DNA of 64,000 nucleotides from Rubripirellula sp. (lineage in GTDB: Bacteria > Planctomycetota > Planctomycetia > Pirellulales > Pirellulaceae): assembly GCA_965216875.1 (NCBI GenBank), contig OZ244207.1, positions 1,088,001 through 1,152,000 on the forward strand, written 5' to 3'. A program made the translations under genes and the position numbers. The notes beneath the pieces were generated by a model, which saw only the letters and a list, made by a program, of their open reading frames with translations, made no database searches and was not told the origin of the DNA. Below are positions 1-64,000 of the stretch, one piece after another. The first letter of the stretch is position 1. Every line of letters begins with the position of its first letter.

Positions 1-714
1 GGCAGGGATGATGAACCACGGCGCTTCCTTTCGGTTGCACTTGTTGATGACATCGTCATACGCCTTGCGGTAATCGTCCCAGCGATCGCGAGCTGAATAG
101 TCGGCGACATTCAACTTCCAGTGCTTTTCGGGATTGTCGAGGCGTTTGCGAAAACGCTCGAGTTGTTCGCGGGGGCTGATGTGCAGGTAGAACTTAAGGA
201 TCTTCGTGCCATTGAGCGCCAGCGCAGATTCGAATTGGTTGATGACCTCGTAGCGAGCGTTCCAAACTTTCTTCGGAACGATGTCCTCGACTCTTACCAC
301 CAACACGTCTTCGTAGTGCGATCGGTTGAAGATCGAAACCTTGCCTTTGCCTGGCGTGCATTTGTGGATCCGCCATAGAAAGTCGTGGGCCGCTTCTTCC
401 TTGCTCGGCACTTTGAAGGGATACGTCCGGCAACCCTGCGGATTCATCTGACCAAGCACTTTCCGAATCACGCCGTCTTTGCCAGCGGCATCTGGCGCTT
501 GAAGGACGATCAGCAGCGATTGTTTGTGTTCGCTGTAAAGTTTGTATTGCAGGTCCCGAATCTGCCCGACCATTTCAGCCGTGTAGGCCTGCGCGTCTTC
601 CTTGCCATCGAACGGGCCAGTGACCTTGGTTTCGAGATTCTTGAGTCGGACCTTTTCGTCAAGCGGCACGCGGTGTTCTTTTGCGAAATCGATCATCGTT
701 TGTTCCGTTGCCAT
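1..714 (-). CDS. ppk2: Polyphosphate kinase 2 family (polyphosphate:nucleotide phosphotransferase), 3' end beyond window
   Basis: Absent from the ORF track because it runs off the edge. Manual translation from ATG at 714 gives MATEQTMIDF...LQAPDAAGKDG (Walker A-like), FKVPSKEE, HDFLWR, IFNRSHYEDVLVVRV, KFYLHIS...PWFIIPA, which are PPK2 motifs. Confidence 0.93.
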   Translation of the reverse strand, partial: MATEQTMIDFAKEHRVPLDEKVRLKNLETKVTGPFDGKEDAQAYTAEMVGQIRDLQYKLYSEHKQSLLIVLQAPDAAGKDGVIRKVLGQMNPQGCRTYPFKVPSKEEAAHDFLWRIHKCTPGKGKVSIFNRSHYEDVLVVRVEDIVPKKVWNARYEVINQFESALALNGTKILKFYLHISPREQLERFRKRLDNPEKHWKLNVADYSARDRWDDYRKAYDDVINKCNRKEAPWFIIPA

Positions 715-1043
715 TGAATTGGATTGCGACAAGATTCTAGCAGCTCTGCCGAACAGGCTTGGGATGACATTTTCACTGTGGCTCCCACAGGCCATGACCG
801 GCACGCAAGCTCGCGTTCGGGTGAGCCATTACGGCACCGGTCGATCGAGCGACAAACGTTAAAAAATGGCGTAGGGGGAGCGAAGGTTTTGCGAACCCGC
901 CGAGCCGCGGCAATCATAATGTTCCGTGAACGTTCGCGACCTGCTATCCACAGCGGCATCAGCTGTGAATACTGTTTCTGCTCAGCCTTCAAGACGCGTT
1001 GGCTGGGCGTTGGTCCTGTAAGTTTGTTTCTGCCTTTGCACTG

Positions 1044-4000
1044 ATGTCAGGCGGACCTTTGCCCGATCATCCCCTTCCATCTGACGACGACGCCGAAGCG
1101 GATCAACTGATTGACCCGCCAACGCTACCTCCTCGCTCGGCAGCAGAGGTTGAGACCAGCGAAGCCGATACGGTGCCTCCCGACGAACCGCTCGAGTGCA
1201 AAACGATTCCGCCTGACGGACCGGTGTACTCGGATGAGGCCTCGGATTCTAAGTCAGATTCGGCCACAACCGATTTGGGGCAGTTCTTCGGAGACTACGA
1301 GTTGCTTGAAGAGGTTGCTCGGGGTGGCATGGGGGTCGTCTACAAGGCACGACAGATTTCGCTCAATCGCGTCGTGGCGCTCAAGATGATCCTTGCAGGT
1401 CAACTCGCGAGTGAAGAAGACGTCCAACGTTTTCACAGTGAAGCCGAGGCCGCTGCAAATCTGGATCATCCCGGCATCGTGCCGATCTTTGAGATTGGTC
1501 AGGTCGACGGCCAGCATTATTTTTCGATGGGTTACGTCGACGGTCAAAACCTCGGTGACAAAATCGCGTCCAGACCGATGGCGCCCACGGAAGCCGCGGA
1601 GCTCGTGTTGAAGGTTTGCGATGCGATGGTCTACGCACACAGCCATGGTGTGATCCATCGCGATTTGAAACCAGCCAACATCCTGATTGATTCAACCGGG
1701 CAACCGAAGGTTACCGACTTTGGCATCGCTCGCAACACCTCGGCGACAAGCGAACTGACCGGCACGGGGCAAATCCTGGGGACGCCAAACTACATGCCGC
1801 CCGAGCAGGCGTCGGGTAAATCGGAACAGATCGGAGCGGCATCGGACGTTTACTCGCTCGGTGCGATTCTCTACTGCTTGTTAACAGGTCGCCCGCCGTT
1901 TCAGGCGGCGAGCGTGATGGACACCTTGCTACAGGTGTTGGAGCAGGAGCCGGTATCACCCAGGCAATTGAACAACCGCGTCACGCGTGATCTTGAAACG
2001 ATCACGTTGAAGTGTTTGCACAAGAAACGGACACGACGCTACGCGACCGCTTCAGCACTTTCGGAAGAACTGCATCGCTTCCTTGATGGACGTCCGATCA
2101 GCGCGCGTCCGATCACCGCGACCGAAAGGACACTGCGGTGGATCGCACGTCATCCGTGGAAAGCTTCGACGGCGATCACTCTGTTGCTTGTCTTCGTTTT
2201 GCTCGCTGGTGGTGCACCCGCCGTTGCCATTCGCGAAAACTATTTGCGTAATCAAGTCGACAGTGAACTGTATGCAAGTCGCGTTCAATTGGCCGAACGC
2301 GAGCATCGGACCGGCCAAGTTGCGGCGGCGATTGTCGCGTTGGACGAATGCCCGCTCGAGTTGCGAGGCTGGGAATGGAACTACGTTTCACGCCTCTGCC
2401 GAATGGGGCCGATCACGGCCGAGCATCACCAAAGGCCGGTGCATGCGGTTGCCTACAACTCAATTGGGAATCAAATCGCATCGGGCGACTCAAGCGGGAC
2501 CGTTGTCCTTTGGGACAGTCGCACGGCTTCAGTCACACAGAGCAAGGCGGCGCATGCAAACGCGGTCACAAGCATTTGCTACACCCCGGATGATCGCTAC
2601 TTGGTTTCGTCGGATCGCGGCGGAGTCATTAAGGTTTGGAAGCTTGGTCCGAGTCTTGGCGAACCGATGCACGTGCTGGATCAACATACCGCTGCGGTCA
2701 ATGCATTGTCGGTCAGCCCAGATGGTCGCTACGTCGCATCGGCAAGCGACGATCAAACGGTGAAGGTGTGGGACGTCGACTCAGGTTCCTGCGTGGCAAC
2801 GATTGCGGATCAGGTCGGACGCATCTATGACGTGGCGTTTCATCCGAATGGCGAGGCCATCGCAACCGCTGGCGAAGACATGATGCTTCGACTCTGGGAT
2901 TGGCAGAACGAACATCAACTGCTCGTCTTTTCTGGCTTGCACCATGGCGTGCGGTCTGTTGACTTCAGCCCGCTCGGCGACCGGTTGGTGTCGGCGGGAA
3001 ATGACAAACTTCTCAGTGTTTGGGACGCCGCGTCGGGACGGCTGTTGCAACGCATGCGTGGTCATCGCGGACCAATTCATCGCGCCGTGTTTGCCCCCAA
3101 TGGTCGCGAAGTGCTTTCCGCAAGTGAGGATCAAACGATTCGACTTTGGGATGTTTCCTCCGGCGATCCCATTCGAGTTTTTCGCGGGCACAGTTGGGCG
3201 GTTGAATCGGTGTGTTTCAGTCCCAATGGTTCGCGTTTTGCATCGGTCTCGCAAGACCAATCGTTGCGGTTATGGGAGGCAAAACACTCGCCCGAGATTT
3301 TGTCGATCCCCGCGGATAAGGATGGCGTGACTGCTTTCGCCCCCTACCAAGAGATACTGTTGACGGGTGGAATGAATAACACGATCCATGCATGGCACAT
3401 CACCTCCGCGGCTCCGGCCGCGCCGGAAGTGCGGTTTCATTCTCAACCGATCCGATGCATCGAAGCGTCGCCCGGCGGCCAGTGGATCGCTAGTAGTGGT
3501 GACGACGGGGTGATCAGGGTATGGAAGCCGAGTGCGATGGAACTTGAAGCGACGCTTGCCGGTCACGTCGGGCCTGTTCAGTCGTTGCGATTCAGTCAGG
3601 ACGGCCAACGTTTGGTCTCATGTGGCGATGATGGTACCGCTCGACTGTGGAATTTGGAGACAGGCGAGAGTGTCGCGCTGCAACACCAAAGCAAGGTGGT
3701 TGACGCCGTCTTCGATGCAACGGGTCAAACGTTCTTCACGGTGACGCAGGCGGGAACGGTGACGAAATGGACCGCTGATTTTGGGCAAAGGGTCCAATCG
3801 GCTTCGTGGGATTTTCCGATCACTTCCGTCACGCTCAATCCGACAAAGCGTGAGGTTTGGATTGGTGATCTGAAAGGCAATCTGGTCGCCCTCAGTAGCG
3901 ATCAATTGACGTTGAATTGGCAACGTCAAGACGCTCATTCCTCGCCAATCACCACAATGACCACCAAAGTCGACGGCAGACGCATTGCAACGGCTGACGC

Positions 4001-5480
4001 GGCGGGAACCCTTAAGGTTTGGCATCCAACCGAAACGGCTCCGTTGCTTTCGCTGCGTGAGCATCGTGATGCAATCACTGAAATCCGGTTTTGCTTTGAC
4101 GATCGTTGGTTGGTGACAGCGAGTCTCGATGGCAAGGTCAACATTCTTGATTCCGCTCTGCCGACTCGGCAACAGCGACGTGCGAAATGGTTGGTCGAAT
4201 CGTTGACGGCGATCGGATCAGGCGGTGACGCGATCGACGAGCAAATCGCGACTTTGTGTGGCGAGAATGCACAGCTGGCTGCCGATGCACGCCGTTACTT
4301 TGCCGGACACGGCGCGACCCCCGAACAGTGGCTCGCCGAAGCGGCCGAAACCGTTTCTTGGCCCGGAGCTTCAATGCGAGTCTACGCGCATGCACTTGGG
4401 CAAGTCCAACGAGTGCACGCGATTCGAAAGGCGACGCCCCGAAGTCTCGAAGTCCTTGCCACCGCGCAATTTCGAATCGGCGAACTCGACGCAGCACGCC
4501 AATCGCTTGTTCGTCGAACCGAACTGATTGACGCGACAAACAATGGGGCTGAAACCGTCGACGATTGGCCAGACTCCGGCATGTCATTGCCCATCGAAGC
4601 GATCGTGGCCCACGGACTGGGCGACTCCGAACTTGCGATCAAGAAACTCACCGGGGTGTGGGGAGCGCGGAACGGTTTGTCATGGCGGCAAGATGAGATG
4701 GCTGCCATGCAGTCTCGCCGAATGTTTGAAGAGGCAAAGCGAGTGATCTTTGGACAATGGGTGGACGAAGTCGAAGCGTTGCTTGAGATCAAGGGGATGC
4801 CAAGCTCAGCAGGACCAGTGGTATTGAACGCCAAATCACTGCTGCATGCCGACGAAACACGCTCAGAGACTTCAAAAAAAGTGCTGCCCTATCTGGTTGC
4901 CGATCATTTGGTCGATGCCTTAGGGCGTCAGTGGATGGTCCCGCATCGTATGGTCAAGGCACTTGAAGACAACGAAGAACTCGACGAACGCGTTCGCGAG
5001 ATTGCGCTCGAGATGACGTCTCAATACAGGGCTGAACCACAGGTCTTGTTCGATGCGAGTTTGCGAGTCCTCACGACGCCTGGCTTGACTGCAAACGAGT
5101 ACCGCCTGGCTGCTGATCAAGCCGAAGAATTGAAACGCGTCCTCGCAACGTCGCCTCGAGAATCGTATCCAACAACCATCGTCGACACTCTGTTTGGCTG
5201 TGCTCAGTTTCGCATCGGCGATGTCGATGGCTCAATTGTCACGTTGGAAGCAACACTTGGAACGACCGATGCAATGAGTGCGATTCGATTGGCGTTTTTG
5301 GCAATGGCTTATCGTGCCAAGGGTAACGTCGAACGGGGGGCATTCTATTTTGAGCGAATCAAACAGGTTGAGTCGCGGATTTCGCCGATCGCGTCGCTGT
5401 CGGAGTTGATTTCCGAAGTGAAAGGCGAGTTTGGCAATCCCGACGATGTCGGTTTGGACGTCCACGGGCGACCGCTGTGA
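1044..5480 (+). CDS. Hanks-type Ser/Thr protein kinase with TM segment, WD40 repeats and helical (TPR-like) C-terminus
   Basis: ARGGMGVVY, VALK, HRDLKPAN, DFG and GTPNYMPPEQ motifs; many GH...WD repeats. ATG at 1044 preferred over the upstream TTG at 999. Confidence 0.93.
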   Translation: MSGGPLPDHPLPSDDDAEADQLIDPPTLPPRSAAEVETSEADTVPPDEPLECKTIPPDGPVYSDEASDSKSDSATTDLGQFFGDYELLEEVARGGMGVVYKARQISLNRVVALKMILAGQLASEEDVQRFHSEAEAAANLDHPGIVPIFEIGQVDGQHYFSMGYVDGQNLGDKIASRPMAPTEAAELVLKVCDAMVYAHSHGVIHRDLKPANILIDSTGQPKVTDFGIARNTSATSELTGTGQILGTPNYMPPEQASGKSEQIGAASDVYSLGAILYCLLTGRPPFQAASVMDTLLQVLEQEPVSPRQLNNRVTRDLETITLKCLHKKRTRRYATASALSEELHRFLDGRPISARPITATERTLRWIARHPWKASTAITLLLVFVLLAGGAPAVAIRENYLRNQVDSELYASRVQLAEREHRTGQVAAAIVALDECPLELRGWEWNYVSRLCRMGPITAEHHQRPVHAVAYNSIGNQIASGDSSGTVVLWDSRTASVTQSKAAHANAVTSICYTPDDRYLVSSDRGGVIKVWKLGPSLGEPMHVLDQHTAAVNALSVSPDGRYVASASDDQTVKVWDVDSGSCVATIADQVGRIYDVAFHPNGEAIATAGEDMMLRLWDWQNEHQLLVFSGLHHGVRSVDFSPLGDRLVSAGNDKLLSVWDAASGRLLQRMRGHRGPIHRAVFAPNGREVLSASEDQTIRLWDVSSGDPIRVFRGHSWAVESVCFSPNGSRFASVSQDQSLRLWEAKHSPEILSIPADKDGVTAFAPYQEILLTGGMNNTIHAWHITSAAPAAPEVRFHSQPIRCIEASPGGQWIASSGDDGVIRVWKPSAMELEATLAGHVGPVQSLRFSQDGQRLVSCGDDGTARLWNLETGESVALQHQSKVVDAVFDATGQTFFTVTQAGTVTKWTADFGQRVQSASWDFPITSVTLNPTKREVWIGDLKGNLVALSSDQLTLNWQRQDAHSSPITTMTTKVDGRRIATADAAGTLKVWHPTETAPLLSLREHRDAITEIRFCFDDRWLVTASLDGKVNILDSALPTRQQRRAKWLVESLTAIGSGGDAIDEQIATLCGENAQLAADARRYFAGHGATPEQWLAEAAETVSWPGASMRVYAHALGQVQRVHAIRKATPRSLEVLATAQFRIGELDAARQSLVRRTELIDATNNGAETVDDWPDSGMSLPIEAIVAHGLGDSELAIKKLTGVWGARNGLSWRQDEMAAMQSRRMFEEAKRVIFGQWVDEVEALLEIKGMPSSAGPVVLNAKSLLHADETRSETSKKVLPYLVADHLVDALGRQWMVPHRMVKALEDNEELDERVREIALEMTSQYRAEPQVLFDASLRVLTTPGLTANEYRLAADQAEELKRVLATSPRESYPTTIVDTLFGCAQFRIGDVDGSIVTLEATLGTTDAMSAIRLAFLAMAYRAKGNVERGAFYFERIKQVESRISPIASLSELISEVKGEFGNPDDVGLDVHGRPL

Positions 5481-5607
5481 ATCGATGGCAAGCTGGAAGG
5501 CCAACTGTTACCAGGCACTCAGAGAACTTACACTTTTCTTGCTGTCGTCCCTGGTTGTTTGGGATGACAGGACAACCGCAAAACGAATCGCTTGATTGAG
5601 TTGTGAA

Positions 5608-6855
5608 ATGCAGCGTGAACTTCTTGTCGTTTCTGGTCCAGAAAAAGGTCGCCGCTTCCCGCTTGAAGATGGGCAGACATTGACGATTGGACGTGGGCAG
5701 GCGAGCGGTACCCAACTCAACGATCCGCGAATGTCTCGCGTGCATTGTCGAGTGATCGTCGATGGTGCATCAACATTGCTCGTCGATGCGGAAAGCACGG
5801 GGGGAACGCATGTCGCGGGAAATCGAATCGATCAACACGCGTTGCAACCAGGTGAGGTTTTCAAGGTCGGTGACTCCGAGATTCGCTACACGCTCGATGG
5901 AGCCGGTGAACAGGTCACACTCGGCGCAACTTCACAAGCATCGCCGACGCCATCGAAGCCCAAGCCGGCGATGCGGCAGCTACAGGATTTGGTCGGTGAG
6001 ATGTTCACGGACTTTCGCGCCGACTCGATCATCACCATGGGGACCTCCGGCATGGTGTTCAAAGGGACAGACACCGAACGCAACCGCCCTGTCGCAATCA
6101 AAGTGTTATCGCCCGATTTCACCAACAGCGAAGAGCAGAAAGAGCGGTTTGTCCGCGCTATGAAAACGATGATGCCGATCAAGCATCCCAACATCGTGCA
6201 GCTCTATCGGGCCGGAAAGAAAGGGCCGTTTTGTTGGGCTGCGATGGAGTACATCGAGGGTGAAAGCATCACGCAAGTGATCGACCGAATCGGAATCGAG
6301 GGAATGCTCGATTGGCGCGCCGTTTGGCGCGTCGGCGTTCATATTGGTCGAGCGCTCGACGCAGCTCATCGAAACCAAATCATCCACCGGAACGTGACGC
6401 CCAACAACTTGTTGCAGCGCAAATCGGACAAGGTTTGTTTGCTCGGCGATCTGGCGCTTGCCAAGGCGCTCGAAGGCACCTTGGCCAAGCAGGTCACACA
6501 ACCAGGCCAATTGATCGGCGACGTTCCTTACATGTCACCGGAACGCACTCGCGATAGCGCCGGCGCCGATCATCGTAGCGACTTGTACGGGCTCGGAGCC
6601 ACGTTGTACGCGTTGCTGACAGGACGCCCGCCATTTGAAAGCGATTCATTGCCAGAACTTGTCAAGCAAGTCCGCGATGCAGAACCGAAGCGGCCTCGTG
6701 AATACCAACTGGCCATCAACGAGTTGTTCCAAGACGTGGTCATCCAATTGTTGGCCAAGGAACCGGATGATCGCTACGCGACTCCGCGAGATCTACTGAA
6801 CGACTTGGAGCGAATCGGCAAGTTCAACAATCTCAACGCCGACGAAAACTCCTGA
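5608..6855 (+). CDS. FHA domain-containing Ser/Thr kinase-like protein (probable pseudokinase)
   Basis: FHA motifs IGRG...SRVH; kinase fold with VAIK, HRNVTPNN, GDLALA, YMSPE and SDLYGLG. Confidence 0.88.
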   Translation: MQRELLVVSGPEKGRRFPLEDGQTLTIGRGQASGTQLNDPRMSRVHCRVIVDGASTLLVDAESTGGTHVAGNRIDQHALQPGEVFKVGDSEIRYTLDGAGEQVTLGATSQASPTPSKPKPAMRQLQDLVGEMFTDFRADSIITMGTSGMVFKGTDTERNRPVAIKVLSPDFTNSEEQKERFVRAMKTMMPIKHPNIVQLYRAGKKGPFCWAAMEYIEGESITQVIDRIGIEGMLDWRAVWRVGVHIGRALDAAHRNQIIHRNVTPNNLLQRKSDKVCLLGDLALAKALEGTLAKQVTQPGQLIGDVPYMSPERTRDSAGADHRSDLYGLGATLYALLTGRPPFESDSLPELVKQVRDAEPKRPREYQLAINELFQDVVIQLLAKEPDDRYATPRDLLNDLERIGKFNNLNADENS

Positions 6856-6876
6856 TCGGTAAGCCCGCATTCCCCA

Positions 6877-7055
6877 TGAGCCGAACGCGCTGGATAGGGC
6901 CTTGCTGGATAGGGCCTTGCTGGTTTGGGATTGTTCGAAAAAGACATTCCCTCCCCGGACTTTGCGTCCGACCCTCCCGCAGGCGGGAGGGTGTTTGTAC
7001 TACCGAGCTTTAGCCGGAATCTTCTCACCTTCCGACTAGCGGCCGGACTACAAAC
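6877..7055. repeat. Mosaic extragenic repeat cluster between convergent genes
   Basis: TGAGCCGAACGCGCT (REP-B half); 15-bp tandem GCTGGATAGGGCCTT x2 (6889-6918); hairpin ACCCTCCCGC-AG-GCGGGAGGGT (6971-6992); degenerate REP-C palindrome (6993-7055). Confidence 0.75.
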
Positions 7056-7092
7056 AATGCGTCTTGCGGGCGTTTGCAAACCGACAAGAGAA

Positions 7093-7851
7093 CTACGATC
7101 GAAATCGCTTGCGGTACTTTAGCGGGGTCAAACCAGTCGACGACTTAAAGTGTCGATTGAAATGACTCTGATCGTAGAAGCCACAATCGGTGGCGATCTG
7201 CGAGATGCCGTTGTCACTACTTTCAAGCAAGTGCCGCGCAACGCCGATTCGAACTTCGCGCAAGTATCGGATGGGTGTGATTCCAAAGTAGGCAGAAAAC
7301 TCTCGTTGCAACTGACTGATCGAAAGGTGCACATGCTCGGCCATGTCGGTCACTTCGATCGGGGCACTGTAGTTCTCGGTCACAAATGCAACCACACTCA
7401 TTAGCCTGCTGTGGCCGGATGATCCATCGTCGGATAATTCATAGGGCCGCTTGATGCCTGCGATCCCGGCAATCTTGCCATCGGACCCTTCGAGCGGAAT
7501 CTTGCTGCACAGGCAAACACGCGGCACACCGTTTTGTCCGGGGACGAGCCAGACTTGATTGGAAAGCGGTTGCCCGGTTGCGATCACACGCTGGTCTTCG
7601 GCAACGTATTGAGCCGCGATCGCTGGTGGAAAGAAGTCAAAGTCCGTTTTGCCGATCAGCGCATCGGGATCGGTTTCCCCGACAACCTCGCAAACGACGC
7701 GATTGGCACGTACAAAACGACTCTGGTCGTCTTTGATGTACATGTAGACGCCAGGGATGAAATCGAACAGATCGAGCAGGTTCCTGGGGCGGGCTAGCCG
7801 CCGAAAAAAGTCATCCTGCCACTGCTGCGGCGAGCTTTGCGATTCGGGCAT
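7093..7851 (-). CDS. AraC family transcriptional regulator with N-terminal PAS domain
   Basis: PAS-like YIKDDQSRFVRAN...LIGKTDFDFFP; C-terminal double HTH ending IATDCGFYDQSHFNRHFKSSTGLTPLKYR. Start trimmed to MPESQ at 7851. Confidence 0.92.
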   Translation of the reverse strand: MPESQSSPQQWQDDFFRRLARPRNLLDLFDFIPGVYMYIKDDQSRFVRANRVVCEVVGETDPDALIGKTDFDFFPPAIAAQYVAEDQRVIATGQPLSNQVWLVPGQNGVPRVCLCSKIPLEGSDGKIAGIAGIKRPYELSDDGSSGHSRLMSVVAFVTENYSAPIEVTDMAEHVHLSISQLQREFSAYFGITPIRYLREVRIGVARHLLESSDNGISQIATDCGFYDQSHFNRHFKSSTGLTPLKYRKRFRS

Positions 7852-8097
7852 GCGGCAAACGTACAATTTTTCGCGTCGATCTTGCAATCCCCCGGCAGCG
7901 TTTTTGACGATAATTTCATCCATCAAGCTTGAGGCTCGGAAGCGGTTCCCACCTACATACCGCGGAAAACCCGAGTCGACATCGCCGAACGATTGGCGGT
8001 CCATCCTTTCTGTGTCAGCTCGCCAGCGAGTTCGAACAGTCACCCAATTGATACCCGAAAGAAGAGAACCATCACGGAATCCCGTGAAACCACTGAG

Positions 8098-8520
8098 ATG
8101 AAAATCGACCTCACTTCGGACGCTGCGGAACGAATTGTCGCAGCCGCCATTGCGAAATCGGACGAGCTGGGCGTGAAAATGAACGTCGCCGTCGTCGACG
8201 CAGGAGCGAACCTGAAAGCCTTTCGACGTATGGATGGTGCTTGGCTAGGCAGCATCGATATCGCTTGCAAGAAAGCCAAAACCGCCCGGTATTTTGACAT
8301 GCCGACCGGACAAATCGGGGAGATCTCGCAACCAGGATCTTCGTTGTTCAACATCGAGCACTCGAACGACGGTTTGATCACCTTTCCAGGTGGATTGCCT
8401 GTCACCAACGATGATGGCATGGTCATCGGCGCTGTTGGTGTTTCAGGCTCGACCGTCGAAAACGATCACCTTGTCGCTCAAGCGGGCGTCGATGCGATCA
8501 CCGCAAGTGTGGGCGCCTAG
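8098..8520 (+). CDS. GlcG/HbpS family heme-binding protein
   Basis: [10 protein letters not shown]...RMDGA...SIDIA.KKAKTA and FPGGLP...IGAVGVSG motifs. Confidence 0.9.
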
Positions 8521-8704
8521 CGTCTGTCACAGATCGTCGCAGCGACTGACTTTCTTTTGGTCCGAAGCGACAGGAAAATAGGATGTCTGTGTCGTCAACC
8601 GACGACACGCATCGCACTTGAATGTTGCTGTTGGTTTCGCGTTGCCTGTGCGACGCGGCCGGCGGCTTCCAACCCGCCCCCTCTCTATTTGCAAAGCACA
8701 TACG

Positions 8705-11700
8705 ATGCGACATGCCGTCCTTGGTTGCCTCGTTAGTTTCTCGCTGATCTCTCCTTTGATCGCCGAAGAGCCCGACTCGGTCGACTTCACCCGCGATGTT
8801 CTGCCGATCCTCGCGGATCGCTGCTATGCGTGCCACGGTGTGGATGCCGAGGCCCGCGAAGCTGACCTGCGGCTCGATGTCCGCGAGGACGCAATCGACT
8901 TTGGAGCGATCGTTGCCGGTGAACCCGACGACAGTGAACTGATCGCTCGCGTCTTCACCGATGACGAAGACCTCATCATGCCTCCCAAAGAGCTCAAGAA
9001 GCCATTGAGCGAGGAGGAGAAAGAGACGCTACGCCGATGGGTTGCCGAAGGTGCAACCTACAAGTCGCATTGGGCGTTTGATGCACCGACCAAGCCCGAA
9101 CTGCCGGAGGTGAGCGATGCCTCTTGGGCAAAGAACGAAATCGATCACTTCGTTTTGAAACAGCTCGATGACGAAGGGCTCGTGCCAGCCCCGCCAGCCG
9201 ATGCCGCGTCACTGTTTCGTCGCATTCATCTCGACATCACAGGTTTGCCGCCGGCACCCAAGGATGTCCAACAATTCATCGCCGACTTCGACCACGATCC
9301 GGATCAGGCGGTTTCGCAGTGGATTGATCGCTTGATGGAGCTTCCGGCATGGGGCGAACACCGTGCACGCTATTGGCTTGACGCGGCTCGTTACGGCGAC
9401 ACTCACGGTTTGCATTTTGATAACTACCGCGAAATGTGGCTCTACCGCGACTGGGTCATTCGGTCGTTTAATAACAACCAGACCTTTGACCAGTTCACGA
9501 TTGAGCAGCTTGCTGGTGATTTGCTCGAGAATCCGACGACTGACCAATTGGTTGCGACCGGTTTTCAGCGTTGCAACATCACCACCAACGAAGGCGGCAC
9601 GATCGCCGAAGAGAACCTTGCCAACTACGCGTCGGACCGCGTGCAAACCTTTGGCTGGGTCTACCTTGGGCTGACAACCAATTGTTGTCAGTGCCACGAT
9701 CACAAGTTTGACCCGTTGACCATGCGAGACTATTACTCGCTGGCAGCCTACTTCCGAAACACGACGCAAGGAAGCCACGACGGTAACTCAAAGGATGGGC
9801 GTGGTCCTGTCATTCGTGTTCCGACACCTGAAGACAAGGCGATCCTTGACAAGTTGCCTGGTCAAATCGATGCAGCAAAAGGACTGGTCGCAAAGCTACG
9901 CAAAGAGGCCGAGCCGGAATTCAAAGCATGGCTAAGCAACGCGAGCGTCGAAAGCTTGCAGATTCCTGTCGACGATCTCGCTTTTCATTTGCCGCTTGCT
10001 GAAGGTCAAGGCAAGACGCTCGTTGCAGAGGTTGGCGCCGATGCCGCAATCGAACTGAAAAACGAAGTCAAGTGGAGCGACGACGGGCTGATCGGTCCCA
10101 GCGTGAAGATTCACTCCGGCGGTATCCTCACGCTTGGCGATTACCTGAACGTGGACCGCGGTGACTCGTTCAGCGTCGGTGCCTGGATTCGCGCCGACAA
10201 TCAACGTTCCACTGGCGTCATCGCCCGAATGGATGTCGAAAACAACTTTCGAGGTTGGGACATTTTTCAACAGGGTAACGAGATCGCCTGTCACTTGATT
10301 GACAGTTGGCCCGACAACGCACTGAAAGTGACCACCACCGGAAAAGCGTTGAAGGTCAAGAAATGGCAACACGTCTTGGTGACCTACAACGGCTCGGGAA
10401 AAGCCGACGGCATCAAGATCTATGTTGACGGCAAGCCTCAGAAAACGCGTGTCGAGAACAAAACACTCAAACCAGACGCGACCTTCAAGAGCGATGTGCC
10501 TTTGAAGTTGGGACAACGCAGTAGTGGTCCAATCTTTGACGGCGGATCCATCCAGGACTTGAGGTTCTATTCGGCCGTCCTTTCCCAACAGAGCGTTGGG
10601 CAGTTGGCCGAAAACGGAAACCTCGTCAAGTTGCTTTCCAAACCGGCTGACAAACGCTCGGACAAAGATCGGGATGTGCTTAAAAACCACTACCTGACAA
10701 GCAATAGCGAAGCTTTTCGCACAGCCACAGCGAAGCTTGATGCGTTGAACGGACGGCGCGACGAGATCAATAAACGCAGTCCCGTCACTCATGTGCAAAA
10801 AGAGAAGATGGATTCGTCCGCGATGGCGAACATTCTGATGCGTGGCCAGTACGACAAGGTTGGCGACGAAGTCAGCGCGGGGACACCGGAAATGTTGCAC
10901 CCGATCGCCGAGAACGCTCCCAAGAATCGACTTGGACTCGCAAGGTGGGTCGTCGATCCAGCCAACCCGCTGACAACCCGTGTGACGGTCAACCGATTTT
11001 GGCAAGAAGTCTTTGGCAAAGGCATCGTCACCACCCCAGAAGATTTTGGTGTGATGGGCGCATCCCCGTCGCATCCCGAGTTGCTTGATTGGCTCGCGGT
11101 CGACTTTCGTGAAAATGGTTGGGATGTCAAACGTCTGTTCAAGCAAATGATGACCAGTGCGACTTACCGCCAAGCCGCCATCAACACGGACGCAAAGGAC
11201 GCGGCCGATCGCGACAATGCGTTGCTGTCCCGCGGTCCTCGCTTCCGCATGGATGGCGAAATGATTCGTGATTCGGCGCTCTCTGCGAGTGGGCTCCTTT
11301 CGGAAAAGATGTATGGTCCGGGTGTGCGTCCCTACCAACCCGACAACATTTGGAACATCGTAGGCTTGCCCGGTGGCGACACCCGCAACTACAAGCAAGA
11401 CACCGGTGAAAACCTGTACCGACGAACCATTTATTCGTTCTGGAAACGAATGGCTCCGCCACCCAACATGGAAACCTTTAACGCTCCTAGTCGTGAGGTG
11501 TGTGCGGTCAGTCGAGAGCGAACCAACACGCCTCTACAGGCGCTGGTGACACTCAATGACCCGCAGTTCGTCGAGGCAGCTCGCGTCTTGGCGGAAAAGG
11601 CGATTGCTTCGGACGACACCTTTGAAGCACGCGTCGACTTCGCCGCTCAACGGTTAATCGGTCGGTCGTTCAAACCGATTGAAATGGCGATCTTGCGAGC

Positions 11701-11869
11701 GTCGTTTGATGAGTTGTCGAGCGTTTACGATGAGGACGCCGAAGCAGCTCAGAAACTGATCGCCGTCGGCGCAACCGAAGCCAGCAAAGACGTTGCGCCA
11801 GCGGAACTCGCAGCGTGGACGATGCTGGTCAACCAATTGATGAACCTTGACGAAAACCTTAACAAATAG
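8705..11869 (+). CDS. Planctomycete cytochrome c / DUF1549 / DUF1553 (PSD1) protein with internal LamG-like domain
   Basis: Signal peptide; CYACH and CCQCHDHKFDP motifs; HWAF, WLDAARYGDTHG, RVTVNRFWQ, RTNTPLQAL; LamG-like WQHVLVTY...IYVDG. Confidence 0.92.
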   Translation: MRHAVLGCLVSFSLISPLIAEEPDSVDFTRDVLPILADRCYACHGVDAEAREADLRLDVREDAIDFGAIVAGEPDDSELIARVFTDDEDLIMPPKELKKPLSEEEKETLRRWVAEGATYKSHWAFDAPTKPELPEVSDASWAKNEIDHFVLKQLDDEGLVPAPPADAASLFRRIHLDITGLPPAPKDVQQFIADFDHDPDQAVSQWIDRLMELPAWGEHRARYWLDAARYGDTHGLHFDNYREMWLYRDWVIRSFNNNQTFDQFTIEQLAGDLLENPTTDQLVATGFQRCNITTNEGGTIAEENLANYASDRVQTFGWVYLGLTTNCCQCHDHKFDPLTMRDYYSLAAYFRNTTQGSHDGNSKDGRGPVIRVPTPEDKAILDKLPGQIDAAKGLVAKLRKEAEPEFKAWLSNASVESLQIPVDDLAFHLPLAEGQGKTLVAEVGADAAIELKNEVKWSDDGLIGPSVKIHSGGILTLGDYLNVDRGDSFSVGAWIRADNQRSTGVIARMDVENNFRGWDIFQQGNEIACHLIDSWPDNALKVTTTGKALKVKKWQHVLVTYNGSGKADGIKIYVDGKPQKTRVENKTLKPDATFKSDVPLKLGQRSSGPIFDGGSIQDLRFYSAVLSQQSVGQLAENGNLVKLLSKPADKRSDKDRDVLKNHYLTSNSEAFRTATAKLDALNGRRDEINKRSPVTHVQKEKMDSSAMANILMRGQYDKVGDEVSAGTPEMLHPIAENAPKNRLGLARWVVDPANPLTTRVTVNRFWQEVFGKGIVTTPEDFGVMGASPSHPELLDWLAVDFRENGWDVKRLFKQMMTSATYRQAAINTDAKDAADRDNALLSRGPRFRMDGEMIRDSALSASGLLSEKMYGPGVRPYQPDNIWNIVGLPGGDTRNYKQDTGENLYRRTIYSFWKRMAPPPNMETFNAPSREVCAVSRERTNTPLQALVTLNDPQFVEAARVLAEKAIASDDTFEARVDFAAQRLIGRSFKPIEMAILRASFDELSSVYDEDAEAAQKLIAVGATEASKDVAPAELAAWTMLVNQLMNLDENLNK

Positions 11870-11885
11870 CCACCGGATAAGTTCG

Positions 11886-13319
11886 ATGAATGATCTTGCA
11901 CAACAGTCGCGACGCGCATTCTTTGCACGCGGTGGAAGCCTGGTTGGCAGCGCCGCAATCTCCTCGCTGATGGCACAAAACGCTGTCGGACGCGAAGGGC
12001 TCGATTCCCTGCCTCACTTTGCGCCCAAGGCAAAGCGAGTGATCTATTTGCACATGGTCGGCGGCCCATCGCAGATGGACCTGTTCGACTACAAGCCAAA
12101 GATGCAGGAGTGGTACGACAAGGACCTGCCCGAGTCGATTCGCAATGGTCAACGTTTGACGACGATGACCAGCAAGCAGGCCCGTTTTCCCATCGCGCCG
12201 TCGAAATACAAATTCGGCGCAGCGGGCGAGTGTGGCATGATGATGAACACCGAGTTGCTTCCTAACTTGGCCAAGAAAGCCGACGAAATCTGTTGGATGC
12301 GATCGCTTCACACCGAAGCGATCAATCACGAGCCCGCCATCACTGCGATGCAAACAGGCAACCAAGTGACGGGACGACCATGTCTCGGATCATGGGCCTC
12401 TTATGGGCTCGGTTCAGAAAATGACAACCTGCCCGCGTTTGTGGTCCTTGTCGCAAAGCCGACGAACCAAGAGCAGGAGCAAGCAATCTCGGCGCGGCTT
12501 TGGAGCGCCGGTTACCTTTCCGGCGAACACGCGGGCGTTTCGTTCCGAAGTCAGGGCGATCCGATCCTCTACATCAACAATCCGCCAGGCGTTTCGGACC
12601 AAGTTCGACGCAAAACGATCGATAGCCTGAACAAGCTCAACGAGTTGAACTATCAATCGCTACGCGACCGCGAAACACTGACGCGAATGCAGCAATACGA
12701 GATGGCATTTCGTATGCAATCGAGTGTCCCGGAACTCACCGATTTTGCGTCCGAGTCCGAGTCGACCTTCGAGCTTTATGGCGAAGAGGCTCGCAAGCCA
12801 GGGACGTTTGCCAATTCGGCACTCATGGCTCGGCGGCTCGCGGAACGCGGTGTCCGCTTTATCCAGGTCTATCACAACAACTGGGACCATCACGCCAACG
12901 TCAACGCTCGGATGCCTTCACAATGCAAGGACGTCGATCGAGCCTGCTACGGGCTGCTCGAGGACTTGAAGCAACGCGGCATGTTGGACGAAACGCTGGT
13001 CATCTGGGGCGGCGAATTTGGGCGAACCATCTATTCGCAGGGTAATCTCAGCAAGACCAACTACGGTCGCGACCATCATCCACGTTGTTTCAGTATGTGG
13101 ATGGCTGGCGGCGGTGCACGTGGTGGAACGATCTACGGCGAGACGGATGACTTCAGTTACAACATCGTCGACAAACCGCTGCACATTCGCGACTTCCATG
13201 CCACGGTGCTCCACTTGCTCGGCATCGACCACGAGCGGTTCACGTTCAAGTTCCAAGGCCTCGACCAACGATTAACCGGCGTCGAAAAGGCACACGTGAT
13301 CCCCGAGTTGATCGTCTAA
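11886..13319 (+). CDS. DUF1501 domain protein (Tat-type signal)
   Basis: SRRAFF twin-Arg; AKRVIYLHMVGGPSQMDLFD, WDHH, WGGEFGRT, GRDHHP; lies directly after the PSD1 gene. Confidence 0.92.
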   Translation: MNDLAQQSRRAFFARGGSLVGSAAISSLMAQNAVGREGLDSLPHFAPKAKRVIYLHMVGGPSQMDLFDYKPKMQEWYDKDLPESIRNGQRLTTMTSKQARFPIAPSKYKFGAAGECGMMMNTELLPNLAKKADEICWMRSLHTEAINHEPAITAMQTGNQVTGRPCLGSWASYGLGSENDNLPAFVVLVAKPTNQEQEQAISARLWSAGYLSGEHAGVSFRSQGDPILYINNPPGVSDQVRRKTIDSLNKLNELNYQSLRDRETLTRMQQYEMAFRMQSSVPELTDFASESESTFELYGEEARKPGTFANSALMARRLAERGVRFIQVYHNNWDHHANVNARMPSQCKDVDRACYGLLEDLKQRGMLDETLVIWGGEFGRTIYSQGNLSKTNYGRDHHPRCFSMWMAGGGARGGTIYGETDDFSYNIVDKPLHIRDFHATVLHLLGIDHERFTFKFQGLDQRLTGVEKAHVIPELIV

Positions 13320-13324
13320 TTGAA

Positions 13325-13583
13325 GCCGGTCTTAACAAACGTCCTGAGCGGTGCTCGCGCAAGCGTCGGGCTTGGGAAGAGGCGAACCACGAATTGCACG
13401 GATCAAACGGATAAGAGATCCACAGTCCGTGAGCGGCAATGGCGCTAGCCGCCGGTCTTTCCAAACCACACGAGCCGTGCTCGCGCAAGCGGCCGGGCTT
13501 GGGAAGAGGCGAACCACGAATTGCACGGATCAAACGGATAAGAGATCCACATTCCGTGAGCGGCAATGGCGTTAGCCGCCGGT
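13325..13583 (+). repeat. Two tandem copies of a 126-bp composite repeat
   Basis: GTGCTCGCGCAAGCG at 13351 and 13477; each unit has AACCACGAATTGCACGGATCAAACGGATAAGAGATCCACA and GTGAGCGGCAATGGCGYTAGCCGCCGG. Confidence 0.92.
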
Positions 13584-13599
13584 GTCAAACTTCACGCAT

Positions 13600-14451
13600 C
13601 TATTTCAGCTTGATTTGCCAGGTTGAGATTTCGGTATCGATTGCAGGTAGTTCGCGATCAGTGGACCAGCAGATCGCGTTGACCAACATGCGAGTGAAAT
13701 CGAGTTCCGCAAAATCGTCAACATGACCCAGTGTGGTTGAAAAGACTCTTGCATTGAATTCGTTCGTCCATGTCCAGGCGATCACGTCGGCTTCGGATTC
13801 GTTGATTTGCACGACACCAAATGGCCGTTCGATTAACCGGGGACGTCCAGTGCCCTTCCCGACGAGCAACGGCCGGCAACCTGGCGCGAGTCGGGTCAAA
13901 TAGAGCTTGGCCGATGATTTCCACGGCTCGCGCGACAGCCCTTTCAATATCGGATGCTCGTCGTACTTTCTGACAATGCCAACTTCGGTCTTGCTCGCTT
14001 GATGCGCGATGTAGGGTGTTCCCAACACTCGCTCGCCAAACCCGTCGTTCCATTCATGACGTGGATGGGTGTCTGGGTACAGGAACGAGTGATTGGCGGT
14101 CCGCAATCCGATGACAGGCTTGCCCGAGCGAAGGTAACTTTCGATGTGTTCCCATTCGGAATCTGGGAGCTGAAGGAAACGCATGAAAAAGAGGGTCACG
14201 TCCGCATCTGCAATCTGCTCGATGCCTGGCAGCACATCTTCCCTGCGTTTTTCGGGGTCGCTCTTGGGCATCACTAGCGTCGTCGGGAAGCCCAGCCGCC
14301 GCAGTTCTTCGGCGAACAGAGGCATCGACTTGTGCGGCGAATAATGGTGAGTTCCAACAACGATCGCCACATGTGGCTTGTCATTGTCCGCAACAACGGT
14401 GCAGCTCAGCGCGAGCAGCAAGAACGAGCAAAAGCCAAGGCGTCGAAGCAT
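13600..14451 (-). CDS. Exported ThuA-like domain protein (class I glutamine amidotransferase-like fold)
   Basis: Signal peptide; GKPVIGLRTANHSF, HPILKG, RVFSTTLGH and MLVNAICW are typical of ThuA-like domains. Confidence 0.8.
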   Translation of the reverse strand: MLRRLGFCSFLLLALSCTVVADNDKPHVAIVVGTHHYSPHKSMPLFAEELRRLGFPTTLVMPKSDPEKRREDVLPGIEQIADADVTLFFMRFLQLPDSEWEHIESYLRSGKPVIGLRTANHSFLYPDTHPRHEWNDGFGERVLGTPYIAHQASKTEVGIVRKYDEHPILKGLSREPWKSSAKLYLTRLAPGCRPLLVGKGTGRPRLIERPFGVVQINESEADVIAWTWTNEFNARVFSTTLGHVDDFAELDFTRMLVNAICWSTDRELPAIDTEISTWQIKLK

Positions 14452-14544
14452 GAGAGACTCACTGTCAGCAGCATCAGGAGAGGACGCTGCTCATTGTACC
14501 CTGAAGCCTGAATACGCTCGGTTGGAAGCGATCGAAGGAGGAGC

Positions 14545-14838
14545 AAACCACGGATAACGCGGATCACACGGATAAGAGATCCACAGCCGGTGAGTGGCAA
14601 TAGTGCTAGCCGCCGGTCTTATAGGACCAAATGAGCCGTGATCGCGTAAGCGGCCGGGCCTGGGAGGAAGCGAACCACGAATTGCACGGATCAAACGAAT
14701 AAGAGATCCATAGCGGTGAGCGGCAATAATGATAGCCGCCGGTCTTACAGGATCACATGAGCGGCCGGGCCTTGAATGCGACCACTTGCACGTGGGGCAA
14801 GGGCTCGAGACCTCACTGCCGGCGGCTCACGAGCCGCT
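14545..14838 (+). repeat. Two further, more diverged copies of the ~126-bp composite repeat plus an inverted REP-B
   Basis: AACCACG...ATAAGAGATCCA at 14546 and 14673; TGAGCCGTGATCGCGTAAGCGGCCGGGCC at ~14632; GCCGGCGGCTCAC near 14818-14830. Confidence 0.85.
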
Positions 14839-14848
14839 AGCACATTCT

Positions 14849-15214
14849 CTATTCGGCTGGAGCCGTCTCGACCGGAACTGCGTCTTGAACAGGGATCAAA
14901 TCGGCTGTCGTCAGTTGCTTGTCGCCCACGGTGAAGATCACGAACAGAGCGACAAAGAAGAACGAGCCGAAGAAGATGAAGACGTTGAACGGTTTGTCGA
15001 ATGCAAGGTGCATGAAGAAGAACGCAACCAAGGCAGCCTTGAGCGTTGCGATCAACATCACGACAGCCACATCCCAGCTGCCCAGATCGAAGCTGGCTTG
15101 GCCAACCGTGATAAGGGTCAACACAACCAATGCGACAAACACGCCCAGCAGCATTGGGATTGGCATGGGGTGAGCGAAATCGTGACCGTCTTCGGAGTGA
15201 CCGTGATCAGACAT
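14849..15214 (-). CDS. ctaF: Cytochrome c oxidase subunit IV (prokaryotic)
   Basis: Three TM helices with IATLKAALVAFFFMHL; last gene of the cox cluster. Confidence 0.88.
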   Translation of the reverse strand: MSDHGHSEDGHDFAHPMPIPMLLGVFVALVVLTLITVGQASFDLGSWDVAVVMLIATLKAALVAFFFMHLAFDKPFNVFIFFGSFFFVALFVIFTVGDKQLTTADLIPVQDAVPVETAPAE

Positions 15215-15279
15215 AGGAAAAACCGATTACAAAATGTTCGTTAGTTCGAAAGGGTGACGCCTGCCGCTGATTCTGCGGG

Positions 15280-16527
15280 CTATCGGATCAAGTACATCAG
15301 CGGGAACAGGTAAATCCAAATCAAGTCGACAAGGTGCCAGTACAATCCGACGTAGTCGACGGGGCCGAAGTACTGTCGGTTAAAGTCCTTGCGAACCGAG
15401 CGGATCAGCAACCAAACCATGACGATGATACCGCCGATGATGTGGATCGCGTGGACACCGGTCATGCAGTAGTAAATTCCAAAGAAGACACCGGCGCGAC
15501 TCGGGGTCAGCACGTCTTCGTCAATCCGAGAGATCGCACCTGAGATTTCGTCCTTGTTGTAGACGATCGATCCACTTGCGTTGGCAGCTTGACGCTCAAG
15601 TGCGGCAATCTCGCTTTGAAGGCCGGAGTTGGTCGCTTCGCCAGCCAAGCGTTCTTTCACGGCAAAGTCGACTCCACCCGCTGCGGCTGCAGGCGCCGCT
15701 GCGTGTTCGGTCGCGTGCCCAGAGTCGTCATCGGCGTGACTTTCTTCCGATGCGTGTTCGTGGTCACCGTCATCGTCATGAGCGTGGCCATCGCCATCAG
15801 CATGTCCATCGCCATCCACGTGAGCGTGTTCAGCACCGTGAGCCGCGTGACCTTCGTCACCGCCGCTTTCGAGAACCATGCCGAGCCCAACGCCAACAAA
15901 GAAGCAAAGGGCGACGACCGTCAGAGGCTTGGCACACTCTTGGTGAAACTTGTTGCCGTTGATGTAGGAAACAACGAGCCAAATGATGGTGCCAATCGCA
16001 ACCAAGGCAAACGGTATGCAGATGTAGGTCAGGAAAGGCGGCCCGTCCGTCGGATGCGGGTTTGCTGGGTTGTAGGAGAACAGACCAGCAGGCAGCAGAC
16101 CCATGGTCCACTTGTGCGAGTATTCGATGGCTTTGACACCGAGGAAGATCATCGCACACGAGAGGGTCGTGGCGAGCATCGCGGTGGTGACCTTGTGCTG
16201 TTCGAGCTGCGAACTGCGTACGGCCCACGCCATGGTCAGCGAGCTGAACAGCAGGACCCCGGTGTTGATCGCACCGAGTTTGGTGTTCAAGAACTCACTG
16301 CAACCTTCGAACACGTCTGGACGCATCATGCGGAAGATCGCGTAGGCGCAAAACATGCCACTGAAGAACAAAACTTCCGTGACGAGGAACAACCAGATCC
16401 CCAGCTTTCCACTATCAAACTGTTGTTCGGGAGTGTCAAAGTGGTGAGCGAGCCACTCGGGATGATCGTGATGATCATCGTGGCTGTCGTGAGCTTGGGT
16501 ATCCGCGCTGGCTTCGGTCGTGGCCAT
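15280..16527 (-). CDS. ctaE: Cytochrome c oxidase subunit III with large His-rich insertion
   Basis: GIWLFLVTEVLFF, NTGVLLFSS, YYCMTGVHAIH and GLYWHLVDLIWIYLFP motifs. Confidence 0.92.
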   Translation of the reverse strand: MATTEASADTQAHDSHDDHHDHPEWLAHHFDTPEQQFDSGKLGIWLFLVTEVLFFSGMFCAYAIFRMMRPDVFEGCSEFLNTKLGAINTGVLLFSSLTMAWAVRSSQLEQHKVTTAMLATTLSCAMIFLGVKAIEYSHKWTMGLLPAGLFSYNPANPHPTDGPPFLTYICIPFALVAIGTIIWLVVSYINGNKFHQECAKPLTVVALCFFVGVGLGMVLESGGDEGHAAHGAEHAHVDGDGHADGDGHAHDDDGDHEHASEESHADDDSGHATEHAAAPAAAAGGVDFAVKERLAGEATNSGLQSEIAALERQAANASGSIVYNKDEISGAISRIDEDVLTPSRAGVFFGIYYCMTGVHAIHIIGGIIVMVWLLIRSVRKDFNRQYFGPVDYVGLYWHLVDLIWIYLFPLMYLIR

Positions 16528-16598
16528 GGATGTCAAAGTTACTGAAAGGAAAACGTTTAGTTCAATAAAGGCGATTGCTCGCCAGATTCTCTATCTGC

Positions 16599-18332
16599 TT
16601 AGCTGTCTGAATCAGCGTGAGCTGGCTGTTCGGCCGGCTGCTCTTCAGGAGCGATCTTGCGCTCGGGTTCCACGAAGACGTAGCGTTCGTTTTCGTTGTC
16701 CCAAAGCAGGTCATCAAAGTCGTACGGGTCGCCCACTGCAGGTGCACGTTCGAAATTGTAGAACGGCGGAGGACTGGTGCAGTGCCACTCGAGCGTTGCA
16801 CCACCCCATGGGTTGGCAGGAGCCTTTTTGCCGCGTAGCAGCGATTGGATCAACACGATCAGTGCCACAAGCAGGCCAACACCGAGGGTGAACGCGCCCC
16901 AGGAGCTGATCACGTGCAGGGTCTGGAATTCGGGGTCATAGGTCGCATATCGGCGAGGCATCCCGCGGCTTCCCAGAAGGAACTGTGGCAGGAAGGTCAT
17001 GTTGAATCCGATGAACACGATCACAGCCGAGACACGGCCGCCAAATTCGCTGTACATCTTGCCGAACATCTTCGGCCACCAGTGGAAGACGCCACCAAGG
17101 AAGGCGACGAGGGTTCCGCCGACCATCACGTAGTGGAAGTGAGCCACAACAAAGTAGGTGTCGTGCAGGTGCATGTCGGTCGCAAGCGTACCGAGGTGCA
17201 AGCCGGTCAAACCACCGATCGTGAACAGGAAGATGAACGAGATGGTGTAGCACATCGGCGTCGTCAGACTGATCGAGCCTTTGTACATCGTTGCGATCCA
17301 GTTAAACACCTTGATCGCCGACGGCACCGAAACGGTAAAGGTCAAAGCACTGAAGATCAAAGTCGTCAGAGTGCCCATGCCAGCGGTGAACATGTGGTGG
17401 CCCCAAACCAGGAAGCCAAGCAATGCAATCGCAAGCGAAGAGTAGGCGATGAAGCGGTATCCGAAGATGTGCTTGTGACTGTGGACGCTGACCAAGTCAC
17501 TGATCACACCAAAGGCCGGCAGAATCATGATGTACACAGCGGGGTGACTGTAGAACCAGAAGAAGTGCTGGAACGTCACCGGGTCGCCGTTGAATTCAGG
17601 ATCGAAGATCCCGATGTGCATCGTTCGCTCTGCGATCAAGAGCAGAAGCGTGATACCCAAAACAGGTGTTGCGAGGATCTGGATGATGCTGGTCGAGTAG
17701 GTCGCCCACAAGAACAGTGGCATGCGGAACCAGGTCATTCCTGGCGGACGCATGGTGTTGATCGTCACAACGAAGTTCAGGCCGGTGAAGATCGAGCTGA
17801 ATCCGAGGATGAACGCACCCAAGGTCGCGGCAATCACCGACGTGTCGGTCGTCGTACTGTACGGCGTGTAGAACGTCCAACCCGTATCGAGGCTACTTGC
17901 GAACAGGGCGGCAACAAAGAAGATCGCCCCGAACATCCAGAGGTAGAAACTACATAAGTTCAACCTCGGAAAGGCGACGTCCTTGGCCCCGAGCATCACC
18001 GGCACCAAGAAGTTACCCAAAGCTGCGGGAATACTTGGAATGATGAACAGGAACACCATGATCGCACCGTGCAATGTAAAGACACGGTTGTAGGCGTCGT
18101 TGGACATCGGTCCATCGGGCTGCATCAATTGCAGACGAATGCCGAGTGCCAGCAAGCCAGCGAATGCGAACGCCGAAGTCACACCGATCAGGTACATGAC
18201 TCCGATTCGCTTATGGTCAAGCGTGAACATCCAACTGAGGAACCCTTTCGAGTTCGTCAGGTAGTTTTCGCTTGCGGTCGGATAACCGGGATCACGAATG
18301 GTCGCATTCGAGGGTAGGGATCCGGCAGACAT
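16599..18332 (-). CDS. ctaD: Cytochrome c oxidase subunit I (A2-type heme-copper oxidase)
   Basis: [19 protein letters not shown] (YSHPxV = A2 signature), [18 protein letters not shown] and GMPRRY. Confidence 0.97.
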
Positions 18333-18399
18333 TTTGATCAACCTCTATAAGAACGCGTGATGCGTCAGTATGTACGTTTTCTTTGGTGTTGTTTTGTAT

Positions 18400-19653
18400 T
18401 TACTCGGCCGACTCGTCTTCGGTCGATTCTGCTTCCGCTTCGGCATCGCCGTCAGCTTCGTCACCTTCGCTGTCGCCTTTGGCGTCACTGGCTTTCTCGC
18501 GATCGGACTTTGGCGTCTTGTCCGAAATCGACTTCAGGAATTCGACGAGGCAGTGCAGGTCGTCATCGCTGAGCTGTCCCTTGAAGCTAGGCATCACAGG
18601 GGCGAATCCGGCGTGGACTTTGGCTTTCGGATAGATGATCGATTCGCGGACGTAGTTTTCGTCAACGGTAACCGACTCACCGGTATCGAGAGCGTGAGTG
18701 CTGCCGAACAAGTTTTCAAACGAGGGGCCGGTACGTTTTTCGCCATCGAGTGAGTGGCAACCACCACAACCGCGACGCTCGTACAGCAGCTTGCCGTATT
18801 CGGACGGTTCCATGCCGTCGGGACGTACGCTGTAGGCCTTGATCCATGCGTTCAAGTCTTCGAGAGTCTCGTGAACGACCACAACCGTTTGCATGATCGA
18901 GTGGTCTTTGCCGCAGTACTCGGCACAGTAGAGATCGTAGAAACGATAGCCATCCGGGGTGAATTGGTGGAGATCGTAGTTCCACGACAAGCCCGTTTCT
19001 TTCGTCCAAGCTTTCCCTTCAATACTCTTCTGCCAGTCAACGGCCTCTTTGACCTGTTCGTCACTGACCTTTTCGTTCGCCTTGGTCGGTTTGAACCACA
19101 TGTAGTTGTAGCGGCCGGGGACGACGTCACGCTTTGCGCGGAATGCGGGAACGTAAAGGCTGTGGAGCACGTCGCTCGACTGCATCGTCAACTTGGTTGG
19201 TTCATTGACCAAGATGTGCAATTCGGGGTGGATCGTGCCACGACCGTAGTCCATCGCCCAGCTCCATTTTTGAGCTTTGACTTGAACTTCGTTCGCTCCA
19301 TCAGGAATGGTGCGAATGTCAAGGAAGGCGTTGGCACCGAAGATGAACATCAGGATCAAGATCAGCGAAGGGCCGATCGACCATGCGAGTTCGAGTGGCG
19401 TGTTGTGCGAAACGTTACTTTCTGCCTTCTCTCCCTTCGGCTTCTTGTACTTCACTGCGAAGTAGAACAAGCAAACCGCGATTGGGATGAAGAAGATGAT
19501 CCCGACGATCGAGATGAAGTAGTAGAGCCAATCGATATCTTTGGCAAACGACGACGCAGCCTCTGGAAAGGACGCGAACGGGTCGTTGGTCGTTTCACCT
19601 GTGGTGGTGTAATCACCGAGCAGCGAGAAAGCGTTAGGAAACAAAGCAAACAT
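18400..19653 (-). CDS. ctaC: Cytochrome c oxidase subunit II with C-terminal cytochrome c (caa3 type)
   Basis: CuA ligands DVLHS...CAEYCGKDHSIM; heme c motif CGGCH with distal Met (PVMP). Confidence 0.95.
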   Translation of the reverse strand: MFALFPNAFSLLGDYTTTGETTNDPFASFPEAASSFAKDIDWLYYFISIVGIIFFIPIAVCLFYFAVKYKKPKGEKAESNVSHNTPLELAWSIGPSLILILMFIFGANAFLDIRTIPDGANEVQVKAQKWSWAMDYGRGTIHPELHILVNEPTKLTMQSSDVLHSLYVPAFRAKRDVVPGRYNYMWFKPTKANEKVSDEQVKEAVDWQKSIEGKAWTKETGLSWNYDLHQFTPDGYRFYDLYCAEYCGKDHSIMQTVVVVHETLEDLNAWIKAYSVRPDGMEPSEYGKLLYERRGCGGCHSLDGEKRTGPSFENLFGSTHALDTGESVTVDENYVRESIIYPKAKVHAGFAPVMPSFKGQLSDDDLHCLVEFLKSISDKTPKSDREKASDAKGDSEGDEADGDAEAEAESTEDESAE

Positions 19654-19707
19654 GTTCCGAAATCGATAAAAGGTTTCGCAAAAGTTGAATGGGTCTTTGG
19701 AAATGCG

Positions 19708-20673
19708 TTAGGCGACACCGGGCGAGGACGTCGCCTCGGGGGAGTTCTCCCCTGGATCGTCGCCAACAGCGTCTTCCGCTAGTTGGTTGGATCCCGGTGC
19801 ACCTTTGCGGCCGATCCAGTAGGGCACCAGGCAGGCCAATACAATTCCAATCGTTGCTGCTCCGCCGAGCCGCATCAGTTTCCATGCGACCAGCGAGTAG
19901 CTGTTTGTTGATTCGTCAAAAGTCGAGCACCACAGTATGAACTGGTCGACTGCGGTGCCTACGTTGCCATCGCCCGCTTCGACAAGTGCTTTACGCATTT
20001 GTTCGGGAGGGAAATCGACAGCGAGTGAATATCGGGTGATCACGCCTTCGGGTGAGACGAATGCCAACATCGCAGGATGGTAGTATTCGCCCGATTGGCG
20101 ATCGTATCGGTAACGGAAGCCGAGTGAATCGGTCAGCTTGGTGATGATGGGTTGCTTTGCAGTGCAAAACTCCCAGGCGTCATCGATGCCAGGCTGATCT
20201 TTTCGAAGCAGGTCCGTGTATTTCTTTTTGGTTTTGAGCGCCTTGTCGGGCGTTTCGCGCGGGTCGATGCTGACGCTTAGCATTTGGAAGTCTTCGCCCG
20301 CTTTCAGCTCGAGCTTGTGCAGCGAGATCGCCAAGTTGTCGAGCTGGACGCTGCACAACATTGGGCAATCGCTGTAGTTGAGCGTCACGATTGTGGGACG
20401 TTTGCCGTCGAAGTAGTAACCCGTTTTGACTGGCCGTCCCTTCGAGTCCTTCATCGGAAGGTTCAGAGGGATTTGGCCGCCGAGCTTTTGTTCAACGGTG
20501 ACATTTTTGAGTTTGTAAGGAACCGTGTTGCTAAGAGCGACGCCTTCGCTTGACGTTGGTAGTGGCCCTTGAGCCAAAGCGCAGCGATTGCTGTCACCGG
20601 CAATCGCAACGATTGCAAGCGTGAGAGAAAAGAGCAGTGTCCGGGATTTCCCGGTCGACAGCTCAAGTTTCAT
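19708..20673 (-). CDS. SCO family copper chaperone
   Basis: CPMLC (CxxxC), VSIDPRET and YYHPA His ligand; C-terminal TM. Start trimmed to MKLELS, overlapping the upstream stop. Confidence 0.88.
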   Translation of the reverse strand: MKLELSTGKSRTLLFSLTLAIVAIAGDSNRCALAQGPLPTSSEGVALSNTVPYKLKNVTVEQKLGGQIPLNLPMKDSKGRPVKTGYYFDGKRPTIVTLNYSDCPMLCSVQLDNLAISLHKLELKAGEDFQMLSVSIDPRETPDKALKTKKKYTDLLRKDQPGIDDAWEFCTAKQPIITKLTDSLGFRYRYDRQSGEYYHPAMLAFVSPEGVITRYSLAVDFPPEQMRKALVEAGDGNVGTAVDQFILWCSTFDESTNSYSLVAWKLMRLGGAATIGIVLACLVPYWIGRKGAPGSNQLAEDAVGDDPGENSPEATSSPGVA

Positions 20674-20989
20674 CAGCGTGCTCTTCGGTTTCGTTGTGGT
20701 CATGATCTTGGCCAGCATCATCTGCCAGCAACTTGATCGCTTGGTCAATTGGAATCGTGATGTTGCCGGTGTCGGCATCGACGCCATAGCTGGAAATCGA
20801 CGCTTGCTGCTCGCTCAGGTACAGGTTTTGGCGTTGGTAGTTGCTTTGAGCCGATTTGGCTTCGTCCTGCCATTGGAGCATCGAATACGACACCACTTGA
20901 ACCGCCAAAGCGGTCACTGCGACAACAACGACCGAGATGATCCCGGCGATGAAGATTCCTTTGACGTTTAGGTCGTCGTAAGCTGCCAT
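20663..20989 (-). CDS. Small single-TM protein of the ACIII operon (possible ActG-like subunit)
   Basis: One N-terminal TM; YGVDADTGNITIPIDQAIK resembles the small protein usually found between actF and sco. Call rests mainly on position. Confidence 0.6.
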   Translation of the reverse strand: MAAYDDLNVKGIFIAGIISVVVVAVTALAVQVVSYSMLQWQDEAKSAQSNYQRQNLYLSEQQASISSYGVDADTGNITIPIDQAIKLLADDAGQDHDHNETEEHADET

Positions 20990-21046
20990 GGTTTCAGTTT
21001 GGTTTCAGTTCGCAAAATGACGGTATAGACGCGTTTCCGCGGCCTT

Positions 21047-22339
21047 TTAAATGTTCTCAAACGCGATCGATTCGCCCAGGCGTGGGTCGCGAACGGCGAT
21101 CACCTTGGTTTGTGTGGCCAGTCGTAGGATCAGACCAATCATCAGGGTGGCCATCCCCCCCGCACAAACGATTGCGGCTAGGAAACCGATCACCCCACCT
21201 GCGGTGGCGTGCACCTTTCCAAGCGAACCGCGTGCTTCGGGCATGATCATCCAGTAGACGTCCACAAAGTGCATTACAAGGATGTAGAGTCCAAAGCCAG
21301 CGACCAATGCGGGTTTTCGTCGCACGGTTCGGCTCATCGTTCCCATGAAGGGCAGCATCCAGTGCAGGAAGATCAGGACCAGGCCGAGTTTGCCCCAAAC
21401 GGCAAGTTGGCGGTTGTAGATCCATTCGGTCTCTTCGGGGATGTTGCCGTACCAAATCAGCATGTATTGGCTGTACGAGATGTAGGTCCAGAACAGGATG
21501 AACCCGAACATGTACTTGCCGAGGTCGTGGTAGTGTTCGACGGTCACTTCGTCCTTGATCGCACCGTTCTTCTGCAGCACGAATGCGGAGACCGCGATCA
21601 GGCAGTGAGCCGACAGGATCCCGCCAGCAAACATGTAGACACCGAACATGGTTGAGAACCACATTGGCGAAAGGCTCATCACCCAGTCAAAGGCGGCGAG
21701 AGTCATGCTGCCAGAGAACAAGAAGATTGCTGGACCGCTCCAGTATTGCATCCGCTCGGTTGTGGCTCGTTCACCCGTTTCGTCTTGTTCGGTGCTTCCA
21801 CGATAGAAGTAAAGTGCCAAGCCGATCCAGATTGCGAAGTAAATGATCGCTCGAAACGCGAACCAGTACTGGTTGAGCCAACGTGATTTTTCGCCCCAAG
21901 CGTCTTCGGGCAGATGGTTTTCGGCCATGTAGGTTGCGCCAGCGGCGCCGCTGTCCCAACGATAGAGCGTGCCATCGCCAAACAACAAGGTCGCGATCAC
22001 TGGCAGGAACAGGACGGCAAGTGGGATCACCATCATCATTGCCAATTCAGCAAGACGACGAACCACGGCACTCCAGCCGGCTCGCGACACGTGTTGGATC
22101 AACACGAAGAACAGCGAACCAAGTGCGATCGTCAAGCAATAGATGAACGCAACAAGGTAGACCGACATGCCAAAGTTCATGTCTCTGCCTTTGGCCACGA
22201 AGCAAGCCATCAGCCAGCCAAGTACCAAGGCAGCACCGCCTCCGATACAGAGTGGCTTCCAAAGCTTCGCTAGGTTTTCGGGCAGCTTAAAGGCTGGGTC
22301 ATCAGCCGGTTTAATCGCCGGTGCACCGTGTTCAGACAT
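21047..22339 (-). CDS. actF: Alternative complex III membrane subunit ActF
   Basis: About 10 TM helices; RAGWSAVVRR, DWVMSLSPMWFSTMFG, HDLGKYMFGF and QYMLIWYGNIPEET. Confidence 0.92.
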   Translation of the reverse strand: MSEHGAPAIKPADDPAFKLPENLAKLWKPLCIGGGAALVLGWLMACFVAKGRDMNFGMSVYLVAFIYCLTIALGSLFFVLIQHVSRAGWSAVVRRLAELAMMMVIPLAVLFLPVIATLLFGDGTLYRWDSGAAGATYMAENHLPEDAWGEKSRWLNQYWFAFRAIIYFAIWIGLALYFYRGSTEQDETGERATTERMQYWSGPAIFLFSGSMTLAAFDWVMSLSPMWFSTMFGVYMFAGGILSAHCLIAVSAFVLQKNGAIKDEVTVEHYHDLGKYMFGFILFWTYISYSQYMLIWYGNIPEETEWIYNRQLAVWGKLGLVLIFLHWMLPFMGTMSRTVRRKPALVAGFGLYILVMHFVDVYWMIMPEARGSLGKVHATAGGVIGFLAAIVCAGGMATLMIGLILRLATQTKVIAVRDPRLGESIAFENI

Positions 22340-22403
22340 TTTCGTTAAGCAAAAAGTTGTTCAATAAAATGGATGTATGGTTTGCCGTAGGCAGCGTCGC
22401 CAA

Positions 22404-23819
22404 TCACTTGGCTTCGGCAGCGGCCTGTTCGGCTTTCTTGGCTTCTTCTTCGATCTGTTGCTTGATCTCAGTTTGCTTGGCTTCGATCTCAGCTCGCTGA
22501 CCTTCTGGAACCAGTTCCAAGTCGGCGTTTTGGCTCAGCTGCAACGCTCGCACGTAGGCGACGATGGCCCAGCGATCTTTGGCCTCGATCTGGCTGGCAT
22601 AGCCCGGCATCTTGCGAATCCCTTTGCTGATCGTGTTGAACAGCTTGCCATCGGGATACTTGTCGGCGTGCAGCGTTTCTTCGTAAATCTTCGAAGGCGT
22701 GATCCAAGTCGAAGCGAGGATCTTTTGAGCTCGTTGGTTCACCAAACCGTTGCCGCCACCGTTCATGCCGTGGCAGACGGAACAGTAGATGCCGAAATAC
22801 TTTTGCCCGCGGCGAAGTAATTCTTCGTCAACGTCGAGCGGGTTTTCGGTCAGCCATGGAGTGGTGTCCATGACGCTTGGTTGTTTGGCGGGTGCTGCAG
22901 GTTCAGCTTCAGCGGTGGCGTCACCTTCGTCTTGTAATTTTGCGACTAGCATTTCGGCACGGGGTGCGTCGACAGCCGCAAGTTGTTCCATGTCGATTCC
23001 GGTCAGGAAGTCGAGGTCACCATTCATTTGGCCGCGGGCAACCGTACCGGCAACATCAGGACGCATTGCACGTCCATCGGCAAACAACGTGGTGCTCATC
23101 TGCATGTCTTTTGCAGGTGAGAAATCCATGTCGGGGAAGATATGGAAACGTGGTGACGAACTGTTGGTCACGCGCATCTTGGCGACGATCAGCAGGGGCA
23201 CGACCGAAAGTGCTGCCAAGGTTCCGATGGTGAGAAACGCGGCCTTCGGCACTTTGTCGCAAGTTTCGTCGTCGACAACGGTCGAGACGTATTCGCTGCC
23301 GGTTTCGCCGAGCAACTTCTCGACATCGGCTTGGTTGTACTTTGAATCGTCGGCATCGATGTACAAGAAGAACTTGTCATCGGTGGCACGATCGAACCGC
23401 GGATCCGTAAAGATCGGGTTGCTGAACTTGGGCAACTTGTTGAGTGCCCACATTCCGAAGAAGGCTCCGAACGAAGCGAACAGGACCGTCAGCTCGAAGG
23501 CGACCGGGATAAACGCCGGCAGCGACAAGACAAAAGGCTTGCCCGAGATGATGTAGGGGTAGTTGATCGCGTTCATCCAGATCTGCATCACCAACGCGGT
23601 GGCGGTACCGGTCAATCCGGCACCCAGGCAGATAAAGGGTAACTTCGTCGGCTTGATGCCGAGTGCCTTATCGATTCCGTGAACAGGGAATGGCGTGTAC
23701 GCATCCGTTTTTTCGTAGCCCGCCTCGCGGACTTTGTTGCATGCGTCCAGCAGTGTGTCGACCGAGTCAAACTCGGCGACCATTCCGTGAACTTTCTTTT
23801 CGTTGCTATCTTCTGACAT
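22404..23819 (-). CDS. Alternative complex III ActD-ActE fusion (DUF3341 + monoheme cytochrome c)
   Basis: N-terminal DAYTPFPVHG...ISGKP...FELTVL (ActD); C-terminal CSVCHG...GIRKMPGY...DRWAIVAYVRALQ (ActE). Confidence 0.9.
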   Translation of the reverse strand: MSEDSNEKKVHGMVAEFDSVDTLLDACNKVREAGYEKTDAYTPFPVHGIDKALGIKPTKLPFICLGAGLTGTATALVMQIWMNAINYPYIISGKPFVLSLPAFIPVAFELTVLFASFGAFFGMWALNKLPKFSNPIFTDPRFDRATDDKFFLYIDADDSKYNQADVEKLLGETGSEYVSTVVDDETCDKVPKAAFLTIGTLAALSVVPLLIVAKMRVTNSSSPRFHIFPDMDFSPAKDMQMSTTLFADGRAMRPDVAGTVARGQMNGDLDFLTGIDMEQLAAVDAPRAEMLVAKLQDEGDATAEAEPAAPAKQPSVMDTTPWLTENPLDVDEELLRRGQKYFGIYCSVCHGMNGGGNGLVNQRAQKILASTWITPSKIYEETLHADKYPDGKLFNTISKGIRKMPGYASQIEAKDRWAIVAYVRALQLSQNADLELVPEGQRAEIEAKQTEIKQQIEEEAKKAEQAAAEAK

Positions 23820-23868
23820 GGTTACTCTCTAGGCCGCAAAGCCGTCGATCTTCTTTGCTCGCTAGTGA

Positions 23869-25272
23869 TCAGTGGTCGTTGTGTGCCATGTGGTACTGTT
23901 TCGCCAACGTTGCCTTGGTTTCCGCCATGTTGATCACCGGCATCAGTCGGCAGAACAACAGGAACAGCGTGAAGAACAAGCCGAACGAACCGATCAACAT
24001 CGACCAGTCGACCCAGGTTGGCGAGAAGTAGGCCCAAGCGCTCGGCAGGTAATCACGCGACAAGCTGGTGATCACAATCACAAAGCGTTCGAACCACATC
24101 CCGATGTTCACGAAGATCGAGATCACCACGATGATCCAAGGTGTGGTGCGGAACTTCTTGATCCAGAACAACTGGGGACTGATGACGTTACAGGTGATCA
24201 TCGTCCAGTACGCCCACCAGTAAGGTCCGAACGCACGGTTGATGAAGGCAAACTTTTCAGCAGGGACTTGGCCGTACCAAGCGATGAAGAACTCGGTGCC
24301 GTAAGCAAGACCGACGATCGAGCCGGTGGCCAAGATGATTTTGCACATGTTGTCCAAGTGCCGAATCGTGATCAGCTTCTCGAGATTCAGCATCTTGCGG
24401 GCTGGAATCATTAGGGTCAGCACCATCGCGAAACCGCTGAAGATCGCCCCGGCCACAAAGTAAGGCGGGAAGATCGTGGTGTGCCAACCTGGAACTTGCG
24501 AAACGGCAAAGTCAAACGAAACGATCGTATGCACCGAAAGAACCAGAGGTGCAGCCAGTGCGGCCAGGATCGCGTAAGCCTTTTCGTATCGCATCCAGTG
24601 TCGTGAGGAACCCGACCATCCAAGCGACAGGATGCCGTAGGCCATCCGACGCCATTTGTTTGTTGATCGATCGCGGAAGGTCGCCAAGTCAGGCACCATG
24701 CCCATGTACCAGAACAAGAGCGAAACCGTGCCGTAGGTGCTGACCGCAAAAACGTCCCAAAGCAATGGGCTGCGGAATTGAGGCCACATCCAAAGATTCA
24801 AACTTGGATAGGGTGCCAACCAGAAGGCAAGCCAAGCTCGGCCGACGTGAATCCCGGGGAAAGTACCGGCACAGGCGACCGCGAAAATCGTCATCGCCTC
24901 GGCAGCGCGGTTGATACTTGTTCGCCATTCTTGTCGGAACAGGAACAAAATCGCACTAATCAGCGTCCCCGCGTGACCGATACCGACCCAAAACACGAAG
25001 TTGACAATCGGCCAACCCCAGAAGATCGGTGAACGGTTACCCCAAACACCGACACCTGTGTAAATCAGGTAGGCGATGCAGAGGCCGAGCCATTGCAGCA
25101 ACAGGAACGAGACCAAGAATCCAAACACCCAACCTTTGCTGGGCTTTCGCTCGGCTACCTGACAAACCGCCTCGGTGATGTCGTGATACGTCGTATCACC
25201 CAACACCAGCGGAGCGCGTTCGCCCGGGCGTTCGGAGGAGTTATCCAATCCGTTGGGAATGGCAAGGGACAT
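23869..25272 (-). CDS. actC: Alternative complex III ActC (NrfD/PsrC family quinol-binding subunit)
   Basis: [53 protein letters not shown] and [11 protein letters not shown]. Confidence 0.96.
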
Positions 25273-25348
25273 AGTTTTTAGTGCTTAGAAAACTTGAAAG
25301 GTAAAAGTTTGTATTGGTGTGCGACGTCAAAGCCTGAGTGCTTCAAAC

Positions 25349-28300
25349 TCAGTGCTTTGCGTCCTGCTCTTTGTCGGCGTGGCCGTCATCGTGGCCATGG
25401 CCGCCGTCATGACCGTGCTCGTCATTGTGACCATGATCGCCATCGCCGTGATCACCATGATCGTGATGGTGAGGGGCTTTGACTTTCTTGAGGTCGTCCA
25501 ACTGGAAGCTGGTCATCAAGCGTTTGTGCGGGTTGCGAACGCGAGCGAGGTACTCGGTGCGTGGCTTAAGGTTGAGTTGGCTGAGCATGCCGTAGGCGCG
25601 AACATCAGCGTGCTTCTTCGAAACGGCCGATTCGGGATCCGCAAGGTTGCCGAACTCAATGGCGTTGGTTGGGCAAGCGGCTTGGCAAGCGGTGACCACA
25701 TCGCCGTCGCGAATCGCACGTCCACCATCTTTGCGAGCGTTGATCTTGGCTTGCTCGACGCGTTGGACGCAGTAGGTGCACTTTTCCATCACACCGCGAC
25801 CGCGAACGGTGACGTCGGGGTTAAGGACGAGTGATTGGAGCTTGCGATTCGCTTTTTCGATCGCACCGGGGTAAGCCTTCACGCCGTAGCCAACACCGAC
25901 TTCTTCGTTGTAGTTGAAGTAGTTGAAGCGACGCACTTTGAACGGGCAGTTGTTGGCACAGTAACGTGTACCGATACAGCGGTTGTAGGCCATCGCGTTG
26001 ATGCCTTCGTTGGTGTGCACGGTCGCGGCGACCGGACAAACCTGTTCGCAAGGTGCCGTTTCGCAGTGCTGGCACATCATCGGCTCTTGCACGATCTCGG
26101 CGTTGTTTTCGTCACCTTGGAAGTAACGGTCGATTCGCAGCCAGTGCATTTCGCGACTGTTGAGGACTTGTTCGCGGCCCACGATCGGCACGTTGTTTTC
26201 GCTTTGGCAAGCGATCACACAGCCGTTGCAGCCGAAGCACTTGCTCAAGTCGATCGCCATGCCCCATTGAGGCACGTTTGAACCGGCTTCTTTCTCCTCT
26301 GCTTGGATCACTTGCATTGGCTCGTGCCAAGGCGATCCATGCGCTCCGACCGAAGGAACGTGAGGAGCCTTGGGCGAGCCGTTGGCGAACTCAGGAACCT
26401 TTTTCATCAGTTCCGTGGTGCCCTCGCGGACGAGCGAGAAGCTGCGGCTCTGATTTTCATCTTTGCCCAGGTCATCGATCGCCCAGTGATCCTGGGTCGT
26501 TGCGACACCGTATTGTTCGAACATCGGGCGAGCGGCAACTTTGGCCACGTGCATCGAGTCGCTGGTGCGAATCGGCGAGACATCAAAGCCGACCACATCG
26601 ACATCTTTTTCCGGCATGCCGCCGACCATCCCGACTCGCTTGCGGCCGTAACCGATGGCGACGGTGACGACGCCAGGAGCACAGCCAGGCATTTCGTAAA
26701 CGGGTAAGTCAATTCGGACGTCGCCGTTGACCAAGCCGATCTTTAAGCCGTGTTTGACGCCAAGTGCCTTGGCGGTCGCTGGTGCGATCACAGCGGCGTT
26801 GTCCCAAGTCATCTTGGTCAACGACTGAGGCATCTCTTGAAGCCAACCGTTGTTGGCGAATCGGCCGTCGTACAATCCGTCGGCGGGAACAAAGATGACT
26901 TCAAAGTCATCGCGATCGAGTTCGCCACCAGTCTTCGGTGCGGCGCCGGTCAGTTCCTTGGCTTCGCCTTGAACGGCAAGTGTTTCGCTTTCGACGGTGA
27001 TCTCTTTCGAGTAGCCGTCGTGCAAGAGTGAACGCCATTGATGCTGGCCCAGTTTTCCGCCAGCCACTTCGTCGGCGGTTGCACGCACGATGGAAGCGGA
27101 GTCTTGTTTTGCTTCGCCGAGGACAACTGCAAGCACTTCGGCCGAAGTGCGTCCGCCCATCAAAGGCAGAATGTTTGGCTGACAAACGCCATAGTGTCCG
27201 TTGTCGTCGACACAGTCGCTCCACGATTCGAGTGGGTGAGCCAAAGGCAGCGACCACTCACTGACCAGTGCGGTTTCGTCGTCGTATTCGCCTAGGTAGA
27301 CGCTGTGTTCCACTTTGCTGATGGCGGTTGCAACGTCGATGTCGCCAGGAGCCGTGACGACGGGGTTTCCGCCCAGAACGAGCAGCGAGTCGACGGCACC
27401 GTTGTTGATATTGCCGACCAATTCGCCGAGCGAAACGGTGTCGCCAAGCGACTTGTCGTTTTCGGTGACAAAAGTTTGCAGTTTGCCGAGCGAGCCGATC
27501 TTTTCGTTGAATCGGATGCCAGCGGCAACGGCTTCGGCACCGAGGTGTTCGCCAACGACAACGACAGCTTTGTCGCCATGCTCGGCAAAGTCGTGAGCCA
27601 ACACGTCGAGGAAACGCTCAAGGCGGTCTTCCGGTGGAAGCTTGTCGTAAGGGATGGCTTCGTCGTCGTGATTGTGCTTTTCACCGCCAACGAGTGCTTC
27701 GACGCGGCGACCAAGCTCGGCCAGGAAGGCTGGCATTTCACTTGGGCGAAGGGCCAATCGCGAATCGGCCATGCTGCCGGTCAAGGTGAAGCCACCTTCG
27801 ACGACGTACAGACGGCTCATGTCGCCAGCGACCGCATCACGGTGCTTGGCAAATCCAGCCGAGTTGCTGACGGAGTTGCGATGTTGTCCGAGGATGTCGG
27901 ATTGAAGCGTGAGGATGATTTCGGCATCGTCGAGCTTCAAAACTTCCTTGGCGGCTTTGCCAAAGACTTGTGAAGTCGCGTCCCGCATGACATCGTCACC
28001 GACACTGTCGTATCGGCAAATCGTTGCGTTGGGCAAACGCTCTTTCAGCTTGGCGAGCATTCGCAACGTCGATGGCGACGAAGTTGGGTCCATCAACACG
28101 GCAAAGCCGGAGCCATTGTTGTGGCTTACAGCGGTCTTGAGCCATGCTGCGCCGAACGATTCGAACTCGGGCCAATCGGTGGCAACGCGTCGCTTTTCGC
28201 CTTTGCGGATCAAGAAGCCGCGTTTTCCGCGCGAGCGATCAGGGTCGTAGAGACCGAGGATGCTTGCTTGCGAGTAAGCATCCGTGCCACCACCACTTGG

Positions 28301-28696
28301 GTGATCGGTGTTTGGTTCGATCTTGATCGGACGACCGTCAAAACAGGTGACCAGCAAACTGTAGACGCGGCCAGCCAATTCGATATTTGTCGCACGCGAA
28401 TAGGTTTCGCCAGGCACTCGGCCTTCTGGGCGAAGCACAAACGGTTCAATCGTCTCTTCGGGGTAGCGGCAACCGGCGACGCCAGCCAGCGCGAACGATG
28501 CACCCATCAATTGCATCCAGCGACGGCGCGAAACTCCCTCTGGGAACTCCGAGGCGGCAACCGGAAACTCACGGTGCAGGTAATCCTGAAACTCTTCCTG
28601 CTGATTCAATTCAGCAAGGCTGCGCCAATAACGTGGCTTTGTCTCTTCAGTGGACAGAGCGTCTGTGTTTGACGGGGCCGATTCGCTGGAAGTCAT
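25349..28696 (-). CDS. actB: Alternative complex III ActB (molybdopterin-oxidoreductase-like + 4Fe-4S domain)
   Basis: YWRSL...[12 protein letters not shown] internal Tat signal; FANNGWLQE; Fe-S motifs [37 protein letters not shown] and MEKCTYC. Confidence 0.96.
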
Positions 28697-28762
28697 ATCG
28701 AAAACGGACGTTGAATTGATAAACGAATGTAATGAACGGTTAACGAAAGGTGCGTTGCGGCT

Positions 28763-29452
28763 TTAGCGGTGACAGACCGCACAGTGCACTTTCGGGTTGA
28801 TTCCCTTTTCCTCGCGAGCTTGTTTCGCGAAAGCCTCTTGGTCCCAATCCTCTGGTGGTTCCCAATCGAGCTTGGTCACGTTTTCGACTTCGCGAAGGTG
28901 AGGGTCGGGGTTGCGGTGACAGGTAATGCACCATGCCATCGAGAGTTCTTCGTGCTGGTAAACCACTTCCATTTGGTCGATTCGACCGTGGCAGGTTTTG
29001 CAGCTCACGCCCGAGTTCACATGTGCGGCGTGGTTGAAGTAAACGAACTCAGGAAGGTTATGGACGCGTTTCCACGCCATGCTCTTGCCCGTTTCCCAAC
29101 TCTTGTGGATCGGTGCAAGCTTTTGGCTTTCCGGATGCACGGCCGCCAGCGCGGTCAGGCCTTGATCGTTTGCCGGACTGTGACAATTGACACAGGTCGC
29201 CGTCGGCGGAATCGCCGCGTGAGCTGCGTCGAAGACGGTGTTGTGGCAATACCGACAATCCATCTTCAACTGCCCTGCGTGAATCGCATGACTAAACGGC
29301 ACCGGCTGCTCAGGCTGGTAACCAATGTTCAACGTCTTGGGGTCTGTGATCAAACCGCCCATCGCCAATGCGTAGACGCCTCCGCCTAAGGCTGCAATTG
29401 CCAATAGACCAAGGAATGGATTGACCCACCGAGGAAACAGAAACCGTTGCAT
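28763..29452 (-). CDS. actA: Alternative complex III ActA pentaheme cytochrome c
   Basis: Five CxxCH motifs (CRYCH, CVNCH, CKTCH, CITCH, CAVCH); QPVPFSH and VYFNH. Start trimmed to MQRFLF. Confidence 0.94.
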   Translation of the reverse strand: MQRFLFPRWVNPFLGLLAIAALGGGVYALAMGGLITDPKTLNIGYQPEQPVPFSHAIHAGQLKMDCRYCHNTVFDAAHAAIPPTATCVNCHSPANDQGLTALAAVHPESQKLAPIHKSWETGKSMAWKRVHNLPEFVYFNHAAHVNSGVSCKTCHGRIDQMEVVYQHEELSMAWCITCHRNPDPHLREVENVTKLDWEPPEDWDQEAFAKQAREEKGINPKVHCAVCHR

Positions 29453-29586
29453 GATGAAGTTTGGCCTTCGCTTGGGCGCGGCCCGAAGTAGCACATGAGA
29501 AATAGGAGAACGTGTGACGATCCGGCTCACACGCGCGTCAGTATGGCAATGCAACGTCTAAACTGGCAATGGTGCCCAGCGTCCGA

Positions 29587-29664
29587 GCGACATTGTGTCG
29601 CATTCATAAACGCCGTGTTTTGCCGGTCGAAACGATTCACGCCAAAACAGCGACATTGTGCCGC
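29587..29664. promoter_or_regulatory. Two RegA/RegR/PrrA-type binding boxes upstream of the ACIII-caa3 operon
   Basis: GCGACATTGTGTCGC (29587-29601, perfect 6-3-6 palindrome) and GCGACATTGTGCCGC (29650-29664), 63 bp apart. Confidence 0.7.
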
Positions 29665-29793
29665 ACATCAACTGGCGAGCATGACTGGAAAGATAGGCAG
29701 TTTGAGTGCGCACCTTACACACACTCTGCTACCTTCAGTCCCCCCAAGAACCGTTCGCGATGTTCAAGAATCAACATCGCGCGACTTGCATTC

Positions 29794-30825
29794 TTAACCG
29801 CGCCACCAATTTCCATCATCGGTGACCGCGACTGCGGGACAGCGCATCGAATCGAGTGCCGATGCGACCTCGCTGACTGCCCAGTCCATATCGTCCACCT
29901 CAAGTCGGTACTCCGGCCATTCCCATCCTGCGGGCCACATTTGATGAGGTGCAGGCCAGCTTGTATCGGGTGTGGCGTATTGAATTCGAGCGACCAAACG
30001 CGGTACGCAGCGCTGCTCGATCTTCATTTCGTCGTTAAGGGGCAATGGAGGCACGTAAGCTGCCACCCAAGGGGCGTCGCCTGCGACTTCGAGTGGTGGC
30101 GCATCGATTTGAGGTGTGGTCGCGCCGGACGAACCCTTTTCTTTTTCACGAAGTGCTGCAGGTGCGTTGCCGACCACGGCCATCGGTTCTGCAAGCGGCG
30201 GCGCATCAAATGTACGAATGCCGTACTCTGCGGTCAGCCTTTGACAAAGTGTTTCGCGTGTCGATTCGTCGCCACCAACCAACGCCATCGATGCGGCACC
30301 AAGTGACAGGTGGTCGGCGAGTCGTTGGAGTGTCCAGTCGAAACGCGGGTCACGATAATGGGCGGCGACGTCACAGGCGGGTTGCAAAACGAATTGCCGA
30401 GCGGTGTAGCGAGGATGGGGGACGATCAATCCCGTGCCTCCACCAACCAATTCGCCATGCAGAACGACATCAAGGTCGATCGATCGCGCGTCCCAGCGCC
30501 GCTTGCGCTGTCGGCCGAGGTCGTTTTCGATCCCTTGCAATAGATCGAGGATGTCTCGTGCAGAAGCTTGTGTTTCAAACGCGGCAACGGCATTGAGGAA
30601 GGGTTCTTGGCCGCCTGGGCCGCCGATCGGCGGGGTTTCAAACAGTCGGCTGGCTCGAAATCCCTCGACCATTTCGCTGGTCTGGACCCGAATGGCCGCT
30701 TCGGCGATCACCTGTTCGCGCGTTCCGAGGTTGCTGCCGAAGCTGATCAAGCATTGGGAGACAAGTGGCTCGGACTTCGGGGGGCGGGCTTTGGCGCAAG
30801 AGGACCATTCGTGATCGTGAGGCAT
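29794..30825 (-). CDS. folK: 2-amino-4-hydroxy-6-hydroxymethyldihydropteridine diphosphokinase with C-terminal extension (start uncertain)
   Basis: ISFGSNLG, SRLFETPPIG, FLNAVA, RWDARSIDLDVV, IVPHPR and FVLQP. Confidence 0.92.
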   Translation of the reverse strand: MPHDHEWSSCAKARPPKSEPLVSQCLISFGSNLGTREQVIAEAAIRVQTSEMVEGFRASRLFETPPIGGPGGQEPFLNAVAAFETQASARDILDLLQGIENDLGRQRKRRWDARSIDLDVVLHGELVGGGTGLIVPHPRYTARQFVLQPACDVAAHYRDPRFDWTLQRLADHLSLGAASMALVGGDESTRETLCQRLTAEYGIRTFDAPPLAEPMAVVGNAPAALREKEKGSSGATTPQIDAPPLEVAGDAPWVAAYVPPLPLNDEMKIEQRCVPRLVARIQYATPDTSWPAPHQMWPAGWEWPEYRLEVDDMDWAVSEVASALDSMRCPAVAVTDDGNWWRG

Positions 30826-30830
30826 CGTTT

Positions 30831-31142
30831 TCAGGCCGACTGTCCGACTTGGACGAGTTTGGAGGCAAGCATTTGTGTGTAAGCGTCACAGATTTCGCGT
30901 CGGCACGACAAGATCGCCATCTGGCCCTGGCGTCTTGAGTGAATCAAATCCGCGGCGGCGAGTTCTTTTAAATGGTGTGAAATCGTCGCTTGAGTGATCG
31001 AAAACTCGGCGACCAACTGCTTGCACGGAACTTCATCTTGCTGAGCGATGAAAGCGAGGATCGCAAATCGTTGAGGGTCGGCGAGCGCTTTGGCGATTCG
31101 CTGGATCTGGTCTCCAGTCAGCTGAAATTCCGGATGGCTCAT
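30831..31142 (-). CDS. ArsR/SmtB family transcriptional regulator
   Basis: KALADPQRFAIL...ITQATISHHLKELAAADLI..RRQG winged HTH. Start trimmed to MSHPEF. Confidence 0.9.
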   Translation of the reverse strand: MSHPEFQLTGDQIQRIAKALADPQRFAILAFIAQQDEVPCKQLVAEFSITQATISHHLKELAAADLIHSRRQGQMAILSCRREICDAYTQMLASKLVQVGQSA

Positions 31143-31468
31143 TTGTCGACCCACTAAAACGAATACGGTCACCTCTGCAGTGAAACGTTTTCCCCAACCA
31201 CCCAGTATCTGCTGAGGAATGTCAGAATGCGAGGCCCAAAGCTGAGATCGTCCAATCAATCGGACTGCAACCCAAAACCAAGCACAACACAATGCAGACG
31301 CGGACTCAGCGGCGGCGACTAGAATCATCCTTTCGCGTTCATCCCTCATTAGAGGCAGCGAAAAGCATTGGCCGGTGGTAAGATCCCGACCTTCCCATCC
31401 TGTCACGACCGAGCCCCACCGCACCTGCTCCACCGGCTTCCTTCCACCGCACCCTTAGTGCAACGATC

Positions 31469-32110
31469 ATGGATCAACCCGACGAAATCACCGAGCAAAC
31501 CCCTGACGACGTCTTCCTGACGGCGGTTGTGTTCGAATCAGCGTTGGGGGTGCTGGCGCTTTTGCTGGGGTGGATGCTTGGTCCCGATCCTCGTGCAATG
31601 ATTCCTGAGCTCGATTGGGAAAACCTTCAACCGATCGTATCGGGCGTTCTTTACGGTCTGCTTGCCGCGGTGCCGATCCTGGGCGTGATCGAAATTGTTC
31701 GCCGTCTTCCACTGGAAGCCGTCCGAAAGCTCGAGGCGCTCAGCGACGACACGCTCATCAAGACGCTGCTGCAGCTACGTAAGAGCGAGTTGATCGTGAT
31801 CAGTCTGTGTGCGGGCATTGGCGAAGAGTTATTGTTCCGCGGTTGGATGTTGTATTGGTTTGCGGGCGCAACCGGCGAAGCAACGCCCGGTGTTTTCGAA
31901 TTCGCAATCGCGTTGGTGGGTTCGTCGATCGCTTTCGGCTTGATGCACCCCATCACCAAACTCTACGTCTTCCTCGCTGCCTTGATGGGCATCTACTTTG
32001 GACTGTTGGTTCTGTTGACCGGAAACTTGCTCATTCCAATCGTTGCGCACGCTGCCTACGACGCCGTCCAGCTTCTTTGGACCGGCCACCGAAAAGAAGC
32101 GACCGCATAG
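31469..32110 (+). CDS. CPBP (Abi/CAAX) family intramembrane metalloprotease
   Basis: GEELLFRG, FGLMH and AHAAYD motifs; multiple TM helices. Confidence 0.9.
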   Translation: MDQPDEITEQTPDDVFLTAVVFESALGVLALLLGWMLGPDPRAMIPELDWENLQPIVSGVLYGLLAAVPILGVIEIVRRLPLEAVRKLEALSDDTLIKTLLQLRKSELIVISLCAGIGEELLFRGWMLYWFAGATGEATPGVFEFAIALVGSSIAFGLMHPITKLYVFLAALMGIYFGLLVLLTGNLLIPIVAHAAYDAVQLLWTGHRKEATA

Positions 32111-32130
32111 TCGCGTAGCCACGCTCGCCA

Positions 32131-32280
32131 GTTCGTAGTACCGAGCTTTAGCCGGAATCTTCTTGTGAGCCGCCAGCAGGCGGGACGACAAACGCTGCTT
32201 CTTGTGAGCCGAACGCGCTAGCGTCGGGCCTTACACTCCTTTTCATCTCGCAGGGGCCCGATGCTAGCGCGTTCGGCTCA
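32131..32280. repeat. REP-C half plus inverted pair of REP-B between convergent genes
   Basis: GTTCGTAGTACCGAGCTTTAGCCGGAATC (32131-); TGAGCCGAACGCGCTAGCGTCGGGCC ... GGCCCGATGCTAGCGCGTTCGGCTCA (~32205-32280). Confidence 0.85.
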
Positions 32281-32319
32281 GGCCAATCGCGAAAGGCGAC
32301 TCACTGGAGGGAGGATGAG

Positions 32320-34956
32320 CTAGCGTTTTTTGAGATGCTGGCCGGTCGCGCTCTTTTTGCATTTGGCGACTTCTTCGGGGGTGCCGGTTGCCATGATCTC
32401 TCCACCGCCCACACCGCCCGTGGGGCCGAGGTCCACGATCCAATCGCATGCCGCCAACAGGTCGAGGTTGTGTTCGATCACAAGCACCGTGTTTCCGGCG
32501 TCGACAAGTTTCTGCAACACTCCGACTAGCCGTTCGACGTCTGCGAAATGCAAACCCGTTGTCGGCTCATCGAGCAGATAGAGTGTGTTGCCGGTCGATC
32601 GCCTCGCGAGTTCGGTACCGAGTTTGATGCGTTGCGCCTCGCCGCCGCTAAGCGTCGTGCTGGCTTGCCCAAGATGCAAATAACCAAGTCCAACTGCCTG
32701 GAGCGATTGCAGAAGATGGTGAGGTCGTGGCACGTTCACAAAGAACTCACACGCTTCGTCGACGGTCATGTCCAACACATCAGCGATGCTCGCACCTTTG
32801 AATCGAACCTGCAAGGTTTGCCGATTGAACCGTTTGCCACCACATCGCGAGCAAGTCACAAACAAGTCACTCAGGAAATTCATCTCGACGCGTTCGACGC
32901 CGTGCCCTTTACAGAGTTCGCATTGGCCAGCGGATGAATTGAAGCTGAATCGCGACGGAGTGAACCCGCGTGTTTTCGATTCTCGCGTGGTTGCATACAC
33001 CTTGCGGATTTCGTCGAGCACGCCGGCGTAGGTCGCCGGGCAACTTCGCGGACTTCGGCCAATTGGACTCTGGTCGATCGGAATCAACTTGTCGAAGTGG
33101 TCGGCGCCCTCCAGGGAATCGTGGGGGCCAGCGGGCGGGGCAGCCAAACCGAGATTTGTCGCCAGCGCTGGATAGAGCGTGTCGTTGACGAGGGAACTCT
33201 TTCCGCTTCCTGAAACGCCAGAGATACCGGTCAGCAATCCGACCGGAAACTTGGCGGTGACACGTTTGAGGTTGTGTGTCGTGGCGTGTTTGATCGTCAG
33301 CCAACGATCCTTGTCTGGTTCGCGGCGTTGCGCTCGGACGGGAACGCGGCGGCGACCACTTAGGTAATCGCCGGTCAGACTGTTCTTGTCCGCAGCAACT
33401 TGCTTGGGCGTTCCGCGGCTGATGATCTTGCCGCCGTGCGGACCGGCGCCCGGTCCGATGTCGACAAGCAAGTCGGCGGCCATCATCGTTGCTTCGTCAT
33501 GTTCGACGATGACGACCGAATTGCCTTGGCGTTGTAGCTGACGAACGCAATCGATCAGCCGTTCATGGTCCGCTGGATGTAGACCGATCGATGGTTCATC
33601 AAGAACGTAGCAAACGCCAACCAGCCCGCTGCCGATACTGGTCGCCAAGCGAACGCGCTGCAACTCTCCGCCGCTCAGTGTGTCGGCTGGACGGTCCAGC
33701 GTCAGGTAGCTGACGCCAACACGCTCGAGGAATTCCAAACGTCGTACCACTTCGGCTTGGATAGGCGCTGCAACCTTGGCATGCAACGGTGCAAGCCCTT
33801 CATGCAGTTTTCGCATCCACTGAGTTGCTTCGCCGAGTGGCATTGCGGCCAATTGATGAATCGCGACGTTGTGAATGGTGACTCGCAGCGCTTCGGCGCG
33901 CAGCCGACCGCCCTCGCAATCCTCGCACGTTCGCTGGTCTTGGTCTTTGCCAATGCGTCCGAGTCCATCGCATGTTGGGCAAGCACCGTAGGGACTGTTG
34001 AAGCTGAACGTTCGCGGTTCGATTTCTTCAAAGCTCGCGCCGCACGACGCGCAAGCCATCGCCGTGTTGTAGATCGATTCTTCCCATTGGCCCCCTTTGG
34101 GTTGTCGCAGCGTCGTTATCAATCCTTCGCCAAGACGCAATGCGAGCGCGACCGATTCGCTGAGTCGCGTTTCGATACCTTCTCGGATGCCCAGCCGATC
34201 GACCACCGCTTCGATGGTGTGGTTCTTGCGCGGGGCGAGTTCTGGGATGTCCTCGAGCAAATGAACTTCGCCGTCGACACGAGCTCGAATCAATCCAGCC
34301 TTCCGAATCGATTCAAAGACTTCTCGGTGGGCTCCTCGTCGGCCGCGGACCAGCGGCGCCATGACGATCAGTTTGGTGCCTTCGGTAAGGGCGGCCAGGC
34401 TTTGACAAACGTCATCGGGCGATTGTTGCGAGATCGAGCTTCCGCATTCAGCACAATGGGGGACGCCGATCCGAGCATAAAGGAGCCGCAGGTAGTCGTA
34501 GACTTCGGTAATCGTGGCGACCGTGCTGCGCCCGCCGGTCGAGCCTGGTTTTTGGTCAATCGCAAGCGTCGGGGCCAAGCCGTCAATGGAATCGACATCG
34601 GGCCGCGGAATTTGATCGAGGAACTGGCGGGCGTAGGCCGAGAGGCTGTCGATGTATTGTCGCTGGCCTTCGGCGTAGAGCGTGTCAAACGCGAGCGAGC
34701 TCTTGCCGCTGCCCGAGACTCCTGTGATCACGGTGACCGCATCGCGAGGAATATCGAGATCGACGCCTTGCAAATTGTGGACTCGGGCGCCGCGAATGCG
34801 GATCTGTCCCCCGCTGCGGCCACTTTTGGGGCGGCGAGCCGACGTTTTGCTTCGTGCTTTCGTCGACGAAGTTCGCTTCGATTTGGTTTCCGCCAAGCCT
34901 GATCGGTCCGGATGAGCAATAATGGGGTAGACTTCCGCATCAAAAACGGCACACAC
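32320..34956 (-). CDS. uvrA: Excinuclease ABC subunit A, short variant (start uncertain)
   Basis: Two ABC modules (GVSGSGKSS twice, LSGGE twice, LDEP twice), YAEGQR and zinc-finger CxxC pairs. Confidence 0.95.
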   Translation of the reverse strand: MCAVFDAEVYPIIAHPDRSGLAETKSKRTSSTKARSKTSARRPKSGRSGGQIRIRGARVHNLQGVDLDIPRDAVTVITGVSGSGKSSLAFDTLYAEGQRQYIDSLSAYARQFLDQIPRPDVDSIDGLAPTLAIDQKPGSTGGRSTVATITEVYDYLRLLYARIGVPHCAECGSSISQQSPDDVCQSLAALTEGTKLIVMAPLVRGRRGAHREVFESIRKAGLIRARVDGEVHLLEDIPELAPRKNHTIEAVVDRLGIREGIETRLSESVALALRLGEGLITTLRQPKGGQWEESIYNTAMACASCGASFEEIEPRTFSFNSPYGACPTCDGLGRIGKDQDQRTCEDCEGGRLRAEALRVTIHNVAIHQLAAMPLGEATQWMRKLHEGLAPLHAKVAAPIQAEVVRRLEFLERVGVSYLTLDRPADTLSGGELQRVRLATSIGSGLVGVCYVLDEPSIGLHPADHERLIDCVRQLQRQGNSVVIVEHDEATMMAADLLVDIGPGAGPHGGKIISRGTPKQVAADKNSLTGDYLSGRRRVPVRAQRREPDKDRWLTIKHATTHNLKRVTAKFPVGLLTGISGVSGSGKSSLVNDTLYPALATNLGLAAPPAGPHDSLEGADHFDKLIPIDQSPIGRSPRSCPATYAGVLDEIRKVYATTRESKTRGFTPSRFSFNSSAGQCELCKGHGVERVEMNFLSDLFVTCSRCGGKRFNRQTLQVRFKGASIADVLDMTVDEACEFFVNVPRPHHLLQSLQAVGLGYLHLGQASTTLSGGEAQRIKLGTELARRSTGNTLYLLDEPTTGLHFADVERLVGVLQKLVDAGNTVLVIEHNLDLLAACDWIVDLGPTGGVGGGEIMATGTPEEVAKCKKSATGQHLKKR

Positions 34957-35020
34957 TCCACCTAATCAATAGGTAGACGTTCTGGTTCACGGTAGATGAC
35001 CGGGCAATCTTTGAAAATCC

Positions 35021-36160
35021 ATGACCATAACCGACTTGTCCGTGGAACGTGAAAACATGCTGCTCGCATCGTACGCGATGCACAGCGACGAAACGCGCGG
35101 TCGCATTCACGACGAACCGCCGCATCCCTACCGCGGTCCTTTTGCGCGCGACCGTGATCGCATCCTGCACAGCAGTGCGTTTCGACGCCTGAGTGGTAAA
35201 ATGCAGGTTTTTACCGGCGAGATGGGAGTCTATCACCGCACACGACTAACACACACGTTCGAAGTCGCGTCGGTCGCGCGGACGCTGGCCAGAACGCTGC
35301 GATTAAACGAAGACCTTACCGAAGCCCTCGCGCTGATGCACGACATTGGCCATCCACCCTACGGGCATTGCGGCGAGGATGCGCTGAGTGAGTGTATGCA
35401 GGATGTTGGTGGGTTTTCGCACAACGGTTTTGCCTTGGTGATCGTCACCGAGCTGGAACAACGTTACACCGGGTTCCCCGGTTTGAATCTATCTCGAGAA
35501 ACACTGGCCGGCCAAGACGTCCGCGCACACAAGGCCGAAGCCGCGATCGGACACTCACCGCTCTTGGAAGTCCAGCTTGTCGATGCCGCCGATTCGATCG
35601 CTTACGACGCACACGACGTCGATGATGCGCTGCAGATGGGGCTGCTTTCGATCGACGAACTTGCCGAATTGTCGATCGTGCGACGTTCCCTCGATTTGGT
35701 TCGAGAAAAACATGGGATGCTGCCGACCAGTCAGCTGCGTCAATCATTGGTGCATGAGTTGATTGATTTGCAGGTTGGTGATTTGGTGACGATTGCCCAG
35801 TCGCAACTTGCTGCCGTCGACGGATTGAGTTGCTTCGAGGTTTGTCGCCAGGGGGTACGGTTCCAGCACAGCGAGCAGATTGCTCGCGAACGGGCCGAGC
35901 TCGAGGCGTTTCTATTCGAAGCGGTCTATCGCCATTCGCGTTTGATCCCCGTCCGCGAAGCCGCGGCCGAGCGATTGAGGGTTCTGTTTGAAACGATCTT
36001 GGCCGATCCGAACCGTTTGCCACTGCGTTTTCGCCAACGTGCTGAACGGGTGCATATCGAACGGGTCGTGGGCGAGTACATCGCCGGCATGACCGACTCG
36101 CTCTGCGATGCCCAGTCCGAACAAATCGCCCACTCCAGCGGTCCACTTGCCGATTGGTAG
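35021..36160 (+). CDS. dgt: dNTP triphosphohydrolase (dGTPase-like, HD domain)
   Basis: RDRDRILHSSAFRRL..KMQVF, RTRLTHTFEV, HDIGHPPYGHCGE, AYDAHDVDD and YIAGMTD. Confidence 0.93.
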   Translation: MTITDLSVERENMLLASYAMHSDETRGRIHDEPPHPYRGPFARDRDRILHSSAFRRLSGKMQVFTGEMGVYHRTRLTHTFEVASVARTLARTLRLNEDLTEALALMHDIGHPPYGHCGEDALSECMQDVGGFSHNGFALVIVTELEQRYTGFPGLNLSRETLAGQDVRAHKAEAAIGHSPLLEVQLVDAADSIAYDAHDVDDALQMGLLSIDELAELSIVRRSLDLVREKHGMLPTSQLRQSLVHELIDLQVGDLVTIAQSQLAAVDGLSCFEVCRQGVRFQHSEQIARERAELEAFLFEAVYRHSRLIPVREAAAERLRVLFETILADPNRLPLRFRQRAERVHIERVVGEYIAGMTDSLCDAQSEQIAHSSGPLADW

Positions 36161-36498
36161 GGTTTCTGAGTACGCAGGGCAAATGAACCCGTTTCATCCA
36201 AACCCGAATGACCACCGAGGCGTCCATGCACGCCGCATTTCACCTTCTGGCCAAGGCAGTTCCCTCCCAGCTAGCGGATGATCGTCGCTGCGGGGCCGTC
36301 TGTTCGGAATAGACCGATTTTGACGCCTCCATTCGCTCTCTCGAGCCAGAATGCGGTTTCCACTCCCCTGGGGTGCGCGGTGAGGCTCATTTACACTGGA
36401 TCAGAATGATTTTGTTGTGGCGTCGTTGTTGGCAATTGCCTGGGCACGCCCGGTGGGACTTTCCTACTTTTGAAACCTAAAGAAGGGGCAACCATCTG

Positions 36499-37503
36499 AT
36501 GGCCCTCATTATTCTTCGCTGCATCTTCCTGCTTTGTGCAGGCGGTGTTTCGGTCATCATCAATTCGTCGCTGACCGACGCGTCGACCGCCGCACCCTAT
36601 TTGATCTTTGCAGGGATCATGTCGTTCGCGCTCACCGTTGTCGTGGCCGACATCTACGCTCCGCGAAAACGAATCGACACCATTTCGTCAATCTATTTCG
36701 GTGTGCTGATCGGTGTGCTCCTTAGTTATGTGCTTTGGGTCGCGGTCGAACCGATCGTGCTGCAGTCACTGAACGGCCAGGCCGTCCGATTGATCTTGGC
36801 CGTTGTGCTTTGTTACATCTGTACGAGCGTTTTGCTGCAAACCAAAGACGACTTCCGGTTCCTAATTCCTTATGTGGAATTCGTCCGCGAAGTTAAAGGA
36901 TTCAAACCCTTGGTGCTCGACACGAGCGTCGTGATCGATGGCCGCATCGCCGACCTGGTCGCAACCGGTGTCTTTGACAACCAATTGATCATGCCCCGCT
37001 TCGCACTTAGCGAACTGCAGGCGATTGCCGACAGCGGCGACAAACTCCGGCGCACCCGCGGCCGACGCGGGCTCGATGTGCTCAATCGAATGCGTGCCGA
37101 CGACAACGTCGATTTGATGATTTTTGATCGCGAGCTTCCTGAATTGGCCGGTCAAACCGTCGACTTGAAATTGGTGCTGCTTGCCAAACACCTCGAAGGC
37201 AAAGTGGTCACGGGCGACTTTAACCTCAATAAAGTTGCCAAGCTTCACAACGTTCCCGTGATCAACCTGAACGAGATCAGCAATTCGCTACGCCCCGTCT
37301 TCCTGCCCGACGAAACGTTCAAGATCAAAGTGATCAAGGCTGGCGAAGGTCCTGAGCAAGGGATCGGCTACCTCGATGACGGTACCATGGTTGTGATCGA
37401 AGGCGGTCGCAATCGTATTGGCGAAGAGCTTGATGTGCGCGTCACGAGCACGCTGCAAACGAACGCTGGGAAGATGATCTTCAGCAAATGTGAAGCTCGT
37501 TAG
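36499..37503 (+). CDS. Membrane PIN/TRAM domain protein (YacL-like)
   Basis: N-terminal TMs; LDTSVVIDGRI, RGRRGLD, DFNLNKVA and QGIGYLDDGTMVV. Ribosome-binding-like AGAAGGGG upstream. Confidence 0.92.
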   Translation: MALIILRCIFLLCAGGVSVIINSSLTDASTAAPYLIFAGIMSFALTVVVADIYAPRKRIDTISSIYFGVLIGVLLSYVLWVAVEPIVLQSLNGQAVRLILAVVLCYICTSVLLQTKDDFRFLIPYVEFVREVKGFKPLVLDTSVVIDGRIADLVATGVFDNQLIMPRFALSELQAIADSGDKLRRTRGRRGLDVLNRMRADDNVDLMIFDRELPELAGQTVDLKLVLLAKHLEGKVVTGDFNLNKVAKLHNVPVINLNEISNSLRPVFLPDETFKIKVIKAGEGPEQGIGYLDDGTMVVIEGGRNRIGEELDVRVTSTLQTNAGKMIFSKCEAR

Positions 37504-37555
37504 ACGGGTGCATGTGAGCTGCGTCAATGACTCGCCGCATGGGGCGTATGGGAGT

Positions 37556-37595
37556 TGCCGGATCTGTGTCGCTGTCGCTCCTTGATCCGGCCTAC
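37556..37595 (-). repeat. REP-A (GTAG-tagged palindromic repeat), single copy
   Basis: Reverse complement of GTAGGCCGGATCAAGGAGCGACAGCGACACAGATCCGGCA, identical to the copies at 53982 and 54194. Confidence 0.92.
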
Positions 37596-37609
37596 TCGGC
37601 AAGCAGACG

Positions 37610-38041
37610 ATGAACGAAATCAATCCAGCCTTCTTGCTGCTGATCCCTGTCGCCTGGTGCCTGATTTCTCTTTCAATGTCACGCATGTCAGGCTGGTCGC
37701 GCCTGGCTCGCGAGTTTCCCTGTGGCGATGCACCCGAAGTGACGGGCGATTTGGAAATCGCTCGCATGCGAACCGGGCGTGTCGGCGTGATCAATTACTA
37801 CTCGTGTCTGACCTTCAAGGCGACTGAGCAAGGGTTGTACGTTTCGGTGGCCCCGTTTTTACGATTGGGGCACAAGCCGTTCTATATCCCGTGGAATCAG
37901 TTTCATCATATTGCTGAACACGATCTGCTCTATTCGCAACGGGTGAAGATGTCCGTCGGCAAACCGACCATCAACCGGTTCCTCTTTCCGGGCTGGGTGA
38001 AGTACCACCTTCCCTACGAAATGCGCCCCGACGTTGATTGA
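37610..38041 (+). CDS. Hypothetical membrane-anchored protein
   Basis: 143 aa; N-terminal TM; GWSRLA..F and PFYIPW motifs; fills the intergenic space. Confidence 0.7.
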   Translation: MNEINPAFLLLIPVAWCLISLSMSRMSGWSRLAREFPCGDAPEVTGDLEIARMRTGRVGVINYYSCLTFKATEQGLYVSVAPFLRLGHKPFYIPWNQFHHIAEHDLLYSQRVKMSVGKPTINRFLFPGWVKYHLPYEMRPDVD

Positions 38042-38057
38042 GCGGCGTGATCGTTCT

Positions 38058-38121
38058 GTTCGTAGTACCGCCTTCAGGCGGAATCTTCACGAGGATTCCG
38101 CCTAAAGGCGGGACTACGAAC
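38058..38121. repeat. REP-C inverted pair (REPIN-like hairpin)
   Basis: GTTCGTAGTACCGCCTTCAGGCGGAATC...GATTCCGCCTAAAGGCGGGACTACGAAC, a near-perfect 64-bp palindrome with GTAG tags at both ends. Confidence 0.9.
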
Positions 38122-38246
38122 GCACCGAACGGTGTGTCATGCGGAGCATGACCTACAACTACAACCTCCTGCGAAACTTCTGCCCCAATCACGGGTTATA
38201 ACAGGGACTCTTCCCACCTCCCTTCCCTCGCATCAGGTTGCTCGCG

Positions 38247-39605
38247 ATGCCTCGATCCATGCTCTTTTGTGCACTGGCTTGCTTGATTCCTCTTTCTCCG
38301 GCGGCCGCAGAGAATTGGGGCCACTGGCGTGGGCCGACCGGTAACGGAACGTCGCCCGACGCAAAGCCACCCACTCAGTGGAGTGAAACCGAGAATGTGA
38401 AATGGAAGGTGCCGATCGCAGGCCGTGGCTCGGGAAGTCCCGTGGTTTGGGATGACCGTGTCTTTGTCGTCACGGCTGTGCCTACCAGCGGCGAAGCGAC
38501 ATCAGCTGCACCCCAGCAAGCTCGCCCCAGCCTGCGACCACAAACGCGACGCCGGGGAGGCGGACGTTTTTCACGTGGCGGAGGCGGCGGGGGTCACGCG
38601 ATCACGCAGCTCGAATTCAAGATTCTTTGCTTCGCCCGAAACAGTGGCGGTCTGCTTTGGGAAAAGACCTCGGTCACAGCAACGCCACACCAAGCGACCC
38701 ATTCCACCAACGGATTCGCGTCGGCTTCTCCTTGCACCGATGGCCAGCATGTTTACGCCCACTTCGGTTCGCGTGGCTTGTACTGCTACACGATGGATGG
38801 CCAATTGAAATGGAAACGCGACGACTTTCCAAACATGAACACTCGCAACGATTTTGGCGAAGGCAGTTCGCCAACCATCATCGGCGACAAGATCCTGGTC
38901 CCCTGGGATCATGAAGGTCCCTCTGCGCTTTATGCACTCAACAAGCTTACTGGCGACACGATTTGGACAGCCGAGCGAAATGACGAGCCGACTTGTTGGG
39001 CGACACCGCTGGTGATCCCTTACGAGGGCGGAAAACAGGTTGTGATGAATGGCCAAACCTGTGCCCGCGGTTATGACCTTGAAAGCGGTAAGGAACTTTG
39101 GCGTTGTGGCGGGCAGACTCAACGTCCCGTCGCCACTCCCGTTGCAGCGGACGGTTTGGTTTTTGTCGGCAGCGGCTTCCGCGGCGAGTTCCTTGCTGCC
39201 TTTCGTCCCAATGGAAGCGGCGACATTGAAGGAACAACGCACGTTGCGTGGACTACGGAACGCGATACACCCGATATCGCGTCTCCGTTGCTCTCAGGTG
39301 ATCGGCTCTACTTTCACAAGGGCAAGTCGGGAATCTTGACCTGTTTGAAAGCCGACACCGGTCAGCCGTACTACACCGCAACGCGAGTGCCAGGCATCAA
39401 TAGCACGTACGCGTCGCCGATCGCGGCCGGTGGCCATGTCTATTTGACCGGACGAAGCGGCACGACCGTTGTGATTTCGGATGGCGAAAAGATGAATGTC
39501 GTTGCGACCAACTCGGTCGGTGAAGGCGTCGATGCGACGCCAGCGGCGGTCGATGACGAGCTATTCATCCGCGGTGAAAAACACCTCTTCTGTATTGCTG
39601 AGTGA
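38247..39605 (+). CDS. Exported PQQ-binding-like beta-propeller protein
   Basis: Signal peptide; [37 protein letters not shown] and YASP repeats. Confidence 0.9.
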
Positions 39606-39663
39606 TTCCTGCCCTCAGAAGAACGCACGAAGTACTGCCACGACGAAATGGGACAACTGTGAA

Positions 39664-40839
39664 ATGAAGAACGCACGCACTTTCCTTTTGGTCGGACTGC
39701 TCGCCACGGTTGCCGTTGGAACGAGCGTCTTTGCTCAGCGTCGCGGTCGCCGCGGCGGGGGAGCAGCGGCACTCGCTCAGCCTTATAAGGGCGTGATTGC
39801 AGACGGCAAGGTCGAGAAAGGACTCTTCAAGATCGAATCGACGGGCGTGACGACAGAACCGGTTGTTGCCTCAGCCAACAAGTTCATTGCTTCGCTTAAC
39901 GACGACCAGAAGGGACGCACGCTTTATCCCGTTGATGACCTCGAATGGCGGAAATGGGACAACCGGCATTTCTACAAGCGCCAAGGCGTTGGTTTTGATG
40001 AAATGACGAAGAGTCAACGCGAGCTTGCGTTCGGGTTGATGAAATCGAGTCTCAGCGCGAAAGGACTGAAGCTTTCCAAAGACATCATGAAGCTCAACGG
40101 CACGCTCGCCGAACTGGCCAACAACTTCGAAGAATACGGTGAGTGGCTGTACTGGATCACGATCATGGGTGAGCCATCATCCTCCCAGCCGTGGGGCTGG
40201 CAAATCGACGGGCACCATCTCGTGATCAATTACTTTGTCCTCGGTGATCAAGTCGTGATGTCACCCGTGTTCATCGGCAGCGAACCGATTCATGCAACCG
40301 GTGGCAAGTTCAAAGGCACGATCGTGATGCAAGAGGAACAAGATCTCGGATTGAAGTTTGCCCAGTCGCTTGATGACGAACAACGCAAGCTCGCGGTGAT
40401 TGCTCAAGCGAAAGAGGGCAACAACGCTGTCGCCCAGGCGTACCAAGACAACATCGATCTCGACTACTCAGGTCTCCCGGCCGTGATGTTGAATGACAAA
40501 CAGCGCGACATGCTACTCGGCGTTGTCGAGGCCTACGTTGGCAACATGGACGATGGCCACGCGAAGGTAAAGATGGATGAAGTCAAAGAGCACCTCGATC
40601 GAACCTACTTTGCGTGGGTCGGCGACACCAAAGACGACAGCGTTTTCTACTACCGGATTCACTCGCCAGTGATCCTGATCGAGTTTGATCATCAACGCCG
40701 CGTGGCACCCTTCCGGTCAGCGTCACCGACGCGCGAGCACATTCACGCGGTCGTGCGAACACCAAATGGAAACGACTACGGTAAGGATTTACTGCGTCAA
40801 CACATCGAGCGAGATCACGATTCCGACGCCGGTCGGTGA
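39664..40839 (+). CDS. DUF3500 domain protein (exported)
   Basis: [28 protein letters not shown] and [15 protein letters not shown]. Confidence 0.88.
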
Positions 40840-40908
40840 CCCGTGCGAGGTGCAGATGGTCTAAAATCGGAGGGAAACAACCATTCGCCCCATCCCCATG
40901 GAAGAACC

Positions 40909-41454
40909 ATGTCGCGTGCATTGCTAGTGATCGACGTTCAAAACGAATACTTCACCGGCGCGTTGCCGATCACGCACCCCGTTGGGCATCTCGAGTCGAT
41001 CACCCGCACGATGGATGTGGCAAAAGAGAGTGGTGTTCCGACCGTGGTGATTCGTCACCACATGGCCGATCCCGCTTCGCCGATTTTTCGTAAGGATTCG
41101 CCCGAGTGGCAATTGCACGATGAAGTTGCCGATCGTGAGCATCAGAAGCTGATCGACAAACAATTGCCAGGCAGCTTCACCAACACCGACCTCGAGCCTT
41201 GGCTGAAAGACAAGGGAATCGACACAGTCACGATTGCGGGCTACATGACGCACATGTGCTGCGACACGACTGCCCGCCAAGCGGCTCACCTCGGCTTGAA
41301 AGTCGAGTTTCTTTCGGATGCTTCGGGAACGCTGCCGCTCGCCAATGAAGCGGGGGAAGTCACCGCGGAAGAACTCCAACGCTCGATCTTGTGCGCTCAA
41401 CAGATGTTGATCAGCGAGGTACTGCCGTCAGAAAAGTGGTTTGAACGCTTGTAA
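40909..41454 (+). CDS. Cysteine hydrolase (isochorismatase family)
   Basis: ALLVIDVQNEY, IDKQLPGSF and GYMTHMCCDTTAR (Asp-Lys-Cys triad). Confidence 0.93.
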   Translation: MSRALLVIDVQNEYFTGALPITHPVGHLESITRTMDVAKESGVPTVVIRHHMADPASPIFRKDSPEWQLHDEVADREHQKLIDKQLPGSFTNTDLEPWLKDKGIDTVTIAGYMTHMCCDTTARQAAHLGLKVEFLSDASGTLPLANEAGEVTAEELQRSILCAQQMLISEVLPSEKWFERL

Positions 41455-41466
41455 GTCGCGCTTGGC

Positions 41467-41838
41467 TCAGTTTTCTACCTGCCGGCGGGCCCTTCGGATC
41501 AAAAGTGCAAAGGGAAGCTGCGCCACGAACACGCCCACGAAGGCGTAGACGAACCACAACGCGCCGACGATCAAGGTCGATCGCCAATCACCAATGGCGT
41601 AAAGGATGGGATCAAGCCAGTGCGTTCCGACGTAGCCTGTCTGAGGGCAAAAGTTGTCCCAGCGATAAAAGGTGCTGATGTAAACCAACGTGATTGCGAC
41701 AATGCCCGCACCCGTTGGCAACGCAAAGAGTGCTCCATGCTGATTGATCCCTTTGCGCTCTGCCGTTGTGGATGGCTGGGTGTCGGTGGCAGGTCCAACA
41801 TCCGTCGCAGGTTCAAAGGGATTGTCGCTGTTTTGCAT
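41467..41838 (-). CDS. Hypothetical membrane protein
   Basis: 123 aa; N-terminal NPF motif common in planctomycete membrane proteins; two hydrophobic segments. Confidence 0.6.
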   Translation of the reverse strand: MQNSDNPFEPATDVGPATDTQPSTTAERKGINQHGALFALPTGAGIVAITLVYISTFYRWDNFCPQTGYVGTHWLDPILYAIGDWRSTLIVGALWFVYAFVGVFVAQLPFALLIRRARRQVEN

Positions 41839-41883
41839 ACGGTTGGTTTACGGTGGCTAGTTCGCACTTCGAACCTTTGACGA

Positions 41884-44763
41884 TCAGCGACTCGATCGAA
41901 GCCGAGGATCGTCCGTTCGTGCAAGTTCTTCATCAAGCCGCTTTCGCAGACGCTTCTTGACCGAGTCATAATCTGCTTCGTGCGCGACGTTTGTCAGCTG
42001 CGCGGGATCCTTGCGGAGGTCGTAAAGTTCTTCGTCAGGCCGTTTGCCGAAAGTGAGTTCCGCGAAGCGAGCAGTTTTCGGTTCCGTGCGGTGGAGTCGC
42101 AGCCATTGCTTTGAGGGTGAAGGGTCGACGTTGTGCGAGAAGGCACCCTGATCGGTCGGCCACGGATTAGTCGAGAAATCATACGCCGGAGGATTGCCAG
42201 GTTTCGCGCCGGTCGGCCAGTTCTCGACACCAAAGTTTCGGATGTACAGATAGTCGGGCGTGCGAATCGCACGAGACGGATTCAAATAGACGTGCTTTTC
42301 CATTCCGGTAAAAACGGCGTCGCGTGTGGCATCGATTTGTCCGGATCGCTTTGAAAAGAGGATCGGCAACAAACTGTTGCCGGTCATTTGCGAGGAGCGT
42401 TTCAAGCCAGCTGATTCGAGGAACGTTGGCGCCAAATCACACAAGCTGACAAAGTCATCAACGATCCGTCCGCTTGGGACGCGTGATCCCCATCGGATGG
42501 CAAGTGGCACACGTGTTCCCATGTCGTAAAGTGTCGCTTTGCAGCGTGGAAAGGGCATTCCGTTGTCGCCACTGACTACCACGATCGTTTGATCCAGTTC
42601 ACCCATCGATTCGAGATGCTCGAGGATCTGCCCCACTTCACGGTCAAATCGCTGGACTTCCCAAAGGTAGTCGGCGACGTCCGATCGAACGGCGTCAACA
42701 TTGGGCAGGCAGTCGGGGACTTTGACCTTGTCGATATCGATGCCGCTGTTTGCACCGACGCCTTGTTCGTAGGGGCGATGGGGATCCTGGCCACCGTGCC
42801 AATAACAAAAGGGCTCGCCTTTCTTTCGGTCCTTCAAGAAGGCTTCAAAGGAGCGGTATCGCTGGCCGAACGAATCCCGATTGCGGAACGTGTGTTTGCT
42901 TGGCCAGACGCCTTTGCCGAACCTGCCAATCCGGTAACCCGCTTTTTGAAGCAGTTCGGTGTAGACATTGTAGTTCTCGCGAAGCGAACCACCGAGACTT
43001 GCGCCCTCCTTGAGCCGCCAGTGATGCTGGCCCGTCAACACGCTCAAGCGACTTGGCGTGCATGAGGGTGTCGACACGAACGCGTTCGAGAACAGCACAC
43101 CCTCGTTGGCGACGCGGTCAAAGTGAGGCGTTTTGACAACTGGGTCGCCGAGGATGCTCGCATGCGGCCAAGACCAATCGTCGGCCATGCAAAACACAAT
43201 GTTTGGGCGTCCGGCTGATAGAGCATTTGGTCGGCGCTCGGCGGACGCGGGAACTTGCCGAGGTGGCGGCAGCGTGGCCCACATCTGTTGGCTGAGTTTG
43301 GTGAGCGTTTGTTTGTTCTCGGCTCGACCCGCGAGGTTTGTGGTCTCTTGAGGATCCTTGCGGTGGTCGTACAGTTCGGTTTCGACGGTCTTTCCCGTTC
43401 GCCGATCCTGCCATTCGACGTAGCGAAAACGGTCGGTCCGCATCGCGTAGCCCATCAAGGTGACTCGACCTCTTCTACGTTGAAACTGGCTAAATGCCGC
43501 CGTTTTCCACGGTTGGTTTGGTGTGGAAAGGAGCGGCAGCATACTGCGACCTTCGAGCAGACTTGGGGTAGGCAGGCCTGACAAATCGCAAAGGGTTGGG
43601 AAGAGGTCGACTAGTTCGACCAACGCGCTGCTCGACTGGCCGTTTCCCTTGGCTTGCGGGGCTCGAATGATCAACGGCACGCGCGTGTCGATCTCGTAGT
43701 TGGTTTGTTTGCACCAGCTGTTGTGTTCGCCCAGCTTCCAACCATGGTCGCTCCAGAGCACCACGATTGTGTTGTCGTGGAGCCCTAGTGTTTGCAACTC
43801 TTCAAGCAGTAGACCGACTTGGGCATCGATGAAGCTGACCGCAGCGTAGTAGCCGTGACGCAAACGCCGTTGTTGTGCTTCGGATAGCGAACCGACATCG
43901 GGGCGCGGCGTGCCATAGAAATCCATGTAGTCGCGCAGTTCGTACATCGTGTTCATCGCCAGCGGTGGCGCACCGACGGGAAGGGCGCGGTTGTCGGCGA
44001 GCGGGATCTCGTCGCGGTCATACATCTCCCAATATTTGCGAGGCACAACAAAGGGAAGGTGCGGCCGAACAAACCCGGCGGCCAGAAAGAACGGCTGATC
44101 TTGTTCTGCCAGTTCCTTCATCGCTCGAAGGGTTTGTTGAGTGATCCCGCCGTCGATGTGCTGGTGGTCTTCGAGGTCGACAATCTCAGTCGCCGGGGCT
44201 CGCATCCGGTTAATCTGTTGCGGAGTCTTGCCGTCCGTTCGCATCCCATCCTTGAAGTCTCTGAGTCGTTTCTGGGCGGACCTCGACCAAAGCCGCGTTC
44301 CCTGGGGCCATTGATGTGGCTGACTCCAAGATTGGTTGTCTGGCCACGGATTGTGAAAAATCTTGCCAAACGAAACCGCCCGGTAGCCGTTCTGTTTGAA
44401 GTGCGCCGGCAGGGTGAGCGTGTCGGGCATCGTTTCACGAAATCGCGTTCGCAGGTCCCAGACCTTGGTTGTGTCAGGACGCAGTCCGGTCAGCACGCTG
44501 ACTCGCGAGGGATTGCAAACGGCAAGTTGGCAATAGGCTCGTTCGAATCTCACTCCGCTCGAAGCCAAGCGATCAATCGCCGGAGTCTTGATCGCGTCGA
44601 CGCCGTAGCATCCCAATTCGGGACGCAGGTCATCGATCGCGATGAAGAGCACGTTGGGCCGTACGAGATCGGCACCGACACAGCTTGTCGATTGATGAGT
44701 GATCGCCGCTGGCAGCAGCGCCGCGGCAAAGAAGAAGGCGTTTAGTCTCATCGACGCAAACAT
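41884..44763 (-). CDS. Tandem double sulfatase (iduronate-2-sulfatase-like + N-sulfoglucosamine sulfohydrolase-like)
   Basis: Two full formylglycine-sulfatase modules: PNVLFIAIDD...CNPSR...SDHG and PNIVFCMADD...CTPSR...GDNG; signal peptide. Confidence 0.93.
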   Translation of the reverse strand: MFASMRLNAFFFAAALLPAAITHQSTSCVGADLVRPNVLFIAIDDLRPELGCYGVDAIKTPAIDRLASSGVRFERAYCQLAVCNPSRVSVLTGLRPDTTKVWDLRTRFRETMPDTLTLPAHFKQNGYRAVSFGKIFHNPWPDNQSWSQPHQWPQGTRLWSRSAQKRLRDFKDGMRTDGKTPQQINRMRAPATEIVDLEDHQHIDGGITQQTLRAMKELAEQDQPFFLAAGFVRPHLPFVVPRKYWEMYDRDEIPLADNRALPVGAPPLAMNTMYELRDYMDFYGTPRPDVGSLSEAQQRRLRHGYYAAVSFIDAQVGLLLEELQTLGLHDNTIVVLWSDHGWKLGEHNSWCKQTNYEIDTRVPLIIRAPQAKGNGQSSSALVELVDLFPTLCDLSGLPTPSLLEGRSMLPLLSTPNQPWKTAAFSQFQRRRGRVTLMGYAMRTDRFRYVEWQDRRTGKTVETELYDHRKDPQETTNLAGRAENKQTLTKLSQQMWATLPPPRQVPASAERRPNALSAGRPNIVFCMADDWSWPHASILGDPVVKTPHFDRVANEGVLFSNAFVSTPSCTPSRLSVLTGQHHWRLKEGASLGGSLRENYNVYTELLQKAGYRIGRFGKGVWPSKHTFRNRDSFGQRYRSFEAFLKDRKKGEPFCYWHGGQDPHRPYEQGVGANSGIDIDKVKVPDCLPNVDAVRSDVADYLWEVQRFDREVGQILEHLESMGELDQTIVVVSGDNGMPFPRCKATLYDMGTRVPLAIRWGSRVPSGRIVDDFVSLCDLAPTFLESAGLKRSSQMTGNSLLPILFSKRSGQIDATRDAVFTGMEKHVYLNPSRAIRTPDYLYIRNFGVENWPTGAKPGNPPAYDFSTNPWPTDQGAFSHNVDPSPSKQWLRLHRTEPKTARFAELTFGKRPDEELYDLRKDPAQLTNVAHEADYDSVKKRLRKRLDEELARTDDPRLRSSR

Positions 44764-44853
44764 CCCGAAGGGCGGGGCGGGGAAGGGGCGAGACTTCCCA
44801 GCTTAACCGATGCGGGCTGCGACGATTGCGTTACGCCAATCAATACCCTTGGA

Positions 44854-45816
44854 TCAATACTCCTCGATCACTTCCTTGCCATTGCGGGTGGCGAGCGCAT
44901 CGTAGACTTCGGCGTCAATGTTCTCTGTGATTGCTCGAACCGATCCATCGCAGAGAACAAACTGGCAAAGTCCCGAGTGCGGAGCGGAAAGGCCTTTGTC
45001 GTCGCCATCAAGTTGGTTCGGACGGAACTGTGTTTCGAACAGAACCATGTGGCCGTGGTCATCGGTGTACTCGGTGACTTCACGTACCGCGGCGATCCAA
45101 GCGTTTTCGAATTCCGAGTGTCCGCCTGCCGTGGTTGTGCTTGAGGGGATGGGGCCGTTGTGACGTTCGCCGAACGCGAGCGTATTGGAAAGTCCGTCCA
45201 TCACCGCCGAGACTCGGGTGAAGCTGTTTCGGTAAAACACACCGCGGCTCTGGGTCGGAGTCGCGTCGAGGTTGATCGTGTCGTCAGCCGGCCCCCAGTT
45301 TGCTGCGTACGTCGAACAAGCGTAGCGTTCGATGGGCGTGACCGAATCGTCGCGGACGACATACCAGTTGGGCGAGTAGGTATCGCTGGGGCAAAGGAAG
45401 ACGGGAAGGTGGACCTCTCGAACCGCTCGGTTGGCATCGTGCCAAATCGGGACTTCGAAGTTGATCTGTTCGTAAAGTCCGCCTTCCTCAAGTTGCGGAA
45501 GCATGGCCGCGCCCCAAGCCAAGCCCATATGGTTGGCTTGCTCTTCGGCGGACCCAGCTGGCCCATACTTATGAAGGTAGCCAGCAGGGAAATGTTTGAA
45601 GGCCGACTCGTAATTGTGCAACGCGAGTCCAATTTGCTTCATGTTGTTTTGGCACGACATGCGACGCGCCGCTTCGCGGGCAGCGCCGACGGCCGGAAGT
45701 AGCAGGGCGACCAGGATGCCGATAATGGAGATCACGACAAGGATTTCGACGAGTGTGAACCCACTCGCTCGCTTTTTCGATCGGGCGATCGTTCGGTGGT
45801 TTAGTTGATCAATCAT
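44854..45816 (-). CDS. DUF1559 protein with prepilin-type N-terminal cleavage/methylation motif
   Basis: GFTLVEILVVISIIGILVALLLPAV..AREAARR..C.NN.KQIGLALHNY, DGLSNT and H.G..QFVLCDGSVR. Confidence 0.94.
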   Translation of the reverse strand: MIDQLNHRTIARSKKRASGFTLVEILVVISIIGILVALLLPAVGAAREAARRMSCQNNMKQIGLALHNYESAFKHFPAGYLHKYGPAGSAEEQANHMGLAWGAAMLPQLEEGGLYEQINFEVPIWHDANRAVREVHLPVFLCPSDTYSPNWYVVRDDSVTPIERYACSTYAANWGPADDTINLDATPTQSRGVFYRNSFTRVSAVMDGLSNTLAFGERHNGPIPSSTTTAGGHSEFENAWIAAVREVTEYTDDHGHMVLFETQFRPNQLDGDDKGLSAPHSGLCQFVLCDGSVRAITENIDAEVYDALATRNGKEVIEEY

Positions 45817-45852
45817 GGGGTCATCCAGTTGGAATCAGAATCCGAGATAAGT

Positions 45853-47955
45853 TCAGTCTTTGCGTACGATGAATTCAAAATTATGGGTGCCTTCCCCGAG
45901 CGCTACCTTCGAAACGGCAACGCGAAATCCGCCTGCGGCTGAGAGCGAATCTGGGATTGAAGCTTTGAAGGTTGCCGAATTGTTTTCGTGCTGAGCGACA
46001 AAGGTCACGGCGACCGGTTGATCTTCCTCATTCTCAGTACGCGAAATCAGCCCATTGATTTCCGCCGCGGGAATGGGGAATTCGGTCCAGGCGCCTTCGC
46101 TCGTTTCGGTGAGCAGGTGAAAGGTGATCGTGCCATCGGAGATCGGCATGACTTCGGCGTGAAACAGTTGCTCGCCTGTTTGATGAGTGGTGTGGCCGAT
46201 CGCTACGATCTGGCCTCCGTGAGGCGCGTCGGCATGCCGATGCCCATGATCATGTGGGTGCGAGTGCGCTCCCTCAAAGTCGTCGTGCTCGTGGTCATGA
46301 GCGACACCGTCGGCATGAACATGACGGTGCTGGTGTTCGACATCCTCTTGCGTGTTGATGCTTTGATTCAAACGCGTTTCGTGGGGCGAGCGGTCTTGAT
46401 CGCGGTAGGACCGAACCCAACGTGTATTGGTTTTCAGCAGGTCGGAAACGAGGGCTCGCGTCGCCTCGATGTCGACCGGGTCATGCGCAAGTTCGTGTTC
46501 GAGGGCTTCAAGCTTCTTGCGAATCAAATAGCCCTGCATCCGTTGATAGGGTCTCAATTCACCGCGTCGAATGAGCGTTCCAACCTCGAGTCGACGGCTC
46601 CATTCGTCCCAAATCGGAATCCAGAACATTGCATGTTCAGCGTTGCCGCTATTGGCGGCCGAGAGCGTTTCTGCGCGTGCAACCTTGATCTCTTCGAGCG
46701 ATTCCTCGGCCGACGGATAAAACGCATAGCACATTACGATGCTGAGCGCAATCAGGCCGACGAGCATCGTGGCGCCAACGGCTTGCGGCCCAACGTTCCT
46801 GTCAAACGAACCGACGCGTCCTGCATCTTTTCCGGCCGATGCGTTCCAGGATTCCAGCTTGGCCTCGTCGAGTCCGAATGCTCGAAACAGAAGCCCCAAC
46901 ACGACCAACAACGCCATCGCGCTCAACGCAACGGCCTCACCGATGTCGATGTCCTTTTTGAGCTTGTCAGTGATGAGTCTCGACGAAAGTGTATCGAGGT
47001 TGTGAACCGGGTTGGTGTAGATATCGAACGCGTGCGTGTGGTCAAACGGTTCGGCACCGGGTGGGAAAAGAGGTTTGTTGATGGCGTAGGCGATGCCGAC
47101 GACGATCAGCAATAGCGAGCCTAGCCAGATGCCGACGGAGCGACCGCCGAAGGTCTTGCCGAACCATATGAGGGTTGCAAGGTTGGCGCCGGTGCCAAGT
47201 ACCAACAAAACGAATGCCGCCCCTGGCGAATTGGCGTGTTGGAACATCATGCCAAGCTGACTCATTGCCAACATCGGCGTTGCGTAGGCTGGCAGAGCAA
47301 CCGCGGTCATCTTGGCCGGCGCGAGCCAGTCGTCGCGATTGACTTCACTTTGCAGCGTTCCCCACGGAAGCACGGCGGCAAGGAGCACCAATCCCAGGAG
47401 CCCCACGATTGCCCAGCCGCCTGATCGACCAGCCAATTCGCGTGTGATTTGGACGAGAATTGCGAGCAGGCGTGTGACGCCAATCACCTCGCTGTCTTTC
47501 ACGTCGTCGGCCCGATCGTCTTCGGATTGGGATACACGCCGGTCCCATACGACGCCGACCAAAGTCACAACGATCAATGATCCGAATGCAAAGAAAAGGA
47601 TCACGTAGGGTCGCGCCAGCGTCAGCCCATAAAGCAGCGACAGCGGATTGAACAGCGGTGCGGCGAGTGCGAACGCACTCATTGCACCCGGCTTGATGCG
47701 ACAGCGCCGCATCTCAAAAAGGATGGGCAGAACACCGATCGAGCAGACGGGCAACAGCATGCCGACTGCCCAAGATTGCGGCAGGCTTCGCAAAGAATCA
47801 CCGCCAAACAGCTTACGCGTGCCCTCTTTGCCGAGGTAGTAGCGAAGGACAGCGGCGATCAGCAAACCGACCAGCAAGGTTGGCGTTGCTGAGATTGCGC
47901 CTTCGAGCAGACGGATGAATCCGCCCACGGTCGCTTTGGTCAACCAATCGCTCAT
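45853..47955 (-). CDS. DUF318/ArsP-like permease fused to His-rich and soluble C-terminal domains
   Basis: [18 protein letters not shown] and [12 protein letters not shown]; many TMs; [10 protein letters not shown]...HPHDHGHRH followed by a PHGG domain. Confidence 0.8.
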
Positions 47956-48659
47956 GAATCACCCTCGACTTTGTCGCTAGGGTGCTCGTGGTCATCATGG
48001 TCGTGGTCGTGGCCATGATCGTGATCACCGTGCGCATGATCATGATCATGATCATGATCATGCCCGTGTCCGTGCTCGCCGTGATCATGCCCGTGCTCGC
48101 CGTGGGGATGTCCATGCTCGTGCGAATGCCCATGGTCGTGATCGTGCCCATGGTCGCCGTGATCATGCCCATGCCCATGATCGTGATCATGATGATGGTG
48201 CCCGTGAGGCTGGAACCGACCGGCCCGTCGTTCGTCCTCCGGCAATTGGCTCCATGCAGCGTCGATCAACACACATAGGCTCTCGGCCTTTTGAACGCTC
48301 TCGTCGTCCCAAGTGCCATCGTTGTCGAGCAGACGAAGTCTCAACGATTCGCTTGCTTGGTAGATCGGATCCCACTGCTTTTCGGGCATGCTTGTGTCGG
48401 CTGCAAACTCAGGCGTCCACGAAACCAAGTCAACCAACTCGGAGGCCGCTTCTTCGCTCTTGAGGTTCGCGAGCCGCCGGCGGATCTTTGTTGACGTGTC
48501 ACCAAGGCTCTCGGGCCAATGATGAGGAGTGTCGTGGCTGTGATCGTGCAGCGATGTCTTCTCTGGGTCGCTCGAGCACCCGCCGGCGCAGACGGCGATC
48601 GCAACCGAAAAAACGATCGCGAGATTCAAAGGGAAAGATGTTCGATTGCTGGGCATCAT
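47952..48659 (-). CDS. His-rich putative lipoprotein
   Basis: Lipobox-like [18 protein letters not shown]; ~70-aa His/Asp/Gly tail. Overlaps both neighbours by ATGA. Confidence 0.8.
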
Positions 48660-49627
48660 CGGTACTCTGGTACTGGTACGTCGTCCATGATCTTTGAGAT
48701 GACGCTCTCGACGTCGCCGCCTGTGGTGAGCAATCGGACGGACAAGACGGGACGGGCGACATGTGCAATGTCGCTGGGCGTGACAAAATCTCGCTGATTC
48801 ACGACGGCCCAAGCTTGGGCGATGCGTTGCCAGTGCAGCATGCCACGGGGACTGACGCCAAGTTGAATCGAAGAGTCGTTGCGTGTCGCTTCGACGAGAT
48901 CGACAAGGTATTCGCGAACGCGCGGGTGGACGGTGATTCGCGAGCTGTGTTGTTGCAGCCGAGCAAGCTCATCAAGCGGCAACACAGGTTCGAGGTCCAA
49001 GTTGTCGTGCGTGCCGCTCGCGGCAGACTCCAAAATCTCGAGCTGAGCGGAGCGATCGGGATAGCCAATTTCGAGCTTGATGGAGAAGCGATCGAGCTGG
49101 GCCTCGGGCAACGGGTAAGCGCCGTGCGAGTCGATTGGGTTCTGTGTCGCGATGACAAAGAAGGTGTCGGCAAGCGTGTGCGGCACAGCGTCAATGGTGA
49201 CTTGCCGTTCGGCCATCGCTTCGAGCAACGCACTTTGCGTTCGCGGGGTGGTGCGATTCAGCTCGTCGGCCAGCATCACATCAGCAAAGACAGGGCCCGG
49301 GTGAAACTCGAACTCGCGAGATTTTTGGTTAAACAGGTTGAACCCCGTCACGTCCGTTGGAAGCAAGTCGGGCGTGCACTGGATTCGTGCTAAACGGCCA
49401 CCGAGACAGGCCGCCAACGCCTTGGCCAGCGTCGTTTTTCCTGTTCCGGGAAGGTCATCAAGCAAGAGGTGACCACGAGCGAGCAAGCAGGCGATCACGA
49501 GGTCGATTTGATCCGATTTGCCTAGCAGGACACGTCCGAGTTGCTGGCGGAGTGCGGCGAGGTGGTTTTCCAAGTCTTGCGCTTGAACTGGGATCGGCGT
49601 TTCTTGTTCTTTTGTCATAGCGTTCAT
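48656..49627 (-). CDS. moxR: MoxR family AAA+ ATPase
   Basis: [43 protein letters not shown] and LPEAQLDRF. Confidence 0.95.
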
Positions 49628-52062
49628 GCGCGGACTCCTTGTTGCGAAATCTCCTCAAATGTGCCCCGCGAGATGTAGCGAGTCGTGATCTGTCGGACGA
49701 GCAGATTGGCTGGGGCGGACCAGTCTGCGACGACCTTGCCGCCAAAGACGAGACGGTCAGCGGCGTTGCAGCATTCAACAGCGCTCGCGGCGAGTTGATC
49801 GTCGCTCCGTGTAAGCAAAAGCAACCAGTCGCGCTGAGGCATTCCCGTACGTCTAGGTTTACCCGCCAAGACCGCGCGCCATTGCAGGATTCCAAGCAGC
49901 ACTCGAACACGTTGTCGATCCGGAAGCACCCGACCGAACAACCATGCACTTCGAGCGGCAAGTTCAAACCAAAGGACGCGGGTGAAGTAGACAAACACGA
50001 TCAACAATGCGATCGACAGAGCTTCTTTCCAATGTGCTGCGGCATACCGTTTGGCCAACAACCAATTTGATGGATGGTATTTCGGTTGCCGATAACCCGG
50101 GGTTGGCTCGACTTCCATCCAGCGTCCGTCTTTCAGTTGAACCTCGGTCCAAGTGTGGACGTCTTCGGCGACAACCGAGGCATGGCCCTGGCCAACATCG
50201 AGGGCGCTGGGGCGAACATAGAAACCAGAGACCAGTCGTGTGTTCAAGCCGATGGCTCGTCCCATTTCGGCCGCTGCCGTGGCGAACAGGTGGTCGCCAC
50301 CACGTTTGGATACGAAGAAACGTTCAAGCGGGTCGTCGCTATCGGAGTCGGCTTGACGATCAAATTCAAACTCGTCGCGAAGGTGTTCGACGATCGCCTG
50401 CAATTGCCGGTACTCGTTCGTTTCGCCGGCGGTCAGCTCCTTTGCCAACTTAGCAGCCAGAAGGCGGCCTGCGGTTTCCGTTTTTTGATCGACCGGTTCT
50501 TGGTTTCGATTCAAGCGGCGAATCTTCGGAAGCGATTCGACTTGCTTCAAGTAGGCTTGGCGATCAGCCAACGCATTCTCTTCGAGCAAGTCATCTTCCA
50601 TCACCTTCGATGCCGCCATGTGAATGATCGTCAGTGGCGGGATCTTGACGCGGCCCGGCATGTAAAGTGAACCGTCGTCTTCGATGCCAAAGAAGTCACG
50701 TCGCTGGATATCCTTGATGTAGACACCGCCGGTCATCATCGGAGCCGGAATGCGGGTCGAATCGAGACGCATGACCTTGAGGATGCCGCCATGGCGAAAG
50801 AGTTCCTTGCCCTTGGCGAGTCGGCTGGCTTGTTCTGGGGAAAAAAACCAATCCTCTTCGCCGAGCTTCACGAGCTTCAACTGTTCTCGTTTCCAACTCC
50901 TGTCTTGCGACCAAAGGACGCCATCAAAGGTGTCGTAGCGATTCATTGCCAACCGAATGCCGGTCGGACCGATCCATTGCACGACAGCGGGCTCTTTGGC
51001 GTCACTGAGGTGTTGGTGGGGAATCGGTTTGTCGCGCGACGTCGAAAAGGAACTGCCGCCACGCTCGCTCTTTGCAGTACGCTGGTGCGCCTCGATGATC
51101 TTCTCGGGCGTCATCCCCTGACGTTTTTCCCAGATCTGTTTCAGCTTGGGTTGTCCGAGCGAATCACTGAACATGTCGTAGAGTGTCGATTCGGTCGACT
51201 CCAAGAAGAGTTCCGATTCAACGGCGCCAAACGACTCGGCGTGGTCCTTGGCAGCGATCGCCGCATCGCCACTCCCAACGCCCGATCGAGCGGCGGGGTC
51301 GGACCAGCTTGAGCCACCACTGGCTGGCATGATGCCCCAGGTGAATCGATCGGCTTTGGAAGCGCGACCATGGATCATCCAGCCGCCAAACACGAACACC
51401 GCGAGTCCAATGAGCACGGTCAACGGTTGAACTCGAACGCTTCGTCGCACTTGATCGGGCGTGCATGACGAAACGCGTTCCCAATGATTGGCGACCATGT
51501 GCCAAAGGCAAAACGTGATCCACAGGAGCGCGGGCGTCAGTGCTCGATTGCTGTCCGAAATCATTGCCGTGAACAGAATCAGGAACCCACTGGTGACCAC
51601 CGAGAGGGCCAGGTTGCGACGTGAACGAGCACAGAGTGCAAGTGCGAGTGAGCCGACGCCCAGTGTGGCGATCGCCGACATTTCAAATGGAATCGGCGAG
51701 CCGAGTTGGCGGGCAACGACCGCAAAGAACAGCGGTGTGCCGAGCGATCCGGCAATGCAACCCGTCCGAAGCCGACTCGGCTTGTTGTAGAGAAAGATGA
51801 GAGCGATGGTGAACGCAGCAATCGATATCAGCTCGGCTGCACACCACGCTCGTGATTCGAATGTAAAACGAAGTAGCCAAACGCCGCCGAGTCCAATGAA
51901 AGCGAGCACGGCGCATTCGATTGCGCGTCGAAGGTCGCCGACGCTCCCATCGCTTGCACTGCCAACACTTGCGCGCTCGACGCGGCTTGCCGTGACCGTC
52001 GATTCGGTCTCGGTGGCGTTGGGTTCGCTTTCTGGACTGCGTTCAGGCAGCGATTGGGACAT
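49624..52062 (-). CDS. Membrane transglutaminase-like protein (DUF3488/TgpA-like architecture), catalytic Cys replaced
   Basis: About 6 N-terminal TMs; YDTFDG..W; DPLERFF...GGDHLFATA...RLVSGF...HTWTEV...W...EPTPG. Confidence 0.85.
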   Translation of the reverse strand: MSQSLPERSPESEPNATETESTVTASRVERASVGSASDGSVGDLRRAIECAVLAFIGLGGVWLLRFTFESRAWCAAELISIAAFTIALIFLYNKPSRLRTGCIAGSLGTPLFFAVVARQLGSPIPFEMSAIATLGVGSLALALCARSRRNLALSVVTSGFLILFTAMISDSNRALTPALLWITFCLWHMVANHWERVSSCTPDQVRRSVRVQPLTVLIGLAVFVFGGWMIHGRASKADRFTWGIMPASGGSSWSDPAARSGVGSGDAAIAAKDHAESFGAVESELFLESTESTLYDMFSDSLGQPKLKQIWEKRQGMTPEKIIEAHQRTAKSERGGSSFSTSRDKPIPHQHLSDAKEPAVVQWIGPTGIRLAMNRYDTFDGVLWSQDRSWKREQLKLVKLGEEDWFFSPEQASRLAKGKELFRHGGILKVMRLDSTRIPAPMMTGGVYIKDIQRRDFFGIEDDGSLYMPGRVKIPPLTIIHMAASKVMEDDLLEENALADRQAYLKQVESLPKIRRLNRNQEPVDQKTETAGRLLAAKLAKELTAGETNEYRQLQAIVEHLRDEFEFDRQADSDSDDPLERFFVSKRGGDHLFATAAAEMGRAIGLNTRLVSGFYVRPSALDVGQGHASVVAEDVHTWTEVQLKDGRWMEVEPTPGYRQPKYHPSNWLLAKRYAAAHWKEALSIALLIVFVYFTRVLWFELAARSAWLFGRVLPDRQRVRVLLGILQWRAVLAGKPRRTGMPQRDWLLLLTRSDDQLAASAVECCNAADRLVFGGKVVADWSAPANLLVRQITTRYISRGTFEEISQQGVRA

Positions 52063-53257
52063 AGCCAAACTCCTGCCAGAACGGACTAAGTTGTTTTCCA
52101 AGCGGCTCGTCGCATCGAATCAAAATGCGACGAGAGGTGCTGGATGAACGGGACGTGGCATTGGGGTCGATGATGTCGACCGCGACGAGATCGCCGGTTT
52201 GGCCACCCCGTATTTCGATTGCGATTCGTTGTCGCGACGGTGTTTGCGTTGTTGTTTCGTCAACGCCATCAACAGGCACGCGGGCCAGTGCGTCAAGCAA
52301 CTGGCGGCGACCAAGGTGCCCCGACGCTTGCCGAACGGCTTGGTCGCCAATGGAAACTCGCATCGGTATGTGTGCACCTTGTAAGTGACACACGATACTC
52401 GCGGCGACGCGAATACGATCGGCAAGCGAGTCTCTGGTTTCTCCTTTTCCCACGCTGGGGTCGACGTGCAGATCGATTTCAACGTTCTGTGGACCGCCAC
52501 GTTCGGTCACGATGATCTTTTCGGTTCGAGCCGTCTGGGCCCAGTTGATTTGTCTCGGCGAATCGCCACGTCGAAAGTCGCGAACGCCGACAAAGTCTCC
52601 GCTTCGGCCACCACGCTCGCCGTCACCGATTTCGGCGTTCACCTTTCCGGTCAACGGGCAGGCACCAGCAATGTCGTGGACTTCCGGCCAAACGGTCATC
52701 GGTTTGACCGAGCGCAGCTCGCGACGAGCCGTCCAGATTCCGAAGGGAAACGAGCAGGCGATCTTGGGCGTTTGAACGGGATAGTGCCCACGCAGCGAAG
52801 GCTGCACGGTGATCGCGTAATCGGCAACACAGATCGGCGGCACATGGGAAAGAGCCACGACGGGAAGGGACTCGTCACCTTCACAATCGAGGTAGCCCTC
52901 AACGGCCAGGCCCCAAAGCGGCACCGGGATTCGGTTTCTTACCGAGAAGATCATTCGGCACGACGTGTTCTCGTGGACCGCGTCGACTTCGGGATGCAAC
53001 TCACAGCTCGAGGCCCAAACCGCAATCAGCGGCCAGACCATTCCCACCACAATCACGCCGGCGAGCGCAGCAGCGATCGTCCAGCCAATGGGATTGGCGT
53101 ACATCCCAACGATCACGCTTGCGGCCGTCGCAAGCACGAACCAACCAATGGGTTCTTTCAACCAATAAACAAATCGATTTGCCCAGGGACAGAAGTCGGT
53201 GGTCAGCATTCGAGCTAACCAACTCTGCTTCTGGTGGGCATCGCAAACCGTTGCCAT
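52043..53257 (-). CDS. DUF58 domain protein
   Basis: RGHY...FPFG and DFVGVRDFRRGDSPRQINWAQTAR; two N-terminal TMs. GAGGTG RBS before ATG 53257. Confidence 0.9.
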   Translation of the reverse strand: MATVCDAHQKQSWLARMLTTDFCPWANRFVYWLKEPIGWFVLATAASVIVGMYANPIGWTIAAALAGVIVVGMVWPLIAVWASSCELHPEVDAVHENTSCRMIFSVRNRIPVPLWGLAVEGYLDCEGDESLPVVALSHVPPICVADYAITVQPSLRGHYPVQTPKIACSFPFGIWTARRELRSVKPMTVWPEVHDIAGACPLTGKVNAEIGDGERGGRSGDFVGVRDFRRGDSPRQINWAQTARTEKIIVTERGGPQNVEIDLHVDPSVGKGETRDSLADRIRVAASIVCHLQGAHIPMRVSIGDQAVRQASGHLGRRQLLDALARVPVDGVDETTTQTPSRQRIAIEIRGGQTGDLVAVDIIDPNATSRSSSTSRRILIRCDEPLGKQLSPFWQEFGYVPIAA

Positions 53258-53367
53258 CACACACCTCAACAAGAAATCCGAAAAGGGGCGCACACGGGCT
53301 CAAGGTAGATCTGCGTTCAACAAGGAACGTCAGCAAGGGAGCTTCAAATGTGCGCAGCCGATAGATT

Positions 53368-53802
53368 TCAGGCGCAAGGTGGTCCGCGCGAAGAAAGCGC
53401 CGACAAGAAGACTTGCTCCGGCGCAACGTCCGAGCAAGGAAGGGTGGTTTCGAGCGTTTCGAGTGGTTGCCAGAAGAGGGTGGGGGTCGCCGCTAGCGAA
53501 CCTGCGCGAGTGGCGAAGAAGCTCTGGCAAATCGAGCAGCTGTCGCTGTCATGATCGTGACCATGCTCGACCGGGGATTCTTCGTGCCCTGATTCGGAAG
53601 CTTCCGTCGAATCGCAGTGATGATGGTGACTACAGCACTGATGTTCATGCTCCTCTTCAACGGGAGCCAAATCGCCCACATGAGCCGCGTGTGGATGGTC
53701 ACAGCCATGGTGCCCAACGTGCATCCAGCCAGCCGCGTTGCCCACCAAAAGGGCCGCAATAGCAAGGAAACTCGTTAGTTTTGAGGCGTGGCGCACAGGC
53801 AA
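53368..53802 (-). CDS. DUF2946-like leader protein (signal peptide, His-rich, CxxC, C-terminal RGPP)
   Basis: Hydrophobic N-terminus; HQCCSHHHHC; HDHDSDSCSIC; ends SSRGPPCA*. Start codon (TTG 53802 or nearby GTG) uncertain. Confidence 0.82.
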   Translation of the reverse strand: MPVRHASKLTSFLAIAALLVGNAAGWMHVGHHGCDHPHAAHVGDLAPVEEEHEHQCCSHHHHCDSTEASESGHEESPVEHGHDHDSDSCSICQSFFATRAGSLAATPTLFWQPLETLETTLPCSDVAPEQVFLSALSSRGPPCA

Positions 53803-53836
53803 AAGCTAGAAAGACCGATCAATACCGCTAAGTTGG

Positions 53837-53876
53837 ATTCTTGGCAGCATTTACGTGGATGTCAACAATGTTGTTC
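53837..53876 (-). promoter_or_regulatory. Putative sigma70 promoter of the DUF2946-DUF58-MoxR operon with overlapping imperfect palindrome
   Basis: Minus strand TTGACA (53865-53860)-N17-AAGAAT (53842-53837); CAACAATGTTG inverted repeat overlaps the -35. Confidence 0.45.
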
Positions 53877-53981
53877 GCGCGGCGGGGCGAATTCACACAG
53901 ACTGAACATTTGACAACCCGTAAAGAGTCTCTCAACGCAAGATTTTGCCGATTGCCATTAGTCTCCGTGGGGGGGAGGCCC

Positions 53982-54441
53982 GTAGGCCGGATCAAGGAGC
54001 GACAGCGACACAGATCCGGCATTCTCGAACGTCCCCTGTAGTTTTCGCCGCTCTCCCCCTTCGCTGCGGTTGCAATCCATCCACCAACTCCGACCCTGGT
54101 GAAGCCACCGAGAGCACAGGGTTCACCGAGAGATTGAGTTGACCTGGAAGCGCGTTGGCAAGGGCCCGAGGCCTCACGGCCGGCGGCTCACTGGTAGGCC
54201 GGATCAAGGAGCGACAGCGACACAGATCCGGCATTCTCGCACGTCCCCTGTAGTTTTCGCCGCTCACCCGCCCTTCGCTGCGATCGCAATTCATCCACCA
54301 AGTCTGCCCCTGCTGAAGCCACAGAGAGCACAGGGTTCACCGAGAGATTGACCGCCGCATGCTCTTCTCCGTGAACGCTGTGCTCTCTGTGGCTCGCCTT
54401 CTCTTGATCTCCCCATGTGACGCCTCCCCCATGTGACGCCT
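53982..54441. repeat. Mosaic repeat cluster at the distal end of the cassette array
   Basis: ~157-bp unit duplicated at 53982 and 54194, each starting with REP-A and ending GCCACMGAGAGCACAGGGTTCACCGAGAG; REP-B between the copies; inverted copy at ~54365-54395; 16-bp tandem CCCCATGTGACGCCT. Confidence 0.9.
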
Positions 54442-54474
54442 GTTGGGTACCAGCGTCGATCGCGAAACCCCGGG

Positions 54475-55026
54475 TCAGCACCAGGTCCATTTCGGATCTT
54501 CATAGATTAGGCAACGGAAACCGAACACGGACAGCCAGTAGGAGCGATGAGCGACACCCGGTCCCTCGGTCTTAGCCGCATGGTCGCAGGCGACGACGAG
54601 CGGGCAGGGCACCGCGGGGCCACCGACGTAGAACCATGGATCGTCGAGTTGTTCGGGGCGGTTCAGCTCGACGGGATCAAAATCAAACCGATTGACCGCT
54701 CGGTTGGGCGATGCGGCGGCAAGTGTTGCTCCCATTTTTCCGGCAAGTTCGGATTGAAGAGTATGGCTGGTCAAAGCGGTCACGATCCAGAGTGTCAAGT
54801 AGGTCGTGGCGAGTGCGACAGCTGCGTAGGCATTGCGACGCATGGAAACGTGCATCGCCGCTGCGAAGCTGAGGTGGATCAGAGAGAACGCGATTCCAAT
54901 CATGCCTTCCATCAATACCATCGCCACCACGATGGCAACGCCAATGGATGTGAGAAGGAACGAACGGAGCGAGAAACGCGATCCGATGGGACGATCGTTG
55001 CTCGATGCGGCGTTACTCTGATTCAT
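54475..55026 (-). CDS. Hypothetical membrane protein (probable terminal cassette gene)
   Basis: 183 aa; RFSLRSFLL N-terminal motif then about 3 TMs. No clear downstream attC. Confidence 0.65.
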   Translation of the reverse strand: MNQSNAASSNDRPIGSRFSLRSFLLTSIGVAIVVAMVLMEGMIGIAFSLIHLSFAAAMHVSMRRNAYAAVALATTYLTLWIVTALTSHTLQSELAGKMGATLAAASPNRAVNRFDFDPVELNRPEQLDDPWFYVGGPAVPCPLVVACDHAAKTEGPGVAHRSYWLSVFGFRCLIYEDPKWTWC

Positions 55027-55160
55027 CGTCTACCGAGGTTCATCATTTGCCGTGTTGTGTTCCACGCTAAGGCGTTGCTTCATTCAAACGCGATGTTGTT
55101 CACAACGGGGCGGTGATGTTCAAAACCGGGCGGTGATCGGAAAGCGGTGTAGTCTCATCT

Positions 55161-55251
55161 AAAGAATGTCAGCGATCACACGGCAGCGACGAGCGATCAT
55201 CTTTATCATTTTTGTCGATTTCGCCACCCGTAGTGCACGACATGGTTAAAC
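55161..55251 (-). other. Degenerate attC-like site 9
   Basis: Minus strand GTTTAAC-CATGT-CGTGCAC...GTGTGATC-GCTGAC-ATTCTTT; 91 bp; R' GTT mutated to ATT. Confidence 0.55.
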
Positions 55252-55481
55252 AGGCGCACCTTGCTCATATACTCGCCTCCCGCACGTGCGAGTGCCTCGT
55301 CCACTTCTGTGAACGCGGCATGTGCCAGTTCGGTATCGGAAAGGTCAGCGGCGTCTGCGGACAGCGTCGGTGTGATTGTAGTCATCGCTTTCGGCGGTTG
55401 TCCTCGTTCCTGCTCATGGAGCGAGCATCCGATGAGTGCAGCGAAAGAAGCGGCAGTCTGGATCGAGCCATCGTTTCGGTC

Positions 55482-55572
55482 GGGTAACACGGATCAGCGG
55501 GGATGGGCGAAAGACGTATAGGCAGAAGAAAAAACGGACCAGCTGTTCTCCGTGTGCATCCGTTGGTTCGTC
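55482..55572 (-). other. Degenerate attC-like site 8
   Basis: Minus strand GACGAAC-CAACG-GATGCACACGG...CCGCTGATCCGT-GTTACCC; 91 bp. Confidence 0.65.
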
Positions 55573-55595
55573 GATTTCTTCGTGTGCAACAGACT

Positions 55596-56132
55596 CTACG
55601 TCGTTTTCGGATTGGATTTGAGTTGAGAAATCACTCCCGTCCGCCACATGTGTTTTGCAGATGGTGATGCAAATTCCGGGAACGACGCTTTTGCAATGTC
55701 CTTGAAGTATTGTCCGACCCAATGCCAAGCTTGGTAGGACTCGCTATCGCAGTAGAAGCCCCACGATGGATTGAGCAAGTCGATCATGAGATCCAGAGTG
55801 TCATCACCAGCGCGGAGTTGAATCGCAAAATCCTGCCCCGAGGGCAGGCGTTGAAAAATTGGATTCCCGTTGTAGAACGCGCGTGGTTCGTTCGCAGCGG
55901 CTCGGATCAAATCCAGATTTTTCGCGGTCAGTGGCGTTCCGGTAGCAAGGATCGTTGCGTCCGAGAGTGGACCATGTGAGCGTTTGCTGATGATGAAAGT
56001 TTCGCCATTCGTTGCGCTGTTTACGATGCGGCGCGTACGCGGGCCAAGTACAGAATCGATATCAAAATCGGGCGATCCGAACTCAAAGACAATTGTGCCT
56101 GAATCAGACAAGTCAACGCTCCTGGTGCACAC
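55596..56132 (-). CDS. Hypothetical protein (cassette gene)
   Basis: Lies between two attC-like sites. The ORF-track start (56189) falls inside the attC, so GTG at 56132 is preferred. Confidence 0.65.
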   Translation of the reverse strand: MCTRSVDLSDSGTIVFEFGSPDFDIDSVLGPRTRRIVNSATNGETFIISKRSHGPLSDATILATGTPLTAKNLDLIRAAANEPRAFYNGNPIFQRLPSGQDFAIQLRAGDDTLDLMIDLLNPSWGFYCDSESYQAWHWVGQYFKDIAKASFPEFASPSAKHMWRTGVISQLKSNPKTT

Positions 56133-56145
56133 GTTTAATCTGTGC

Positions 56146-56236
56146 GGCGGACGAACCGCGTCACCGGGGCCCGCGAGTCGAGTTTCCATTAATAGATCCG
56201 AAACAGTCGGCTTCCGTGCGCACGTGATGGTTCCGC
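56146..56236 (-). other. Degenerate attC-like site 7
   Basis: Minus strand GCGGAAC-CATCA-CGTGCGCACGG...CCGGTGACG-CGGTTC-GTCCGCC; 91 bp; R' GTT mutated to GTC. Confidence 0.65.
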
Positions 56237-56438
56237 CATTCTACACGCAGCAGAAGCGAGCGAAGGCAGTGGACATTATTCTAACGCGGTGGCGACGGAC
56301 CAACGATATCGCACGAGCTCATCACATCGAAAGCATCGTTAACGGCTCCCCAAGCGTGCGGTGAAACCCCGTCGATGACAACAGCACGCACAGCATCGTG
56401 TGTCAGCATTCCCGCTTCCGGCCCAGGTTCGTCAAACG

Positions 56439-56681
56439 TTAGCGGTACAGAATCCTGCGTGTGACAAGATGACCAATGATTGCGTCTCCCCGTTTGATGC
56501 AAACGCCCGACGTGCCCGAGAGTGGATTGCGATCATCGATCGAGCATTCGTATTCTCAGACCTGGTCACCGTCGCTCAAGAGTGTCCTTAGACGCTACCA
56601 GTCAGACTGGACCGCTCCCCAGTCACGGTTGCAATCTTCCTGCGAAAGTTGGGATGAGAGAATGAGCCACGAGTAGTCCAT
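56439..56681 (-). pseudogene. Decayed cassette gene with two in-frame stops
   Basis: MDYSWLILSSQLSQEDCNRDWGAVQSDW*RLRTLLSDGDQV*EYECSIDDRNPLSGTSGVCIKRGDAIIGHLVTRRILYR*; starts ~20 bp after an attC R' box. Confidence 0.5.
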
Positions 56682-56698
56682 ACATGTTCGCTCTGTTG

Positions 56699-56788
56699 AT
56701 GGAACGTTACGAAGCACACGGCGCCGACCGATACCGTGAACTCAAATCGAAACCAATTTCGCCGCTCGTGGGCATTCGGTCGTTATCG
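56699..56788 (-). other. Degenerate attC-like site 6
   Basis: Minus strand CGATAAC-GACCG-AATGCCCACGAGCGGCG...CGCCGTGTGCTT-CGTAAC-GTTCCAT; 90 bp. Confidence 0.65.
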
Positions 56789-56936
56789 GGTATTCGGCAA
56801 TCCGTCAGCCCTGCGTCCAATCGTCATCGTGGGGTTCAAAGTCTCCTGGTTGCCGTCCTTCGGTGCACGACACAACCATCCGTGACGGATCGTTGGACGC
56901 AGGCGGGGCATCCTCTGTCATGAGTGCTCCTCTTTC

Positions 56937-57017
56937 GTAGAACCTCCACAATCACCCGGCACGCGTGATTGAGAATCAAGTTGAAAATGCGTGCGCGAGC
57001 AGATTGGGTTGTTATCG
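56937..57017 (-). other. attC-like site 5
   Basis: Minus strand CGATAAC (contains the TAA stop of the upstream gene)...CGCACGC...GCGTGCCGGGTGATT-GTGGAG-GTTCTAC; 81 bp. Confidence 0.72.
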
Positions 57018-57572
57018 GATTTTCGGGTGGATTAGGATCAGCTTGCTGCGAAAATGAAATGCGCGGCCAGCGTAAATTGTTTTTGCAGGTGTGTCGGCAG
57101 GGTAGCGAGGACTGCCCGAGAATTCGCCAGTTTCATATGCGAGCACTTCGAACTCGCGTCCTAAGAAACGAGCTGCAAGCTCAGACCGCGTGGGTTTTTG
57201 GCTCGGATCGACGGCTTCGGCGAAGGCGTCGTAGTTTGGCCGGAACGGGATTGCATTGCGACTAAAATAGTCGATATCAAAGTCCATTCTGATCGGCGTG
57301 GAGATAGGCTGATTGTCAACTCGAGTGACGAGGACACGGTAGTCGTCATCGGAATCGGTCATCTTGTTGTTGGGGTTAGTGACGAGCTTGCACGTTATCG
57401 GTGCGACGTACCCAAGAGGCTTACCGAGCTTTCCCGTAACGCTCTCGCCGGTGAGCGACCGTACGTCAATCTTGTCCTGTTCAGCTGTCTGCGCAATCGA
57501 GAGCCTCGGAATAAGTAACCCCAGCAGTAAGCCGACAAACGTTTTGAGAATCGTGTCCTGCATTGGCTTCAT
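57012..57572 (-). CDS. Hypothetical exported protein (cassette gene)
   Basis: 186 aa; signal peptide; stop codon lies inside the R'' box, as is typical of cassettes. Confidence 0.78.
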   Translation of the reverse strand: MKPMQDTILKTFVGLLLGLLIPRLSIAQTAEQDKIDVRSLTGESVTGKLGKPLGYVAPITCKLVTNPNNKMTDSDDDYRVLVTRVDNQPISTPIRMDFDIDYFSRNAIPFRPNYDAFAEAVDPSQKPTRSELAARFLGREFEVLAYETGEFSGSPRYPADTPAKTIYAGRAFHFRSKLILIHPKIR

Positions 57573-57573
57573 C

Positions 57574-57642
57574 CGATAACGATCGGGATCACACGGGAAT
57601 CAAAACGAACCACTGCCGCTCCGCAACATCGCATGCTTCGCA
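57574..57642 (-). other. Degenerate, internally shortened attC-like site 4
   Basis: Minus strand TGCGAAG-CATGC-GATGTTGCGG...CCGTGTGATC-CCGATC-GTTATCG; 69 bp; R'' AAC mutated to AAG. Confidence 0.62.
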
Positions 57643-57649
57643 ACACACT

Positions 57650-58183
57650 TTACGGACCAGCATCAGCGAAGCAATACAAGTCATCTTCATCTGTGACAAC
57701 TTTGTATTCGACGACACCGGACCAGTCGTACGTTTGCGCAAGATGCCGATCGGAATCGAGTGGAAGTCCGGTGCGAAGGGCAGTGTTGATGTGGCTGATG
57801 AAAGCGTCCGCAGCTTCAGCGTGTGCGGTTGCGTCTGAGTCGCCGCATGATTCCAGCCAGAAGATTAGGCTAAATGCGGCCATCATGGTTGCGCGCAGGC
57901 TTGAAGCCGGCGCGGTATCACCGATTGGCAGGTCAAGATCGTTCGACCCGTAGTGAACATCATCAAAAAGAGCATTCGTCGCATTGGCGCCATCAAGAAC
58001 TCGCTTGCGTAGGGATGGGTCGATGTTCTGCTTCGCCGACAGTTCGGCTGCGGCGAGCAGCGCATTATGGATGCGCTGCAGATTGTTGCGCTGTCGTTTC
58101 AGTCTGCGAATAGGGTTGCATTGCCTCAGTGAACGCTGGGACGCGCGAATCGCAAGAAACAGACGAAGAGGCCAGTCATCCAT
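57650..58183 (-). CDS. Hypothetical protein (cassette gene)
   Basis: 177 aa ORF that fills the space between two attC-like sites. Confidence 0.7.
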   Translation of the reverse strand: MDDWPLRLFLAIRASQRSLRQCNPIRRLKRQRNNLQRIHNALLAAAELSAKQNIDPSLRKRVLDGANATNALFDDVHYGSNDLDLPIGDTAPASSLRATMMAAFSLIFWLESCGDSDATAHAEAADAFISHINTALRTGLPLDSDRHLAQTYDWSGVVEYKVVTDEDDLYCFADAGP

Positions 58184-58203
58184 TTGTTATGCGTGTCTCT
58201 ACT

Positions 58204-58295
58204 GGCGAACGGCAGTCATCACCGAGCACTCGGGAGTTGAGCATCCAATGCGTGAACACCGACCACCGGTCCTCCGTGACATCCGATGGTTATCG
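58204..58295 (-). other. attC-like site 3
   Basis: Minus strand CGATAAC-CATCG-GATGTCACGGAG...CTCGGTGATG-ACTGCC-GTTCGCC; 92 bp. Confidence 0.78.
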
Positions 58296-58453
58296 GCCGT
58301 TCTGTTCTAGGACGTGAGCTCAACCGTTCCGCCTGTGTCGCTCGGCGGATCACCCAAATGATACCCATTCTCTGGTGGTGCCGCAGTGTAGTCGATCCCG
58401 GCTCTATGCAGCGCCGACATTGCACGAAACGCGATGTCGGCCCAACGCTGCCT

Positions 58454-58542
58454 GGCGAACGGCCGTGATCAGCGGGCACGGCCCATGTGGTCAACATTTG
58501 TAACAGCCCCATGCCGTGCTCCGTTGCATCGCATGGTTCTGC
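58454..58542 (-). other. attC site 2 (intact)
   Basis: Minus strand GCAGAAC-CATGC-GATGCAAC-GGAGCACGGC...GCCGTGCCC-GCTGATC-ACGGCC-GTTCGCC; 89 bp. Confidence 0.86.
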
Positions 58543-58547
58543 GGTTT

Positions 58548-58958
58548 TCACTTCCGTGTCGTAGCGTCAATCCGCCCGAACTCAAATTCATCTTCGTGGC
58601 AGTAAAACACCAACCAATTGTGGTCGAGCGACAAGATCAAGGCGTCATCACGGCCAGGGCATAAGACGTCACGCCAATGGGTGAGGATGAATTCGACCGA
58701 CGTGTCGAACACAGAGTCCAGCCCAAAAATGATACGCAATTCCGTTCCAGCGCACCGATCAGCAAGCCATTGATCGACTAAGTCGGAATCACCTGCCGCA
58801 TCGCATTGCTCAATCTGAGTAACGGATGCGTCGTTCAATCCATAGCGATTTGTTGACGACTGTCCAATCTGCGATTCATACGCGTTCGCGGCGTTATCCG
58901 GTGACAGCCACCGAATCGAGTCACCGAAGTGTTCGTACTGGTCGCGGCGAAAGTTCAT
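58548..58958 (-). CDS. Hypothetical acidic protein (cassette gene)
   Basis: 136 aa bounded by intact attC sites; Trp/Asp-rich (HWRDVLCP..DD...NWLVFYCHED). Confidence 0.78.
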   Translation of the reverse strand: MNFRRDQYEHFGDSIRWLSPDNAANAYESQIGQSSTNRYGLNDASVTQIEQCDAAGDSDLVDQWLADRCAGTELRIIFGLDSVFDTSVEFILTHWRDVLCPGRDDALILSLDHNWLVFYCHEDEFEFGRIDATTRK

Positions 58959-58986
58959 GTTGTCGAGGAGTTACATCCAAACAATC

Positions 58987-59077
58987 GCAGAACGACCGCG
59001 ATAACCGAGTCGCGGCGATTGATTTTCCATTGTCAAAAACGAGGACTCCGCGACTTCGGTTCATCGCATGGTTCCCC
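58987..59077 (-). other. attC site 1 (intact)
   Basis: Minus strand GGGGAAC-CATGC-GATGAACC-GAAGTCGCGG...CCGCGACTC-GGTTATC-GCGGTC-GTTCTGC; 91 bp; two unpaired bases in the left arm. Confidence 0.88.
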
Positions 59078-59081
59078 GCCA

Positions 59082-59822
59082 CTATTTGGTTCGTTCGCCG
59101 AAGCAGCGTTCCATTTGATTGACTATATCAGAAGGAATAGCTGAGCCGTGAAGAAAGGAAAGCTCAAGGTAACCGTTGCCGTTCGCAAGAATATAGTTTT
59201 GCTCTGTGATACCCCAGTAGGGTCCTTGCCAGCGGTACGGTTTCGCAGGCGGTTCTTTGGTATGCTGGACAACGTCAATCACAATCCCGTTCGACTTCGG
59301 TCCAACGACCGCGACCGTATCGTGACCGTATTCTCCATCTTCAAGTTCGGGGTGCAACTGAAACTCCCGACTTCGGCTACGAATTGATAACGAGGTGTCG
59401 TTGATTTCAATCGTATCCAATGGCATGTCGTGAGACGTCATGAATTTCTCGAGTCGTTGTTTCAAGTCTACCAACCCATTGACGCGTCCCTTCACCGCCA
59501 TTTTATCAACCGGACCGTTCCAGTCATTGATGTCTGCCTCGCCTTGCATGTTGACATAGACATGCTTTTTTGAACCATCAGAGCACCCGTAGAAAATGTT
59601 CCATGCTCCACCTTTGCCGTCACCCTCGGCGTTGCCGTACAAACTAACGCCAATTGGATAGTATCGTGACGCGTCATCCGCCAGAAGTGACTCGCCCTTC
59701 TCCAATGCGGCTGCAAGCGTCACGGGCGGGCGGTTAGTATTGACCCAACGGTAGAGCGATCCGTATGCGATCGCGGAAACGAGAGACAGTGCGGCAGCGA
59801 TTGCGAGTCTGGTTTTCAGCAT
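59082..59822 (-). CDS. Hypothetical exported/membrane-anchored protein (first cassette gene)
   Basis: 246 aa; hydrophobic N-terminus; ATG 17 bp after the attI-like GTT; stop 4 bp before R''. Confidence 0.8.
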   Translation of the reverse strand: MLKTRLAIAAALSLVSAIAYGSLYRWVNTNRPPVTLAAALEKGESLLADDASRYYPIGVSLYGNAEGDGKGGAWNIFYGCSDGSKKHVYVNMQGEADINDWNGPVDKMAVKGRVNGLVDLKQRLEKFMTSHDMPLDTIEINDTSLSIRSRSREFQLHPELEDGEYGHDTVAVVGPKSNGIVIDVVQHTKEPPAKPYRWQGPYWGITEQNYILANGNGYLELSFLHGSAIPSDIVNQMERCFGERTK

Positions 59823-59832
59823 GGCTTTAGTC

Positions 59833-59852
59833 GGGGAACTTATTTATCAGCT
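59833..59852 (-). other. attI-like recombination site
   Basis: Minus strand ...CTGATAAATAA-GTTCCCC; GTTCCCC is exactly complementary to R'' (GGGGAAC) of the first attC; no attC-type palindrome upstream. Confidence 0.68.
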
Positions 59853-59993
59853 GGTGAACGGGTGAGAATACGGCGTGCTGGGTGTTCTCGCCGAGTGGAC
59901 CTTCGGTACGGTCGGTGACACGCGCCTTGATCCTCGTATTCTCACTGGTCGCTCCAGTATTCTCACCGGTTAGGTGGTAACCACTCTGGGGGT

Positions 59994-60022
59994 ATTCTCG
60001 CCGTTGACATTTGGGTTGTCAA
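59994..60022 (-). promoter_or_regulatory. Putative Pc-like promoter facing the cassette array
   Basis: Minus strand TTGACA (60022-60017)-N17-GAGAAT (59999-59994). A second TTGACA lies on the plus strand at 60004-60009. Confidence 0.5.
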
Positions 60023-60064
60023 ATTGTTGGATCGCGCCGGGCTCACTCTTATTGGGCAATGATT

Positions 60065-60606
60065 GGCCACGAACAACGCGGGAAGAAACGCATAAGGATT
60101 CTTGCGCTCGGCTTGTTGTGTTTTTTTGTGTTTCTTGTGGCTCACTCATCCATTAGGCGAAAAGGACGAACCACGAATTGGTCGAATGACACGAATGAAG
60201 AACTGTTGCGCGAGTGCTATTGGTGAGGTTCTCTCGGGAAGGCTGCCACGAGAAACACGAGAAGGCACAAAGAGATAGGAAGGCCCGGCCGCTTACGCGT
60301 TCACGGCTCAGTGGAGTTCGTTCATGTTCTGGCGAAGGTTGCTGCGGATGCGTGAGTAAGTGTCCGTCGGCTCATGGTTGGGTTCGGTCGTGCCGGATCT
60401 GTGTCGCTGTCGCTCCTTGATGCCGGCCTACGAGAATGGATGCGTGAGTAAGTGTGGGCCCGCGGCTAGCGCCGTCGGCTCAGGGTTGGGTTCGGTCGTG
60501 CCGGATCTGTGTCGCTGTCGCTCCTTGATGCCGGCCTACGAGAATGGATGCGTGAGCAAGTGTAGGGCCCGCGGCTAGCGCCGTCGGCTCACGGGGTGGG
60601 TTCGGA
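60065..60606. repeat. Mosaic repeat cluster (triplet-type motifs, REP-B, 108-bp REP-A/REP-B tandem)
   Basis: REP-A at 60391-60431 and 60499-60539 alternating with GGCCCGCGGCTAGCGCCGTCGGCTCA; AACCACGAATTGGTCGAATGACACGAAT at ~60169; GCCACGAGAAACACGAGAAGGCACAAA at ~60245 and an inverted relative at ~60116-60141. Confidence 0.88.
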
Positions 60607-60618
60607 CGCACGTGTTGG

Positions 60619-61563
60619 CTAAAACGCTATGTCGGTTACGACGGGGCGGTGGTCTGATAGTTGCGTGTCGATCGCTTGGTAGTTGTTGAAAGTCCATGTG
60701 TCGGGGATGACGATCCAGTCGATCAATTGATGCGGGCTTTCGGACGTGAAAGTGAGCTGTGGCTCGCTCGGAGCCTCGATTGGCCGGCGAAGAAACGCTT
60801 CCGACTTGTCGATGAGCTCGATCGCGTTTCGTCCCGCTTCGTCTTTCTGGTGATTGGGAAAACCTTCGGGCGTCGAGTTGAAGTCTCCTGCAAAGATGAC
60901 TGGCAAACCAGAGTTCTTTGCCAATGTCGTCAAGATCTCGATCGATTCACAACGAATCGTTTCGCTCCGATGTGAGAGATGGATCGGGACGATTCGAAAG
61001 GGCTGCTTGGGGTGGTGGACAACGCAAACCATCCCCCGTTTGCGACCAGCGATGAACGATTCGACCGCAGAAACGGGCGGGTACTCGAGCGGCTGCAACT
61101 CTCTTAGTGGGTAACGTGACAGGACTGCGTTGCCAAAGTTCCAGGTCCAACCTAGAAAACGTGCTTCCACATTTCGCTGCCGCGCCACGTAGGGGTATCC
61201 GGCCTTCAGCGCGATCTGTTCGGCTTGATCAACGTGATGACTCCAGCTGCAATCGAAGTCGACTTCGTTGAGAACCACAACGTCAGCATCGGTTTCGGTT
61301 AGAAGCTCGGCGATTCGGTCGATCCTGGCGAGTCGTGTGACGGCCGGTTCGCCGTTCCAATTCTTCGGAACAAGGCCTCGTGTATGCGCGATGTTGTAAC
61401 AAACCAAACGCAATCCCTCGTGTCGGCCCGGTTTGGCATGAGGCGCGTTGACCGAGAGCTGATCAACGCGATTGAAGAGACTTCGGGCTCGAGACCAGAG
61501 TGTGGGCAGGGCGACGAGGAACAGGATTGCCAGGATGCAAAGTAGGATTCGCTTCGGTCGCAT
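60619..61563 (-). CDS. Endonuclease/exonuclease/phosphatase family protein, membrane-anchored
   Basis: CYNIAH, DVVVLNEVD, GNAVLSRYP, AGDFN, IDWI and SDHRPV. Confidence 0.92.
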   Translation of the reverse strand: MRPKRILLCILAILFLVALPTLWSRARSLFNRVDQLSVNAPHAKPGRHEGLRLVCYNIAHTRGLVPKNWNGEPAVTRLARIDRIAELLTETDADVVVLNEVDFDCSWSHHVDQAEQIALKAGYPYVARQRNVEARFLGWTWNFGNAVLSRYPLRELQPLEYPPVSAVESFIAGRKRGMVCVVHHPKQPFRIVPIHLSHRSETIRCESIEILTTLAKNSGLPVIFAGDFNSTPEGFPNHQKDEAGRNAIELIDKSEAFLRRPIEAPSEPQLTFTSESPHQLIDWIVIPDTWTFNNYQAIDTQLSDHRPVVTDIAF

Positions 61564-61586
61564 GCGCCAGCCCTAAGAGTATTCCT

Positions 61587-63056
61587 TTAGCTCAAGATGT
61601 CGTGGACAACGTGACCGTGAACGTCGGTCAAGCGGAATTGCCGTCCTTGGAAGCGATAGGTCAGTTTCTCGTGATCGATTCCGGTCAAATGCAACAGGGT
61701 TGCTTGGAAGTCGTGAACGTGGACAGGGTTTTCAACAACGTTGATGCCGAGGTCGTCGGTTGCGCCGTAGGTGTAGCCCGGTTTGACACCCGCACCGGCC
61801 ATCCACGAGGTGTAGGCATAAGGATGGTGGTCGCGCCCCCAACGTTTTCGATTGTTGATGTCGCCTTGAAGGAACGGCGTGCGGCCAAACTCGCCACCCC
61901 AAATCACCAGAGTGTCTTCAAGCAGTCCGCGTTGTTTGAGATCTTGCACAAGTGCAGCGCTCGGTTGGTCGGTCGCTTTGCATTGACCATAAAATTCAGT
62001 CGTCAAGTTGTTGTGTTGGTCCCAGCCCGCGTGCATCAGTTGAACGTACCGACAACCCCGTTCGACCAATCGACGAGCGAGCAAGCAGTTGTGCGCGTAC
62101 GATCCCGGTTTTTCGACATCCGGTCCGTACATTTCGAGCGTCTCTTTCGATTCGGTGCTCAGATCAGCAAGCTCGGGGACGCTTCGTTGCATCTTGAAGC
62201 TCATTTCGTATTGAGCGATTCGCGTTGCAATCTCGGGGTCGCCAAACTCTTGCAGCTTCATTTCGTTGATCGCAGCAACATCGTCTAACCAACCTCGCCG
62301 CATCTGGCGACTCATCCCGTCTGGGTTGGAGACGTAGAGGACGGGGTCGCCGCTGCCGCGAAATTTGACACCCTGGAAACGAGACGGCAAAAAACCGCTG
62401 CCCCAGTAAAAGTCGTAGAAGATTTGTCCGCAGCTTGTGTTAGGCGTGATGCTTGTCATCACCACAAACGACGGAAGCTCGTCCGTTTCGCTGCCGAGTC
62501 CGTAGGTCAACCACGCGCCAACCGTTGGGCGTCCTGGCATTTCGCCACCGCTGAGTGCAAAGGTGATTGCGGGCGCATGATTGACTTGTTCGGTGTGGAG
62601 GCTTTTGACGAAACAGAGGTCGTCGGCAACCTTGGCGGTGTAGGGCATCATTTCGCTAACCCAAGCACCACTTTCGCCGCGTTGCTTGAAGGGTTCGATT
62701 GGTGCCAGCAGCAGCTTGCCGTCAGCTTTTCCCGTCATGGTCGAGAAACGCCGATCGCCGATGTAGGAAAGAGGCACCGGTTCTTTGTGCATCTTTTCGA
62801 GGTTGGGCTTCCAGTCGAAGAGGTCGACGTGCGTGGGCGCTCCATTTTGGAACATGTAGATCACGCGTTTGGCTTTTGGCGAAAAGTGCGGCAAGCCTGG
62901 AAGTCCGCCGAAACGCTGCTGGTGCGTTTTCGCCTCGCCAGCCAAACCGTCTTTGGCCATTAGCGAGGCGAGTGCCGCGGTGCCGATGCCGGAAGCGGAT
63001 CGGCCAAAGAAATGACGGCGACTTAGGTGCAGGTTGTTTTGGGTAAGCGGATCCAT
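61587..63056 (-). CDS. DUF1501 domain protein (Tat-type signal)
   Basis: SRRHFF; AKRVIYMFQNGAPTHVDLFD, WDQH, WGGEFGRTP and GRDHHP. Confidence 0.92.
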   Translation of the reverse strand: MDPLTQNNLHLSRRHFFGRSASGIGTAALASLMAKDGLAGEAKTHQQRFGGLPGLPHFSPKAKRVIYMFQNGAPTHVDLFDWKPNLEKMHKEPVPLSYIGDRRFSTMTGKADGKLLLAPIEPFKQRGESGAWVSEMMPYTAKVADDLCFVKSLHTEQVNHAPAITFALSGGEMPGRPTVGAWLTYGLGSETDELPSFVVMTSITPNTSCGQIFYDFYWGSGFLPSRFQGVKFRGSGDPVLYVSNPDGMSRQMRRGWLDDVAAINEMKLQEFGDPEIATRIAQYEMSFKMQRSVPELADLSTESKETLEMYGPDVEKPGSYAHNCLLARRLVERGCRYVQLMHAGWDQHNNLTTEFYGQCKATDQPSAALVQDLKQRGLLEDTLVIWGGEFGRTPFLQGDINNRKRWGRDHHPYAYTSWMAGAGVKPGYTYGATDDLGINVVENPVHVHDFQATLLHLTGIDHEKLTYRFQGRQFRLTDVHGHVVHDILS

Positions 63057-63060
63057 GGCT

Positions 63061-64000
63061 CTATTCCCGGGTCAAGGTTTCGTCAAAGTTGAGCACGGCC
63101 AAACAGAGCGCCGTCCAGCTGGCATGGTCGACAGCGTCAAGCGATGCGTCACGTTCCGACTCGCCCATCGAAAGCAGCGCGGTCGCTTCTTCGGCGTCGC
63201 TGTTGAATTCCGTTCGTGTTCGCTCCAGGCCCGCTTTCAATACTTCGAATTCGTTGTCGGAGGCTGGGCGTGCAATCATCCGCTGCAACACAAAGTTCAC
63301 TCGTTCACGGTCAGAGTCCAGCTCTTGTTGCAGCGTCAGTTGTGCCAGAGCGCGTGCCGCTTCGACGTAAGCGACATTGTTCAGGGTTTGCAAAGCGTGC
63401 AGCGGCGTGTTGGTGCGACTCACTTTCACAGTGCAAGCTTGACGCGAGGCGCTGTCAAAGAACATGGTCGGCGCAATGATGCGTCGCCAGAAGGTGTAGA
63501 GACTGCGGCGGTAGAGTTTTTCGCCGCCGTCGAGCTTGTACTTTTTCTTGCCAAACGACGCCTCTTCCCAAACGCCGGGCGGTTGGTAGGTGTTGACGGC
63601 TGGCCCCGAGTTGGCTGCAGATAGCAGGCCGCTTGCCGCGAGCGCTTGGTCGCGAATCATCCAAGACGGCATACGGTAACGAGCACCGCGAGCGAGGTAG
63701 CGGTTTTGGGGGTCGGATTCAAACACCGCGGGGCTGGCGATTTTGGACGACTGGCGATACGTGTGACTGGTAACGATCAGACGCACCAAGTGCTTGACGT
63801 CCCAACCACTTTCGCGGAATTCGGCCGACAGCCAATTCAACAAGTCCATGTGGACCGGGATTTCGCCTTGCGCCCCGAAGTCTTCGGTCGTCTTGACCAG
63901 ACCGATTCCAAAAATCTGCTGCCAGAATCGGTTGACCGTCACGCGCGCGGTCAGCGGATTGTCATCAGCAACGAGCCAGCGAGCCAAGGTGAGCCGGTTT
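63061..64000 (-). CDS. DUF1553 (PSD1) domain protein, 5' part beyond window
   Basis: NPLTARVTVNRFWQ, GWDVKHL, YRRSLYTFW and RTNTPLHAL; paired with the downstream DUF1501. Confidence 0.92.
   Translation of the reverse strand, partial: NRLTLARWLVADDNPLTARVTVNRFWQQIFGIGLVKTTEDFGAQGEIPVHMDLLNWLSAEFRESGWDVKHLVRLIVTSHTYRQSSKIASPAVFESDPQNRYLARGARYRMPSWMIRDQALAASGLLSAANSGPAVNTYQPPGVWEEASFGKKKYKLDGGEKLYRRSLYTFWRRIIAPTMFFDSASRQACTVKVSRTNTPLHALQTLNNVAYVEAARALAQLTLQQELDSDRERVNFVLQRMIARPASDNEFEVLKAGLERTRTEFNSDAEEATALLSMGESERDASLDAVDHASWTALCLAVLNFDETLTRE

Follow-up and report, generated by a model that had tools for sequence, protein, structure and literature searches.

Clusters of attC sites without an integron integrase (CALINs) are found, according to two surveys, about as often as complete integrons; an IntI is encoded elsewhere in the replicon for about half of the surveyed cases (PMC4889954; PMC9024848). 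The same accounts present the origin and activity of CALINs as open questions, and state that attI sites outside a few classes are unknown or undetected (PMC4889954; PMC9024848). The array described here agrees with the CALIN definition in that it has two or more attC sites, no nearby intI and an IntI elsewhere in the replicon. Even though it is a CALIN by definition, the array is probably an acceptor of cassettes rather than a mere relic.

The cassette array and its distal joint

The window, i.e., the whole stretch of 64,000 nucleotides that was analyzed, contains a confirmed integron cassette array behind an attI site and a Pc-like promoter, with no adjacent integrase gene. The array lies on the minus strand and runs from attI at 59839 to 55161. 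A covariance model trained solely on 30 attC sites of the complete integron in the same genome, and not on the window, recovered site 1 (59077-58987, 93 bits), site 2 (58542-58454, 67 bits), site 3 (58295-58204, 30 bits), site 5 (57017-56937, 30 bits), site 6 (56788-56699, 24 bits), site 7 (56236-56150, 48 bits), site 8 (55572-55482, 40 bits) and the last site, 9 (55251-55161, 30 bits). Site 4 (57642-57574) is 69 bp long with AAC changed to AAG; it served as a seed of the PWM scan and does not match the model, and is therefore not an independent detection. The first-pass annotation had claimed about nine attC-like palindromes and proposed a covariance-model search as a check; nine sites are present, and eight of them gave significant matches with the independently trained model (E 2e-22 to 3e-4). 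The remaining model rows across the 64 kb were site 1 on the opposite strand and five at E of at least 0.34. When the PWM scan was applied to the genome, 76 of the 77 sites scoring at least 25 were inside its four arrays, and the reversed genome gave 0. The canonical R/L box shape with extrahelical bases on the bottom strand was seen by eye in the MFE fold of six of the nine sites, and the covariance-model matches also fall on that strand. Taken alone, folding energies mostly fell short of significance (z <= -1.9 for 2 of the 10 candidates folded) and are not used as proof. The tenth folded candidate, at 56337-56446, had no covariance model match and was rejected. No Rfam family was found within the window, and no tRNA was found.

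Cassette starts match their own R'' at all seven positions in four of the nine window cassettes (1, 2, 5 and 8), and at four to five positions in the other five. The end matches that had been claimed for cassettes 1 and 2 and for the cassette at 57012 (cassette 5) are thus all exact, and cassette 8 can be added to them. Genome-wide, 44 of 79 cassettes match at 7/7, compared with a shuffle mean of 4.6 and a maximum of 14. In five of the nine cassettes (1, 2, 4, 5 and 8), an ORF ends no more than 23 nt from R''; cassettes 3, 6, 7 and 9 are fragments or pseudogenes. The two proximal attC sites score 93 and 67 bits versus 24-48 bits for the distal ones; along the window array alone the decay trend is not significant, with rho -0.62 and p 0.10 (n=8), and neither is that of the end matches (p 0.60).

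All cassettes are read on the minus strand. Cassette 1 (58993..59839) carries a 246-aa ORF (59822-59082) whose product has an N-terminal hydrophobic helix and no family match; its structure model (pLDDT 83) has no PDB match at E<=0.001, in the Atlas the protein stays below 0.9, and its attC is 94% like one attC of the complete integron. Cassette 2 (58460..58993) carries a 136-aa ORF (58958-58548); CdiI-immunity-like and DUF2947 clusters are among its neighbours in the Atlas, which we regard as a lead only. Cassette 3 (58210..58460, 251 bp, ends 4/7) has a startless open frame and resembles a gene's 3' end. A 177-aa ORF (58183-57650) precedes the shortened attC of cassette 4 (57580..58210), and a 186-aa ORF (57572-57012) fills cassette 5 (56943..57580). 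Cassette 6 (56705..56943, 239 bp, 38-codon frame, ends 4/7) is probably a deletion hybrid, and the frame of cassette 7 (56156..56705, ends 5/7) is broken by several stops. The ORF of cassette 8 (55488..56156) ends at 55596 and probably starts inside the cassette rather than at 56189. Cassette 9 (55167..55488) is a fragment, and its attC has ATT in place of GTT as right core. Seven window proteins had no match in Pfam, NCBIfam or PADLOC, except a sub-cut-off DUF1275 match for a 183-aa ORF beyond the array (55026-54475).

This ORF lies past the last attC and has no detectable attC of its own, so it is not a demonstrated cassette. Of the extent first annotated, 54475..60022, the array therefore stands, and the far end has to be moved to 55161. 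The distal joint is marked by the diverged remains of an EEP-type gene's 3' end (55080..55160, minus strand), similar to the upstream EEP gene and with an internal tandem duplication of about 20 bp. On the other side, the platform starts directly after the stop codon of a 314-aa EEP-family (endonuclease/exonuclease/phosphatase) gene (60619..61563, minus strand, PF03372 E 5e-19), which is the upstream chromosomal flank. Insertion by an integrative element that rebuilds the 3' end of the gene it enters was considered as a general mechanism and rejected: it would leave a duplicated gene end at the far border of every copy, and this duplication is seen at one of the four arrays only, that of the window. 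Searches of the two congeners and of the other genome contigs found close orthologues neither for the EEP gene nor for the 183-aa ORF.

Four platforms and one integrase

The closed 8.26-Mb planctomycete genome (99% complete) holds four arrays, each with its own Pc-attI head: the complete integron (A3), the window (A2) and two other satellites (A1 and A4). The 184-bp Pc-attI core is found in four copies that are 7.1-12.0% apart (22/184 between A1 and A3), and the core at the window head matches that of the complete integron at 92%. The Pc-like promoter match in the window (59994..60022, minus strand) reads TTGACA-17-GAGAAT, 10/12 of consensus; each of the four platforms has this pattern once, and the rest of the genome lacks it. 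The attI core follows at 59833..59853 (minus strand) with the crossover G at 59839, and all four platform copies diverge from the GTT of this core onward. The end of the first cassette matches R'' at 7/7 in three of the four platforms and at 6/7 in A4. A short motif, GAGAAYAC, is present within 59862..59999 (minus strand) in four direct copies and one inverted, possibly as accessory sites for IntI or a regulator.

Between attI and the upstream gene no intI was found, only REP-like modules, which bears out the claim of REP mosaics in place of the integrase gene. The REP-like mosaic spans 60039..60610 (minus strand). Its proximal ~300 bp are colinear with the intI 3' flank of the complete integron (71%) and with the other two satellite heads, and six of its seven genome matches of at least 90 nt are at integron loci, while single modules have 7-186 blast matches each. 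A REP-associated transposase was tried as the mover and rejected: none of the three Y1 transposase genes is flanked by platform REP modules beyond one 13-nt match.

The search of the whole genome for intI and attI returned one intI and four attI/Pc copies, three of which have no intI beside them. The only TIGR02249 match over cut-off is the intI at C1:1815045-1816538, 667 kb from the window attI. The 497-aa IntI has no stops, matches TIGR02249 with 413 bits over 1-315/315, has a readable additional domain, and contains the catalytic residues R-K-HxxR-H-Y. The loss of intI is graded: the gene is intact in A3, A4 keeps about 140 bp of its 5' end fused to the intI 3' flank (88% and 85%), and A1 and the window keep none and have one common deletion junction (60015..60075, minus strand; shared with A1 only, 87% over 61 nt). 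By this comparison, the window head is the platform of the complete integron with intI deleted. Since the common junction has diverged by 13%, intI would have been lost before A1 and the window split. Repeated deletion at microhomology is a possible source of the same junction, and the kinship of A1 and the window rests on these 61 nt and on two versus one informative core sites, which counts against the satellite reading given below. The first nine cassettes of A1 match at 7/7, compared with the first two of the window. The array in A4 decays along its length, and its attI crossover base is mutated. A solo attC candidate at C1:4562261 is in a coding region, has no covariance model match and was rejected.

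Arrays headed by attI but without intI were found in all six relatives examined, three of which had no IntI match at all. Remnants of intI are present at several array heads in the relatives G001, G002 and G015. In G002, the same ~557-bp cassette (99.5-99.8%) occurs three times, its ends exact: next to an attI that has no intI, at the array head beside intI and inside a third array. G001 has six intI matches in several states, which fit serial gain and loss of whole integrons and in that respect count against satellite platforms. Slot-1 cassettes adjoin attI exactly in the genome's arrays and in relatives; the relatives' table of attI-proximal cassettes has 35 rows, all in the denominator, including 3 chance matches of the loose G002 motif, 3 without readable R'' and 2 mis-parsed G002 rows. 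A search of 40 relatives did not recover the platform DNA of the window, and platform heads are, by this comparison, lineage-specific. The first-pass annotation had named a gene order conserved as ordinary chromosomal genes as evidence against an array. Instead, the window cassette proteins are absent from 40 array loci of relatives except for a weak 26% match of cassette 5, and homologues of cassette 1 are flanked by different neighbours. Copies of the window cassettes were not found elsewhere in the genome.

Sequencing run X7 contains a related strain that differs from the window at 42 of 1528 nt of flank. The contigs of this strain span 52500-55117, followed by 564 letters unlike the window, and also 59964-60264, a stretch that includes the deletion junction and has 15 differences; several window cassettes are left uncovered. 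In one contig, the attI core runs on into 2476 letters that do not resemble the window, and this contig may represent a paralogous platform. These contigs hint at array turnover as a lead only, as gaps in cover prove nothing. Among the joints listed for the sequencing runs, there were none of excised cassettes or circles.

Probable loading of the satellite arrays

Cassette 2 of A1 and cassette 2 of A3 are identical (587/587), end at the crossover points and have different neighbours. The platform cores of A1 and A3 have diverged, and the cassette has therefore moved long after the platforms parted. IntI1 is reported to recombine an attI located on a separate plasmid (PMC9668308), and a single distant integrase most likely still loads the satellites. 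We consider it likely that the window carries a satellite integron platform which has shed intI and is fed in trans by the remaining IntI of the genome. A complete integron (REP mosaic, intI, Pc, attI and cassettes) would have been duplicated into several chromosomal locations, or gained there anew, and the copies would then have lost intI by deletion but retained Pc and attI. The remaining IntI, a diffusible tyrosine recombinase, could excise cassettes and insert them at any intact attI, so that the window array would be an extra expression slot supplied from the common cassette pool, and its two attI-proximal cassettes would be recent insertions atop an old decayed array. Present action of IntI on the window attI, activity of Pc and the route of platform copying are inferred from sequence. 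The identical cassette sits in A1 and not in the window, which counts against loading of the window itself. Of the two options first proposed, a satellite loaded in trans or an integron that lost intI, the loss holds and loading in trans is likely; the two are not exclusive.

If each array had once been complete and filled in cis, and had lost intI recently and independently, the window array would be a frozen relic in which uptake has ended. The intI remnants at A4 and in relatives would fit this, as would the damage in five of the nine window cassettes, and intI loss is among the proposed origins of CALINs (PMC4889954). Clean heads are also kept in three relatives without IntI, and clean ends are therefore no proof of a working integrase. 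However, the intI loss in A1 and the window predates their split, yet the A1 cassette differs from that of A3 at 0 of 587 nt, and we find a frozen relic unlikely. Movement independent of IntI, either by RecA-type recombination at similar attC sites or by replacement of whole arrays from relatives, with attI and Pc kept merely as a promoter, appears improbable. In its favour, similarity between attC sites belonging to different arrays reaches 94%, cassette 10 of A1 is a deletion with fused half-sites, and the EEP remnant suggests a block imported from another lineage. However, identity of the shared cassette begins exactly at G|TT, the preceding attC differs between the arrays, and slot-1 cassettes adjoin attI exactly.

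The array might also have grown by repeated insertion at a secondary chromosomal site (attG), or have broken away from the main array in a rearrangement, with a promoter there by chance. IntI1 has been shown to insert at attG, and small CALINs have been proposed to arise in this way (10.1101/2022.09.11.507474). The last attC meets chromosomal DNA at a non-GTT point, and this origin may describe the distal joint at 55167. For the head, this origin is refuted by the copy of the 184-bp Pc-attI core that the complete integron retains, and for the array as a whole we regard it as highly improbable.

Probable satellite platforms among known integrons

An integron expresses chiefly the cassettes adjoining Pc, and several Pc-attI heads would give one regulated integrase several expressed slots. 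In Pirellulaceae-type planctomycetes, the integron could then be distributed, with promoter-attI docks multiplied and kept after intI was shed, and most CALINs would be expressed, reloadable acceptors of one resident or passing integrase; we put this forward tentatively and lean slightly against it. If true, it would be an origin and role of CALINs that surveys missed because attI was not searchable. Our comparison supplies attI sequences of seven planctomycete genomes, which are absent from integron finders, and the genome suits direct testing with its four near-identical attI sites (one crossover-mutated), one integrase and one cassette already in two arrays.

In the literature searched, no published description of a layout with several attI-headed, intI-less platforms was found. 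The window array resembles sedentary chromosomal integrons (A3; Vibrio and Xanthomonas types) in its attC family, attI, Pc match, cassettes of unknown function, and clean proximal and decayed distal cassettes. It differs in having no intI in cis, with a REP mosaic and a deletion junction where the intI of a complete integron would adjoin attI, and in the number of platforms on the chromosome, four against one. Xanthomonas integrons whose intI is deleted or disrupted, together with their extra CALINs, share the intI deletion and extra arrays at conserved loci, and trans mobilisation is mentioned; in that account, however, intI loss accompanies frozen arrays, and no attI is reported at the extra CALINs (10.1101/2025.06.18.660453). 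Class 2 integrons with truncated IntI2 likewise have attI and a working Pc with no working integrase in cis, but as described they are transposon-borne, carry a stop codon instead of a deletion, hold few fixed cassettes and have no multiple platform copies in the host (PMC8876359). SALINs and CALINs at attG sites also hold cassettes distant from intI that IntI placed in trans; their reported target is a 3-base chance site, whereas that of the window is a full duplicated platform (10.1101/2022.09.11.507474). The CALIN surveys, as cited here, treat such arrays as degraded integrons or Pc-less cassette donors (PMC4889954; PMC9024848), whereas the window array retains a copy of the Pc-attI of its genome, and the observations favour uptake.

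Cassettes and attC sites of the window array

The integron cassette array in the window is real. Nine consecutive attC sites run on the minus strand from 59077 to 55161, behind a predicted promoter at 60022-59994 (10/12 sigma-70 match) and an attI crossover at 59839, both on the minus strand. A covariance model trained on 30 attC sites from another array of the same genome, and thus an independent test, recovered 8/9 sites in the 64-kb window with filters off (scores from 93 down to 24 bits, E-values between 2e-22 and 3e-4), so that the check proposed in the first-pass annotation gave significant matches. The remaining rows were site 1 on the opposite strand and five with E of at least 0.34; the site at 57642-57574, shortened to 69 bp, had no match in the window scan. 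Folding energy by itself was insufficient to reveal the sites.

Cassette starts agree exactly with the seven-base R'' box of the attC in four of the nine cassettes, namely the three whose end matches had been quoted earlier, all of them exact, and cassette 8; the other five match at 4-5 of 7 bases. An ORF stop just before the palindrome had been claimed for most cassettes, which holds for five, the other four being fragments or pseudogenes. The array had also been drawn to 54475, and this end has to be withdrawn, as the last attC ends at 55161 and the ORF at 55026-54475 lies beyond it.

Seven window proteins had no family above cut-off in Pfam, NCBIfam or PADLOC. Cassette 1 has 15 homologous proteins (39-100%), which lie directly 3' of an attC with different neighbours at 3/3 loci inspected, two of these having the same sequence; its structure model (pLDDT 83) had no match in the PDB. 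The Atlas neighbours of cassette 2, CdiI-immunity-like and DUF2947 clusters (0.92-0.93, low recognition), offer a possible lead to its relationship. Elsewhere in the window, reading frames at 15283-29452 presumably form an alternative-complex-III / cytochrome oxidase-like operon, and those at 45856-53802 are what we take to be His-rich proteins beside a MoxR-DUF58-transglutaminase-like cluster, in which the DUF58 profile fell just under cut-off. A second REP cluster at 53980-54400 has the opposite orientation to the array-head cluster.

Four array heads and one integrase

The window occupies C1:1088001-1152000 of a closed genome of 8.26 Mb, for which the names of homologues suggest Pirellulaceae. 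This genome contains a single integron integrase that exceeds the curated cut-off; it is intact and lies at 1815045-1816538. Three further copies of the window head region are present. Scanning the whole genome with a PWM yielded 77 sites at a score of at least 25 (none in the reversed genome), and 76 of them belong to four arrays, with one of the head copies at the start of each; the covariance model contributes a few additional, weaker sites. The arrays are A1 (attI at 237359, 13 attC sites), A2, which is the window array (9 sites, one added by hand), A3, which carries intI (34 sites), and A4 (21 sites at a score of at least 25). The promoter pattern likewise occurs four times, once per head. 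All four platforms follow directly on the stop codon of a gene in the same orientation, and the REP mosaic is their first part.

Additionally, the arrays differ in several details. The A4 attI (C1:3542181) has A, not G, as crossover base and two further altered core bases, and is a putative natural dead-site control. A repeat of ~190 bp, matched 122 times by blast across the genome, is inserted in the last A4 cassette (C1:3525236-3525430). Inside the complete integron A3, cassette 3 (1813644) is a duplicate of cassette 23 (1801891; 458/458), and a second duplicate of 553 bp (97%) lies at 1791703-1791151. In mid-array, A1 cassette 10 (C1:243230-243470) has the left half of its attC fused to another copy of the platform REP mosaic, apparently the relic of a fifth platform.

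Origin and proposed loading of the platforms lacking intI

The satellites, i.e., platforms without intI, are deletion derivatives of an intI-bearing platform, because A4 keeps an intI remnant and the window and A1 share an intI flank joined at a deletion junction. Upstream of its 184-bp Pc-attI core, A4 retains part of intI, 140 bp from its 5' end (88%), fused to sequence found after the intI stop in A3 (85%). In the window just the intI 3' flank remains (71% over 326 nt) and abuts the -35 box; this junction is also found in A1 (87% over 61 nt) and nowhere else in the genome. The flank consists of REP-like modules that are singly common in the genome, and their colinearity is almost confined to platform loci (6/7 matches of at least 90 nt). 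Platforms could have been copied by recombination through REP copies or re-acquired from relatives. At 55080-55160, directly 3' of the last attC, the window has a diverged duplicate of the final ~16 codons of the endonuclease/exonuclease/phosphatase gene (60619..61563, minus strand) that precedes the platform; besides itself, its best genome match is the end of this gene (E 0.22, DNA level). It may represent the original end of that gene, pushed aside when the block arrived, and suggests entry via recombination in that gene on one side and at an attC on the other. Such a remnant lies behind one of the four arrays, the window's alone, and an empty counterpart of the locus was not found among the relatives' genomes searched.

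We propose that the window is a satellite platform whose array would be loaded in trans by the IntI of A3, a reading we hold to be probable. The 184-bp cores are 13-22 bases apart. For the window itself the support is indirect: its attI core is intact and identical to that of A3, two clean proximal cassettes lie on top of a decayed array, and one window attC is 94% like an A3 attC. Among 79 cassette bodies there are two full-length identities, A3 cassettes 3/23 and A1 cassette 2/A3 cassette 2, the latter over 587/587 bases, from the crossover onward and between differing flanking cassettes. Because loss of intI from A1 would predate the split of the A1 and window platforms, it is most economical to suppose that this shared cassette was inserted into A1 by the enzyme of A3; the kinship of the two platforms is based on little sequence. 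None of the window cassettes has a copy in the other arrays among the 79 bodies compared, and the decay trend along the window array is not statistically significant. In a related strain, publicly available contigs may point to a different array at the window locus. Among the rival readings, we regard a frozen relic as unlikely, cassette movement by recombination without IntI as considerably less likely, and a secondary-site or split array as scarcely credible.

Relatives and known systems

Arrays were present in 7/7 relatives by covariance-model search, and heads were inspected in six of them, at 40 loci picked among the matches listed. Each genome inspected has a head sequence of its own, which precedes several of its arrays and stops at GTT. 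A head scan with motifs chosen by eye from the inspected heads gave 35 rows; in 19 the bases after the head match the next R'' at 7/7, and 15 of those have no intI match up to 2.5 kb upstream. In one relative (G001) the attI end occurs at 10 places, with 6 intI matches in various states, and in another (G002) one cassette with exact ends is found at an intI-less attI, at the array next to intI and within a third one. Three genomes (G006, G012 and G020) had no IntI match, Xer-like matches only. Because 10/17 of their head rows match at 7/7, they show that platforms can outlast the enzyme and that clean cassette ends would be no proof of current integrase activity.

In G012, which lacks an IntI match, two copies (L049:3021-4439 and L050:2063-3480, 99% identical) of an element of 1.4 kb that carries an IS91-family transposase lie exactly at GTT, each at a different attI, with cassette-like matching ends. 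Mutually related leader pieces with many short repeats of GTACTC type come first after attI at six heads (L040, L041, L044, L045 and L046 in G001; L067 in G002), in G001 behind two dissimilar attI types. Ends that we take to be typical of group II introns adjoin the attC R'' at L030, L032, L035 and L036 (G002) and at L042 and L043 (G001). In G002, an insertion sequence (L028:4090-5850) lies between the sole near-complete intI and its array, cutting the attI region.

By definition the window array is a CALIN, a set of attC sites clustered together without an integron integrase. The accessible text of PMC4889954 lists four origins for CALINs, discusses them as cassette donors, and leaves attI out of searches since most integrons have no known attI. 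CALINs are described as degraded integrons in the available part of PMC9024848, and their cassettes as mobilisable in trans in those of PMC9668308 and 10.1101/2025.06.18.660453. Similarly, partial texts report demonstrated cassette insertion at attG sites (10.1101/2022.09.11.507474) and a dead integrase in class 2 integrons (PMC8876359). The accessible portions of PMC8618304 and PMC9229058 contain nothing on attI-headed CALINs, and no published description of multiple copies of one Pc-attI platform under one integrase was found in the text searched, with supplements and most subscription papers outside the search. The role of CALINs as acceptors is directly testable here within one closed genome. 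The window array belongs to a known type of element; its layout was not found in the literature searched, and its chemistry is ordinary integron chemistry.
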